From contig CM120647.1 of assembly GCA_051362555.1 (NCBI GenBank), positions 10,416,001 to 10,480,000 on the forward strand: a DNA stretch of 64,000 nt. The letters run 5' to 3'. Below are positions 1 through 64,000 of this stretch, in pieces; the stretch's first letter is position 1; each line of letters opens with the position of its first letter. The translations under genes and the position numbers were made by a program. The DNA comes from Lingula anatina. Lineage: Eukaryota > Animalia > Brachiopoda. Below the pieces are notes generated by a model. The model searched no databases. It was not told the origin of the DNA and saw only the letters and a list, made by a program, of their open reading frames with translations.

Positions 1-423
1 TATATAATCTGGAAGACAAATAAAAAATCTTTAATGAATTGACTGCGTGAACATTTACGTCAGAGATTTTAAAAGAATTGTAGCAACAAGATACACATTG
101 TCCTCACAGGACCTGGCAACAGAGAACGACAGTCCCTTAAGGATTGAAATGTATATGTGATGTAGTTCAAACAGTGGAACATGATTTGTTTCTTTCCCAT
201 GGCAAGATGAACATATGAAGAATACTCTGCATTAGATTTCAGTTATGTAAAAAAATTTTTGGCACAGCAAGCCATGTGACGTTTGTCAGTATTTGTTTTA
301 TTATTTGTAATGAATGGAATATTCTTCTAATGTGAATTACTAGTACAGCATGTTCATCTACGATAATAATTACACTATATCATACACATGATTCAGTCCA
401 AACTTGTCCCTGTCTCAACTCAC

Positions 424-3400
424 CTGGTCTCCATTATACTGGATATTAAAATGAATATTAGTCCACAGCTGTACTTTGTGATTGTGAGGAAGAAAACCTC
501 CCTCTTCTAGGTGACCAAGAAAACCTCTCACTGGAATGTTGTCTGGAATACAAAATGAAATTCTGTTTTGATAGAGTTCAATTAGACACTTTTTTCTTTA
601 GAATGCTTGGTGCTGTCATTAGTTCAATGATGCATGAAAATCAAGAGTAAATATCTTTAATGAAAATAAATTATTTGTCCCAGCTTCTTACACAGTGCAA
701 ATAGTTGCACGGGTTTAAACAACAATAATATGGCACAAGTAGGCAATAATTTGGCACAAGTACTCACTTTATATGGAGTTTAACCGTTTAACCTTTGCAG
801 CATCTTGATGTAACCATTGATGAGACTGCAATTTAGTGAAAAAGTCAGAAAATATGATGGCGGGTCTAGAGGACCTCCTAGGCCAATGATATTTTTGGCT
901 CCCCAAAAGTCGGAAATATCTAAAAAAATCTCATCCCTGTGTAATTACCAAACTCACCTAGGACAAACTCAAAGTAGTACAGGTCTTCAATGGCCTCTTT
1001 GAGCTGAGCCAGGTCAGCCTCTGACAGGGTCGTCTTACACAGCTCCTGGGCAGGAGAGATGTTCTCTGAAATGTGAAAATAAGGGTTGAAAATCAGACAA
1101 TGTAATGTAATGTATTTCTGGGACTGGCATCTCGCAAGGAATTTTGGCAAAAAATTGATCTATAACCCAAAATTGGTTTAAACTTTTAAAGCATTGTAAC
1201 TAGGTAGGATTTTTACTCTCAGTGTTGACAATACTTTATGCAAGTGTACCACATGCATCTATTGTGGGTCAATTTAATCAATATGCTCACATACTGTACA
1301 GATATAATATCACATACTAGTAGTCTGATAAAAAAAAAAGTACTAGAATTGTACAGATATATTTGTCAGTCTTCTGCAACTACCCTTAAACATTGACCAA
1401 ATTTAATGTTCTACATTAGTATTTACAAGACCATCACAATCATCATCACCAAAACTTTAGGATCCTTTTAAGTTTTGATGGCTAATGGTGTGCAATTTCT
1501 GACAAAATAATTTCTGTATGTATGAATTATTTCTGAAATGTTCATGTCAGCTCGCTAGTTACTTCAAATCTGCACCTACTTTTAAATCTGATGTCGTACA
1601 GAGACTTAGCCATTCTGTCTCCATCCAACACCTCCCCCAACGACAGGCTTTTATGTTCTATCTGGAAAAGATAATAGGAGAATTAGGATAATTACCCACA
1701 TATCTCTAATACTTCTCTTTCTTATATGCTCCCTTTTTCAAACAAATTTAATTTCAGTTAATACAGGGCATTCTCTGCTTTAATACCAACAGCAAGCTCT
1801 GAAGTTCTCTTTATTTCTTTCTTTCCCTTTGTTGATGTATTATTTACAGTACATCTATTTCAGAAATATGATTTAACACATTGAGTTTACTGTGCACTTA
1901 CTGTTTACAGACACACATATTAAAGCACTTCCCACATTTTTCCTAATATATTCTTTCTAATATCACTGTTAACAAAACAGCTGATCGTTACATGAAAACA
2001 GATTCATGAACAGCAAGATATGATTATTTAATTCAGAATCTATACCCTTTACATTATCTTATACTTTTTAAAAATATTTATCTTTCAGGGGCATGTTTAA
2101 CAAGATTCTAAAACAGATTTTAACCTGTTATATAAGGGATTTGAATAACTTTCAAGCATCATTTTTTATGTTTGTGACAAGTTAGTAAATTCCCAAAACA
2201 ACGCGAGAAGAAGATTACTAAATAAGCAATTTGGAAAGCATAGAGACATTAACTGACAACTGACATTTGTAATCCATCATTATAATAAATTTATCAAAAT
2301 CAGCCAAGGTCTTTAATATTTCAGATCAGATATATAAACTGCAGTCCTGGCACATCATGCTATACTTAAACCTTGAAAATTAGTCAGTTCCAACAGCGTT
2401 GATACATTATCAAATATTAATCTATACAAATGCTACTGCCACTTGAATAGACATCATGCTTTTTTAATTGGTTCACTTAAAACTGATATTTGCAGCCAAG
2501 AAAAAGATGGTCATTAACAGCTCTATGTATTTTTTTTTTTTTTTTTTTTTTTGTTGTTGTTCTTTAACAAACCTAGGAGGTAAAACTCATTTTCACCTGG
2601 TGTCAGTGGAAAAAATGTTACGTATCATGTCTACATTAACTCAATACTTCCTTAATAATGACTGAATTTTATTATTTAATCCACATCTCTATACAAAACA
2701 GTCAGGAAATATCCCTATAATTAACAGCTACACAAACACAATATAAAAAAAAAAATATCCAGAAACTCCTTGAACAATTACAGCTGCCAACTTGTACACA
2801 AAGTTTACCAATCTATATTGAAAAATATCCATATTTATACAATATGTCCCTATCTGTTACAACCTACAATCTGTAAGCCCATTCTCCATTCTAATATATA
2901 TGAGATACAATGGAGATGAGGGTAGCTAAATGATTCAGGAAAACATGTTGCTTGCTGCATTAATTCCACATGAAATCCACGTGGCACAGTTAGTCTATAT
3001 TTACTGAACAACGCCTTCTTCGTATTTGTATTCAAAGGTTGTATATATTACAAAGTGACAGGACCATATCTAAACCCTGAGGGAGAGGGGAGAGGGGAGG
3101 GGAAACTCTCGGTCATAAATCACCATCTTCTCATATTTCACATAGATTAAAAACATTTCTCTTTAATTTTAGTCTCTAAATACTTATATTTACTCTGATT
3201 AAACAATATGATAAGAGTTTACATTACTTAACCTTGGCCTAAGGCTACACATCAAAGAGGACATGCGTCCCCTCGACCTTTCCACTTTATTTGTCTGCAA
3301 GTATGTGATTTCCCTCACTTCAAATATAACCCATATATATTTATCTGACCTAAGATTTACTACTGTCTGTGTCATTCCCAGAAGAAACATTGAGTTTTTA

Positions 3401-4236
3401 TGTGTGAGATGGAAATCAATTATGACCTGATGTTGTAAGAAATGCTCCAATACAAAAACATGATTTTTTTCTTTTTATATGAGATGTGAATAAATCATAA
3501 TCTACCATCCTAATATTAATTATGATCCAAAGAGATAATATAGAGTCTGATACTTACTTTTTGAGGCCTACATACAGGTAGCTGATAGTAGTGGTAAGTC
3601 TCATGAGGGTTAAAATATGGTCCTACTTTATTCACATATACTTCTACCTGAAATGTGAGTATGAAATAATATTAACTATGAATGGTAAGAACTGAAAACA
3701 TACTAGCTGTGAGTTAATTCTACCTGATTTATTTCAGTGATATATATATATATATATATGAGTAGCTGGAAATAAAAGCAAAACACAATAAACAACATGC
3801 AAGATGAACATTTCTGAATACATTTTTTCCACTTTTTAATTTTTGAGGTGTGGTATGGAGGGGGTTTACATCTATTACTATATCTTTTGAAATACAATAT
3901 CTAAAGCTGCAAAAATTTGGATAGTTTAAAAACAAACCACAATTTACAAAATATCTGAAGATAAGTAGTAACCCTTCTATAGATTAAGCAAATGTAATGA
4001 AAATTCTGGGCAAGCAGAATTCGGCAAACGTCAAGGGGAGTTCTATGGTGGACAACGCGTAATTTCCATCTATCTGATATAAAGGGCAACCGATAAATAA
4101 ATATCTGAATGCACAGTAAAAATGACAATGATACAATCCTTGATTACAAGCTACTTACTTTCGCTCCATCCTTGTATTTTTCTGCCAAACAGGACGAGAG
4201 TATTGCCAACACAACAAGTGTCCGATGCACGGCCAT
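424..4236 (-). CDS. TM9SF1: Transmembrane 9 superfamily member 1 (N-terminal luminal part; gene continues beyond the left window edge)
   Basis: Exons 4236-4159 (signal peptide [26 protein letters not shown]), 3647-3558 ([30 protein letters not shown]), 1661-1580 ([27 protein letters not shown]), 1065-958 (..[15 protein letters not shown]) and 542-424 ([23 protein letters not shown]). All junctions are GT-AG and phase-consistent; the motifs are characteristic of TM9SF1/EMP70. Confidence 0.93.
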
Positions 4237-5157
4237 CTTGGCGACTCTGTCCTCTCTCCAATGAGATAACGCGAGATTGAATATACTTTTGACAGCATAT
4301 CATTTTACATTATGAAAATATTTTCAAAAAAAGTTAAGTAGATGCAACAATCAATTAATATTGAAATAAGTGTTTTGATGACAGTATTTTACAAAATCCT
4401 TTTTTAAAATGACAGCGGCCTTGGCACTACTTTTATTTGAATGTTATACCGCGCTGTAATTTATGTAAAGCTCACTGTCCTTTCTAAAAATGATAATGAA
4501 AGAGTGTAGTCTTAGAATATGCACAGACAAACAATAATTAATCTCTCTTCGTAGATGCTCTCAGAACAAATGATTTATATATGCCCTTGATTTGTGCGCA
4601 TTAACATCCGTTTTCCATCCTTAGGTGTTGTCAGGCACCACTCAGTTTCTTCTTTGCATAAAATGAGATTCTCCTTTCAACTTTTTATGGACGAAAATGA
4701 CAAAACAACATTAGTAGCATATTCAGCCGAGTATTCAGAAGAGCGAAAAAGTAACAGCAGATCTTAAACTGTCTGTGAAAGAAAAGGTGAGCATATGTTA
4801 GAAATGTTTGAAAACTTCGTCTGCACAACCATTGGACATTCGCTGCTATTTCATTACGTTTGCATTGGTCAAATGACATGGAATGTGATGAAGTATCTCC
4901 ACTGAAAAATATTTGTAATTGATCTAGTGCACCCAGAAAAAAGTTCAAATTACTGTTGTCACACTGTCTTTTTCAATGGTAATTTATTAAGAGCCATGGC
5001 CATTAAAATAATACAACACTGTTCTTCTAAAGAAGAGTTCTTTTGCATTAGCACTCCAATTCAAGCTTTCTGATATGTACTACATGTAACAACATGTGGA
5101 AGACAACACATGAAAGATATATTGTGAAACATGATGTGATAAAATTTCATACCTAGT

Positions 5158-7101
5158 CAGTCTGTGAAATAAGCTTTTTAGATTGGTTGTCCCATCGGAC
5201 AACCATTTTAATTTTTTTGGTTGCCCCCATCCACTTTTGGTTGCCCAAATAAATCGAAGAAAAATAACACAAAACTTCCAAGATCCCTTTTTATTTCAGC
5301 GGGGTGAAGGCTAACATGCACTGTGTAGCTTTAAACAGATTAACTTATGCAAATAAACAGATGATGAGCAGTTTAATGTTAAAGAACCTCAACAGCAACA
5401 ATGCAGCATCTGGTTACGTCTTCCTTCCCACAAACAATTATTTTAAGAACATCTATACATCATCATACATATTGTACAAACACTAAAATATTTTCTAGTA
5501 AAAGAAGGCATTCCAGGTCAAGATTTGAAGACAAGTCAAAATCATAAATGAAGAATATTTTTCAATATATTTACTGCTAGCTAAGTGTAATAGCATTCTC
5601 CATTTCTCTGCCTCTTAGTCTATTAACTTAGTTTCAAATGTGGACACATTAATTTATTATATATACAATTATCATAATAAATTAAAATGCTGCATTTTCT
5701 GCCATATCCATCTCATTAACTTCATCACATTCATCTTCACCATTGTAATAATGATATAGGAAGTACAAGACATGTTGGACAGCATGGACAGACAGGGTGA
5801 TCACAATATAGAGTGTCTGCATATAAAAAGGAATGTCACTGTTTTAAACATAATGAAATGTCTGGTTCAGACTAGTCTCTGAAGGACAAAAAAAAAATAA
5901 TAATAATAAATAAATAAAAACACTGTGTTTTCTTTCATCTTCATAGCTCTCATCTATTTCATCAAATTCATCTGCATCTTCATCATTCCCCATTGAAGAA
6001 ACCAAGGAATCTGTAACTACCTCCTGCTAGAAAAGACAAGTAAATAATTCAATACAAAATATCATACAGTACCATAAAAATGAAAAAAAAAAAAAAAATG
6101 GAAGACTAATTCTTCTCTTTCTAGAAAAAGTGCTTGTCTAAAAATAAATCAATCGTCATCAGAATTTCAATTTTATCTTTTATTTAAAAGAAGTTAAAAT
6201 ACTTAAACGCAGAAAACAAGAACAAGTACAAATTAAAAAAAAATCAAAAAATTTGAACTTACATTTTCTCATGAAAACTCCTAGACGTTCAGATTCTGCC
6301 TTCTGCAGCCGATGCAAGCAGTCCGCCGCGACACTTTGATTAGCAGCACTTGCGCCGTCGCTTTGACATGCGGCTCTGAGGACTTGTGCTTCTTAATGCC
6401 ATCTTACTGTAGTGAGGTTTTGCCTTGAACGAAAGGTGAAGAATCTCCTTGACAGCATGCTTTGCACGCTGAGCTATGCTGTCAAAAACAAGCCAAGTGC
6501 GCCGTGACGGTAGAAATACTCTTCGGCGTATATCTGTTTAACTTCGTATAATTTCTTTTTCTTTGACATTTCTGGCTCAGCTGTTTGTTAGGGTAACCTT
6601 TATCCGGGGTTTGCACCGTCAAAATATTTCAGAAACTTCTCCATGACGAAAGTTGGATAGAGAAACACGCGGTAGATAGAAGTGCCATAATTTTGAAGGG
6701 ACAAATTGTTTCATTTCGACATTGTTTCATTTCGACCAATGAAAAAGCGGCAAACATGACACCCCCCCCTCCCCACTCCCCTGGCATTACGTCATCTTCC
6801 TGTCTAAACGACCAGCTACTGGCAGTGCTATAAATAACTTTAGATCTAATAATAGCAACAGAGTTTCTGCATAAACACGGCGAAGTCAGCAGGTCGGTTA
6901 CTGCGACAGTGAATCTTGTGGAAAACAACGATTTAGGTTAACCTAAAATTTTGTTTTCTGTGTAGATTTTGACATAGATATACTCTTTATGTCCATAAAT
7001 TATTCAGTTGCCCGACCGGACAACAACTTCGTAATTTTAAGTTGCCCGACGTGCTTTTTAGTTGTCCCGGGCAATCGGACAACCGCTTATTTCGCAGACT
7101 G
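5158..7101 (-). mobile_element. Degenerate hAT-like DNA transposon (~1.9 kb) with a TTF-type zinc-finger remnant
   Basis: TIRs CAGTCTGTGAAATAAGC...GCTTATTTCGCAGACTG, subterminal GGTTGTCC/GGACAACC repeats, flanking 6-bp direct repeat CCTAGT. A broken minus-strand frame at ~6570-6360 reads MSKKKK..WLVFD..PFVQG..GIKKHKSSEPH. Confidence 0.75.
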
Positions 7102-7761
7102 CCTAGTTACAAACTGGCGTGCGAGCTCCAATACAGAATCGAGTATAAAGGAAGTTGTTGGCCCACATGATAATATGAAAGTTTGTTTCTGGGCAGGAAA
7201 CATTCCCCAACTTACAGTGAATTGTAGTGCTATCTGAAATGCAAATTAAAAATCCCCCAACTGGCTTATACGAGAGCACTGCCATTTAGAGAGCTACTAA
7301 AAAAGGAGACTAATCCACTCCTTTTTATGAAGATATAGGTCTACTTTTACAAGTTCAACTTCATAAATCACTTCTTTATATTAATTTTATAATGTTATCA
7401 GCCTTATTCTATGACAGAATACATTTTAATTTACATGGGGAAAATGTCAACCAAATCAAAATGTTGAACAAAATCAAGAATGGATTTGGTGAACATGGCA
7501 AAATATTGTTAAAATATATTACATTTGGATTCACTTAAGAAAGTGTTTAACACATGGCTATAGAATAAAATAAATATATACACTTACAGGCATAGAGCTT
7601 CGGAGGCAACATTCAATTTTTATTTAATATTTTCTGAACTACATTTTTATAGGAAGCAACTAAGATGCTCAAGTAGAAATCCAGGCTGTTCCTGTCAGGC
7701 TGGACTCAGCAAGCAGTGTTCATTGTGTACTAGTAATCTGGTAGACAGCCGACAGCTGAGA

Positions 7762-10700
7762 ATGGATTTCCACGCTGCCATGGAGACCCTGGCTGAGGCT
7801 TGGGTGGCTGCCAATACACAGACAGCTCTCACTGCAGAACATCAGGTATAGTGTGCTAATTGTAACTTTATCACATCTAACACACTGTCAGACCTATCAC
7901 ATTGCTAAGACAGCTCTCACTGCAGAACACCAGATATGGTATGGTTTGGTATTGTGTGCATTATAACTTTATCACACATCACACAGTCAGACCTGTAACA
8001 ATGCTAATACACAGCTGACACTGAAATTATGTTAGACCTGCAAAATATATCACCCAACACATTCCCCCAGACCCTCTTCCAGGCTAAATGCAGTCAACCC
8101 ATTTCTAACAGGACATGGCATATATTTGTGATATTGTCTGTCTATTTAGTGGTCATCTCACCCTTGCTTTCTGGAATATAGATATTGTCTGTCCATTCTG
8201 TGGCCTAACACTAAATTCTATGACTGGGTTCCCATACTGAGATAACTCCATAGGGGTTCACGCTAAATTGCTATCAGCTCAAGAGGCTTAAATGTCTGTC
8301 ACACCTACCGAACCAGCTAGGGGTAAAGATAATTACTCCCTAACAGTTTTACTAGGTGGGACTAGCAAGTTAGTGAGACTCCACAGGGAGATAGATTGAT
8401 CCAAATATCTGTGGGAATGGTCCCTATGTCCATCTCATCATTGTTATCAAGTATATTGTATATACTTCATGGGTGATTTTATCTATCCATTCCAGGGCCC
8501 CAGACCCAGTGTGAATAACCTGCCCACCATGTTGCCCAGGGAACAGTTTCAGTGGGGACAGCAGCCTTCACCAGAGAGAGCAGTAGCCCAGCCCAGTACT
8601 TCTTCTGGGGGTAAGAGAGAGAGAGAGAGAGAGGGGGGGGGGGAATAGATGATTAAAAATTATGCATAAATGAATAAAAGTTGCATATGTACAAAATAAT
8701 ATGTGAATATAATAAATATATGAAAAGACACGAAAGTTTGCCTGATTTATCCAACAAAATGGATATTTGGCTGTTGTATTTATGCGCATTGGACCTCCAA
8801 TGTAAAGTTGTGTTCCATCAGTGCTTGAGGTTTTTTAATAGCGCATTTTAATCTTTGGTGAAAAGAGAAATGAGAGAATGAATTTTGTGGATTTTTAAAG
8901 GCACATTTTCATCTTTGGTATGAATGAAGAGGTGGATGGACGGAAGAACAGGTGGGAAGATGTATTTAACATATATACATATACAACATACTCGGACAAT
9001 TCAAATAAAAAGCTATTTAAAGCATCAATTCCTACCAATCCTTTGAAGGAATCATAAAAAAAATTTCACAGTAGTTCGCGAATTTTATAAAAGTGTTGAT
9101 ATGATCCAAATGTAGCTTAAAAACCAGAAAAAATCAGAAATTTATATGTACTGATATTAACTATAATAAAGGGGTTTTACAAATGTATTACTGAGATCAT
9201 AATTAAAATTAATGTTTCTAAAAGCAATGTCTTTTTATGTTTTATGTGTAAACTCAGTTATTTATAAAGATTAGCAATAGCAGTCTTTTTAAATCTAAAA
9301 AAAAGTAGAAACAATATCTCACTTCAATTCTTTAAAGAAAAAAAATCTCACCAAATTCAGTCAGTCATAATCTTTTTCCACCAGATAGATATATATTTAG
9401 AGCCCAGCTCTAATCTGAGCTTAAGCTAAGTCTCTGGGACACGGACGTTCCCTTGATATTAATCTGACATTTGCGTCACTCCTTGGGATTTGTTTAATCC
9501 TACACCAAGTTAAAGCTTGGATTATGACTGAAATTACGGGTTGGATTTTTATAGGAAAAATATTTTATTTATATATATATAAATGTTTTTTTTTATTTAT
9601 TTAAAGAAAACACTGAACACATATAGGATAGATATATGCTATTTCAGGTAGGAGGAAACCTAGTGTTTAGTTAATCCATGTGGAATATCTTTTATTACTT
9701 TAAAGGATTTTGTGTGTTTCTCTTGGATTTGGAACTGGAAGAGGCAGTTTGGACAGAGGCGGTTTATCATTATTATTCTTTAAAAAAAAATTTATGTTAA
9801 TTGAGCATAAATCATACAGTTTGCGTTGTTTTGGCTTTCTACACTGGTTGATATATAAAAATATAATTGATAATGATAATACCATTCACACAAAAGAGAT
9901 TTCAGGTACTCCAGGCCCGTAGCCAGCAATTTCAAAAGGGGGGTTCTTTTTTTGAAAAAGTGGACCTTTTTCCATATAAACGTCATGTACATAGATCAAA
10001 TTTTACCCAGAGTGAACCTTTTCCCAGCAAAAGGGGTGGTTCTTTCGAACCCCACGAACCCCCCCCCCCCTGGCTACAGGCCTGTACTCGTTAACTTTGA
10101 CTGGGTTCCCATCCCTAGATCGTTCTAACGGGATCGGTCCATCTCCATGGGATTTCTCGCTTAATTGCTTTCAGCTCAAGTGGCGTAGACGACTGGGATG
10201 CCTACTAAAGCTGCCAAACGATAGTTAATTACCTCCTATCAGTTTCAGTAGGTTGGACAGACATCTATGCCACCCAAGTTAATTGCAATTAAGGGAGAAT
10301 CTCCTCGGAGATAGTTCGATCCAAAATTAGTATGACCATCTCTGGGAATGGTCTCTTTGTGTTAGTCCAGTGCTGGTGTGACAATTGATATGATGAAATT
10401 TGTATAAATTAGTTCGCTCTCTTCTTTCTTTTAGTGTAATATGTGTAAACCATAATAATAAAAGTGCAATCATACTGAAAGTGCGGTAAACAGCAGAATT
10501 TGCTGTGTACCCTGCTGAAATGATTCAGTTAAGTTGGCACTTGGTTGCCGAACCCTGGCATTCAGTTAAAGTTGAGTCAGTAACTATTGTGTAAACACTC
10601 CTTTTTCCGTATATGATTGGAAAAGAAAGTAAATCCCCTGAATCCTTCATGATATCTTCAGATCCTCTTGTAGTCACAGGTAATGGCTTTCAGACAAGTC

Positions 10701-11321
10701 CATAATCCTGAAATTAAACAGACGTGTACCATATCTTTTTGGTTAATCATAGCTGAACCAGACAAACGGCAGGATGTGTTTTCCAGCATAATCCTGCCAG
10801 ATTTTGCTCTTTTTGAATTCATTTAAACGCCATATCCGTCTTATCTGGAGCTTTGTGTTGTTCCACTAATAAATGTTTTGGATGTTACCTAATGTTTTTG
10901 AACAAACAGTGAAGTGGTGACCTTGAATATTTAGACTGGAAGGAAGAAATGTTTGAATCAAAGTTTTATTATTTTTAATTTAATATCCTAAAATTGATAA
11001 TCCTTTATGTGTATATATGTTTTTTCTGTGTTTGTGAGGAAATTACTACATATCAGAAGATCTATGTATATATGGGAGTATTATTATTTGCACAATTGAC
11101 TTTTATGTATGTATGTATGTATATATAATATAAAAATACATATGCCAAAATATTCTTTTGTTGACTCTCCAACATTAATGTATTATAACAGCTTCAAACA
11201 ATTTGGGCACACACATAAACAGATGTACACATAAGCATGTGCATTTGCAGGTGCACTCCTATTCACATATGTATGCATTTGTGGTTACACTCACACACAC
11301 ACACACACATACGCACACGCA

Positions 11322-11358
<37 letters not shown>

Positions 11359-14300
11359 CCGCTCACGATGAGAACTGTAAGTCAAGGTAAAGAATAAGGA
11401 TTAGGGATTAGCAGCCAATCCTAAATCAATAGTTGATCCAGGGGATTAACAGGGCAGAAGAAGTTAATCCCCTGTCCAGGATGAGATGGCTTAGGCTGGA
11501 TTTCAGTTGACAGCAGGTGTAAAGATGGGAGACCGAGGGAGGGGGGTGAGGGGTGCGTTTAGGACAGGTTTTGACACATTCCGTTTTAGTGTTTTAATAG
11601 ACTCTTGGCAATGCAGTGTTTTTGTTATTTGGTCATTGTGTTATTGCTGATTCGTCCAGTCCTGTGCGCTTTTGCTGACCATTAAATTAAATTTAAGTCA
11701 AGGATATTAGTCCTGTGAGTTTGAACTAAAACATTTTTTACTGACCCCATTCTGAATACATCCTTATGTTGGTACAGTAATACGCTTTAACAGTTTGCAG
11801 TACTTTAATATGTGGAAGCACAAAGTGTGCAGGTGAAAACAGTTGGAGGAGCGCATTGGAAAGTTGGAATTCATATTTGAAATGGTGTGAATTTTATTGA
11901 AGATTCTTTACTAGTGCTGACTTCTGACAGGACAGGAAACAGTTTGCAACAAGAGCTGGTATTTTGTAATAGCTAACACTTTTAGTATATGTATGCAGAT
12001 AGGTTTTGGAGCATATCACAAATCTGGATGAGGAAAAACTGCTTGAATGGAAAATAAGATTCTTACTGACAGCTAACTTGGGAAAGTTCAGATCAAGATT
12101 TTTTTTTTTTTTCATTTTTTATTATGAACTTTTTATGAAGCAATTCACACTAATAGGGGACAGGGATTAAAATGACTAATCCTAAAAAGAAATCATTTGT
12201 GATTTGTAATTAATTATTTGGACCTTATTGCTGAGGGTTAACGAATTGTGTACCACACTTGGCATTGCCATAAACATTGTTGACGGTCCAGTTTGATTGG
12301 ATTAACTGGCCTGCCTGTCTGCTATATAGGATATTGAAAATGGACATGGGCACACAAGCAGAAAAAAGCTGATTACAAATCTAAAAAGATCAGAGAAGTT
12401 TGGACTTGTTTTGTTGGCAAGAAAGAGTATGTTTTTTGATTGGAATAGTTTTGCTCAAAAAATGTGAATTCTGTTGTACTGGAGCCAGTGCTAGGAACAG
12501 AAAAAAAAAATAAAATAAATTGGAATAAGTTTGACTTTGTAATCAGCAATTGTTGAACATGATGGCAATGGAGGATGACTGATCCTTTTTTGTGGAGCAA
12601 TTCTGTCTTTTCTTGAAGAAGGGTCCTTCACCGGAGGAATTCTTATAGTCTACCTCAGTGGGACATACTGTTGTATTGGATACATTTATGAAAGGGGACA
12701 AATTATTGGATGAGAGTAACTTTTGATAAATAAAAAGCATCACTAGGAAGGATATTTGTATTTGAAAGAAAACAAGGATGAATCACTTTGCATGAGGATC
12801 ATTTAAGAACAGATTTGCCTCAAGGACGCACCGGTTACATATTTCTGAACTCTGACAAACTTTTCTCCACGACAAAAATTTTTACTTCTTGCAGATGTAC
12901 CTTTCAGCATACTGACAAAATTCAGTTTCCCCATAGAAGGCAGGCATTACGAGGAGAAATACTTCAGTTTCTGTCAAAGTAAAAAAAAAGTATTACTTAA
13001 AAAGCGTTTGTGATGGGAAAAGCATCAGGTTTGTAAGGCACACACTAACAAACTCAGTTAAATATTGAGACTTGTTCACATGATTATAAAGTTAGTTCAG
13101 AAAAAGACTTATTAATACTATCAGTTAACCAAGTGATATGGTCCACCACGCCCCCCCCCCCCCTTCCTCTTACTTCACTTCCCTCCCTTCACATTTACCT
13201 CAGATTTAAAAAATCCACGTTAAATAACCTTATATCACTAAGTCTTTTCTCAGACTAAGTTAATCTCAGGGGCATAACCAGGCATACGCACAGACGCACT
13301 GTGTATACAATTCTTTTAGCCAACCATGATATTATTCTCCATAAATTCAGTGTATTTTAACAAAATATAATCATACCTGGGAATTTTCAAAATCTGTGCG
13401 TACAATTTTAAAATGTCTGGTCACGCCCCTGAATCTTAATGTGAACTCATTTTTTTTTTTTTTTCATTCTGAAATTCTGTTTCTTTGGTAAGTTGTGAGC
13501 AAGGTAGAGATGGTGATTCATTTTAGTTTCTTGTAGACTGTGCAGGACCGTAGTGGGGGGTGGGGCTTCCAGGGATTCAAATGAACTAGCCCTTTTTGCC
13601 AGGAAAAGGTCCTTTCTGGTAAGGATTTTATCTAGGTTCACAACGATTTCATGGTAAAGGCCCACTTTTTCATAAAAACAACCCCCCTTTTTGAAATTGC
13701 TGGCTATACGCAGTGTTTAAGGGGCTTTGTCTCTGTAAAAAGATTTATATACATGTTTATACTGAAGTACAATTAACACTTTAATCCATGCCATGCTCAA
13801 AGTCATTGCCTTTCTTTGTTTGTAGTGAAAAAAAAAAATTAATGTCAAGTAAAGAAGAAAGGTGCTTATGTATTTCATTTGCATAGGATTATATATTTCA
13901 TAGAGAGAGTCATTTGTAACCCTTCTTGGCTTTGAGGTTGAAAGTTTTTCTTGAAACTGACCTCTGTGTGATTCATTGTCATGTCTTCACTGTTTCCATT
14001 AAGTTAAGCTGGCAACTCTTTGAAAATATCCTGCATAAAGTCATCGAGCACCTCGAGCTTACATGTTGTGTGTTACGTAATGAGAAGGAACTGGGTCTGC
14101 CATTGTTTTTGGGGTTGGTGTAATCTGGATGGAGGATTAAGTATCTGACAGCTGTGTTACAGGCGACACGCCCAGGCTAATCTGGACATTTCCTGCATCG
14201 TCTTAACTCATCCGCGGTGCCTAAGGCCGCATTCAGAACAGTGGACTAATTAGCCCCAGGGTCAAATACGGCCGACCCACTTGAACTCGTCCCTACGGGG

Positions 14301-16807
14301 AATCTATTCACTGTCTAGTGGCAAATTAGATGGCAAGCTTTGTAGTAGGTCGCCATATTTAACCCTCGGACTAGTAAGTCTACTGTTCGGAATGAGCCCT
14401 AATAGTCTAGTGAGATTTTTGAAAAAAGGCTCTGCATAAGAGGCAAGGGGCATTTTGGGGTAAAAGTTGGGAACCAGGCTTATTAGCATAATTTTGGGAT
14501 GCTGAATCCGATTTACCCGGTTCCCAAGCAAAATTTTGCGTTTTTAACGGTCTAATTTGCAAAAATACAAAATGGCCGCCAGATTTCCTATTTTCTGCAA
14601 TACCTCTGGAACTAGACAGGCAAATATGACAAATGAAGTGTCTTTACCTATATTTTCAGGGTCGAGGAACATTATTAAGATGTTTCTGTTAGAATTAGAT
14701 TTACGCAATTTTCCTAAATATGCAAATTAGGATCGCCATTACTGAAAAACCGTTTTACTTCTGTATCTCTGTAACTAGGCAAGCAAACATGACAAATAAA
14801 GTGTCTACACCTATGTTCTCAGGGTCAGGGAATGTGATAAATCAGATTTCTTGTCTTATGGGTAGCACTGACTTTGTGAATCGTGTCCGAGTAGCACATT
14901 TTATTGTTTCTTCCCTGTATCTGTCAAACACAAGTAAATCTGCTGATAGTTAGAACCTGCCTTCAGAACTGCTCTTACGTACGTGTCAGCCAAACTACCA
15001 AAGGTCACTGCATTGTCAGGCTTTCCCAGTGAAATTTTCAGTGCTTGCCCATCAATTATAAGGCAAGGTGAGCAGAGGCGGATCCGGGATCATTTGAAGG
15101 GGGAGTCCGCGGATGCAAAGCCCCCCCCCCCCCCCCCCCCCCCCACTTGGCAACCGGTCAGGGGCCTGTTGAAGGGTCACACAAAATTTTGGTATTTAAG
15201 AGGGCGAATGGTGCCATTTGGTATGGTTTACAACTATGATTCAGCTAGTCAAAATAATAATTTCAAGGGGGGACCAGAATTCGAAGGGGGTGAGGGGGGG
15301 GGGTCAGGGCCTGCATTACGTAATATGTGGCAGTTTCTCTGAGCAGTCCTCTTTGGCTGGTTACAGAATGCGTATAAAAGGGCAGCAGTTCTGCAGAATA
15401 AGTCTCTATATTTCGACAACGTCCAGTCAGAAGAGTTTGATATTTTGCAGACTCTTAGCTGACCTTACGGTATGTGAACTAACGGCAGCAACTTGCCACA
15501 CTATTGTTGCATTATGCCAGAATGGACAGAAGCAAACTGCTATTGCCAGACAGCTGAATGTGTCCCAGGGAGCAGTTTCTAACGTCTTACAGAAACACGC
15601 CCAGACTGGTGCATTAACACAGAGACCACGGCCAGAATGTCTTAAAGTCACCACCAGAAGGGAAGACCCCTTGCTTCTGCGGTTATGTCGCAACAACCGG
15701 ACAAAGACAACTCTTGCTGAACAAAATGAGTGGCAAATTACCATTCAAAGAACTCTAGTGAATGCAAGCTAGCAACATGGTGGGCTAGACGCCATTTGCG
15801 GTTCCAGGCACAGCACTGGGTTCATGTAGATTTTAACAGATGAGGCAGGGTTTGAGTTCCACCACCGCGATGGCTGAATCAGAGTCAGTAGGTTTCCATA
15901 CGAGTTACTGCACGAGGATTGTGTCACACTACAGTGACTTGTGGCCGTGGCAGTATCTGTGTATGGGCCAGTTTCCACTCTGGAGCCAAAACACTATTGG
16001 TGGCAATTGACGGAAACCTCAACCAGATAAAATACAGGGACATTTTAGAGAATACTTGCTTGCAATTTGCAAGAAGGTACTTCCAGGACAACTTCATCCT
16101 GCAAGATGACAATGCCCGACCACACCATGCCCATGCAATAACTGCTTTTCTGCAAAACCAAGAGGTAAACCAGTTGCCTTGGCTGACGAAATTCCCCTGA
16201 CATGAATTCTATAGAAAACCTGTGGGCATAAATCGCTAGCAGAATCAAGAGCTTACCCGTCCACCCTACAAATCGGCACAAGTTAAGGCAAGCTCTGACT
16301 AATGCGTGTAACACAATACTGGATCATACTCTCAGAAACCTCTCTGCATGGAATGAGGGCTCTGGTTGAGGCTGCAGGCATTGTTATCAGTTTCCATTTT
16401 TCACATTTGTATTGATGATTCTTTTGTGTGAGAGAAAATCCTTACCAACTGATATTATTGATAATATCGAGTTCATAAGAATTTTATACCTCGTTATCAG
16501 CTATAAAATTATCCATGCGCTGTTTATAACGCTGATTTGAATATTAAATTATAATTTAAATTATATTTTTGATTATGTTTTCACACGGGTTGCCATATCG
16601 AACACGATAACAAGTGTTTTTTCATCCATTACTAATATATGGGGAAAATTCAAAGAAAATATGTTTGAAAAAAATCCATTTTAAATGTGAAGTCTGTACA
16701 TTGCATCACATGAATTACTTGATTCAGCAAATCCCTCCATTGCATTAATAAGGTAATCTTTTTTAAATCTAGGTAAAAAGGGCAGTCGTGTGATCCAATA
16801 TGTTTAC

Positions 16808-16846
<39 letters not shown>

Positions 16847-19800
16847 CACTTCTTTAAAACCGCGCTACACATGCGTCTCAGCGCTGTTTACATAAAAAAT
16901 ATAACTCCACAGATAAATTAAAGCCAGTATAGACTAAAAACAGAATACTTAAAAATTTTAAAAACTAAAAAGATGCTATAAATTAAAGTATTCTTTAAAT
17001 AAAAAAGTTTTTAAATTCTTCTTAAAACAGTAATATGAGTCATCCAGAGACACATTAGATCTTGTGATAAAATTAGACCATAAAATCGGTGCACAAATCT
17101 CGAAACTTCTGTGTCCATATGTCTTAAGAGTCTTTTTGGTGTCTTTTCGCTTAAGTTGAATTTGTCCACTAGATCGAAGTGATCTGATAGGAGTTAAAAG
17201 TTCTATGGTAGAGTTTAAGTAAAATGGACAGTCGCCCTTTAAAATCTTAAAAGTCAAAAGTAACATCCCAATGGCAGTGCAGTATTTAATTGCAAAATTC
17301 AATTCAGATTCGAATAATTGCTACAGTGTGACAGTGTAGCACTCATTGCTGATTTGATTATAGTGAAAATGTCTTAATCACTTTCCCTAACGCTGAAAAC
17401 ATGGGCGTGGGCACTTCATATGTCATGTTTGCTTGCCTAGTTAACATAAAAGCAGTTCTGGAGGCAGGTTCTAACTATCAGCAGATTGACTTGTGTTTGA
17501 CAGATACAGGGAAGAAACAATAGAAGATGCTACTCGGACAAGATTCACAAAGTCATTGCTACCCATAAGACAAGACATCTGATTTATCACATTCCCTGAC
17601 CCTGAGAACATAGGTGTAGACACTTCATTTGTCATGTTTGCTTGCCTAGTTATAGAGATACAGAAGTAAAACAGTTTTTCAGCAATGGCGATCCTAATTT
17701 GCATATTTAGGAAAATTGCGTAAGTCTAATTCTAACAGAAACATCTTAATAATGTTCCTCGACCCTGAAAATATAGGTAAAGACACTTCATTTGTCATGT
17801 TCACCTGTCTAGTCCCAGAGATATTGCAGAAAATAGGAAATCTGGCGGCCATTTTGTTTTTTTGCAAATTAGACCGTTAAAAACGCAAAATTTCGCTTGG
17901 GAACCGGGTAAATCGGATTCAGCATCCCAAAATTATGCTAATAAGCCTGGTTCCCAACTTTTACCCCAAAATGCCCCTACTATTCATCTTTTGTGGAAAT
18001 CCCACTAGACTATAAGACCTCATTCCCATAGAAAACATCAGTCTACATGGGTTGACCCAATGCTGCAGGAATTCTCGCAGATTGCAGTCATGTTAACAGA
18101 TTAACATGCATTGCCCTGGTGTTAAATAGAATACAGAGAAACTGGTGGTTATACAGGTACATTGGAAACAAATGAGGCGTGTCATTCAATTAAGCTGATT
18201 GCACTTGAGAGCCCCGGCACAGTTATGTTGATCTACGAAGACTGATGGTGTGTCTTTGAGAATGGGGTTTTAAGTTCTTTTGCTTCAAGGTTGAAATGCA
18301 CAGACTGAGTACGTACTAGTATGTGTGAGGTAATTGGGATAAAGGACAGAGGATAAAATACCTGACAACTTCTTTACCTGGTACTACAAGGCCAGTAAAG
18401 TGGTTTCTTTTGCCATTTCAAGGTTGAAATGCACAGGCAGCGCACAAACATACAATGTGCGTGTATACACATTCATATATCAGGGATGAGATTTTTCTGA
18501 CTTTTGGCAGATTTCTTACTTTTTGGGAGCCAAAAATAAAGAAAAAATTAAAATAAAAAATGAAAATAAAATAAGCAGATTTCTGGCTTTTTGAAAGTCA
18601 ATATTACCATTAGCCTGGACGTCCCCTGGCCCCCATGCCGTATTTTTCTAGCTTTTTCGCTAAATGGCAGCCTTATCTTGGTATATTCAAAAACACCTTG
18701 CAAAGTTTGGTAATAGTGGGACACATCCCCCCCCCCTTTCCCGTCCTGCCAGCAGATGGTGCCACTGGTCAAGATACACCCACCACCACAACTGAACAAG
18801 ACGAATGCACATTTCCTGTGAATACATTGTCCATTCATTCCATTCCAGTCAAATCCCTCCCCATTCACTGCGTGGTAGAGCACATCCAGAGCCCGGTGCC
18901 ACCAGACGGCGCTGCTGCCCAAGACGCACCTGACACCACCATTGAACAAGATGGATATGCCATCCTGGCCAGTAACACTCCCTTCCATGACATTGTGGTG
19001 ACGGCACTGCTCAAACTGGGCTACAATTCACTGGACGCAATGTCTGCTAAAGGTGGGTAGAGACAGGAGATCACTGGCACCTACTAGTAGAGGTAGTTCT
19101 GACATTTATTTATTAAAAATATCATTGAATTTCTTATTTTGATGTTTCGTTTTCACTTATCCTTTTGACATTTTTATATTGATTAAAAAGTTAAAAATAT
19201 ATTGATGAATTACAATACGTATATAAATAGATAAATAAATGAATAGATGAATAAATTAGTTTATTTATTTATTTATTTTTTATTTTATTTTATTTTTTTT
19301 TTTTTTTGTTCAGCCAAATCACTGATTTTACTGTTACAGTACATCAATTGCATAATTTGCAAGCATGCATAAATTTTAAAGAAAAAGTTAATTTTTTTGT
19401 TTAAGTGAATACTTTATATGTCATACATTTTGATATGATTATGATGTATAAAGGGTACCTATTGTACTGATTTTGTGAGGAAAAAAAAAGATGAGAAAAG
19501 AAACTGGCTATTTCTATATAAGATAAATAAGCCAAATCTGTCTCATCATTAATTGACTTACTACACAGTCAGTTGTTGTACGGTAGGGATGAGGTGGTGG
19601 TTTATTGGGTATGATTGATTATTGACGGAACAAAGGGCTCATTGTGAGGGGGCTGTGAGAGACCATGATGGCGTGACAGAGTTTTTGTCAATACGGTGAC
19701 TTTCATAAAGGTGGAATGATAATAAGTGTGTATTAGCACAGGGGATTGGGGGGGGGGGGGGCTGGGAGGGGGGAAGGGAGAGGTAATAATATTAATTAAA

Positions 19801-20237
19801 AATCAATCAAGTTTATTCAATTTTTTACAATTTTACAATTTTATTTATACAATTTTATTGTGTATAAAATTGTATTATGAAATGCACATAAAACGGAAAT
19901 TGTTTTACCATCTGGGTTGTAAGGAAGATGAAAATATAATAGAAATAAAAGAATACCAGCAGAAATTAAAATAAAGAATAAGAGTCATTGCTGAAATTAC
20001 AATGTTTTGCTATTAAAAAGAGATGTAACGGTTGGGTAAAAGCTTTTGGATAAAAATGTTTGCTTTTTCTGTATTTAGGTGTTGTCGTTGTCAGTTGTAT
20101 AAGTGTATTTGTAAGAGTTAGATAAAAATGCTGGTGAATTGTTTGTATTTATTTATTTATTTTCTTGAGCTGAAATTGAATAAGTGGGGCAAGAAAGCTA
20201 CTGATTCAGAAAGATGTTATAGGAAATATTATCATAT

Positions 20238-20296
<59 letters not shown>

Positions 20297-21799
20297 TAAA
20301 TATAAAGTATTAGCATCTTGTATTTTCTTTCTTTCTTTCTTTCTTTCTTTATTTATTTATTTATTCTTTAATAACATTAACAAAAAGTACCACAAATTTT
20401 TCCATAGCATTAAAGTTCACCTGTCAGCTCTGATCTCTTGACTATTGGCAAGGACATCCATCTCCTTTGATAATGTCACACAAATTGCAGCGTCATGTCA
20501 CTTGGTGTGACACTGTGTGAATTGGCGGCAGTGTCGGGCTGATGTGAACCTGGGATTACCCCTTGTCCTACTCCTTTCCTATTACCTAAGTTTCGTACAT
20601 GGCCTTTTTACCCCCCCCTTACTTTGTCTACTGTGACCTCTCCTTGTCGTCTAACAAGTGACATTTGCTATATTAGATGTAGCAAGCTATCATTTGGGAG
20701 CTTTTTTCATTGAATCTCAACTGAGTGTGGCTTTAACCAAGTCAATGCCTTTGGTTTATTGGTTGTAATGATCACTTTTATGGGAGTGAAGCAATTTAAA
20801 GAACAAAGACCAGTGGCAGTTCATAGGCTTTGAGGTGGCTTTGGATGAGGTCAGATATGGTATATTATTATTGTTTTTTTATTACTGCAGGGGTGTTTTA
20901 TTTGTGTTTATACTTTTTAAATGGTATGTGAGAGGGTATTCAGTATAAAATACATTACTTTTAGAGAACATGAAAATGACAGAAATATGTCAAGCAGGCA
21001 GATATACTCTGCTTTCCTCTTTACTCTTTATTTACCTTTATAATTTTTTAAAAAATGAATTTTAATTTTATTTATAGTGTAAAAGTAAGTTAAAAAATGT
21101 ACCAGTAAAAAACAGGTTGAAGCCAAAGCTAATATGTAGATCACCTTAACCCTGGGTTTGTTGTCACAAAGCATCTGCTTTTCACAGGTAAATTATTGAA
21201 AGCCTCTTCAGTACAATTTCAATATCATCAATTAACCCCCCTTCCTGGGTGTCCTGTATATTATTCGTTCTCCCAAACCTGTCTGGCAGGTTAAGTCAGA
21301 TCTGGGAACTGATACAGACTCAACGATGGACCTAATCACAGACTTAATGACGGAGTTCCCCAAAGTTGATCAGATCTCTAGATTACAATCCAGGTGACAG
21401 AATGGGTGAGTTAGTTTGTGGATAATCCCTCAGCTCTACCTCTGTGTGTTTGTCTCACCTGGCTTTCAGTAAGACAGGAAGATGTAAATGGGCTGGACTC
21501 GTCTTAATTTTATCAATTTGGGAACAGCAGGGGGGTTGGGGAGGAGGAGGTGCCACCTGAGTTTTCTGTCTTAAATCTCAACCTCTTCTTTCTTCTAAGT
21601 AGAATGTTGTAACAAACTGTTTTTAGCAGCTGGATTGGCTTATTGTCTTTCTTCACTTTTCCCCACTTTGATGCATTTCATAATTATCAGAAAAACATGA
21701 CATTTTTTTCCCTCTTTTTCTCCAGATTATCATATAAGGCATGTGCAGCATTATATCATGTGTTTGGGCATAAAGACAACCTCTCTCTCTCTCTCTCTC

Positions 21800-21830
<31 letters not shown>

Positions 21831-24800
21831 GATTTTATTCTTGCAATACTGAAACAAAGTGAATAAACAAACATACCGCAACAACAACATAAACATGTTT
21901 TTGTTACCTCCCCTCCAATCAAAACTCAAAATATAAAAAAATATATTGAATTGCCTAAGGTATGATTGTACATTTAACAAGAAACTTGGACTGATGCCCT
22001 TATTGAAAAAAAAATGTGACACTTAAACATACATGTTAATTACCACAGGAAAGGAGCAATTTGAATTTCATTTGAATTTCATTAATTTGCAAAATAAGTG
22101 TAAGTAATAGTAAACTTCCTGTCTCATTCTGTTGAAAAAAATAAACAGGATATACCTGTATCAACAGCTATAATTATGCTAATTGGAATGTTGGCATACT
22201 GGGGAAAGGTGAGTAGTGATTTTCCAGATTATCCAGATTAGAAACTTGATTAGGAGGGTGGTGATGATAAAGATGCCATTTCTGAAAATTCAGTTAATTG
22301 AATTGATCAGTAGTGTTTGAAATACAATTTTATAAATCAGAAAAAAAGTATTTACAAGTTGGGATAAATAAACAATATTTTACCCCTTGGCTAAAACAGA
22401 AATATTTCAAAAGTTCAAAAAACAGGTTTATTGAAGTTGTTTACTTCAATTGAGGTACATCCTTATTGCTGTGCAGAAGGAGATGGCTCTGTTACCTGGA
22501 GTTTAGAATGATATATTTAGTATATTGAACTTAACCATATGCTTTGGAAGAGAGCTTTGTAGGTGACTGATTACCGTGTTACAAAAGTCTTCAACTTTCT
22601 GATGAGTTAGTGACAGACTTAATTGATGTTTTTCATTCCAAAATCTTTATTTAATTGCTTGTCAGGAAGTTCAGGTGTCATTGTCTTTAGTTTAAATACT
22701 TGGAGGACACCTGGGCCTTCTGTTGATTTATTTATAACATGAGACTCAAGTGGCAGATTCGGTGTTATTGTTTTGATTATTTACACAACGATGGCCATAT
22801 GACCAATCTGTTGATTATGCTCATTTTTCAGGTAGGGTCTTCGCCGACTATTAATGCTTTGTTCAGAGATGACCAATGTTACAGATTTGTTTGTCACACT
22901 GGTTTACTGATATCACATTAGATGACGTAACACTTTGTGTGCAGATGAGCATGTTACTGATTTGTTTGGCATGCAATTTTTAACTACTTATCTCCTCATC
23001 ATTATACAGATGCCAGGGCCTAAATGTAAGCTTGTGTTTTGTGATCTACTGCATGCTTTTATTGACAAGTAAACATAATCATCATAATTATGCATTATCA
23101 GGGCCACAAGGAGTTGGGTAAGGGCCCTGGTGCTGCAGATGGACAGTGACAGGTAGCTAGATGATTTACCTGGATTAGTGGAAAGGGGACACCCTCTTGC
23201 ACACTGGTGTGAGTGAAAAATCTTCTGGACACTGGAATGTAAACTCTTAGCACAGAAAAAAAATCTATGGCCTTGGAAAAGGGATGTGTAAAATTAAGTT
23301 GTGAATAGATTTTTCACATTTGGAAATGTACAGAATTTAAAAAAAATGCTGCGATACAAAAAAAGCCATTTTTGATAGGCAGATTGAAACACACATGAAA
23401 TAGTCAATAAAATAATGCATGAGAAGGAACAAACAGTACAATAAAAATATCTTATCAAGCCATTGTGCTTCTATTCAGTTTCAAGAAAACTCTGGGTTAA
23501 AAACCCAAAACCATATTATAACTCTAATATAATGTGTCCAGGTCCCCTCTGTGGAAGAGGATAATAGATACAAGATAACTCCCAGATGTTGGACAAGGTA
23601 TTTAAGATCAAAGAGATATGGGAACAAAACTCTAACCACCCACCTCCAGCAGGGGGGGAGGGGGAGGAGGGGGACTTGCTAACAATAGGAGGAATTCCCC
23701 AGCTCAGGTAGATAATAGGTATAATATCCTGGTCAGTGGAAAATGACCAGTGTCCTGGGGAGGACTTAATCTGCCTATTGGACAGTAAGGGGATGAAGGT
23801 AGTGGCCTTAATTACATTGTTGGTGTAATTATTGGACTTGTGCTGAAGAAGTGGCATTGTTGTGTTTTGATTGTGGCTGGAGACTGGTTGATTAGAAGAC
23901 ACTGCGTTTTATATTGAGGGCTCAGAACCAGTGGATGTCTTCAGAGTGAGAAGATGAACAGTTCAGTTCTCTGTTAGGTTCTTTAGGATTCTGCTTCGTA
24001 GATTACTAGGTTGGACTGAACATTGAGGAATTGATAAGGTGAGTTTTTGTCAGGGATTGTACTGGACAGGTATAGAAAGATGGCTTGGTGTATGTGTATC
24101 TATTTATTTGAGTACTGACGAAGAAAAAAAGTTAGATAGGTGTGAAATTATTTTAAATAAGGGTCAAATATGGAAAATACTTTTAAAAAATCTTGTTGGG
24201 GTGTTTTAGTGTTTTCATACACGGAAATATTTTCATGACACAAAAAAATAATTATATGACTTATATGTCCAGTAGGGACAGTAGTTTTTAAGATAAACTG
24301 CGATTTCCCATTATCTTCAAGTAGATATATAGGATGTGAACCTTTGCTGGTGATTGATAATAAGTAGACTAACGTACAAATTCAAAACACCAGTAGAAAT
24401 CCATAAGATTTTGTCCCTTGCATGCATGTCTTCATTTATCGTCTTTTTGATGAGATAGGGTCAAATTGATAGTTGAAATTTATGCTGTATAATGGTAAGA
24501 AATGTTGCTTTTGCAGGGAAGTTATCTGTTCTTTGTCAATTAAGATGAGTGATCAGTGCTTGTAGTCAGTGTAGCATGATCCACATAGTAAAAGAGGGTT
24601 GTGTTCATAGGGTTAATGTCCAGGAAAAAGTTCAAATAGTAAATTTAATAGTCACCTTTAAGAAGTACGAGTTTTTAAAAGTTGAAATAAATCTGAAAAA
24701 TGAAAGAAAATATCCATAGGTGGTACTGCCAAACCCAATGTAAGGGGAAAGATATATTTAAAGACCACATATGAAAAAGATACTTCAATTGTGAAAAAAA

Positions 24801-26989
24801 AAAATGTTAAATTTTTGTGTTTCTCAACTTGTATGTAAATGTTAAGATTCACTGCCAAAGGTACTGGGCATACCTTTTCTTATTGAAGTCCACTAAAAAT
24901 GAGTTGTCCCTGGTACAAAATGAAGAGTTTTAACATGGTGACCTATGACTGAACCAGAGAATGACATGAGCCTATCATTTACCTGGGGAATACATAGCTC
25001 ACCTAAAGTGTAGACAGGTCATTTTTTCACAAAACAATAGGATGGGTTTTACTTAAGTGTTGTAAGCTTAATCTTCATGTGTTGATGTGTGTTTACAGTG
25101 AAGATAGGCCAGTTTAAACCAAGCTTGACACATCTATTTTGCAGTCTGTGTGGCCATTGTAAAGATACACATTGTAAATAATTTATATAATTAAAAAATA
25201 AAGAATTTTGCTTTAAAACTAAAAGAGGTGGCTATAAGCCCCTAGGTCTCAGTTGTTTAGTCATCTTTGTCAAAATTATGATTAAAACTCAAACAGCAAT
25301 ATAAGGACATACATAGGATTGTTTCACTGGAGTTACCAATACAATAGAATACCTGCAAATTCATATCAACCAATCATGTAGATAAACCAGTCAAGCTGTT
25401 AAGGAGGTCAAAGTTGGCATTTTCTCCAGGTGATAAGGATGCAAATGACTTAATCTGTTGTTAATCAATGATCAGGCAATTAACTTGATGACATCCACAG
25501 TGTCAAACAGACAGGTGACACATGTCAGTCATTATCTGGACACCTGACAGTTTTACTGGGGACAGCTTGAATGTCTGATGAACCCTATAAAAGAGAGGAC
25601 TTCTCTGAGATCTGGTCATTACCAGCTCAGCAGTGGAGAAGTAAGGGTCACAGAGACAGCTCTCTATGTTTTAATGTGTATTGAATTATAATGTGTGTTT
25701 GCCTTGCAGGTGATACTTGCATCTAGACTGAGACTTTCAGATAATTTAAGTCATATTACTTTTTAAGTGTTTCAGACTCCATTAGGCAACAGGGATTGTG
25801 CAAAGTCCCATATTTTTTGGAATTATTATTGTTTTTTTTTTTATAATGAATTTTTAATTGATATTTAACAATGTTTTATTATTTCAGGTGCTATTCAGAT
25901 CAAGAACTGGAAGCCTCTGGCGTTTGATACTATAACTGAGAACAAGGAGGCCACCATAGACCAGATTCTGGGGGAACTGACCAACATAGCCACACTGAGG
26001 ATTAAAATCTCAAGGTAGGAACAGTACTATGTTATCTATGGATAGGGATAGGTTTTTTCATACCAGAGTTTCAGAGACTAAGGGAAACTTTTTCACCCAA
26101 AACTGTGACAGGTTGTGAAAAGTGAGGACCATAAGGAAATACTGGCAACTTGAGTATGTAGGCTGTCAGAAACACATATGACTCAGTTTACCAACTAAAG
26201 ATTATTGCTTGAAATTGTTTTCTCAGTCCCTCTCCAACGGTTACCTGCTTTAGAAACCAAAAGTTTCCCTATCATAATTGTTTCACCACAAGACAGTAAG
26301 AAACTTTTTAAGTCAAAGAAAAAAGAGTGGTATCTCTTTTACTTCAAGCCATAAGCATTTGTGTTTTATTCATGCTTTTTGCGCATAGTGTCAAGTGGGT
26401 TAAACTTAGTTTATTACCCCCTTCTAGTGCCAACTATGGTAATGAATGGCACTGGGATATCTTGTTAATAATCTGAATATTTTCATCTATTAAGGGTTCA
26501 TTTTTCCCTTTCTGTAACATGATAGGATGTTTTTTTTTTCTGAGATTAATTTTGGTTAATGGTGATTTCAATCAAAAGCAATCATTTATACCATCAAGTT
26601 GGTGCTCTTCATATCTTGACGTGTGCTCCCACCCTCCCGATTGTTACATGCTTGAAATATAAAATTGTGTATCAAGGCAGTTACTGGTTTGATGAATATT
26701 TACTATTGGACCACATTTATCCTACTATCATCGTCAACTGAAGCAACATTGCACGATTCAGGAGAGTAAGATGCTTTATCCGGTCGGCCATTTTGAGTTC
26801 CCTTCCTACTTTCAGTACTGACAACACCCCGTGTAACCCGTCCTCTTCCTCGCCCTCCTCCTCCTTGTCATCAACAACATCATCACCAGACATCCAGGAC
26901 AAGCTGCTCCGGTTGTTGTTGTCATACTCTCAGGAATTGCTGCTGTCTTCTGGATGTCCACTTGATAAGGTAGACTACTTCAGAAATCT

Positions 26990-27071
<82 letters not shown>

Positions 27072-29713
27072 TTGCATTCATATCAATCAGGTGTCAGTTT
27101 CTGATGTATCTGATAAGATCAGACATTGTTTTATAGACTTTTTTTTAATCTTGGTATAGTTTTTTTTTTTTTATTTAAGCATGCAACTATTACATGTACA
27201 GCTAAAGACCTGCACGTAGCAAATGTTTACACAACACAATTTTTTGAAGAAATTTTCTGACATTTTATTAGTCCAAAATTTGTGCAGTGTTTTTGGTAAA
27301 AGCTGTTCAGAGTTAATTTTAATTTCTTTAACTTTATAATTGTTTTTCTGTCAATCACATAGAATTTACCTTGACATTGCAGGACATCCTGTCACAGATT
27401 TCTCAGGGACAGATCATCACGGACTCCGTCATCTCTCCCACCATGAAGGAGGACTTCTATAGATGGTATCAAGACCAGCTTCAGAGCAGGGCCTTCTCTG
27501 TTCTGGCATCGCTGAACCAAGACGGCACGGAATCTCAGAGAAAAACCATGATGTTTCTTCAGCAGCAAGTGCCCCCAGCAGGTGGCACCACAGAACAGCC
27601 ACTAGGTGTCTCTACCGTACAGACAAGAGGGACTTACCTTCCCCCGCACCCATCTATGACCCAAGCCCAGATTGGGGAGCCAAACCAGCAAGTGTCTTTC
27701 CCACCCAACAACGGACATCATCACCTCACACTTCACAGGTCGCCACCAGCTGGCAGCACTGCAGATGACGCCCAAGACATGACCTCACCCAATTCTTTTG
27801 TTGGGAGTGCCGGAAAATCACGCCCAAGGATGCGAGTCAACTTTGACCCACACTATGAAGTTCCCAGGCTTCTATACTGGTTTAATATCAACGATCACCC
27901 AAACCGTACTCAGATGGAGGCTTACGTGGCTGAACTCAATTCTCTCCCTACGAGATATGGAAAGAGGCCCCTGGATGTCACCAACATTATGTACTGGTTC
28001 AAGAATCTGCGTGCTGCGCGGCGTAGGATTGCACGTACAGAAGACAGCCTCAATGCACTCAGTGACTCCAGTGACAAACTCAACTACAACTCAAAAGAAC
28101 ACCTCAGGTGTCTCCCTCCTCAGATGGGTTCTACAGAAAGACTCTCACCAGCTCATCCCAGTGCAGTCCATCCACTCTCTATTACCTCACGACCAGTCCA
28201 CCTAGGAAGAACCTCGCCTCAGCAGGTCACCCAACCCATGGGTCTCTCCCACTCCATTGCCTCCATAGTAAACAGTCCCAAGGATGAAAAGCTTGGCTCG
28301 CAGTCCAATTCTCCCAGGTTGGAGAACAGTTACGTGTCCAATTCTAGTCACGAAGAAGATGATGATGAGGAAATAGATGTTGAAGATGATAGTGAGGATG
28401 AAAGTCCACTACGTATTGTGATTGACCAAAATGAGGATATGCTTGATGATGAATCTGCAAAAACTGACTCAGCTTGTCTTGAAGCTTCAAGCAATAAAGG
28501 TGCTCCCTCTGTTGAGGAAAAAACTGTGACAACCCATGGTCAACCCACGTCCAACAATCACTGTCAAGGCGAAACAAGTTATGCTTTGGAGAAAAACTAT
28601 AATTCCCAACCAAATGAAGTAGAAGTGACAAGCTCAGCGGAACCTCAGGAAGAACCAGTAGACTTCTCTTTGACAAAACGTAGCTCGGAGGACAGGATCC
28701 CAAGGGCAGCCAGTGTATACAGCTCCAGTAACTCGCGCCCAAGTTCTGTCGCCTCCAGTGTGGGAAGCAGATCATTGTCATATGAGCTTCAGCCTGAACC
28801 AGCTCACAAGAAAATCAAAATGGAGGATGGTACATCTTGGAGTGCACACAGAGGCTTACCTCATCACCAGTTCCCAAGGTCATTCTCAAGGTCAAGTTCA
28901 AGGTCTCCTACTGGGTCAAGTTCAAGGTCAGCTTCCCCATTGGAGAATGTTAAAGGGGCCACCTCTTCATTCAGCCCTTCAGTCACTGGAGTATTTGGAT
29001 TTAATGGACAGATCAAACAGGAGAAAGTGAAGGATTACAGTACTGGGTTATACCCCCCTAGTTCTGCACAGTCCCCCTTGGCCCCAGGGTATCAGGGTGT
29101 TCCACCCCTTGTGTTTCCGAATGGTAAGCTACCACATGGTATGTTTGGTGGTGCACAGATTCCATCTCCTCTGACCCTGAGCTCTCTCCAGCAGCACCAG
29201 CAACAGCAGGCAGTGCTGCCGCCTATTGGTTTCAATCCATACTTCAACCCCTACTTCGTGCAGGCCCAACAGAGTGGTGGAATGGGCAACGGATTGCTGA
29301 TGATACAGCCCAAGTCTGGTTCCTCGTCACCGGCAACTTCTCCTTTTGCCACCTCACCTGGAAGTGGACACGGTCCGAGCTACGCCAGATCTGACCCTGA
29401 CCATGAAATTACCACCTCTCCAACAGTGACCACCGAGAAGAGACAACGCACAAGGGTCTTCATTGATCCCATCACTGAAATCCCCAGACTTGAGTCCTGG
29501 TTCCTCTTGGACACGCATCCCTCTATGTACGAGATGGAGAAGTACTGTGACATTCTGAACTCTTCTGAGTATCGACAGAAATTTCCCAAATTGAATGTGC
29601 GCAATGTTCAGCTGTGGTTCAAGAATCACCGCGCCAAAGTGAAGCGTTTGAAGGGTGCTGACGTGAGAATCGCTATGGCCTACGAGATGGCAGAGGCTAA
29701 GATGATGTGCTAA
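7762..29713 (+). CDS. dve: dve/SATB-like (COMPASS, CUT-class) homeobox protein, isoform A: ULD + CUTL-like domain + two K50 homeodomains
   Basis: Exons 7762-7845 (MDFHAAMETLAEAWVAAN..), 8496-8610, 18849-19052 (KSLPIHCVVE..ALLKLGY), 25888-26014 (GAIQIKNWKPL..ATLRIKIS), 26816-26969 and 27383-29713; intron phases 0,1,1,2,0 are consistent. Homeodomains RPRMRVNFDP..YWFKNLRA and RQRTRVFIDP..LWFKNHRA carry the helix2-3 insertion typical of Dve/CMP proteins. Confidence 0.88.
8222..8424. mobile_element. MITE family A copy (PIF/Harbinger-like, 3-bp TSD)
   Basis: GACTGGGTTCCCA...TGGGAATGGTCCC flanked by TAT/TAT; internally similar to the copies at 10099, 45061, 48895, 53731 and 60431. Confidence 0.75.
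9912..10084. mobile_element. Non-autonomous TIR element with 5-bp TSD
   Basis: CAGGCCCGTAGCCAG...CTGGCTACAGGCCTG flanked by TACTC/TACTC; a diverged inverted copy lies at ~13543-13715. Confidence 0.8.
10099..10355. mobile_element. MITE family A copy
   Basis: GACTGGGTTCCCA...TGGGAATGGTCTC flanked by TTT/TTT. Confidence 0.7.
11292..11357. repeat. Imperfect (CA)n microsatellite
   Basis: CA dinucleotide run seen directly. Confidence 0.9.
13267..13431. mobile_element. Non-autonomous TIR element with 5-bp TSD
   Basis: CAGGGGCATAACCAG...CTGGTCACGCCCCTG flanked by AATCT/AATCT. Confidence 0.8.
14225..14399. mobile_element. Harbinger-like MITE (TAA TSD)
   Basis: GGCCGCATTCAGAACAG...CTGTTCGGAATGAGCCC flanked by TAA/TAA; a related end lies at ~43081-43170. 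Confidence 0.6.
15470..16380 (+). pseudogene. Tc1-family transposase remnant (HTH + DDE), frameshifted and containing stops
   Basis: IVALCQNGQKQTAIARQLNVSQGAVSNVL (HTH), ILTDE, FILQDDNARPH and W..KFPDMNSIENLW motifs spread over several frames. Confidence 0.88.
16809..17300 (-). mobile_element. 3' end of an L2/CR1-clade LINE (5'-truncated)
   Basis: ORF2 C-terminus LLTFKIL..P.YL..RSLRS..YGHRSFEICAPILW..FKKNLKTFLF, short 3' UTR and a (TTA)n tail at 16809-16844. Confidence 0.8.
18016..18270. mobile_element. MITE family B copy
   Basis: GACCTCATTC...GAATGGGGTT termini; a related copy at ~48727-49190 is interrupted by a family A MITE. Confidence 0.6.
21781..21829. repeat. (CT)n microsatellite
   Basis: Seen directly. 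Confidence 0.9.
26989..27070. repeat. Compound (TTTA)n/(ATT)n microsatellite
   Basis: Seen directly; similar low-complexity tracts at ~20238-20295 and ~32495-32710. Confidence 0.85.
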
Positions 29714-31077
29714 TACTGTGACAGTTTGTGGTATAATAATTCAGACCAATGGAAAAATTTAATTAAAATAAGCAATATTCTATATGTATGTTAACAAATG
29801 AAGAGGTTATATTTATAATATAAGTTGAGACCAATCAAGTGTATTAGGGCCAAAATGTAGAACTAACATATTGAGGTGTGATATTATTATGAGGACGATA
29901 AATGCTGTATTTCCTCATTTGTATAGCTTATTGACAATGTTTTCAGTGCTTTCTGCAGAAGAATACATGAGATGAAAAGAGAAACTAGAAGTTTTTCAAT
30001 GTTTTTATCATAGACCAACCATTGAAAGAATTTGTATTTATTTATTTATTTTCACTCAAAACTGACAGCAATATAGTAGTTAGCTTATGACGTAAGTGGA
30101 CCCAGTCCACACACTAGTTTATAGTTTAGCATGAAGTAAAGTGTAGAACTTAGATGTTTGATAAAGATGACTAGAGATGTTGTCTGTTGAGAAGTTGACA
30201 TGTGATGTTAGCTTGATGGAGTATAACATGTATATTTGTACATTATTTGGATAACTTGTGTACTAAGTAGTTAGTAGATATACACATTGATTTACATCTC
30301 ACAGTTTATAGATACGTTAGGCTGTTATTAAGTAACCCAAAGTCTAGTCTGGTAGATGCACACAGTAAATTTTCATTTCATTAAGTTTCCAAGAGATATT
30401 TCTAGATATGCTAGACTGTTATTAAATAACCCAATCAGTGTCTAGTTCATGCTCTCCGAGGTTACTGAGAAGACCATTCTCCTTTGCTGTTTTGCCATTG
30501 TGTAACATATCTTTACAGTATTTTGTTCCCATTTCAATATTTTCTGTAGTGGATGAGTACTGTGGTGCTTACCGGAATGTAAATATATTTTTTTTTGCCA
30601 TTATACTTAAGGTAGTATAAGGAGATGTGGCCTGTGATGAGAAAATGTGGTGATGTGAGTTGATATTAGCTGTTTCTTCAACTAGCTTGACTCAACAGGA
30701 TTCAGATTTAAATGTTTTTAATTGTAGTATTAATTCATAAGCAGTTTGTGTTAATTTTGACATCATGATATTCTAAGTACTTAATAAGACAAAGCTCCTT
30801 ATTTTCATACTTTGCTAACTGCCAGTGATTTTTTAATCTAACAGATAGACCATGGTGGCATATTGTAATTGTTTGACAAGTAAAAAAGACTTCTTTCTTT
30901 CTTTTCCTTATTCTGGATATTGTATTTTTCATCAGGGTTTCGCAAACACTAGTCATTATTTTTGTGTTTTTGAGCAAAAAGTCAAAAGATTACCCAACAC
31001 ATGTCATGGTGCATTAAATGATTCTATTATATTGAACTTAATAAATATATTTTGTGTGTATGTATATTTGATAGCCA

Positions 31078-31134
31078 TAATAAAGCCATATTTTGTGGTA
31101 CAGGGTATTTTTGTATAACAATCGATGGAATAAA
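31078..31134 (+). terminator. Candidate polyadenylation signals ending isoform A (3' UTR ~1.4 kb)
   Basis: Two AATAAA hexamers (~31078, ~31129) followed by a U-rich tract, lying between the cassette A stop and cassette B. Confidence 0.45.
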
Positions 31135-32718
31135 GATCTTTACATTTTACTTCTTTGTTTGTAATTTTATGCACATTTTATCAAACTTGAGAGGAAGTCT
31201 TAACAATTATAAAAATATTTATTGATAATTTGATGTCAGGTCAGCCGGTCCAAATTGAGCAAACGCTGAACAAAATACTTGATTTACTGAAAAAAATTAT
31301 GGTATTGACTCAATCTTCTCAATGGGTAAAACTGAATTTTACAGATACTGTATTTTTCAAGCCATCATTCTTAAAATAAGAGCATTCCTATTGAGTGGTT
31401 GCAACAAAATTAAAAAGCAGACTACCTTGTAGTTCTATTCCATGCATTAAAAGCACTACAAATGCTATTCAAAAATATAATTTTTATGATTTTGAAATCT
31501 TGATGTATCTGAAAGCTTGATATTTTTTGCCCATTCAAAAGATAAAGACATTACCGTAATTGATGACCCCAGCATGTCATGATCATGTCCACCCTGATAA
31601 TACAGAGCACAGAGGTAGAGTGGGCCTTGAATCAGGTGTCCATATACAACACTTAAAACAGATTCAATATCCAAACCAATTTCAAATTAAGTTGATAACC
31701 TGTATTTTATGATAAAGTGCTGAGCATATAGAAGCAGTATCCAACAGTGGATATTTAAAAAGTATATTGCAGTGAACACAGGAAGCAGTGACCAATAGGA
31801 AGTTATATTAAAAAAAATTAATTGTCCTACAGTAAGGGCATAATTTGAAGTTGCTCAGTCACAGACTATCATGATCCACACAATTCTGGAATGTTCATCA
31901 TCTGCCATATTGCCAAAATGTACCTGAAAGCCCTGTGGCTTGTCATTAATTTTTGATTCACTCTCCCAATGCAGACAAGAGTCTGGTGAATTTAACTTAT
32001 GAAAAGTTTTTCCTCTGTATAAAGGACCAGTCCATATTCCATTACTGCCCAGTTTTTGACAAACTACTCACATACCGAAGACATTCGATGTTTCTGGACT
32101 ACATTATTCTTATATATATATTAACTCCTCATTACAAGTGCCAAGCATTTTGTTTAACATGCAATATTTTTTTTCATGTCAAACACAGTCTCACAGTGCA
32201 ACAAAAGTATCAACATTTGTAAAGAAAAAGCAGAAAATTTTATAAAAAAGAAGTGAAAAATATTGCCTGGATGCTTAAGATTTATATTCTAATTAACCCA
32301 AGCAAGTAAAAATGTTGATCTGACGTTTGATTATCAGTGAATTTTCTCTGGTGAGAGGGGGGCACTGAAATGGTTTTATGTAACTTTTTATTCATGGTAA
32401 TGATGTCACCAATTGGGGAATTGTAAATAGGTTGAAAGCCTATAAAGAAGCATTGGACAGTGTGATTATGCTTTTATGGATAATTGTTTTACATATATTA
32501 TTATTATTATTTATTCATTTATTCATTCATTCTTTTATTCATCCATCCACCTATCTGTTTATTCATTCATTCATCCATCATACCTGTTTATTTACGTATT
32601 CTTTCTTTCTTTCTTTTTTCTATATTCATTCATTTATTCATTTATTTATTTTTTTATTCATTTGTTTCTTTCTTTCTTTCTTTATCCATCTGTTTATGTA
32701 TTTATTTATTATCTGCAG

Positions 32719-34325
32719 GGGTTCCCCTCTCTCCTCCAGAGCAGTGTGGACAAGCCAGCTGGTGAAGAGGATGGTGCTCGACTTACTGAAGGAGATGAAC
32801 CAGCCAACTCTGGCCAAACTCTCAGGGCTCTCACAGGTAAAATAATAATAAAATAAAAGGAAAGAAATGGATTCAAATCCTGTGTGATTAAATCAGTCCT
32901 CCCCAAGTGTAAAAATGCCATATCGGATCTTCTTGTGGAGGATACATCATACATGTTAAAATTTATAGTTTGACATTGTTTTTGTTTGCAAATGAAGTGG
33001 ATGCGAACAAAAGGGAAAGATTATGATGACTATTTTCAGAAAAGTGATTCTTGTATGAATTCCATAGCTGACAGGAATAAGAAGGTTTTTTTACAAAAAT
33101 ACTTCTAAGACATGTGACTTTGATAATTAATTGCATGCTTTGGAACTCATCCTCAATCATTCATCCACATCTTTAAATTATTAGATATATTTGTTATTTT
33201 TATTTAAACTCTGAGTTAAAATGAAAACTAACATTCACTGTCAGCATTAAAGGGAAATGATGGAGGCATGCTGATAATGAAAGTTTCAATATTATTCCTG
33301 TGTAGCTCAGGGTAACTTTAAGTGACCCTAGTAAACTGAAAAAAGTATGTGTTTGTAAACTCCATCCAGTGTGTTCCACATATAAATAAGACGGTTCTCT
33401 CCATTTCAGTCCATGATCAGCAACATAGCAAATGACAAATACAAGGCAATAATCACCTCCGAGACCTGTAAGGAGTTTGGGGAGTGGTATATCAAGTACA
33501 AGACTGAGGAGAGAGGTAAAGACCTAAATTTTAAGCTTTTTATTGATTTCCTAAACTGATTTTCAATTGTAAACACTTGTAAGGAATTAACATTGATAAA
33601 ATGAACTTGTTCTAATTTCTATTTATTTAAAAAAAATAAAATAAAATAAAATCAGCTGGTAGGGTCTGCAATAGAAAAATGTTAAAAGTAACTGCTTCAA
33701 AAACATTTTTTTAACATCTTTATTCTCAAGAAGGTTAAATATTGTTGCAGTATAATTGAAGGTGGCAATTCGCCTAGGCATTACATGCTCACCTTAAATA
33801 TGGTCAGATGAACCACAAGTTACTTATTTCCTTGTAAATTATCACCGTATTTGTAAATAAGACACTCAGTGAAATCAAGACTGAAAATATATGTGGGGAT
33901 TGTATTGTACTTGTTGTTATTTTTACTTACAACTTGCAGTAAAATCTTTTGCAAGTCCAGAAAAAGGAGGAAATGTCACACCATCATCACGACTCACCTT
34001 TCACCCAAAGTATGAGCTCCCCCTACTGAGAGGCTGGTTCCAGAAGACAAAGACCCCCAGCGAACCTCTACTCATACATTATGTTAATGAGCTGAACAGA
34101 GGTCATGTAAGGCAAGAAAGGCCAAAGGTCACACTCGATAAACTCAAAATTTGGTGGAAAAATGAGAGACAGAAGGAGAGGAAGCAGAGAGTGAAAGAAA
34201 AGGAGGCGTTGAACCAAAGTAACTCAGGAGAGACTAGGGAGGAATCAACGGGTGGACCTCAACTGACTCAATTAGGCCTTGATGAAGGGCCATTTGAAAG
34301 GGTTTACCAGTATCCAGATACATGA
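32719..34325 (+). CDS. dve: Alternative 3' cassette B of the dve/SATB-like gene: SATB1-like CUTL + single K50 homeodomain
   Basis: Exons 32719-32836 (WTSQLVKRMVLDLLKEMNQPTLAKLSGLSQ), 33410-33515 (SMISNIANDKYKAIITSETCKEFGEWYIKYK) and 33940-34325 (RLTFHPKYELPLLRGWF..KIWWKNERQK). The first acceptor is phase 2, matching the donor at 26014. Confidence 0.8.
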
Positions 34326-35780
34326 GCTATGAAACTCAAACCTGCTATTCCTGTTCACCACTATGGCAGGAACAAATAAGATAGAGCCACTGTCAGTTTT
34401 CTTTTTTCTGCCATTGTGAGAAAAAAAGATGAGTCATGTTTATACTGATTTTTTTGCAAACTTACAGAAAAGTGTCAAGTTAAAAAGTTGGCATACTTTG
34501 ACCACTGGTCATAATTGATGGACACTGGACTTTTATAAGTACAGATGAGTAAGCTGGTTTAAATAACCTTCATTATCATGATTTAGATGATCTTAAATAT
34601 CATGATTAGGATCATCATGGTTTAAAGTATTACTGAATCATTGATAGATGCAATTAAAATGCAATTAAGGCTGTCAAAAATCTATTTAGCTGTCCTAACA
34701 CCAGAGCATATGGATGCATACATATACAAATTTGGAGGCTTGGAATGTAATCAGCTTGTGGATTTCTTCTGTTCCTTTTGTTGTACACCAATTACAAACA
34801 AATGGAAGGTCAGGTAAGGTCTGCTGTGTAGGAGGCTAACAATCAAAATATTAGTTCTGAAAAGCTATTTACTTGAAACAAGTGTTTTAACACTAAGATT
34901 GCAATCCAGTGAAGGTGTTTGACTATATTTTCTCTTATGTCAATTCATGTCCAGTGACAGTAAAGGGGTTCTGCAGCAAATTATCCCCAGATTTAATGGA
35001 CTGAAACTGACATTTTCACCTATCATTGAGGAATGCTCCCAGGTGCTGTTAATTTATATGCCTTCCTAATATTTTCTCAGCCTACAACTACAATCACTAT
35101 AAATCAGTAGAAATCAGTTATATATATTTGTACCATGAGGCTATACTGTTAAGATGTTGATGGAAATGATAGACAGGGATTTTTCTTTTTGTAGGATATT
35201 AAATCTACAAAATTAACCCAGTTTGCAATACGATTCTCACATATGGGGGTTATCAGAGGCAGTGTAAGGGTTTTCTCTTTCAAAAGACTTCTTGTAGATA
35301 CGTTCTTGTAGATACGTTCAAGTAGCTCTTTTTGTTCTGACACTGTTTAAAATAAAAAAAAGAAGTCAATCTTAATATTTTCAAGTGTGCACTTGTTTCA
35401 GGTCTTTGTTCTTAGTTACATACAGTTACATCTTTGTTCCATACATCTAAGTTGTTCCAGTGGTTTTATCTTTTAATGAGGTTTGACTTTTTAAGCCATT
35501 CCCTAAAATATACCTCCTGTCAAGAATCAAGCTCATTTTTCAGAAGTTTGAAATTCAAGTGGTTAATGTATTCTTTGTTGTTTAACTGTTCTTTGCTTTC
35601 CTGTTTTGTTCAATTATTGGATTTCTGAATAAATAACCAAAGCCATCATTTGGTTTGATGTGTATCAAATTGTTTAATTACTATTCATGAATTGGCTTTT
35701 CACAAATTTAATCTCCCAAGTGTCTGGTTTATATAATTATTATTATTAATAATAATAATAAAATAATCCACATTTCTAAT

Positions 35781-37364
35781 TTAAGTATCTGACATTCCAC
35801 CTCCAGAAAATATACTGGCTAAGAAAGACTTATTCAATCCAGCTTTTTTCTTTGGGTCCCCTTTGAGTTTCCTTTCTTTCTTTTTCTGTCTTAAAGCAAC
35901 TGGACCTTTCAGTTGGCCCTCGCTGGTCTCGAGTTTTGATTTCTTGGAAAGGATTTCGTCCTCTGTGTCTTTTTGAGTGAATTCCCACTTCCTCACCTGT
36001 CCTTTCATCTTCTGTGCTTTTTCCAGGCGTTTAAATTTGTCACCCTTTTCAACATTCTGCACGTAAAAGTTGGCCTCCTTTTTCACTTGTGCAATCTCTG
36101 TCCTCATCCTCTGCCTGTGAACCTCCTTTTCATAAGCCAATCTTTCATTCAGATGAACCCACTTGAATTTGGGAAGATATTTAATGTTCCATATTTCATC
36201 ATGCCACCTTGATCTTCTTTTTCCACCAATCTGAAATTAGTAAAGCCTTTCAATGGCCTAATTTTAAAAGATTTGCAGTTTAATAACCATAGGACTAATT
36301 CAAATATATTCATTTTAAATAAATTGCTAAAATAAGCCAGTTTATATCAAGAACAGGCGTCAGGTACTCTAACACAGGTGAGTCATTATTACCCAAGGCA
36401 GGAATTTTCCCAGGATAGGGGGTACAGGCTGTCCAATATTACCACCTATAATTTCCTACAAAATTTCAGGGAGTACAAGTACGCCTAAAGCCACCATATT
36501 TCCAAAAAATCTGTCCGTTTTTGAAAATAGAGGTCAACTGGTGATGCTGGCGGCCGTCCAAATGACAGCTGGGCCCCATAACTCACATGCATCACACATT
36601 GCAACCGAGCGCAAGAATCTCAATTCCATAACTCGCCCATACTTGTTCCATATAATACATTGTAGCCTCTATGTGATATTGCTATTTGCCTTATGCGATG
36701 GTTCGCTGGGAAAAGCTTTGTCCCAAGGACAAGTATGTGACATGTGTGGAAGGGGCTTTACCTGTGTGTTGTTAAGAGAAAGTGCAACTCTCTTTGCAAT
36801 CCTTTTGTCTGCAAACTCCAGCCATCCCTCGGTAAATAATCTGGCCTTTTTGCCTTTTGGGGTTCTCTCTGGAAAACAAAACAAAAGCCTGTGCATATAA
36901 ATCTATGACTTCCTAAAATGAATTTCAGATATTTATATATCAAACAGACTGCAACAAGGAGTTTAAACAGAAACTCCTTGACTGCAATAACAAAAGCATC
37001 ATGAAATATGACTGTATTTCAATCAATTACCAAACCATAAATATCTCCTTAAAAACTTATGTCAAAGTTTAAAAACACCTCTTTTTTAATTGCAACGAGT
37101 AAGATTAAGAGACAAGTAAACCTTGAGGCAAAATGCAGTGAGATTCTTACGGTCTGGTTGTAAGAAAATCCGTCCAATTTCCCCAAACTGTTCGAAAATT
37201 TGTCGCACTTTCTTCACACTCATGTACGGTGGTATTCTGCTAAAGTAGATAATTCCAGCCTCTCGTTCTTTCTTCTCCAATTTAGCCAGTTTCAATTTGT
37301 TTTCCACTTGTTCATCCACTTGCTCATTTAGGAGTAATTCTGGATCGTCGCACGTGTCGTCCAT
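35781..37364 (-). CDS. ABT1: Activator of basal transcription 1 / pre-rRNA processing factor Esf2 (RRM)
   Basis: Exons 37364-37151 (GIIYFSRIPPYM..FGEIGRIFLQP), 36868-36762 (FTEGWLEFADKRIAKRVALSLNNTQ) and 36230-35781 (IGGKRRSRWHDEIWNIKYLPKFKWVHLNERLAYE..RMRTEIAQVKKEANFY); phase-consistent. Confidence 0.95.
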
Positions 37365-37705
37365 GTTTACTAAACGAGATCTCGAGTTACTTGTGCGAGA
37401 TGTAGAAGTTTTGCTGCTTTTTTCTGCTGGTTCTAGGAATTGAAATGCCACAATAATTTCCTTGCGAGTTACTTATACCTGTAAAAATAAATCAAAACAA
37501 TCATGCCTTAATTGATTCTGTTGATAGCATTAAATGAAGCAACTAGTTCAGATCATACATCATGTGACTGTTCAAAATGGAGGATGAATGTTTACACGTC
37601 GACTGCTGCATGCTTTTTTTGTCTATACGGGTACTTATGCAAAACGCATGATTTCCTATGTAACGAGTTATTTAGTCCTGGTAAAACAAATCTTTTCCTC
37701 TTAAA
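37365..37705. promoter_or_regulatory. Probable bidirectional promoter shared by ABT1 and KHK
   Basis: Divergent start codons are only 341 bp apart; the region is locally richer in CpG than its flanks. Confidence 0.55.
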
Positions 37706-38866
37706 ATGGATGATCATCCCCTCAACCAGCGTCCCATAGCTTGTTGCGGACTGACGTGTTGCGATTTTATCACTCTTTGCAAGGGATTCCCCCTAGAAGA
37801 TTCGGATCAAAGGTCAGTAGTACGTAGTATTTGCAGGCCCGGCAATTTCAGCGATAAAGGTCAAAATGAGAACTTTTTGATCCAGAAAACCCCGATCCTT
37901 GACGATATTATCCATGTCATGCTTGTTATGCATTTTACAAGTGGCGCATTTGACAGGTGAAAGCAAGTGGGGTAAACTGTACATATATTTTTCCACAACC
38001 AGTATACAAGAACTACCCTGTAATAGTAAATCATGAGCTCAAGTTTGACCTCGCCTTCTCAGCAACCACCAAGTGTCCTGTGTGTAGGATTGACTTGTCT
38101 AGACCTCCTGTGTTACCTTCCACACTTTCCCAAGGAAGACACTGGCAATAGGTAGAATAGAAAAACATTCTTTTTAGTATGGTGTTGGTTAATTAATTAG
38201 CAGTACACTGCAGTGCATATATTTGATACGCTACATGTAGTTTATAGACATTAAAAGCACGTCTTTACATGTACAAGTATAGACAATTAAAGCACATGTC
38301 TCATTACAGGAAATTTCTTGAGTCATTGTCAGTTTATACAAATAAATAATTTTGTTTAAAAAAACAGAGATTGGACAAAACATACAATATACACTGTAGT
38401 ATAAAATCCAGTTTTGAATATATATTTTCCTTTATAATTAGTTTAGTAACTTGGTTTGTATTTTAATTTATGCCCAACTTAGTAAAGGGGGAAATGCAAC
38501 CTGGAAATCATGAACTTAGCAAGACCATAATTTGGCATTATATCCTAATCTAATTTTTATCGATATGTTAAAGATAGACACATGCTCACTTAGCCAGCAT
38601 TATTATCAGGGCCTGAGTGCAGGATCTCAGGTTGTGGGATTAATGTAGGATTGTTGTTAATCAATAAATATGATAAATACAATATGGTTATATATATTAT
38701 TTCAGATGTATTGATATGTACTGGCAGAGAGGGGGTAATGCATCCAACACCAGCACTGTGTTAGCTCTGTTAGGAGCCAGGACTGAATGTCTCTGCACCA
38801 TAGCTAATACTAGGGAGAAAGAGTAAGTTGATTATAATCCTTGTTTCTCTCGGTTCTCTCTCTCTT

Positions 38867-38912
<46 letters not shown>

Positions 38913-41900
38913 ACACACAAACACACAACAAAGTCAGGAATACGGGAATAAAGTTTGAGTAAAAGTATTTTGCAGCTGTTGGAAGCTAGCCGTAGTAGAA
39001 TTAAAATTTGTTTAGCAAAGCATTTGTGTAAAGTTAATTATGCTGAACTGAGTGAAAGCATAGGCTAAAGCAGACTACTGCAATTTTGGATTCTGATTTC
39101 AAATTTATCTCTAGCTGAACAGAACAATTCATTTACAAATGAAAATTTTCTGTCAAAAATAAAGAACAGAGATATCAGGAGATCATCAATTAATGCTTTT
39201 ATTTTTTCCTTTTTTTTAGGTTTTTAAAAGAAGATTTTGCCAAATATGCTGTAAACATTGAGAACTGTGTCTACCTGGACGACTGCACCGCTCCAGTGTC
39301 TAACTGCATTATCAATGTACAAAATGGATCAAGAACCATCCTACACAGCAACAAGTACAGTAATTACTCAATCTTTTCTATGCAGTAAAAGCACCACAGA
39401 AATGCTTTATAGAAATATAGTTTTGTGATTATAAAATTATGTATCTGAAAGTTTGATAATTTTTGTCCATTGAAAACACCGAGTCATTACCATAGGAATT
39501 CATGGCATACTATACAGACAGGTTTAGTGGTGGTGGGGATTTGCCAACAATTTATTTGCCTTACGCCTGACTGTTTTGTGCAATTTGCATATTTTTTTCA
39601 AAAAAAAAATTTTTTTTCAAATTTTTTTGCTTGAATAATGGTATTTTACCTTCTAGGAGCTTGCCTGAGTTTTCCTACAAAGACTTCCAGAAGATTGATC
39701 TTAAAAAGCAAAAATACCAGTGGGTCCATTTTGAGGTAAAACTTTGAATAGAAAAGAAATAAAATAGTTTTTCTTTTCATCAGATTATTTATTATTCAGT
39801 AAAAAGTCATTAATAGTTTGTTTGTATTTATTACATGGTGATATATAAACTTTAATAGAGTGTCATCATCATCATCATTGCTCTTCGTCCCGCGTGGGAC
39901 ATAAGGCCACAGTCACTTCTTTCCATTTGGCCCTGTCTCTGGCTACGTGCTGGGCCTGTCCCCATGTAAGGTCCCCCTCCCTCAGCTCTGCCATTATTGT
40001 TCGGCGCCAGGTGGTCTTGGGCCTTCCTCTCTTTCTTTTTCCGGGTGGTGTCCATCTCAGAGCTACCTTTGGTACTCTGTTCTCGTCCATCCTAAGTACA
40101 TGGCCGAGCCATTTAAATCGCCGTCGCTTGATCTGCCCTACAATACTCTGGCTCCCTGTCAGTATGTACAGGTCATGATTGGAGATCTTATTTGGCCAGA
40201 ATATGCGGCAGATCCTGCGGAGACACCTGTTATGGAAGGACTCTACTCTGCTCATGTCAGACTTTGTAAATAGAGTGTGGTTATGGTAAAAACTTGAAAA
40301 TTTCATCATTTAAATATTGATTAATATTTTTAATTGCATGAGTCTTACATGGCCATATTAGGTGATGAACCTTTCAAAAGTATCGAGAGGGCCATTTTCA
40401 AGTTTTACTGAATTTTCAAATTGAAAAAAAAATTCATCAACAGAGAATCGCCTTCCCACAATATTTCCAAGAATTACTACAATTTACGCAAGTCTGATGT
40501 GCCTCCTTCCTACCCAGGGTCGCCCCAATGTCCCAGATATTTCTAGTATGCTTCAAGCCATAGACAGCCATAATAAGGCACATCCAGATGAGAAAATAAT
40601 TACTTCAGTGGAGCTAGAGAAGACCAGGATGGAAATAGGTGAGACAATTCTGGATTTGTTTGTCTTAAACAGGAAATTAAATAAGTTTTCCATAAATATG
40701 GCAATTTTTGGACAGGAGAAGAGCAGGATAGAAATTGGTGACATTAATTTAGCCTGTTAATCTTCAACAGCTAGTGAAAAATTATGTGACAGATAAGACA
40801 GGCATTTTGTTAAATATGACACTTATTGGCAGGCAGTGTGTTAGAAGTTTTGACATACAGAGAACATCTATACATTGTGTTAGATGTGACATGATAGCAA
40901 TACATTCAGTGTGTTAGATGTGACATGATAGCAATACATTCAGTGTGTTAGATGTGACATGATAGCAATACATTCAGTGTGTTAGATGTGGCATATGATA
41001 GCAATGCAATCAGTGTGTTAGATGTGGCATATGATAGCAATGCAATCAGTGTGTTAGATGTGACATGGTAGCAATGCATTCAGTGTGTTAGATGTGACAT
41101 GGTAGCAATGCATTCAGTGTGTTAGATGTGACATGGTAGCAATACATTCAGTGTGTTAGATGTGACATATGATAGCAATGTATTCAGTGTATTAGATGTG
41201 GCATATGGTAGCAATACATTCAGTGTGTTAGATGTGACATGGTAGCAATACATTCAGTGTGTTAGATGTGACATGGAAGCAATGCATTCAGTGTGTTAGA
41301 TGTGACATGGTAGCAATACATTCAGTGTGTTAGATGTGACATATGACAGCAATGTATTCAGTGTATTAGATGTGGCATATGGTAGCAATACATTCAGTGT
41401 GTTAGATGTGACATGGTAGCAATGCACTCTGTGTTTTACAACATGACATATGATAACGATGGATTCAGTGTGTTATTTGTGATGCCTCTAATTTTGTACA
41501 TGTTTAAATTAACTATTTTATTTTCTTCCAATGTTTCAGTACCTCTCTTAGATAAAGCAGATTATGTATTTGTGAGCAAGGAGCATGCTCAGATTCATGG
41601 TTACCAGTGTAAAGAAGACACTGTGGAGGGATTGGGCACAAAAATAAGAGACAGGTACAACACAAGGCCTCTCCACTACATCTCCTTCCTCCAACGTGTT
41701 CAACCCTCTCCTCACCCCCAACCCCTCTCTTCCAACCTCTCTCTCCTCCACCCCTCAAATCCAACCCCTTTCCAAATTTAAGTGACAGAATGTGCAATTA
41801 ATCTTATATGGATTCACCTTATTTCATTCATTAACCATACTCTTGTTATTATTTGTGTGTACGTGTTTGGGAGGGGGACTTGTTTTTTGATTTCATAGAT

Positions 41901-42256
41901 TACCCTACAATTCATTCATTTTCAAGTATAAATTTGCTAAATTACCTAAGTTAAATTGATTTTGTAAATTAATTGGTTATTTTTTCTTGTTCATCAGCTC
42001 AGTGATAATTTGTGCCTGGGGGGAGAGTGGCGCTTGTGCCAAACCTAAACATGGACCAATAGTGGCATCTCCAATTTTTCCACCAGAGGGCGGTGTGGTA
42101 GACACTCTAGGTGCTGGCGACTCATTCAACGCTGGCGTCATATTTGCCCTGAGTAGGGGGAAAATGTTACAAGAAGCTGTGTCATTTGGGTGCCTAGTTG
42201 CTGGAAAAAAGTGTGGATTTCGTGGATTTGAAGGTCTGAAAGGTTTTCCTCTTTGA
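37706..42256 (+). CDS. KHK: Ketohexokinase (fructokinase, PfkB family)
   Basis: Exons 37706-37812 (IACCGLTCCDFI..FPLEDSDQR), 38706-38822 (WQRGGNASNTSTVL), 39220-39354 (NGSRTILH), 39657-39735 (YQWVHFE), 40518-40638 (GRPN..SVELEK), 41540-41654 (DYVFVSKE) and 41998-42256 (CAWGE.GA..VVDTLGAGDSFNAG); phases consistent. Confidence 0.95.
38855..38910. repeat. (CT)n microsatellite
   Basis: Seen directly. Confidence 0.9.
39863..40268 (-). mobile_element. 5'-truncated RTE-clade LINE in KHK intron 4
   Basis: FHNRCLRRICRIFWP..RRRFKWLGHVLRM..PKVALRWTPPGKRKRGRPKTTW C-terminus, (GAT)n tail, and an AATAGAGTGT direct repeat on both flanks (TSD). Confidence 0.9.
40877..41425. repeat. Minisatellite with a 34/36-bp unit (GTGTTAGATGTGACATGGTAGCAATACATTCAGT), about 16 copies
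   Basis: Head-to-tail tandem copies with minor variants and no spacers; in KHK intron 5. Confidence 0.95.
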
Positions 42257-44041
42257 CCAAGTGACAGTTGGAGTGTTATTACTTTAAAAAATTGAGAAGA
42301 AAAGAAAACAAAGCTGTTGTTTAAAGAATAAAAACTTCAACCAAGGTAAGAAAAATGATTTTAAATGGTTTTGATTTAAAAAAAAAAAGTTCAACAGCGA
42401 AAGAACTGCCAGATGCCACTAGGTCAGTAACTTCAGTCAATACAAGTAAAGGATTGGTAAAAAAAAAATGACAGAGGAAAAAGGGAAATTAGTTCTTTTG
42501 CTTAAATGTGAGCTGACAATCCTTGTGTTACTATCCAGATATTTTACACTCATTATACCAAGCACTTGTCACACGTATATATATATATATATATGTAGTG
42601 TGTGTGTGTGCGTGTGCGTGTCATCTTAGCAATACACTGATACTAATTTGCAGGTGAATTAAATAACATTGATATCATTACTGCTTTTAATTAAGACCTC
42701 GATTAAGTGCCATATTATCTGAATATCTTATTTTAACTATTTTATTTTTTGGAGGGGGTGTCTTTAATTTAGACATTTGGTGGTAATCAGAAAACTACCA
42801 AATTTTATTTCATGGCAAGGTTTTCTTTTCCTGTCTGCAATAAGAATGGCAAATTTTATGTTGAAAATTTTGGCTGCCATTTTCTTGAATTTTATTAAAA
42901 TAAAACAAATAGACCTTGTAATTCTGTGTCGTTATTACAAATGTAGTCTTTACATACTGTTCTGATAATTTGTAGTACAACTCATCACTTCACATCTGAT
43001 TACTACACAAATACCAAGATTATATAAAAACATTCCTGTATTAAAGTGGTGCTTAAATGTAAATCAAAATCCATAAATTTTCCATATGAAATTAAATCTT
43101 AGGGTGCATTCACATCTAGAAGAGTCAAGGTCTAATAAGGCCGCGACCTAAATATGGCGGACCTACATGAAAGGGAAACCCCCTAATCCTCTAATGATCT
43201 CTCCGCCTCTCAAACGCCTCCCCATGTGTTGTCCCGGTTGAATTGAGCCGAGATTTAATTAGTGTGCCCCTGCAGGGACGACGTAGGGGGAGGCATGTGA
43301 GAGGCGGAGATTTGTTGCATGATTGAAAAAATAATTCTACGCAATATCATACACAATGAAGCATTGAAATGCTAATATAATCAAATAACACCAATTATAC
43401 CATTATATAAAAATACCCAGTTTCAGGATTTTCAGTCTTCATTTTGATTATTTGTTCCATAAAGTCCCCGAGTAAAAAAAATACTTTATGAGTAAAAAAA
43501 CGTTTCGTTTCATCATCTTATCTGTCTTCATTTTGATTATTTGTTCAAGTCACAGAAGTCAGATATATTACAGTCATTATACCAAAGACTTGCTCATGTT
43601 ATGTATATATATATTTTTAATTACCAATATTATATCAAGACGGTTATATTTTCACCTCCATTTATTAGTCTTGGCAATACTTTGATGTTGGTTTGCAGGG
43701 TATTGCAAAAATGTTGAAAAATAATGGAACCAAAATGCAAGAGCCCTATTAACTGCCATTGGAACTTAAAATTTTTATTCAAGTTTTCGTTTTGTATTGT
43801 TGGGAGGTGGAAAGTGCCCTTAATTAATAGGCATATAGTCTAATGTGGTAATCAGAAACCTGCAAATTTTATGTGAGTTTTCTGGTGTTCAACAAGATTT
43901 CATAATAAATACGTTTTCTTTTAAATCTGAAATGAGTGGATGCACTAGGTGTGAAACACTTCTAATAAACTGCAAAATTTTAAGCCATATTTCAGATCAA
44001 ATTTAGTATTAACATAATTTGAATTACAAGCCATGTCTACT

Positions 44042-44128
44042 CACCCTGAGCTTCAGAGATAACTTGACACGATGGAGATAGGCTATAGTGAAGAGGTTAG
44101 TGTCAAGTTATCTCTGAAGCTCAGGGTG
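44042..44128. mobile_element. 87-bp mini-MITE with perfect 29-bp TIRs and an 8-bp TSD
   Basis: CACCCTGAGCTTCAGAGATAACTTGACAC ... GTGTCAAGTTATCTCTGAAGCTCAGGGTG, with TGTCTACT on both flanks. Confidence 0.9.
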
Positions 44129-45060
44129 TGTCTACTCTGAAAACTACACAATTTAAAACGTTAAAATAAGTTTTTTTAGCCATCAGATATATTGTTCTAT
44201 AACTTCAACAACTCACAAACTTTTGAATTTAAATTGTGCTCTTTTTGATGCATTGTTATTGGTCGACCCTGAAAATTTCTAGTCTTTAAGTAGAAAAAGT
44301 TTTCATGTTATCAATTAATCAAAAACACACCGGCACCTATCAGAAGTCACATAGGCTGACACAGCATTTTTTGACTGAAGATTTAATTTTTTTTTTTTTT
44401 TGACATGCCAAAACTAAAAAGGGTAGAGTCATGAAATTTCCAGCATTTATAAAAAAACAATTTATCTAAAATATTTAAAATTAATTGCAATACCTCCAAA
44501 ACTGCTGAAGTTATTAAACTTTGAAATAAGTAATTTTTCTATTAAGTCACCTAATTGAGACATTTTTTAAAAATATGTGATATGGTTTTAAATTGTAAAT
44601 AGATAAAAACAGATACAAAATCATACTTATAAATTTAAACAATAACATAGCAAGTTTGATTGAAAACGTGGACAGTATAAAAAATATCAAGGAAACTATA
44701 ATTATAAAACTACAAGAGTACATCTATATAAACATTTATGAAGTAGAAATAATAAATAATGGTCTGTTCTGCTGTAAAATTTGTAAAATTAAAAAAAAAT
44801 TAATGTATGCATAAGACATTAAAAAAAAAAAATTACATAAAATTTGAACTGAGTTATAAGACTAGTGCAATAATTAAGCAATGTTCTTGAGATGATACAA
44901 ATCTTGCAAGCCCTAATCATTTATATTTGACAAAATGTATCAAGGTTTGTTACATAATTGTTTTGGTTCTGACAATTCTTAACATAAAAACATCTTAGTC
45001 TCCTCTTGTCCATTGGTCTACTGTTATGGTTGCAAATCCACTGCAGGAGTTCAATAGTTA

Positions 45061-45295
45061 GGGACCATTCCCACAGATATTTGGATCGATCTATCTCCCT
45101 GGGGAGTCTCACTAAATTTTTGTCAACTTGACCAGCTTAAATGTCTGTCATGCCTAGTAAAGCTGTTTGGGGATAGTTATCTTTATCCCCTAGCTGATTG
45201 GGTAGGCGTGACAGACATTTAAACCGGTTATTTGATAGCAATTTAGTGAGACTCCCATGGGAGTTAGATCGATCTCTAGGCATGGGAACCCACTC
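45061..45295. mobile_element. MITE family A copy inserted in the terminal coding exon of the HELZ2-like gene
   Basis: GGGACCATTCCCA...TGGGAACCCACTC flanked by TTA/TTA; inverted relative to the copy at 8222. Confidence 0.85.
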
Positions 45296-48200
45296 TTAGA
45301 ATGTGCTGTGGTGAATGCGGATAAAAAAATTGATGTAGTTCAGCTTCTCTCACTTTCAGTTTATTTGCACAATCAGAAAGGTTTTCATCTAGTAGTGCTT
45401 TACGTAAAGTAGAATATGGACGTTTGTCCATTTCTGCCTTCAAAATAACATTTAACAGTTTCCTGTTTGCCTCAGTCATTGGCCCATTAAATTGATCTTC
45501 TTCATAATGTTCTATCATCCCAGCGGCCACCAAATGGTTCCTCATCATTTCTGGGTTCATTGTACAAATCAAATAACGAAAACTACTTATAATTTTCAAC
45601 TTCTCAAGCTTATATCGGCATGCTTCCTAAAAAGGAAAATTTAAATAACTTTGTCATAATTTAAAAATCATTAATGGTTGGTATAAATCAATAAAGCCAT
45701 TGACATGCATTTGTTTTTCATATGTGGCAATGATTCCCCGTTTTGTGCCATCAAATCATTCCCCTGAAGAATTACCCAATGTGCTTTTCTTAAATACATC
45801 TAAAAAAATCCATTATGTTTTATCATGATAAATTACAAGAAGAATATAATACAGTGCAAACATTGATAAGTCATTATATTTTCATGCAAACTCAATGGGG
45901 AATAATTCAACTAATTACCTTCACTTGGTTGATGATGTCTCCTTCAAGAAGAGCTTCATTGCATAAATCCATGCATAAGAGATACAGGCGTCTCACATCT
46001 CCCTTTAACAACGTATTGAATATGACTTCCATGGTGACAACATAGGGGATGGGACAATTTGGTGGACCATTTAGATGTTTCAAAATACCTCCCCAAACAT
46101 TGACCTTTTTAAATTCATCACTTAAAGAATCCCACAATTCACATGTAATGAACTGGCTGTCAGACTGAGCTGCATATTGTTGACCGTGTGCTGCACCATA
46201 CTGAACTAGTGACCCCTCAAAGCTTTGTTCCAAAGAGATTTCAGGATTGACTGATCCAGAGACACTTTCTGCCAATTCTACAGTGTAAGGCAATTCCCTC
46301 CTAGAATCATGTTCTCCCTGTCTGACTTTTGGTCGAACATCTGGTGATTTTACTGCGGTCTGCAATGTCCCATTTGGCATCAACTGATAATGGGAGTTAA
46401 TATGTTCTGACACTGAATCTCCTCTTCTTGTAAAGGATTCTTCCAGCTCTTTCCTTGTTGTTTCTTCATTTTGTGGTTTTCTTGGCCCTTCATATGGCAA
46501 TTCTGAATTCCCATTCATTTCTCCATATTCCAAAGACTGTTCAAAAGCTTCTTTCCTTTGTGTATTTTCATCACGTTTGGCATTATGATTTGAAACTAAA
46601 TTTCTGTATTCAGAATGATTACCATTTGGCAGTGCCTTTAAAGAATCACCAGCCATAAGGAGCTGAAAAATATTTCAATGCATTATGCAACAGTTGAAGA
46701 AAATTATAGCATTAAAAGAGACCAATTTTCAAAGTGAAAGGACATATAGACCTCTTCAGTCCATTCGCAGATTAGATCAAAATAACAGATTGTGCATGCA
46801 GCACCAAAAATACAAACAATATGTGATTTAATTTCATATCTTGATTTAAGACATATATCGGTAATAATTATGATACTCCACAACATCTTGCTGAAATTTT
46901 CTATGGACTAGTTTTGAAGCATACCCAATTTTTTGTGATTTAATTTTCCACACTATACTAGTATCGATTTGATCTCTAGGTTCGTTAAGTCAATTAGAGA
47001 CATGGAGATTCAGCGCAAGAGAAACACTAAACAGATATACCAGAACAATTGAAAAATACAATTCTATGTGAAAAAGCTATAAAAGAATCAAGCTGGTGGT
47101 ACTTATAAGAGTAACCAATTATACATGCAGATCTACCGTAAAAGGTACCTGTATAAAAAAAAGGGGGGCTCATACATTATCAATTTACCTCTTTAAGCAT
47201 CTTTGTTATTACTATTTTTTTACAGGTATTATCGTCATTTTCCAGTTGAGCTTTGTATATCTTTATCTCACACTCAATGACACTGGGGCACTGGCCGTCA
47301 GCAGGCTCCAAACGAAATACTGCACGTGTATCTATATCTTCAACTAGATCCAAATAGCTGACTTCCTGGAATCAGCAAACAGTTCATTCACACACACACA
47401 CATATATATAACAGCTAGAATAGCTAGTTATTGTTATCATACCATTTAGCCCTTATCAAATTTGTGGTGGAATTTCCAAATGTACAAATACCAAGTTGTC
47501 AAACTGTTTCCACTTGTAGATCAATAACTTCAGAAGTCCTGCAGTTATAAAGTACTGGGCAGTAATACCACTTCAGAAATTCTACATTAACACATTTGCA
47601 GGATGGAAGACTGAAAAGATCTTTAAATTATTAGAATTATGTTATTTTCTACAATAATGATCACTACAGTAAAGAATTTAACACTGAAGTTATGTTCTTT
47701 ACTACCTGAATATGATCTTCTTTTCTAGTTAATTTCCAACAGTTTTCAAATTCACCAATTTCCAGACAAAGTCCACTACATTCCTTGTGATGTTCACACA
47801 AGTATACAATGATACAGCGATAGTCAAGATACTTGAACTGCAATTTTGACATTTCTTTTTCAAGTTTCTGCAAGAAAAATAAATGCAAAAAAATGTAAAA
47901 AGCGACTGATAAACAACTGAGCCAGCAGAGGCTGTTAAATGTACAACACTGGATCTGTAGCACTCCATTAACGTGACAAATGACGTATTAAAAAAAATAA
48001 TCCTTCATTTCTTATTCTATGTCTGTTAAAACATTAAAATATGACCAAATGTTGAGCAATTACATGAAGCAATTATGAATATACCTCTCTTTCATCTGGC
48101 AGATCTGCTATGCAGTGAACATTTAGATTAAGTTTTCGTCTTTCTACATCATACAATTGCCCATAGGCTTGCACCTGCATCTTCTTTTTGTTGCATGAGG

Positions 48201-49897
48201 TGCTGTGTTTGGTAAAATGGTGCAGGCCAATTATACACCTGTTGTGTAGGAACATAGAAAAATAATTGTCCTTCAGCAGTTTCCAGTCACAACATTCATC
48301 AAACCCCGTTTCTGAGCTCCAGATGTTTTTTTGGGTATTTAGTCCATGTACATCAGGAATGCAGTGACTGATGGTTAAGAAGATCATCTTTTTAAACATC
48401 AATCCATGGGGCTCACAAAATACCACAGGGGATGTTTGTGCCTGATCAGGACCAACTGGGAGCTTGTCTTGTTCTCTTCTGGTAATCCCCAGAGTTATCA
48501 ATGTTTGGCTTTCTAAGGCTCCTGGTGGTACATACAAGGAAACCCCTGTTCCAGGGAGAGTCAAAATACCACCCTGCTCATCCACCCAGAACTGGTAATA
48601 GTATAGTTCACCAGCTATGTTGCTTTCATAGTCAAAACATGGAGGTGTTCCTGGAGTGCTCGTTCCTGAGAAGGAAAACAAAGAATTAGCTCTATCCTAA
48701 GTAATACTATGTAAATGTCCACAATGAGGCGCATTTTTCTATATCTTGGGATTATCGCCATTGTAACTATCGGTCATGTAGATTGGTAAAAACTCCACGG
48801 GGACTCTAGCTGAATGCAGTCAGATTAGCAGATTAAAACGCGTCCTCCTGGCATTGAGTAGAATACAGAAAAGTTGGTAATCATATATGACTAAGGGCGC
48901 ATTCCAACAGATTTTAGATCGATCTATCCCCATGGGGAGTCTCACTAGATTACTGTCAGATAATCCGGCTTAAATGTCCGTCCAGCCTACTATAAGCTGT
49001 AAGGGGGTAATTAACTTTCGTGCCCGCTCGGCTGACAGCTATTTAGCAGGGAGTTAGGTCAATCTAGTGTGGATCGATCTAATTTCTGGGAATGTGGTCT
49101 AAGTTGGAAACAAGAGCGTATGCATCTGTTAATCTGATTTCATTCAGTGAGAGTCCTCGGAAGACCAGTAGTTTCATTGGGAATGAGTTGAGGATCCTTA
49201 TTTACCTTTTCAACTTTTTCATTTAATTTTTTTAAACCATCAAAATAATAATTTCAAAGAACTCTGTTTGAAAATTACAAGTGCAGAGATGGGTTGAGCA
49301 GTGTTTCACAAAAAAAAAAAAAAAAAAAAAAAAACGACAAATGCTCCCCCCCCCCCCCCCCATTCTGGCATGTTTATCTCTAACTTACTATCATATGTAA
49401 ACAGGTACAAGGTAGAATAAATGTTTACAAAATGGAATTTCTTACCTCTACTCTGAGAAGACAGCGAACTATTTATAGTCCCTGTGCTTGTTGATAAACT
49501 GGCCACTTCAGTATCTATATACAAAGAAATTACAGTTAAATCTGTTGAAAATCATATCAGTAACAATGAACTAATGAGCAAATAAATAATTTATAAACAA
49601 AAAAATGATAATTACAATCAACACATGCTAGTATTTGATTTTTCGTCAAATTATTTATTTTCAAAAATTATTCACTAGTTTTGCTGACATGAAATATCTT
49701 TCCTATGCCAAATTGGTCAGAATTATTCATACCACTGATATTCGGTGTCTGTGTGTGTTGAAATGACTGTCATGTGTAATATTTACCTTACCTACCTGTA
49801 TAATTTTCCTCATTTAAATTCATTTTAGGTTTCACATGATCTCTAAACATTTCATGGTTTCTAAATCTGGGTGGAAGGTCTGCAATGAACTTCTTTC
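45276..49897 (-). CDS. ZU5-UPA (FIIND-like) + death-fold + CARD-like module, probably the C-terminal part of the HELZ2-like protein
   Basis: Exons 49897-49796, 49514-49446, 48665-48085 (ZU5: VDEQGGILTLPGTGVSLYVPPGAL..SPVVFCEPHGLMF..LTISHC; HHFT), 47867-47706, 47365-47189 (UPA-like), 46662-45919 (linker plus helical death-fold-like segment) and 45626-45276 (CARD-like: FRYLICTMNP..NHLVAAGMI..EANRKLLNVIL..LRKAL..SDCANKL). All GT-AG, phases 1,1,0,0,0,0, no stops. Confidence 0.8.
48895..49099. mobile_element. MITE family A copy nested in a family B element
   Basis: GGGCGCATTCC...GGAATGTGGTC with TAA/TAA TSD. Confidence 0.75.
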
Positions 49898-50493
49898 CTA
49901 CAAGAAACAGTCATTTATGGATGCAAAATATTTAGCAGTATCACTTTATTGATTTATCAGTGTGGATGCATAAAAGGAAAGACCAGGTATTGCTATAAAA
50001 TTAATTTTATAGTAATTGTAATTCATCAAAGAGATAAAATAATGATTAGTTCAAAAATATGGAAAATTCCTCTTAAAGATAGAAAATTGCCATTAAGATG
50101 AGTTCAAGAACTGTTTAAAAAGCTGTCAAGCAACTTTCCTTCTTTCTTTAGAAGCAAGTGGGCAAAATTGGACATAATAAAACATCAAAGGATGTTTTTT
50201 GCTTTTGATGAGCCATGATCATCTTTCCTACTTGTTATATTTCACAGCAGTTTGGGGGAAAATGAAACAGACATGAATGAATAAATTTTTTATTCAATTT
50301 AACAAAAAAATAAATAAATGAATATTTAAAAACTAAACACCCTCAAACATTTTATTTGAAAGTTGTACAAAATAACAGCATAAAAATAGATAAATAAAAG
50401 ACTTATAAGATTGTTTAAATCAATTTAAGTATTAAACTTAAAAAGAAAGCAAACATCATTTTTTATTTCTTATTCAAAATAGACATTACTTAC

Positions 50494-53400
50494 TATCTGC
50501 GAACATTTCATATTGGTCTTTAGGTGTTTTCCTCTTGGGTCTTTCTATTAGAGGCATCTCTATCTCTTCAGGGAGAAAATCCTCAGCATTTACAACACAT
50601 CCCTTTTCCTGGTAATATTCCAACAGTGACTTCCATACTTTGTCAACTTTAAGCAGATTGTCATTTCCTGAAATAATATATCATTCACATGGAATTCCTA
50701 GTTTCCGCAGTAAAAGCTCATGTCTGAAAAATGCCTACAGACATATACTGGAGCTTTAACATCCCTTTATTCTGGAATATATACCCAGTACCACCCAACA
50801 AATTACTGCAACCAAAACTACACTGTAAGATGCTTAATGAAAGCAGCTACTTTTTGCCTATAAATACATTGTAAACAACTCTTTAAAATATAATAAATTT
50901 TATTTTATCAGTTAAAGCAGAAATTCTGAAATTTGTGGTTGTCACGTGACCTCCATAGATGTCTACACTCTGTAATAATCACTTAAGAGAATATTATAAA
51001 AAAAAACTTTTTAGAAAAAAAACAAGGACTAACTTTGAATGTGGAAATGGATTCATTAACCATTGGTACGTATGGAAAAATTATCCTTTATCCTAGGAAA
51101 ATCCATTGTTTGGCCAAAATGAACAGTTGTTATCTTTATAAATATCGATGTCTACCCAACTTTTTTAAAAGTGCTTATTTTACAAAAGCTGACAAACATA
51201 TTAAAGTTGAATTTTCAAGCAAGATTTTTAGGGGTCAACATGTCAAGTTATTAAGGTAGTAATTAACAGTAAATTGTCAAAATTTGGGTGTTTTTCTGAA
51301 TTTGTCAGTATTAGATAGATGAAATATCAACTACATATCAGCCTATCTTAAAATAATGGAAGTTTACAAATAAACACGTAATTTTAGCCTAATTGCTGAT
51401 TTACCCCTGTGGTAGCGTGTCTGAGTTTTAAAGTAGGTTTCACTTGTCCATATATGTGTTTGATTGGCAGCTCCACTGTGCAGCTGTATATTTCCCGTAC
51501 TAGATTGCTGCTAAGCCTTTCACATTCTGTGAGTAACGTCGCGCTTTCACTTGCTAAACAATACTTTTCATTTTGAATTTATCAGTGAACTTAATTCTGA
51601 TGATCTGTTAAAGCTTTAAAAAGCAGACATATAGATGAGACGTATATGGGCAAAGGCACTCCCCCTAGGTGTCACGTGGTGAAGAAGGCTGAGGTCACGA
51701 CTAACATGGTGGCTGCTGTCAATGCATGGAGGGGGCCTCCGGTTGAAAATGTTCAATAATAATGTTGAAAATGGATGAAAGACATAGTGACAGTTACATA
51801 GGCAGTGAGTAGAGGGCTGAACCAGTTTAAATAACTAAATTTCTCAGCTTGCCAATGCAGCTCACTGATTATATAACGTTGGAATCTCCGGGGAGCACTA
51901 AAAGGCTGATTTCTCCGCTTCAGTTTATGGCTTCAAGAGAACGATTTAGACCAGTGTCAAAATAAATTAGAACTCTCAACCGATGAAAGCTGGTATTCAT
52001 TCATTAGATCTAAGGTTTGTCTGAAAGTATGTGTCTGGGATTTCATAACATCAGCTCCGTTTTCAACTTAGGCATACTTTAGTTAGGCTAGGGGGTCTCG
52101 TTGAACTGGAAACCAAGTTTATTTTGATATCTCTGCTAATTTAACACATATCGCTAATTTGAGGCGCATTCTTGTTGATCCCTATGAGGGCTCACAAGTC
52201 AAGCTGTCTACACATGTCCATTTGTAGTGGACTTCTAGTTTTTAAGGTGTAAAGATTATGTTGAGCACACCTATTAAGCATTATATCTCATTACGTAACG
52301 ATTACATAATAAAATAAGGATATGAAATGAAGAGCTGTTGAAATAAGCTTTCTATTGATATGTAACATGTTGGTATATCTTGGCCGGTTTAGAAGATAGC
52401 TACCCCTGTTATCTACATCCTTAAGTGTATTATCTTGAAGCTATAGTTGAGTTGGGGGAGGGTTAGGTGGTTCAAATGCACTGCCCTTTTGGTCAGAAAG
52501 GTTGGGTCACCTAGGAGGGAGGTAAAAAGCTACTTTTTTGATAAAGTACCTGGTCTCCATTCTGAAATCACCGACTATACAGACTTGTCTTAAATGTTGC
52601 CCTTACCAACAATAATGAGTCCCTTCTTTGCTCTTGTTAGTGCCACATTGACCTGGTTAGAGTCTATGATAAAACCAAGGTTCTTTTTGCGCCATCCAAG
52701 AGTTGGCCTCTCAAGTATATCATAGTCTGGGAGAGAACGAACTGTGCTCAGGAGTACATAGTCCCACTCCCCACCTAAAGTGATAATAAATTTTAATTAC
52801 ATTGGATTCCGTTCTCTACATAAAGATGTATGGTATTTTACAGCTGCAAGCTAGGCAAAGGTGGAGTATTCATGAAAAGAGCATTTAACATAATATGCTT
52901 AACAATTACATATTATATGAGTAATAATAAAACAAGTGATAACAAAATGGGTATTCATATAAAGAACGTTGAAGAAATGATGTTGTTGAGAATAAATATA
53001 TACTTCAAACTTATATTGGTGGTCATGCGCTCCATCTATTGAAGAACTAAGTAATCACAATGTACATTAAGTAAGTAACACTAACACTTATTATGCTTTC
53101 AAAACAATCATTAAAATTTCAGTAAAGCATCAACAGTATAAATACCCTGTGCTCCTACTACAGTGCTGACATTTGGGTAAGGTATTATTTTTTCCAGTTC
53201 TTTTTTTATAGCATACACCTGAGCTTTGTACTGGGACAGGACCACAATATTGGAGGGTTCAATGTTGTGTTTTGTGACTAGATTTTTGTACATCCGCACC
53301 TGAAAACAATTGATAACAATGTACTGGTAGGAATGCATCTGTCAAATTAAAAGTGAAAGAAATCATACAATAAATGATTATGAATCAGGCTAGCTGTATA

Positions 53401-56400
53401 ATAAAAGTGGAATGTTTAGCATTTTAAGTTCACACAGCAGATGATATTTATCACATAATGAAGCTTACAACATGTTTCATTTCATCTTCGTTGCTCTTAG
53501 ATCTCTCACTCCCTTCACGTGTGGCAACAGGCAGGGTTGTCTCCTTTCCTTCAGTACAGCAAAATACAATAGCTTGGGGCTCGTCCCTTCCTGACCAAAT
53601 TTCCAACTCTGGTGACTTTCCTTTCAGTGATGAATCTGTCTCTAGTTTTCCCCCATAAAACTTCTCTGATGGAAACTGGCATATGGTTTCATGCTAAAAG
53701 CAAAAGTATGTAAAGAGTAAATTAAGGTTAGACCCCATTTCTATAGATTAGATCGATCTACTTTAGATCAACCTAACTCCATGGGGGTTCACGCTAAATA
53801 GCTGTCAGCCGGGCGGACAAAGTTAATTACCCCCTTACAGCTTGTAGTAGGCGGGACGGACATTTAAGCCAGATTATCTGACAGTAATCAAGTGAGACTC
53901 CCCGCGGGGATTGATCGATCCAAAAGCTCTGGGAGTACAGCCTTAGTCTTTCAGTCTGGCAGCTAGCTAATGATGACATTGTTCTAATTGACACTTTTAT
54001 AGAGCAAGCTAAAACATCACAATTAAAGTAATAAGTGGCAGACTGACAGCTATTCTTAAGCTTACCATTCTGTACTGAGTTTTAAGCATCATAGCCTTAT
54101 AGGAGTATCTTTCAAACAATGACAAGGCAAGACCCAGATCACTTGCTGCTTTCAGAGGAACCACTGGACGTAACTGACGATGGTCTCCGAGAAGGATTAC
54201 TTGGTAAGCATTTGAAGCAACTATTGGCACCATTGTTTCTGGTTCCATGCACATTGCTGCTTCATCTATCATAAGCTGCCTGAAGTTTAAACCAGTCAAT
54301 TTCTGGCTACCACTGACAGAGCAGGTACAGAGGATGACCTCCGCTTGCTGTAGAGCCTCCTGTTCTGCCTTGGCCACTGTTGCTTTATATTTTGTCACAT
54401 CTTCATGGGTTACAAGAAGAGGTTCCGTTTTGAACATCTCATCAAATTGAAGGATCTTCTTGCTATAACGGTTTGAACATTCCCTGATCAAGTAGTGAAG
54501 ACTCTGAGGTATGCAGTGAACATCAATTTCAGTGTCATCCTCTTCATCTCCATTCGTAGACATTTTTTTCCATGATCTCCTGTGTACAGGTTGGGTAGGA
54601 ACGGGAAAATCTTGGGACACAATTGTATCACTATACACACGAACAAAGTTTGGACAAATGTTTTCCTTGTCTTTCTGGTTAAAATGATACATCATCATAG
54701 CTAAAAATAATATTATAGAAATTTAAAAAAATCAAAATTACAAAAGAAAAACAGAAAATAAATAAATTGTCCACTACAATTTCAAAATTAATGTTACTCA
54801 AATAAAAGATTGCATTTATGCATTTAAATTAACAAAAATAGATCCATTCCTGTGACAGGTTTTGATGGTTAATGAGGTGGAAAAAGACTTAAATGAAAAA
54901 ACAAAAATTTACGCTCGGCTGTTTGGGTGTGCATGCATGTGTGCATGTTAAAAGTTTTACAAAACTTTTAAAGTCAAAATAAATGAGCTGCTTTTTGTTC
55001 GACAATGTTCTGCAGAAGAATTATCAAAGTGAAGAAATCTGTAACCTACATGCTAAATGGTCCAAAGATTTGTTAGATGGCCCACACACCAAGATCTTTG
55101 GAGAAGTGTCAGGATCTGCATTGTTCAACCCTTGTTTGTTCCATTCATTCAAGATGTACAACATGTTAAGTGCTGTCCAGGTTTTGCCAGTTCCTAGAAA
55201 ATGACAGGGTTCTCCATATCATTTTTAATAAACAGTTATAATAAAGTACAATGGCTGAATATTCCATGATTTCTTGTATGTGTCACAAAAAAAAAATTAG
55301 TAAAAAAAGTTTTCACCTACATCAGCAAGTAATTTTGATCTTGGTAAAAAGGTTTTGACTGAGTGGGGGTACTACCTTTCCCTAATACACATTCTTAGTT
55401 TCACATAAATTATTCATAGCAACTCACATTTCCAAAAGGGTTAAAAAATTCTGGTCACAGTAAGTGTCCATGTTTATAATTCTTTCAAGTAATAAATGTT
55501 AAAATTCATAAATATGACGAATGTAGGTTTGGCATTTAATCGCACAATAAGCTTCATTTTGACGAACAAAACAAACCCCTGCATGAGCATGATAAATTTT
55601 TTACCTGGTGGCCCTTGTATGAGTGAAAAAGGAGAATTCAGTGCTTCAGTAACAGCGTTCTTCTGACTAAAGTTCATTTTTGCAATGTATCTTTCTAGTT
55701 TCTTCTGGCTGTCTTCAATGAATTCTTTGGGCACTTTAATCCCTGTAAAAGATAAATTGAAGCTTTTGCTTAAGAGAGAACATCTGTGACATCATGGTAG
55801 CAAAGCAATTTTTTTAATCCTTAAATTCTGAAATAATATCTCAAAACCTTATATTAGTACTGATTCTGACTCCACAAAGAAACAAATTACCATTCCTTAA
55901 ATAATTTAATTTGAACTGTATGGTAATAGTATCAACAAACAGCATGAGACCATAAAAACTGGCGTCTGCACTGCAATTCACTTCTCCACAACTTTAAATT
56001 TCATTAAACTCTTTCCAGCTAGGTTCTTGCTCTTATTTACACCTAACTTACAGTGTACACCTCTTTGATAACAATACTTCAAGTAATGTCTGCTTTGATA
56101 AATTTCTGTTGAGTGGAGATCATATAGAGAAATAATATCCTGTATTAAATTAAAAAAAAAAAAAACACATACTTACACTTTTGATAAATTATAGTTTTGC
56201 CCCAAACCCTCTCAACTGTACCCTGTATCACATACCTTCCCTAGTTTTGTCAATATCTGATAAGTTTCCAGTTGCAATGCCTTTTGCTAATGTAGATGCC
56301 TTGTCTAGATTCTCAATGGCATGTTCCATCCTCCTTTAAAAATAAAAAAATCAACTTCAATGTTGCACATTAGGTTATAAAAACATCATCAACGAAAAAG

Positions 56401-59400
56401 GCTACATATATAGAGAGTTCATTTAACAAATTGTCACAAACATTAACATTACCATAAATAAATATCTCAACACCGTATCTTTAATCAATATACAATATAT
56501 ACTCAGAAAAACAATACATACTTATCTGTTGAAGTCTTTGGAATCACTTCTAACGTACACACACTTGGCTGCTGTAGCATTTTCTCTGTAGGGTGACAAG
56601 ACTTATCATGTAGCTTAAAATGAATGTAACTTCCTTGCTCTTTCACACCAGTAATCACTCCATGTCCAGTCCAGATGTAACTTTCACCTTTGTCCCTCTC
56701 CCCCATTTGTTCCCTCTCTCCATAAGTTTGTGCTGCAGCTGGAATCCTTGGGCAAATGATGCACAAATACTCTGAAAAATGCTCCAGGTCATTGGTTTCC
56801 TCGCTGTCACTTTCATCTTCATCCTCATCAGCATCAGAATCTTCCACTTCATCTCCGTTCACATCTTTCATGAAAAAAATATGTCTTTGCTTGCAAAACT
56901 CTTTACCGAGGCTAAACTGACCTTTGTATACTGGCAGATTATTTTTCTCATCTTGTATCCAAGTGATTTTAACATTGTTTATGTAAAAAGATTCATCAGA
57001 CTTGACTGCTTCATAGGCAGACTCCATGGAAAGGATTGGGCGCCAAATCTGCTGGTATTCATCTATGTCACGGTAGCGTTCTTTGCTAGCCTTACTGGCC
57101 ATATCCTCGAAACATATAATAGGGTTCTCTTTATGGTGCACACACAAATGAAACTGGTCAGTCAAACTCAAAATCTGTACCCTTGGACGTAGAAATCCTC
57201 GTTCAATCTCAGCTGTGAAAAATAACTTTAAAACATCTCCCCCTTTAAGCAATAGAGAAAACTGTTTGAAGTGATCAAAAATCATTCCGCCACCTGGTGA
57301 TTCTGAGGTTAGATAAGGATCCACTTGCCTCCGTTTCACATTTTTCACAATTTTCTGAAGAAAATTTTTTGACCCATCTTGGTCCCCCTTCACGAATTTG
57401 TCTAACATGATCTGCCAATCCCTGCCTGCAATCTGACGGACATGCCTTTTTGTATCAAGTTCTGTTTGGCTTACTGATAATGCCTGGCTTTCATTTGGTA
57501 TTTGGTCATAAATTCGCTTTCCCCAAGCCAGCACAGTTCTTGCTTTATTATCCTCTGGCAATTCAGGCTTTTCTTGCAAGGAAAGGGATGCATATTTGAT
57601 TGTTTCACATCTCTTTGGGACAAAATTGTAATCTGGATTTCTGAACAGAATGTGGTCTTCTTCCATGGCCTCTACTATTGTATAATGAGGCCTTACAGGG
57701 TCACTGGACAATTTAAAAGCATAGGCTAAACAATCACAATCCTTACTAAAATGTTTCTGTTTCAGTACACCAAGATTGTAGAGATGGCATATTTTCTGAA
57801 CTGCTTCTGAATTATATGGGGATGCCATGTTCCCCAAATGTGCTTTCAATAATCTGTGCACAATCAGATCAATGTATCTGCGCACTGGAGAAGTAAACTG
57901 GGTATAAGGTCCTATGTTCATTCCAGAGTGTACTATTTCATTAGGTTTAACATAAGCAGAACAAGTGACTCTTCGGTGCATCTGAATACTGAACCACTGT
58001 TGTAATACATGGGCATGCTGAGGATGCTTTTGCTCCTGACAAACAAGAGTGAAAGCGGTCTTCCAGTCATCACAATTAACAGCATTCTCTATTGCTTTCC
58101 ATATGTCTTCCTTTATTTCAACCTTAGGCATAACATATTGTGGAACATTACCAAGACATGGCAATTGTAATCTATGGGGGTCAAAGTAAAGCATATTTGG
58201 CAGGAAATGCTTGAAGTTATCTTTCCAAATGGTGTATAATTCTTCCCTTGGAGGAAGATGTTGCACCAGAATTGTGCTGTCAGGGTATGCCTTCAAAAGG
58301 ACTCCTGCCACATGTTTGTTTGCTTCTATCATCCACTCTTCCACTAACTGGTGGCTCTTAAAGTTTGATGAATCTTGCAAATGGTCAGCATCATAAAGGA
58401 AAAAAGCTCCGGTTCCTAAACGCTTAATACGGAGAGCATGTGACAGGTCATAAAGCATTTTCACAGGAAAAAACTCCTTGGTTGTTGTCTGGTCTTCAAT
58501 TATTTGCTCCACTTCATTGTAATTCAAATTTTTGTTACAACATATGACAGATTCCACAATGCTAGGCTCTTTGGTGAATAAACCATCTTTGTTTATGGTG
58601 AAAATAACAGATATTGTCAGCTTATCTTCCCCACTGCGCAAACTACAGAGATCTTCACTAAGTCTTGGAGGCAGCATGTGATAGGGCTTGTGATCTTCAC
58701 AATTGGGGTAAAAAGTTACACTGCGCACAATGGCTTCCTTGTCAATGGCTGCCTCAGCCTCAACATAATACGCAACATCTGCAATGTGCACAATGACTTG
58801 AAACTCGTTTTCATTATTTGTTTCCTCACAACTCAATGCATCATCAAAGTCTTTTGCATTCAGTGGGTCAATGGTAAATGTGTAGATGCTCCTGAAGTCT
58901 TTTCTAGAGTCTAATTCATTAGATGGGATTTTATAGTTATTGCCATAGATTGTGTGTAAAAGCTTTCTACTTTGTGCAGTGAATTGATGGGTCAGACGGT
59001 ATTGGATTTTCAGCAACTCCAGCCCATTTTCCAATGAATTTGCTGCTGGTTTCACATCTACCACCACTCCCAAAGGATATCGGCAATGATCTTTCCAGGT
59101 AAGATATCGCACAATGAACAGCCTGTTGTGCTTGCTCTGGGGTTTTATCATTTCCGTGTATACTAATTCCATTTTTGCTTCATTGTCTCGTCCTTCCTTT
59201 ACTCTGTATACACTGACAGAATTTTCCCCACCATGTTTATTGAAAATCACTACCTTGGGCATTGTTTTACAAATAGGTTTCATCAAAGAACAGTTATAGT
59301 CATCAACACTACAGATGAGTTTGTACTCTTTAGGTAGGGGTAGGTGGGCAAGGACACCAAGGACCCTGCCTCTTTTCACAATTTCACCTGTAGAAGGGTC

Positions 59401-62400
59401 AACAGGATCTATTGGCAAGTCAAATATCTTGACCACAACTTCTTCACCACTAAAAGCTTGACCACAACGCTGTCTTCCATAAATCTTAATTTTGTCCACA
59501 GATGCATCTCTCTGAACTGGAATGCATGTTGCTTCTTGTGATGTGTCTATCTGGAAAATACATCTCTTGTATCTGTCAGGATCTTCTTCAAGTTTCTTTC
59601 TTAGTAAATGTGGCTCCAAACATTCATAATATGATTTTAGACCTCTGCTGCTAAAATAATCTGAACACATGTCCCCAGAACAGTCAGACTCCTCAGAATA
59701 TGTGTCAATATCCAAATAACTGTTCTGTAACCATTCATCTATGCGTTTGCGTTTGTCACCATACTCTATATCTAAAATGCTTCTACTTTTAAGGGGGATC
59801 TTGGCGGGTTTTTGGTCATACTCTTTTTGCAAGGCTTTCATAATAGCATCAGTGTCAGGATGTTCAATATCTGACTCTGCATAACCATCTCTGCCAACTG
59901 GACAGGGAGAATTGCTTCTGGATGATTCTGTTTGTGTTGAACAAATGGAAACCTCACTCCCACTATACTGACTATAGCCAGAGCTGATTCCAGAATCCTC
60001 TGAAACACTTGATAATACTGTATCAGAAAAGGTGGGACTGTCTGGACGCATTTTCATGGTATCTTGCATTTCATTTTCAGACATAATATAACTGTGAAAC
60101 TGTTCCAAAGACTTTTCAATCCACTGAAGGTTTACATTAGCAGGTTTCACACCTTCATGCTGTGCTGATATATCCAAGTATCTTTTCCACACACTCTGAC
60201 ACAAACCAACTGAACATAAGGCAAGAGGATCGCCGATCACCATGACAAGAGATCTGGCTCTTGTAAAGGCAGTATTCAGAAGTTTTGGGTCTGACAATAC
60301 TCCCAGATGATGACCTTTTTGTTTTTTATCACTTACCAGTTTTTGTTTTGTACAAACTGTACTCAGTAGTATGGCCCAGTATTCAGTGCCTAAAAAATAT
60401 CAGCATCCGTAAATATTTACCATTGCCTTAGACCCCTTTACCACACCTATATCGGATCGGACCTAAAAGGATCAGTCCATCTCCAAGAGTTTCTCCCTAA
60501 ACTGCATTCAGCTTAAGTGACTCTGATGTCTGGCACACCTACTGAAGCTGTAAGGGGATATCGCTTAGTAGCTTCAGTAGGCATACCAGGCATCAAACAA
60601 CTTAAGCTAAACGTAATTAGCAATGATCACCTCAGAGATGGGTCAATCCTGCTAGATCGATCTAGGTATGGGAATGGGGTCTAACAATCAAAAGTACTTC
60701 TTATGGCTATGAAAAGGCATTATTTTGTTTAATTCAGATATAATCAAACCTACTTTGTGTGTCAACAAGCCCTTGGGTATTAAGATTTTTATTACACTGC
60801 ATACTTAATGGAAAATAAATTTACAAAGAAATTACAGAACTGGTAAAACAGGAGATTGAATACAACTGATATGATTGGATGAAAATGGCCATTGCACATA
60901 AAACTTAATAATTACCCTGGGCATTCTCAATTACATCCACAACAACTTTCTTAGAGTGGTGGCCAAGGTCCTTCCCCTTGAGAGCATTTCTGATACACTT
61001 CACCTGCAAAATTTATTTTCATTTGATGTGCATATCTCGATCATTTTAATTTGCCTATTGTGCAAATTCGCTTGAAGAATCTGTGTCCTTGATACATTAT
61101 GTACATGCATGCAAAATGCCAACAAATGTGAAGAAAAGTCACAGATGAGAAATATGAATAAATTGGATACTGGGATATACTGAGACCATTCACTAGACCA
61201 TTCACAACAAATGTGAAGAAAAGTCACAGATGAGAAATATGAATAAATTGGATACTGGGATATACTGAGACCATTCACTAGGTAAATGACCTGTTTAAAC
61301 TGAGATCCCTTTCTTGTTCAATGTTGGCTTTTCCAACCATTCCCAAATGGCTTCTTTGATGCCATGTTTGACCCACTTTTATCCAATGGGTAAAAGAATG
61401 TTTACTATACACTAGGGCCCGTATTCCAAGATGTTCCTTAAAATAGGGCTAAGGTCAACTTTTATAAAGGCTTCCTTTGATGAGATGTTCCTTGGTAAAG
61501 GAAGGCCTAACGAAATGGTATTCTAAGACCACACTTTAGCCTCTCCTTTGATAAGGAATTACTTTGACAAAAGTCAGCCTTTAGGTAAGGGACACTGACA
61601 TAAAGGAGCTCCTCATTGGTTAGAGTAGGCATTTGTGACACCCTCCTTGTTAAAAATGCCTCAGTAATATTGTATAATTGGGGTCAACTGATCAACTTCA
61701 TTCATGCAACAGCGCATATGGACATTATCACTGCATTTGGATTTTTTGATCTAAGCCAAATTTAGTGAACAAAGCAAATATGGCAAGAAGAGAACATAAT
61801 GGTTTGGAGGATGAGAAAACCAAAGTCGTAGACCCCTTTCTGATATCGAAAAAGCAGCTACTGATGCAACTAGTCAACAGAGAAAAGCCTATCCTCGATC
61901 AAACCCCTGTTTGTTTGTCTGTCTTTTTGTTACCTCCACCAAGTAGGTTATGTTTTCATCCCGTTTGTTTGTCTGTCTGACTGTCTGTCTGTTGGTTTGT
62001 TTGTTTGTCATCAATATAACTCAAAAAGTTACAAGCAGATTTTGATGAAATTTTCAGGGTAGGCCAGAAATGGGATATATTTGAAGTGATTAGTTTTTGG
62101 TGGTGATCAAGATCAATAATCAATCAATTATCATTAATAAAAAAAACTCAAAAAGTTATGGACCGATTTTTATGACATTTACAGGGTAGGTCAGAAATGG
62201 GTTAACTTAGAAGTGGTTAGTTTTTGGTGGTGATCAAGATCAATAATCAATAATCACAAATAAGTCAAAAAGTTATACGTCGATTGTGATGAAATTTTCA
62301 TAAACTGTCACAAGTGGGCCAAGGAACAGATGATTCGTTTTTGGTGGTGATCTGGATCAATAATCAATCAATAATCAAAAATAAAAAAACTAAGTCATTA

Positions 62401-63971
62401 TTGAATGAAAATTGGGTGGAGACTTCACTCTCGGAGTGCTTTTCTAGTTGAATAAATTGATTTTGAATTTAGGCAGGCATGTTGGTTTATATAGTCCTCC
62501 GTGGAGCTGATTTTCACAAGAGAAATGTACACGATGGCTGCTTAAGGAAGACTAAAGTTACTCCAGACCAACCTTACATTATGAGGAATCCTCAGGCGAA
62601 AATAAAGGAAATCTTTAAGAAAAGCAGATTCTAGAAATGACCGATTCCTTTGCTAAGGATTGTTAAGTGATTCCTTTCAAGTGAGATAAAGAAAGGTCTT
62701 GGAATACAAATGTTGTATAAGGTCGACTTTAAGTCTCCCTTAACGCTGAAGGGAGATTCTGGAATACGGGCCTAGATATTTATTTGATACAACTTTCCAG
62801 TGGTTAAAAACTCTGCTACCCTCAGGATAACTATCCAGAGGTTTACAATTTTATACAAAAGATAGTGTTATCCATAGAATAGTGCTATCCAGTATTAATG
62901 AAACTGGGACCAGATGACCAGTCCATCCACATCATTTACCCAGTGAAAGGTCCTAGGTTGAGACCACAATGTCAGTTAGTTGCTGTAGGAAAGTTCCAGT
63001 ATCAGAGTCATTCATATTTCTCATTCTTATTCTACTGGAGTCATTCATATTTCTCATTCTTATTCTACTGGATGCCTCACAACATTTACTCAAGTTACAG
63101 GTATGACAAGAAAAGAATCACCGAAATGTGAATAAAGGTGCAGAGTGACATTTCCTGTAGTCTGCAATGTGGGAATTAGAAGCTTATATTTAAAATATTA
63201 CTTACCTGTTCATAGTATGGAGTAAGAATAGCTATTCCATCACTGTCCATTTGCTCTGCCAAAGGCCATGATTTAAGGAGCTTCTCAGTTTCACTGGCAA
63301 TTGCTTCTGCTTCTGCAATGTTATAGTATGACATACCGCACTGGCTGAGTTCCTGCTTTCCTTGAACCATACAAAATGATAAAGGAAAATAACCTTCAAA
63401 ATGTGGAATTTCTCGTCTTGAACATAATTTGGTTTTATAGAATACATCAGAGACAAAGTCCAAGATTTCCCGGCAATTTCTGTAGTTCCCCGAAAGAACA
63501 ACTTTGTACTTAGTGTCTTTTCCTTTTTCGTAAAGCCTAAACAACCTCTGAAACATGGTCTGCTGAAGCCAGGGTCGCACAGCATTGCAATACACATTTG
63601 GGGTTACTTGCATATGGTCACCAGTGAGACAAAGTACTGTGTCTTTGTTGGCCAACAGTAATGGAATCAGACTTTCTGGTTCTATTGCTTGTGCTGCCTC
63701 ATCTATCAAAATGTGTGTAAACTTCCCAGACACACTTGTATCAAACAGCAAAATGGAAGACTTCAGTGTAGTGATAATGATGTTGCTTTTTTGTAGCCTG
63801 GATTCACTGGGCAAGGTTAGTTTGGTATCATCATGTTCACAATACTGTAAAATGTCTGTGCGGACATCGCATATGGACTTTTGGTCTTCATAAACCCTCA
63901 GAACACTCACTGTTTTCCCCCTTTCTTTCAGGAAGGGTTGCAGGTACTTCAGAATATAAATATCAGCAGCA
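50494..63971 (-). CDS. HELZ2: HELZ2-like protein: SF1B (UPF1-like) helicase 1 - RNB (RNase II/R) - SF1B helicase 2; 5' end lies beyond the window
   Basis: Exons 63971-63206 (FTHILIDEAAQ, LTGDHMQ, NYR), 61003-60916, 60389-56522 (LNTAFTRAR; RNB FTIDPLNAKDFDDALS, VHIADV, YTQFTSPVRRYIDLIVHRLL), 56333-56236, 55742-55605 + 55193-55050 (LIQGPPG|TGKT), 54700-54066 (IDEAAM, GDHRQL, QYRM), 53693-53469, 53299-53146, 52774-52607 (NQVNVALTRAK) and 50667-50494. Confidence 0.92.
53731..53942. mobile_element. MITE family A copy
   Basis: TTA/TTA TSD; the internal sequence is the inverted counterpart of 48895-49099. Confidence 0.8.
60431..60681. mobile_element. MITE family A-related copy
   Basis: GACCCC...GGGGTC termini with TTA/TAA flanks, an internal palindrome (CCTACTGAAGCT..AGCTTCAGTAGG), and similarity to the copy at 10099. 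Confidence 0.7.
61120..61281. repeat. Two-copy tandem duplication of a ~77-bp unit (period ~85 bp)
   Basis: CAACAAATGTGAAGAAAAGTCACAG...GAGACCATTCACTAG occurs twice. Confidence 0.85.
61416..62772 (+). mobile_element. PIF/Harbinger deletion derivative with a Myb/SANT-like ORF remnant
   Basis: TIRs GGCCCGTATTCCA...TGGAATACGGGCC and TAG/TAG TSD; frameshifted MARR..F..EK.LLMQLVNREKPIL at ~61780-61900. Confidence 0.8.
61925..62447 (+). mobile_element. Non-autonomous Helitron/Helentron-type element nested in the Harbinger derivative
   Basis: Starts TTACCTCCACCAAG.AGGTTATG, has a (GTCT/GTTT)n microsatellite, about three internal ~120-bp tandem repeats, and a 3' hairpin CACTCTCGGAGTG followed by CTAG-TT. 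Confidence 0.65.
63005..63072. repeat. 33-bp tandem duplication
   Basis: GAGTCATTCATATTTCTCATTCTTATTCTACTG occurs twice. Confidence 0.85.
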
Positions 63972-64000
63972 CTGAAATTAACAAATAAAAGTAAATTATT

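Follow-up and report, generated by a model that had tools for sequence, protein, structure and literature searches.

The window, a 64,000-nucleotide stretch of DNA from the brachiopod Lingula anatina, carries on its minus strand a HELZ2-ZU5-CARD-like gene model of 18 GT-AG exons, ranging from 63971 to 45276 and holding an open frame of 2,880 residues. The 5' part of the gene lies beyond the window end, and the frame opens in the middle of helicase 1. The features are as follows:

63206..63971, minus strand: exon 1 in the window, second half of helicase 1, motifs II-IV (Pfam AAA_11 1.8e-14, AAA_12 5.7e-15; motifs)
60916..61003, minus: exon 2, helicase 1 motif V region (exon chain, motifs)
56522..60389, minus: exon 3 (3,868 nt), helicase 1 motif VI, acidic/Ser-rich linker, OB_HELZ2 and RNB
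59622-59347, minus: OB_HELZ2, in exon 3 (Pfam 1.1e-22)
58905-57832, minus: RNB, in exon 3 (Pfam 3.2e-69)
58840..58869, minus: RNB catalytic motif with all four aspartates (aligned to 12 HELZ2 proteins)
50494..56333, minus: exons 4-11, helicase 2, motifs Q, I, Ia and II-VI intact (Pfam, exon chain, motifs)
56333-56236, 55742-55605, 55193-55050, 54700-54066, minus: exons 4-7
53693-53469, 53299-53146, 52774-52607, 50667-50494, minus: exons 8-11
49898..50493, minus: junction intron (596 nt, 25% GC)
49796..49897, minus: exon 12, phase 1-1 linker exon (exon chain; RefSeq model)
49446..49514, minus: exon 13, phase 1-1 Ser/Thr-rich linker exon (exon chain; RefSeq model)
48085..48665, minus: exon 14, ZU5, HF/T motif and start of the UPA-like region (Pfam; UNC5B 3g5b, E 4e-9)
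48591-48355, minus: ZU5 Pfam match, in exon 14 (E 2.1e-17)
48211..48219, minus: His-Phe-Thr (model residues 2359-2361), candidate autoproteolysis site (alignment to Nematostella P0189)
47189..47867 (47867-47706, 47365-47189), minus: exons 15-16, rest of the UPA-like region (colinear with the P0189 UPA)
45919..46662, minus: exon 17, polar linker of about 170 residues and helical segment of about 80 residues (from 46155)
45276..45626, minus: exon 18, probable CARD (about 45593-45333) and stop codon 45278-45276 (Atlas; PDB matches)
45059..45297, no strand: palindromic repeat of about 240 bp, TAA-flanked, MITE-like (at least five other copies in the window)

A brachiopod HELZ2 and its exon chain

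Scanned exon by exon with Pfam, the window presents helicase 1 (from motif II on), an OB fold, RNB, and helicase 2, an order common to human HELZ2 (helicase 1, OB/cold-shock, RNB, helicase 2). HELZ2 also has N-terminal zinc fingers; the comparison covers the in-window part of the Lingula protein, its N-terminus being beyond the window end. All four catalytic aspartates of RNB, whose role in HELZ2 has been described (PMC10516660), are kept in an alignment with 12 HELZ2 proteins, including the second, which is Asn or Ser in two mammalian HELZ2. Motifs I-VI of helicase 2 are intact, identity to relatives is 25-35%, and the protein nests among HELZ2 proteins in trees of 176 and 64 sequences, both midpoint-rooted and with no outgroup family. 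Its sequence features mark the gene as a brachiopod HELZ2 whose nuclease and helicase motifs are intact, its product being a predicted enzyme. Human HELZ2 is a 3'-5' exoribonuclease and helicase (PMC10516660), and oyster Helz2 is induced by virus (bioRxiv 10.64898/2026.05.15.723513).

The sequence-only reading had chained seven further exons behind the last helicase exon. All seven of its acceptors (49897, 49514, 48665, 47867, 47365, 46662, 45626) are AG sites, and with the donors at 50494, 49796, 49446, 48085, 47706, 47189, and 45919 they form a chain that is in phase (1,1,1,0,0,0,0) and stop-free until the TAG at 45278-45276. A splice-site matrix built from the ten helicase introns places the eight acceptors of the model within 50700-45100 at ranks 1, 2, 5, 6, 8, 9, 13, and 28 among 334 AG sites, and the seven donors at ranks 1, 3, 5, 12, 14, 22, and 27 among 283 GT sites. 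The 50494 donor (ATA/GTAAGT), which had been called perfect, is an ordinary one, with a score of 7.7 against 6.5-12.3 in the training donors and rank 12 of 283.

The same exon chain is found in an independent predicted gene model, RefSeq XP_023931638.1 (Lingula anatina), to which residues 856-2880 are identical at 2,022 of 2,025 positions, without gaps and across the junction. This model starts inside RNB, past the catalytic motif, and is named “helicase with zinc finger domain 2-like”, a name from which the tail is absent. Across its 740 residues, the tail does not differ from that of the second copy underlying the RefSeq model, which says little because the copies differ at just 3 residues overall. 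Tail exons 14-18 have codon scores of 0.05-0.24, the mean of the intron null being about -0.14. A chance exon chain was rejected on the splice-site ranks and the independent RefSeq model, and a pseudogene was rejected too, no stop or frameshift being present across the 18 exons. The last six codons of the tail and its stop codon derive from the inserted palindromic repeat.

The predicted junction between helicase 2 and the tail

Vertebrate HELZ2, as noted at first, ends after its second helicase; 66 of 69 proteins examined extend at most 74 residues past helicase 2, whereas the Lingula protein adds 754. Read-through at 50494 would stop at 50486 and leave about 30 residues after the helicase, which falls inside the usual HELZ2 range. 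This length, and the ending of most relatives near the 50494 point, would fit an ordinary HELZ2 beside a neighbour, in which the majority of transcripts would go unspliced at 50494, with a stop at 50486 and polyadenylation within the AT-rich intron, and a separate gene or minor isoform would hold the ZU5 module, over-joined by both gene models. So would the four AATAAA on the coding strand of the 596-nt junction intron (1.2 expected, P 0.027), compared with seven in the 9,456 nt of the remaining introns, as well as the two ATG within exon 12. Against the fusion as such, the codon score of exon 13 is no higher than the intron null; exon 12 reaches 0.094 versus a null 99th percentile of 0.095. 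However, AATAAA is as frequent on the opposite strand (likewise four), and GTAAGTAA is a consensus donor that carries its built-in stop regardless, the same eight letters beginning intron 1. Besides, the junction intron is without CpG and without a strong first exon, donor and acceptor phases match, and the RefSeq model joins them.

The earlier statement that the ZU5 module lacks a separate first exon held up: nothing convincing was found in the three upstream introns, which contain two weak ATG-to-phase-1-donor candidates, one of them crossing poly-G/poly-T. Searches for a stand-alone tail protein matched none of 420 candidates of 339-2000 aa and one of 5,295 candidates of 30-1112 aa, the single match being a UNC5-like protein from Nematostella that is unrelated. 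We consider an ordinary HELZ2 with a neighbour unlikely; according to the predicted models, the 50494 -> 49897 junction is probably spliced. A single HELZ2-to-tail polypeptide, as first proposed, is the best gene model, with which RefSeq agrees and beside which no stand-alone tail protein is recorded, while the second death fold that it was said to include is unproven.

The ZU5 domain, a candidate cut site, and the C-terminal end

The ZU5 domain noted at the outset is recognised by Pfam at 63.6 bits (cutoff 21) and E 2e-17. It forms one stretch only, is of the UNC5/ZO-1 type, and has UNC5B (3g5b, E 4e-9) as its closest solved relative. The HF/T motif at its end, the slash marking the presumptive cut, aligns with HF/S of the Nematostella ZU5-UPA-Death protein P0189, and the region from ZU5 through UPA is colinear with P0189 over 268 residues (pairwise E 7e-14). 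The UPA-like region measures 156 residues versus 157 in the P0189 UPA, with a z of 3.3 or 1.9 depending on the matrix, the alignment score being reached by 6 of 2000 shuffles with BLOSUM45 and 83 of 2000 with BLOSUM62. The label UPA-like keeps modest support from colinearity, and Pfam gives no UPA match at E up to 10.

ZU5 autoproteolysis can use Ser, Thr, or Cys as nucleophile (PMC3210808); the Lingula motif has Thr, versus Ser in described ZU5 cleavage cases, and such a motif does not in itself prove cleavage. Because HF/T lines up with an HF/S site, the tail may cut itself in the manner of PIDD1 and NLRP1. By this analogy, we give slightly better than even chances to a ZU5 that self-cleaves at the candidate site, its halves staying associated as in PIDD1, NLRP1, and CARD8. 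A cut there would free a 520-residue C-terminal fragment, and the candidate site favours NLRP1/CARD8-like release over simple sensing. The first reading of the locus did not mention the HF/T motif.

The death-fold-like segment placed in the exon 46662-45919 is unsupported by any of five tests, and this second death-fold label was dropped. Pfam gives no Death domain or CARD match in the tail even at E up to 10, a PDB sequence search with the exon 17 segment returned one match, unrelated, at E 1.8, pairwise comparison with the P0189 death domain gave z of 0.2 and -0.9, and Atlas matches reached at most 0.83, none being a death fold. A low-confidence single-sequence AlphaFold model (pLDDT 51) had no Foldseek match at E 0.001, its first rank being the FADD death domain at E 2.4.

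For exon 18, the top Atlas cluster is CARD (0.91, 185 shared features), ten of the ten best family matches fall in one clan, and all seven PDB sequence matches are Apaf-1 CARD, at E 0.33-0.42, not significant alone. Its single-sequence AlphaFold model (pLDDT 49) had no Foldseek match at E 0.001, death-fold entries coming first at E about 2, and no VIA-align Z of 5 or more. Exon 18 is probably a CARD by its Atlas and Apaf-1 matches, a part of the original claim that survives with the Pfam match absent at E up to 10; the tail is better labelled “helical segment plus probable CARD” than “death-fold-CARD”.

Distribution, known systems, and a possible release mechanism

With the tail as phmmer query, one of 166 proteins carries it, and no second species with a ZU5-CARD tail was found. 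ZU5, Death, CARD, and UPA were found neither in 32 other HELZ2 proteins scanned with Pfam (thresholds 1e-6 to 10; in one scan, the best 25 of 26 families) nor in the precomputed domains of 19 HELZ2 proteins; the proteins outside these two sets were tested by phmmer with the tail alone, and word-based searches are weak at finding distant relatives. Two other long-tailed HELZ2, both from the annelid Owenia, stand closest to it among the full-length proteins of two trees (support 0.97 with 176 sequences, 66 with 64), a grouping that could reflect long-branch attraction. The best reading is a lineage-specific fusion, seen in a single species.

We did not find a HELZ2-ZU5 architecture in the published literature, and the available literature on Lingula anatina and ZU5 yielded no HELZ2 connection. 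In the accessible text of PMC8195603, whose source-data files may list the protein, “RNB” occurs 0 times and HELZ2/RNB with ZU5 is unnamed. Section 11 of that article describes a very high diversity of death-fold fusions in Lingula and proposes transposition as their origin, and CARD, DED, or caspase domains occur on RLR helicases of Lingula, some of which are expressed (PMC8998645). Lingula is already known to attach death folds to its RNA helicases, which, together with the occurrence in one species only, makes the fusion less surprising. The same diversity, the single species, a CARD and helical segment too diverged for Pfam, and a C-terminal end replaced by a repeat would all suit a real fusion with a non-killing tail, that is, a recent mobile ZU5-UPA-death-fold cassette grafted as decoy, localisation tag, or inhibitor, or simply drifting. 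Set against seven exons with good splice sites, a frame open across 2.2 kb of coding sequence, and, more weakly, the unchanged second copy, this seems improbable.

Among known modules, the tail resembles the UNC5 type, its ZU5-UPA being colinear with the Nematostella UNC5-like protein and its best PDB match being UNC5B, but it has no ectodomain, an unproven Death domain after UPA, and a CARD-like terminal domain. PIDD1 presents LRRs and two tandem ZU5 with HF/S sites; the Lingula tail shares the HF-nucleophile motif at the ZU5 end and, with one ZU5 stretch and no LRR, was rejected as a member. RIG-I-like receptors combine an SF2 DExD/H helicase, a RIG-I C-terminal domain, and N-terminal CARDs, whereas the Lingula protein has AAA_11/AAA_12-type helicases and its CARD-like domain at the C-terminus, so membership was rejected here too. 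Lophotrochozoan RLRs and TRADD-N fusions likewise link an RNA helicase or RNase with death-fold or ZU5-UPA adaptors, with exon-level grafting in brachiopods (PMC8998645, PMC8195603), yet these are either TRADD-N proteins or RLR helicases of SF2 that carry their adaptors N-terminally, in contrast to a HELZ2/RNB protein with a C-terminal tail. NLRP1 and CARD8 carry a FIIND, that is, ZU5 and UPA, followed by CARD (PMC3210808, PMC7857732), and in NLRP1 it is established that UPA-CARD is set free when the N-terminal half is degraded (PMC7857732). The Lingula protein shares with them a large N-terminal region, ZU5, a cut-site motif, a UPA-like region, and a C-terminal probable CARD, but differs in having HF/T rather than SF/S, about 250 residues between UPA and CARD, a predicted enzyme as its N-terminal part, and a UNC5/ZO-1-type ZU5. 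The NACHT and LRR of NLRP1 have no Pfam match in the 15 Lingula exons scanned or in P0020, HELZ2 standing upstream of ZU5 instead, and NLR membership was rejected, neither domain being present within the window.

Uncut fusion proteins loaded on one long RNA could also cluster their C-terminal CARD-like domains and then signal, as a RIG-I-like scaffold. The fusion evidence (exon chain, RefSeq model) serves this possibility equally, as do the death-fold and caspase domains of Lingula RLR helicases (PMC8998645), the nearest solved ZU5, UNC5B, which has Leu at the Phe position of the cut motif (PMC3210808), and polar linkers of about 100 and 170 residues that would give the CARD reach. However, the HF-nucleophile motif is retained at the exact site, a substrate-removing exonuclease would presumably make a poor lasting scaffold, and Upf1-like helicases are described as monomeric (PMC10516660); we accord the scaffold a low probability.

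Building on the observed exon chain, motifs, ZU5, and HF/T motif at the matching position, our preferred account, held tentatively and at somewhat less than even odds, is a predicted fusion in which a lineage-specific HELZ2 bears a CARD tail that could be released as in NLRP1. The HELZ2 transcript would run on in frame into a grafted tail of ZU5, UPA-like region, and probable CARD; ZU5 would cut itself at His-Phe/Thr, both halves remaining together, and the helicase-RNB half would degrade structured RNA, like human HELZ2. Destruction of the N-terminal half by proteolysis or ubiquitin-driven degradation, brought about by a viral counter-measure or RNA engagement, would free the UPA-CARD fragment, which may then seed a death-fold complex containing a caspase or NF-kB adaptor, such that HELZ2 would be restriction factor and built-in tripwire at once. 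The label “RNA-sensing inflammasome/PIDDosome-like receptor”, given to the locus at first, is kept as a hypothesis.

A bolder and rather doubtful extension would see a guarded antiviral nuclease in one chain, with HELZ2 as bait and a self-cleaved UPA-CARD released NLRP1-style once the bait is destroyed or engages RNA, of independent brachiopod origin, the C-terminus of a lophotrochozoan HELZ2 subgroup being a site of effector-tail swaps. Examples of such swaps, in this guarded-nuclease reading, would be ZU5-CARD in Lingula and the protease-like tail in an annelid paralog.

The finding concerns one species, from a lineage known for shuffling such domains, and offers a testable case of a Thr-nucleophile ZU5. 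If the protein is expressed and cuts itself, an animal that lacks interferon would have RNA destruction coupled directly to death-fold signalling, and the release mechanism of NLRP1 would prove attachable to an antiviral enzyme, in a guard-type design.

Gene structure and neighbourhood

Joined by coordinates on the minus strand, the predicted gene comprises 18 exons from 63971 to 45276, with 17 GT-AG introns and a single open frame of 2,880 residues that recovers the seven tail acceptors of the sequence-only reading; its 5' start lies beyond the window end. In exons 1-11, Pfam finds AAA_11/AAA_12, OB_HELZ2, RNB and a second AAA_11/AAA_12, in that order, and an alignment with 12 relatives shows the four RNB aspartates and the helicase 2 motifs intact. 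The gene is a real member of the HELZ2 family. The text available from PMC10516660 describes human HELZ2 as an interferon-induced exoribonuclease whose helicases assist degradation of structured RNA, and places the family in corals and molluscs. Oyster Helz2 goes up during herpesvirus infection, according to excerpts of a preprint (bioRxiv 10.64898/2026.05.15.723513).

Other features of the window
27332-29713 and 33885-34325, plus strand: gene encoding several homeodomains (Pfam 8e-9 and 0.024), presumably resembling dve/SATB-type proteins
37472-35781, minus strand: RRM gene (weak Pfam match, E 0.002), which we take to be ABT1-like
41960-42256, plus strand: last exon of a PfkB kinase (Pfam E 2e-12)
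45059-45297: MITE-like palindromic repeat, ~240 bp, TAA/TTA flanks
about 8208-8426, 10099-10356, 48891-49102, 53728-53946 and 60469-60680: further copies of this repeat, a family we assume to be of Tourist/PIF type
15200-16200 and 39875-40309: ORF fragments, to our eye from a Tc1/mariner transposase and from the end of a LINE reverse transcriptase

The PfkB exon faces the 3' end of the HELZ2 gene, whose last six codons and stop are provided by the repeat copy at 45059-45297. The frame runs on for 45 codons beyond that copy (45058-44921), so an earlier form of the protein may have had another end.

Predicted splicing of the tail to HELZ2

A spliced transcript joining HELZ2 to the tail (exons 12-18), possibly alongside a short form, is predicted and in our judgement quite likely. 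It is favoured by the phase match at the junction, by the ranking of the splice sites and by a RefSeq model. With matrices trained on the model's own ten helicase introns, model acceptors rank 1-28 among 334 AG sites and model donors 1-27 among 283 GT sites (50700-45100). The junction donor at 50494, initially called perfect, turned out to be adequate, scoring 7.7 where training donors score 6.5-12.3. Searching 1.84 billion representatives by HMMER with part of exon 3 gave one near-identical protein, XP_023931638.1 of Lingula anatina (P0020, a single-member cluster), the next-best matches being at most 35% identical. P0020, a computed model like all XP_ records, aligns to model residues 856-2880 with three substitutions and no gaps, and therefore shares the junction and the tail exons. 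It starts at a Met inside RNB (58677), downstream of the catalytic motif, with two of the three substitutions close by; exon 3 of the window is intact upstream of 58677.

The fusion is also favoured by the lack of a stand-alone tail protein, none being found among 420 candidates of 339-2000 residues or among 5,295 of 30-1112 residues, which covers short isoforms of up to 1,112 residues; among the 5,295 shorter proteins the sole match was P0189, a Nematostella UNC5-like ZU5-UPA-Death protein. As in the sequence-only reading, no separate first exon for the tail was found, the three introns preceding ZU5 containing no strong candidate. Exon 12 and exons 14-18 show coding-like codon use, which likewise argues for the fusion. 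Against it stand the codon use of exon 13, which is not coding-like, and read-through at 50494, which would yield an ordinary HELZ2 end, with the tail set apart in a second gene or a minor isoform. The junction intron (50493-49898) holds four AATAAA against 1.2 in dinucleotide shuffles (P 0.027), but its opposite strand likewise has four, and the stop just past 50494 belongs to a consensus donor that opens intron 1 too. We consider such a separation unlikely.

Domains of the tail and their distribution

The ZU5 domain proposed for the tail is secure, with a Pfam match and a PDB sequence match. The tail aligns with P0189 over 268 residues with few gaps, His-Phe-Thr at 48219-48211 (minus strand) falling on His-Phe-Ser, and the segment downstream is about equal in length to the P0189 UPA region. 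The score of that segment against this UPA was reached by 6 of 2000 shuffles with one matrix and 83 of 2000 with another, and Pfam makes no UPA call in the tail; the region is best termed UPA-like. The consulted portion of PMC3210808 gives the cut site as HF/S after ZU5 in PIDD and SF/S in NLRP1 and CARD8, with Ser, Thr or Cys as possible nucleophile. The last exon probably encodes a CARD: the top Atlas cluster is CARD (0.91, 185 features, recognition 2526) and all seven PDB sequence matches are Apaf-1 CARD, at E of only 0.33-0.42, while Pfam misses it. The death-fold label of the sequence-only reading was dropped, none of five tests on the helical segment at the exon 17 end supporting it. The predicted fusion, in which HELZ2 is followed by ZU5, then the UPA-like region and then the probable CARD, is well supported.

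The helicase 2 C-terminus is present in 69 of 188 stored proteins, a set that takes in isoforms and truncated models; 66 stop within 74 residues and three extend by 430, 640 and 754. The longest is P0020, and the others are two models of the annelid Owenia fusiformis with unrelated tails. No ZU5, Death or CARD was found in other HELZ2 among the matches listed (32 scanned with Pfam), nor the tail by phmmer in other HELZ2 among 166 proteins, and no second species with this architecture emerged. The Owenia models are the closest full-length neighbours of the window's gene model in an RNB-region FastTree (support 0.97, with the exon-only P0027; of the 178 sequences that matched, 176 were retained or gave way to the model) and again in a helicase 2 tree (IQ-TREE, 64 sequences, SH-aLRT 66), a grouping that the long branches reduce to a lead. 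The 640-residue tail ending P0111 (CAH1780780.1) has no Pfam match at E up to 10 and, by eye, seems to carry the three motifs, around His, Asp and Ser, that mark trypsin-like proteases; that of P0121 (430 residues) differs from it. Mollusc HELZ2 P0006, P0032, P0036 and P0057 align poorly at the helicase 1 motifs, P0006 with one AAA_11 stretch, and this subgroup may have lost helicase 1. An N-terminal TPR in P0005 and P0025 (cnidarian and amphioxus HELZ2) indicates that the N-terminus varies too.

A possible tripwire

In NLRP1, as described in part of PMC7857732, the self-cleaved pieces stay associated until the proteasome destroys the N-terminal piece and frees UPA-CARD. The domain order here equals that of NLRP1, and unlike NLRP1 the N-terminal piece is an antiviral nuclease; by this analogy we tentatively favour a tripwire or guard, in which the tail would cleave itself, the two pieces would remain associated, and a trigger acting on the nuclease piece would free UPA-CARD, trigger and partners being conjectural. 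We prefer this tripwire to the separation of tail from HELZ2, to an uncut RIG-I-like scaffold, which seems improbable, and to a graft present but non-signalling, which we hold to be similarly doubtful.

HELZ2 together with ZU5 was not found in the literature searched, although the supplements of PMC8195603 or a Lingula immune survey may list the gene; the text covered on Lingula anatina and ZU5 held nothing on HELZ2, and further searches found no description of a HELZ2-ZU5-CARD architecture. The accessible text of PMC8998645 reports Lingula RLRs bearing DED or caspase domains, and that of PMC8195603 brachiopod TRADD-N adaptors fused to RNases, Mov10- and DDX60-like helicases and ZU5-UPA. Such grafting is a theme already known, and what is new in Lingula is the combination of known parts, seen in this one species.
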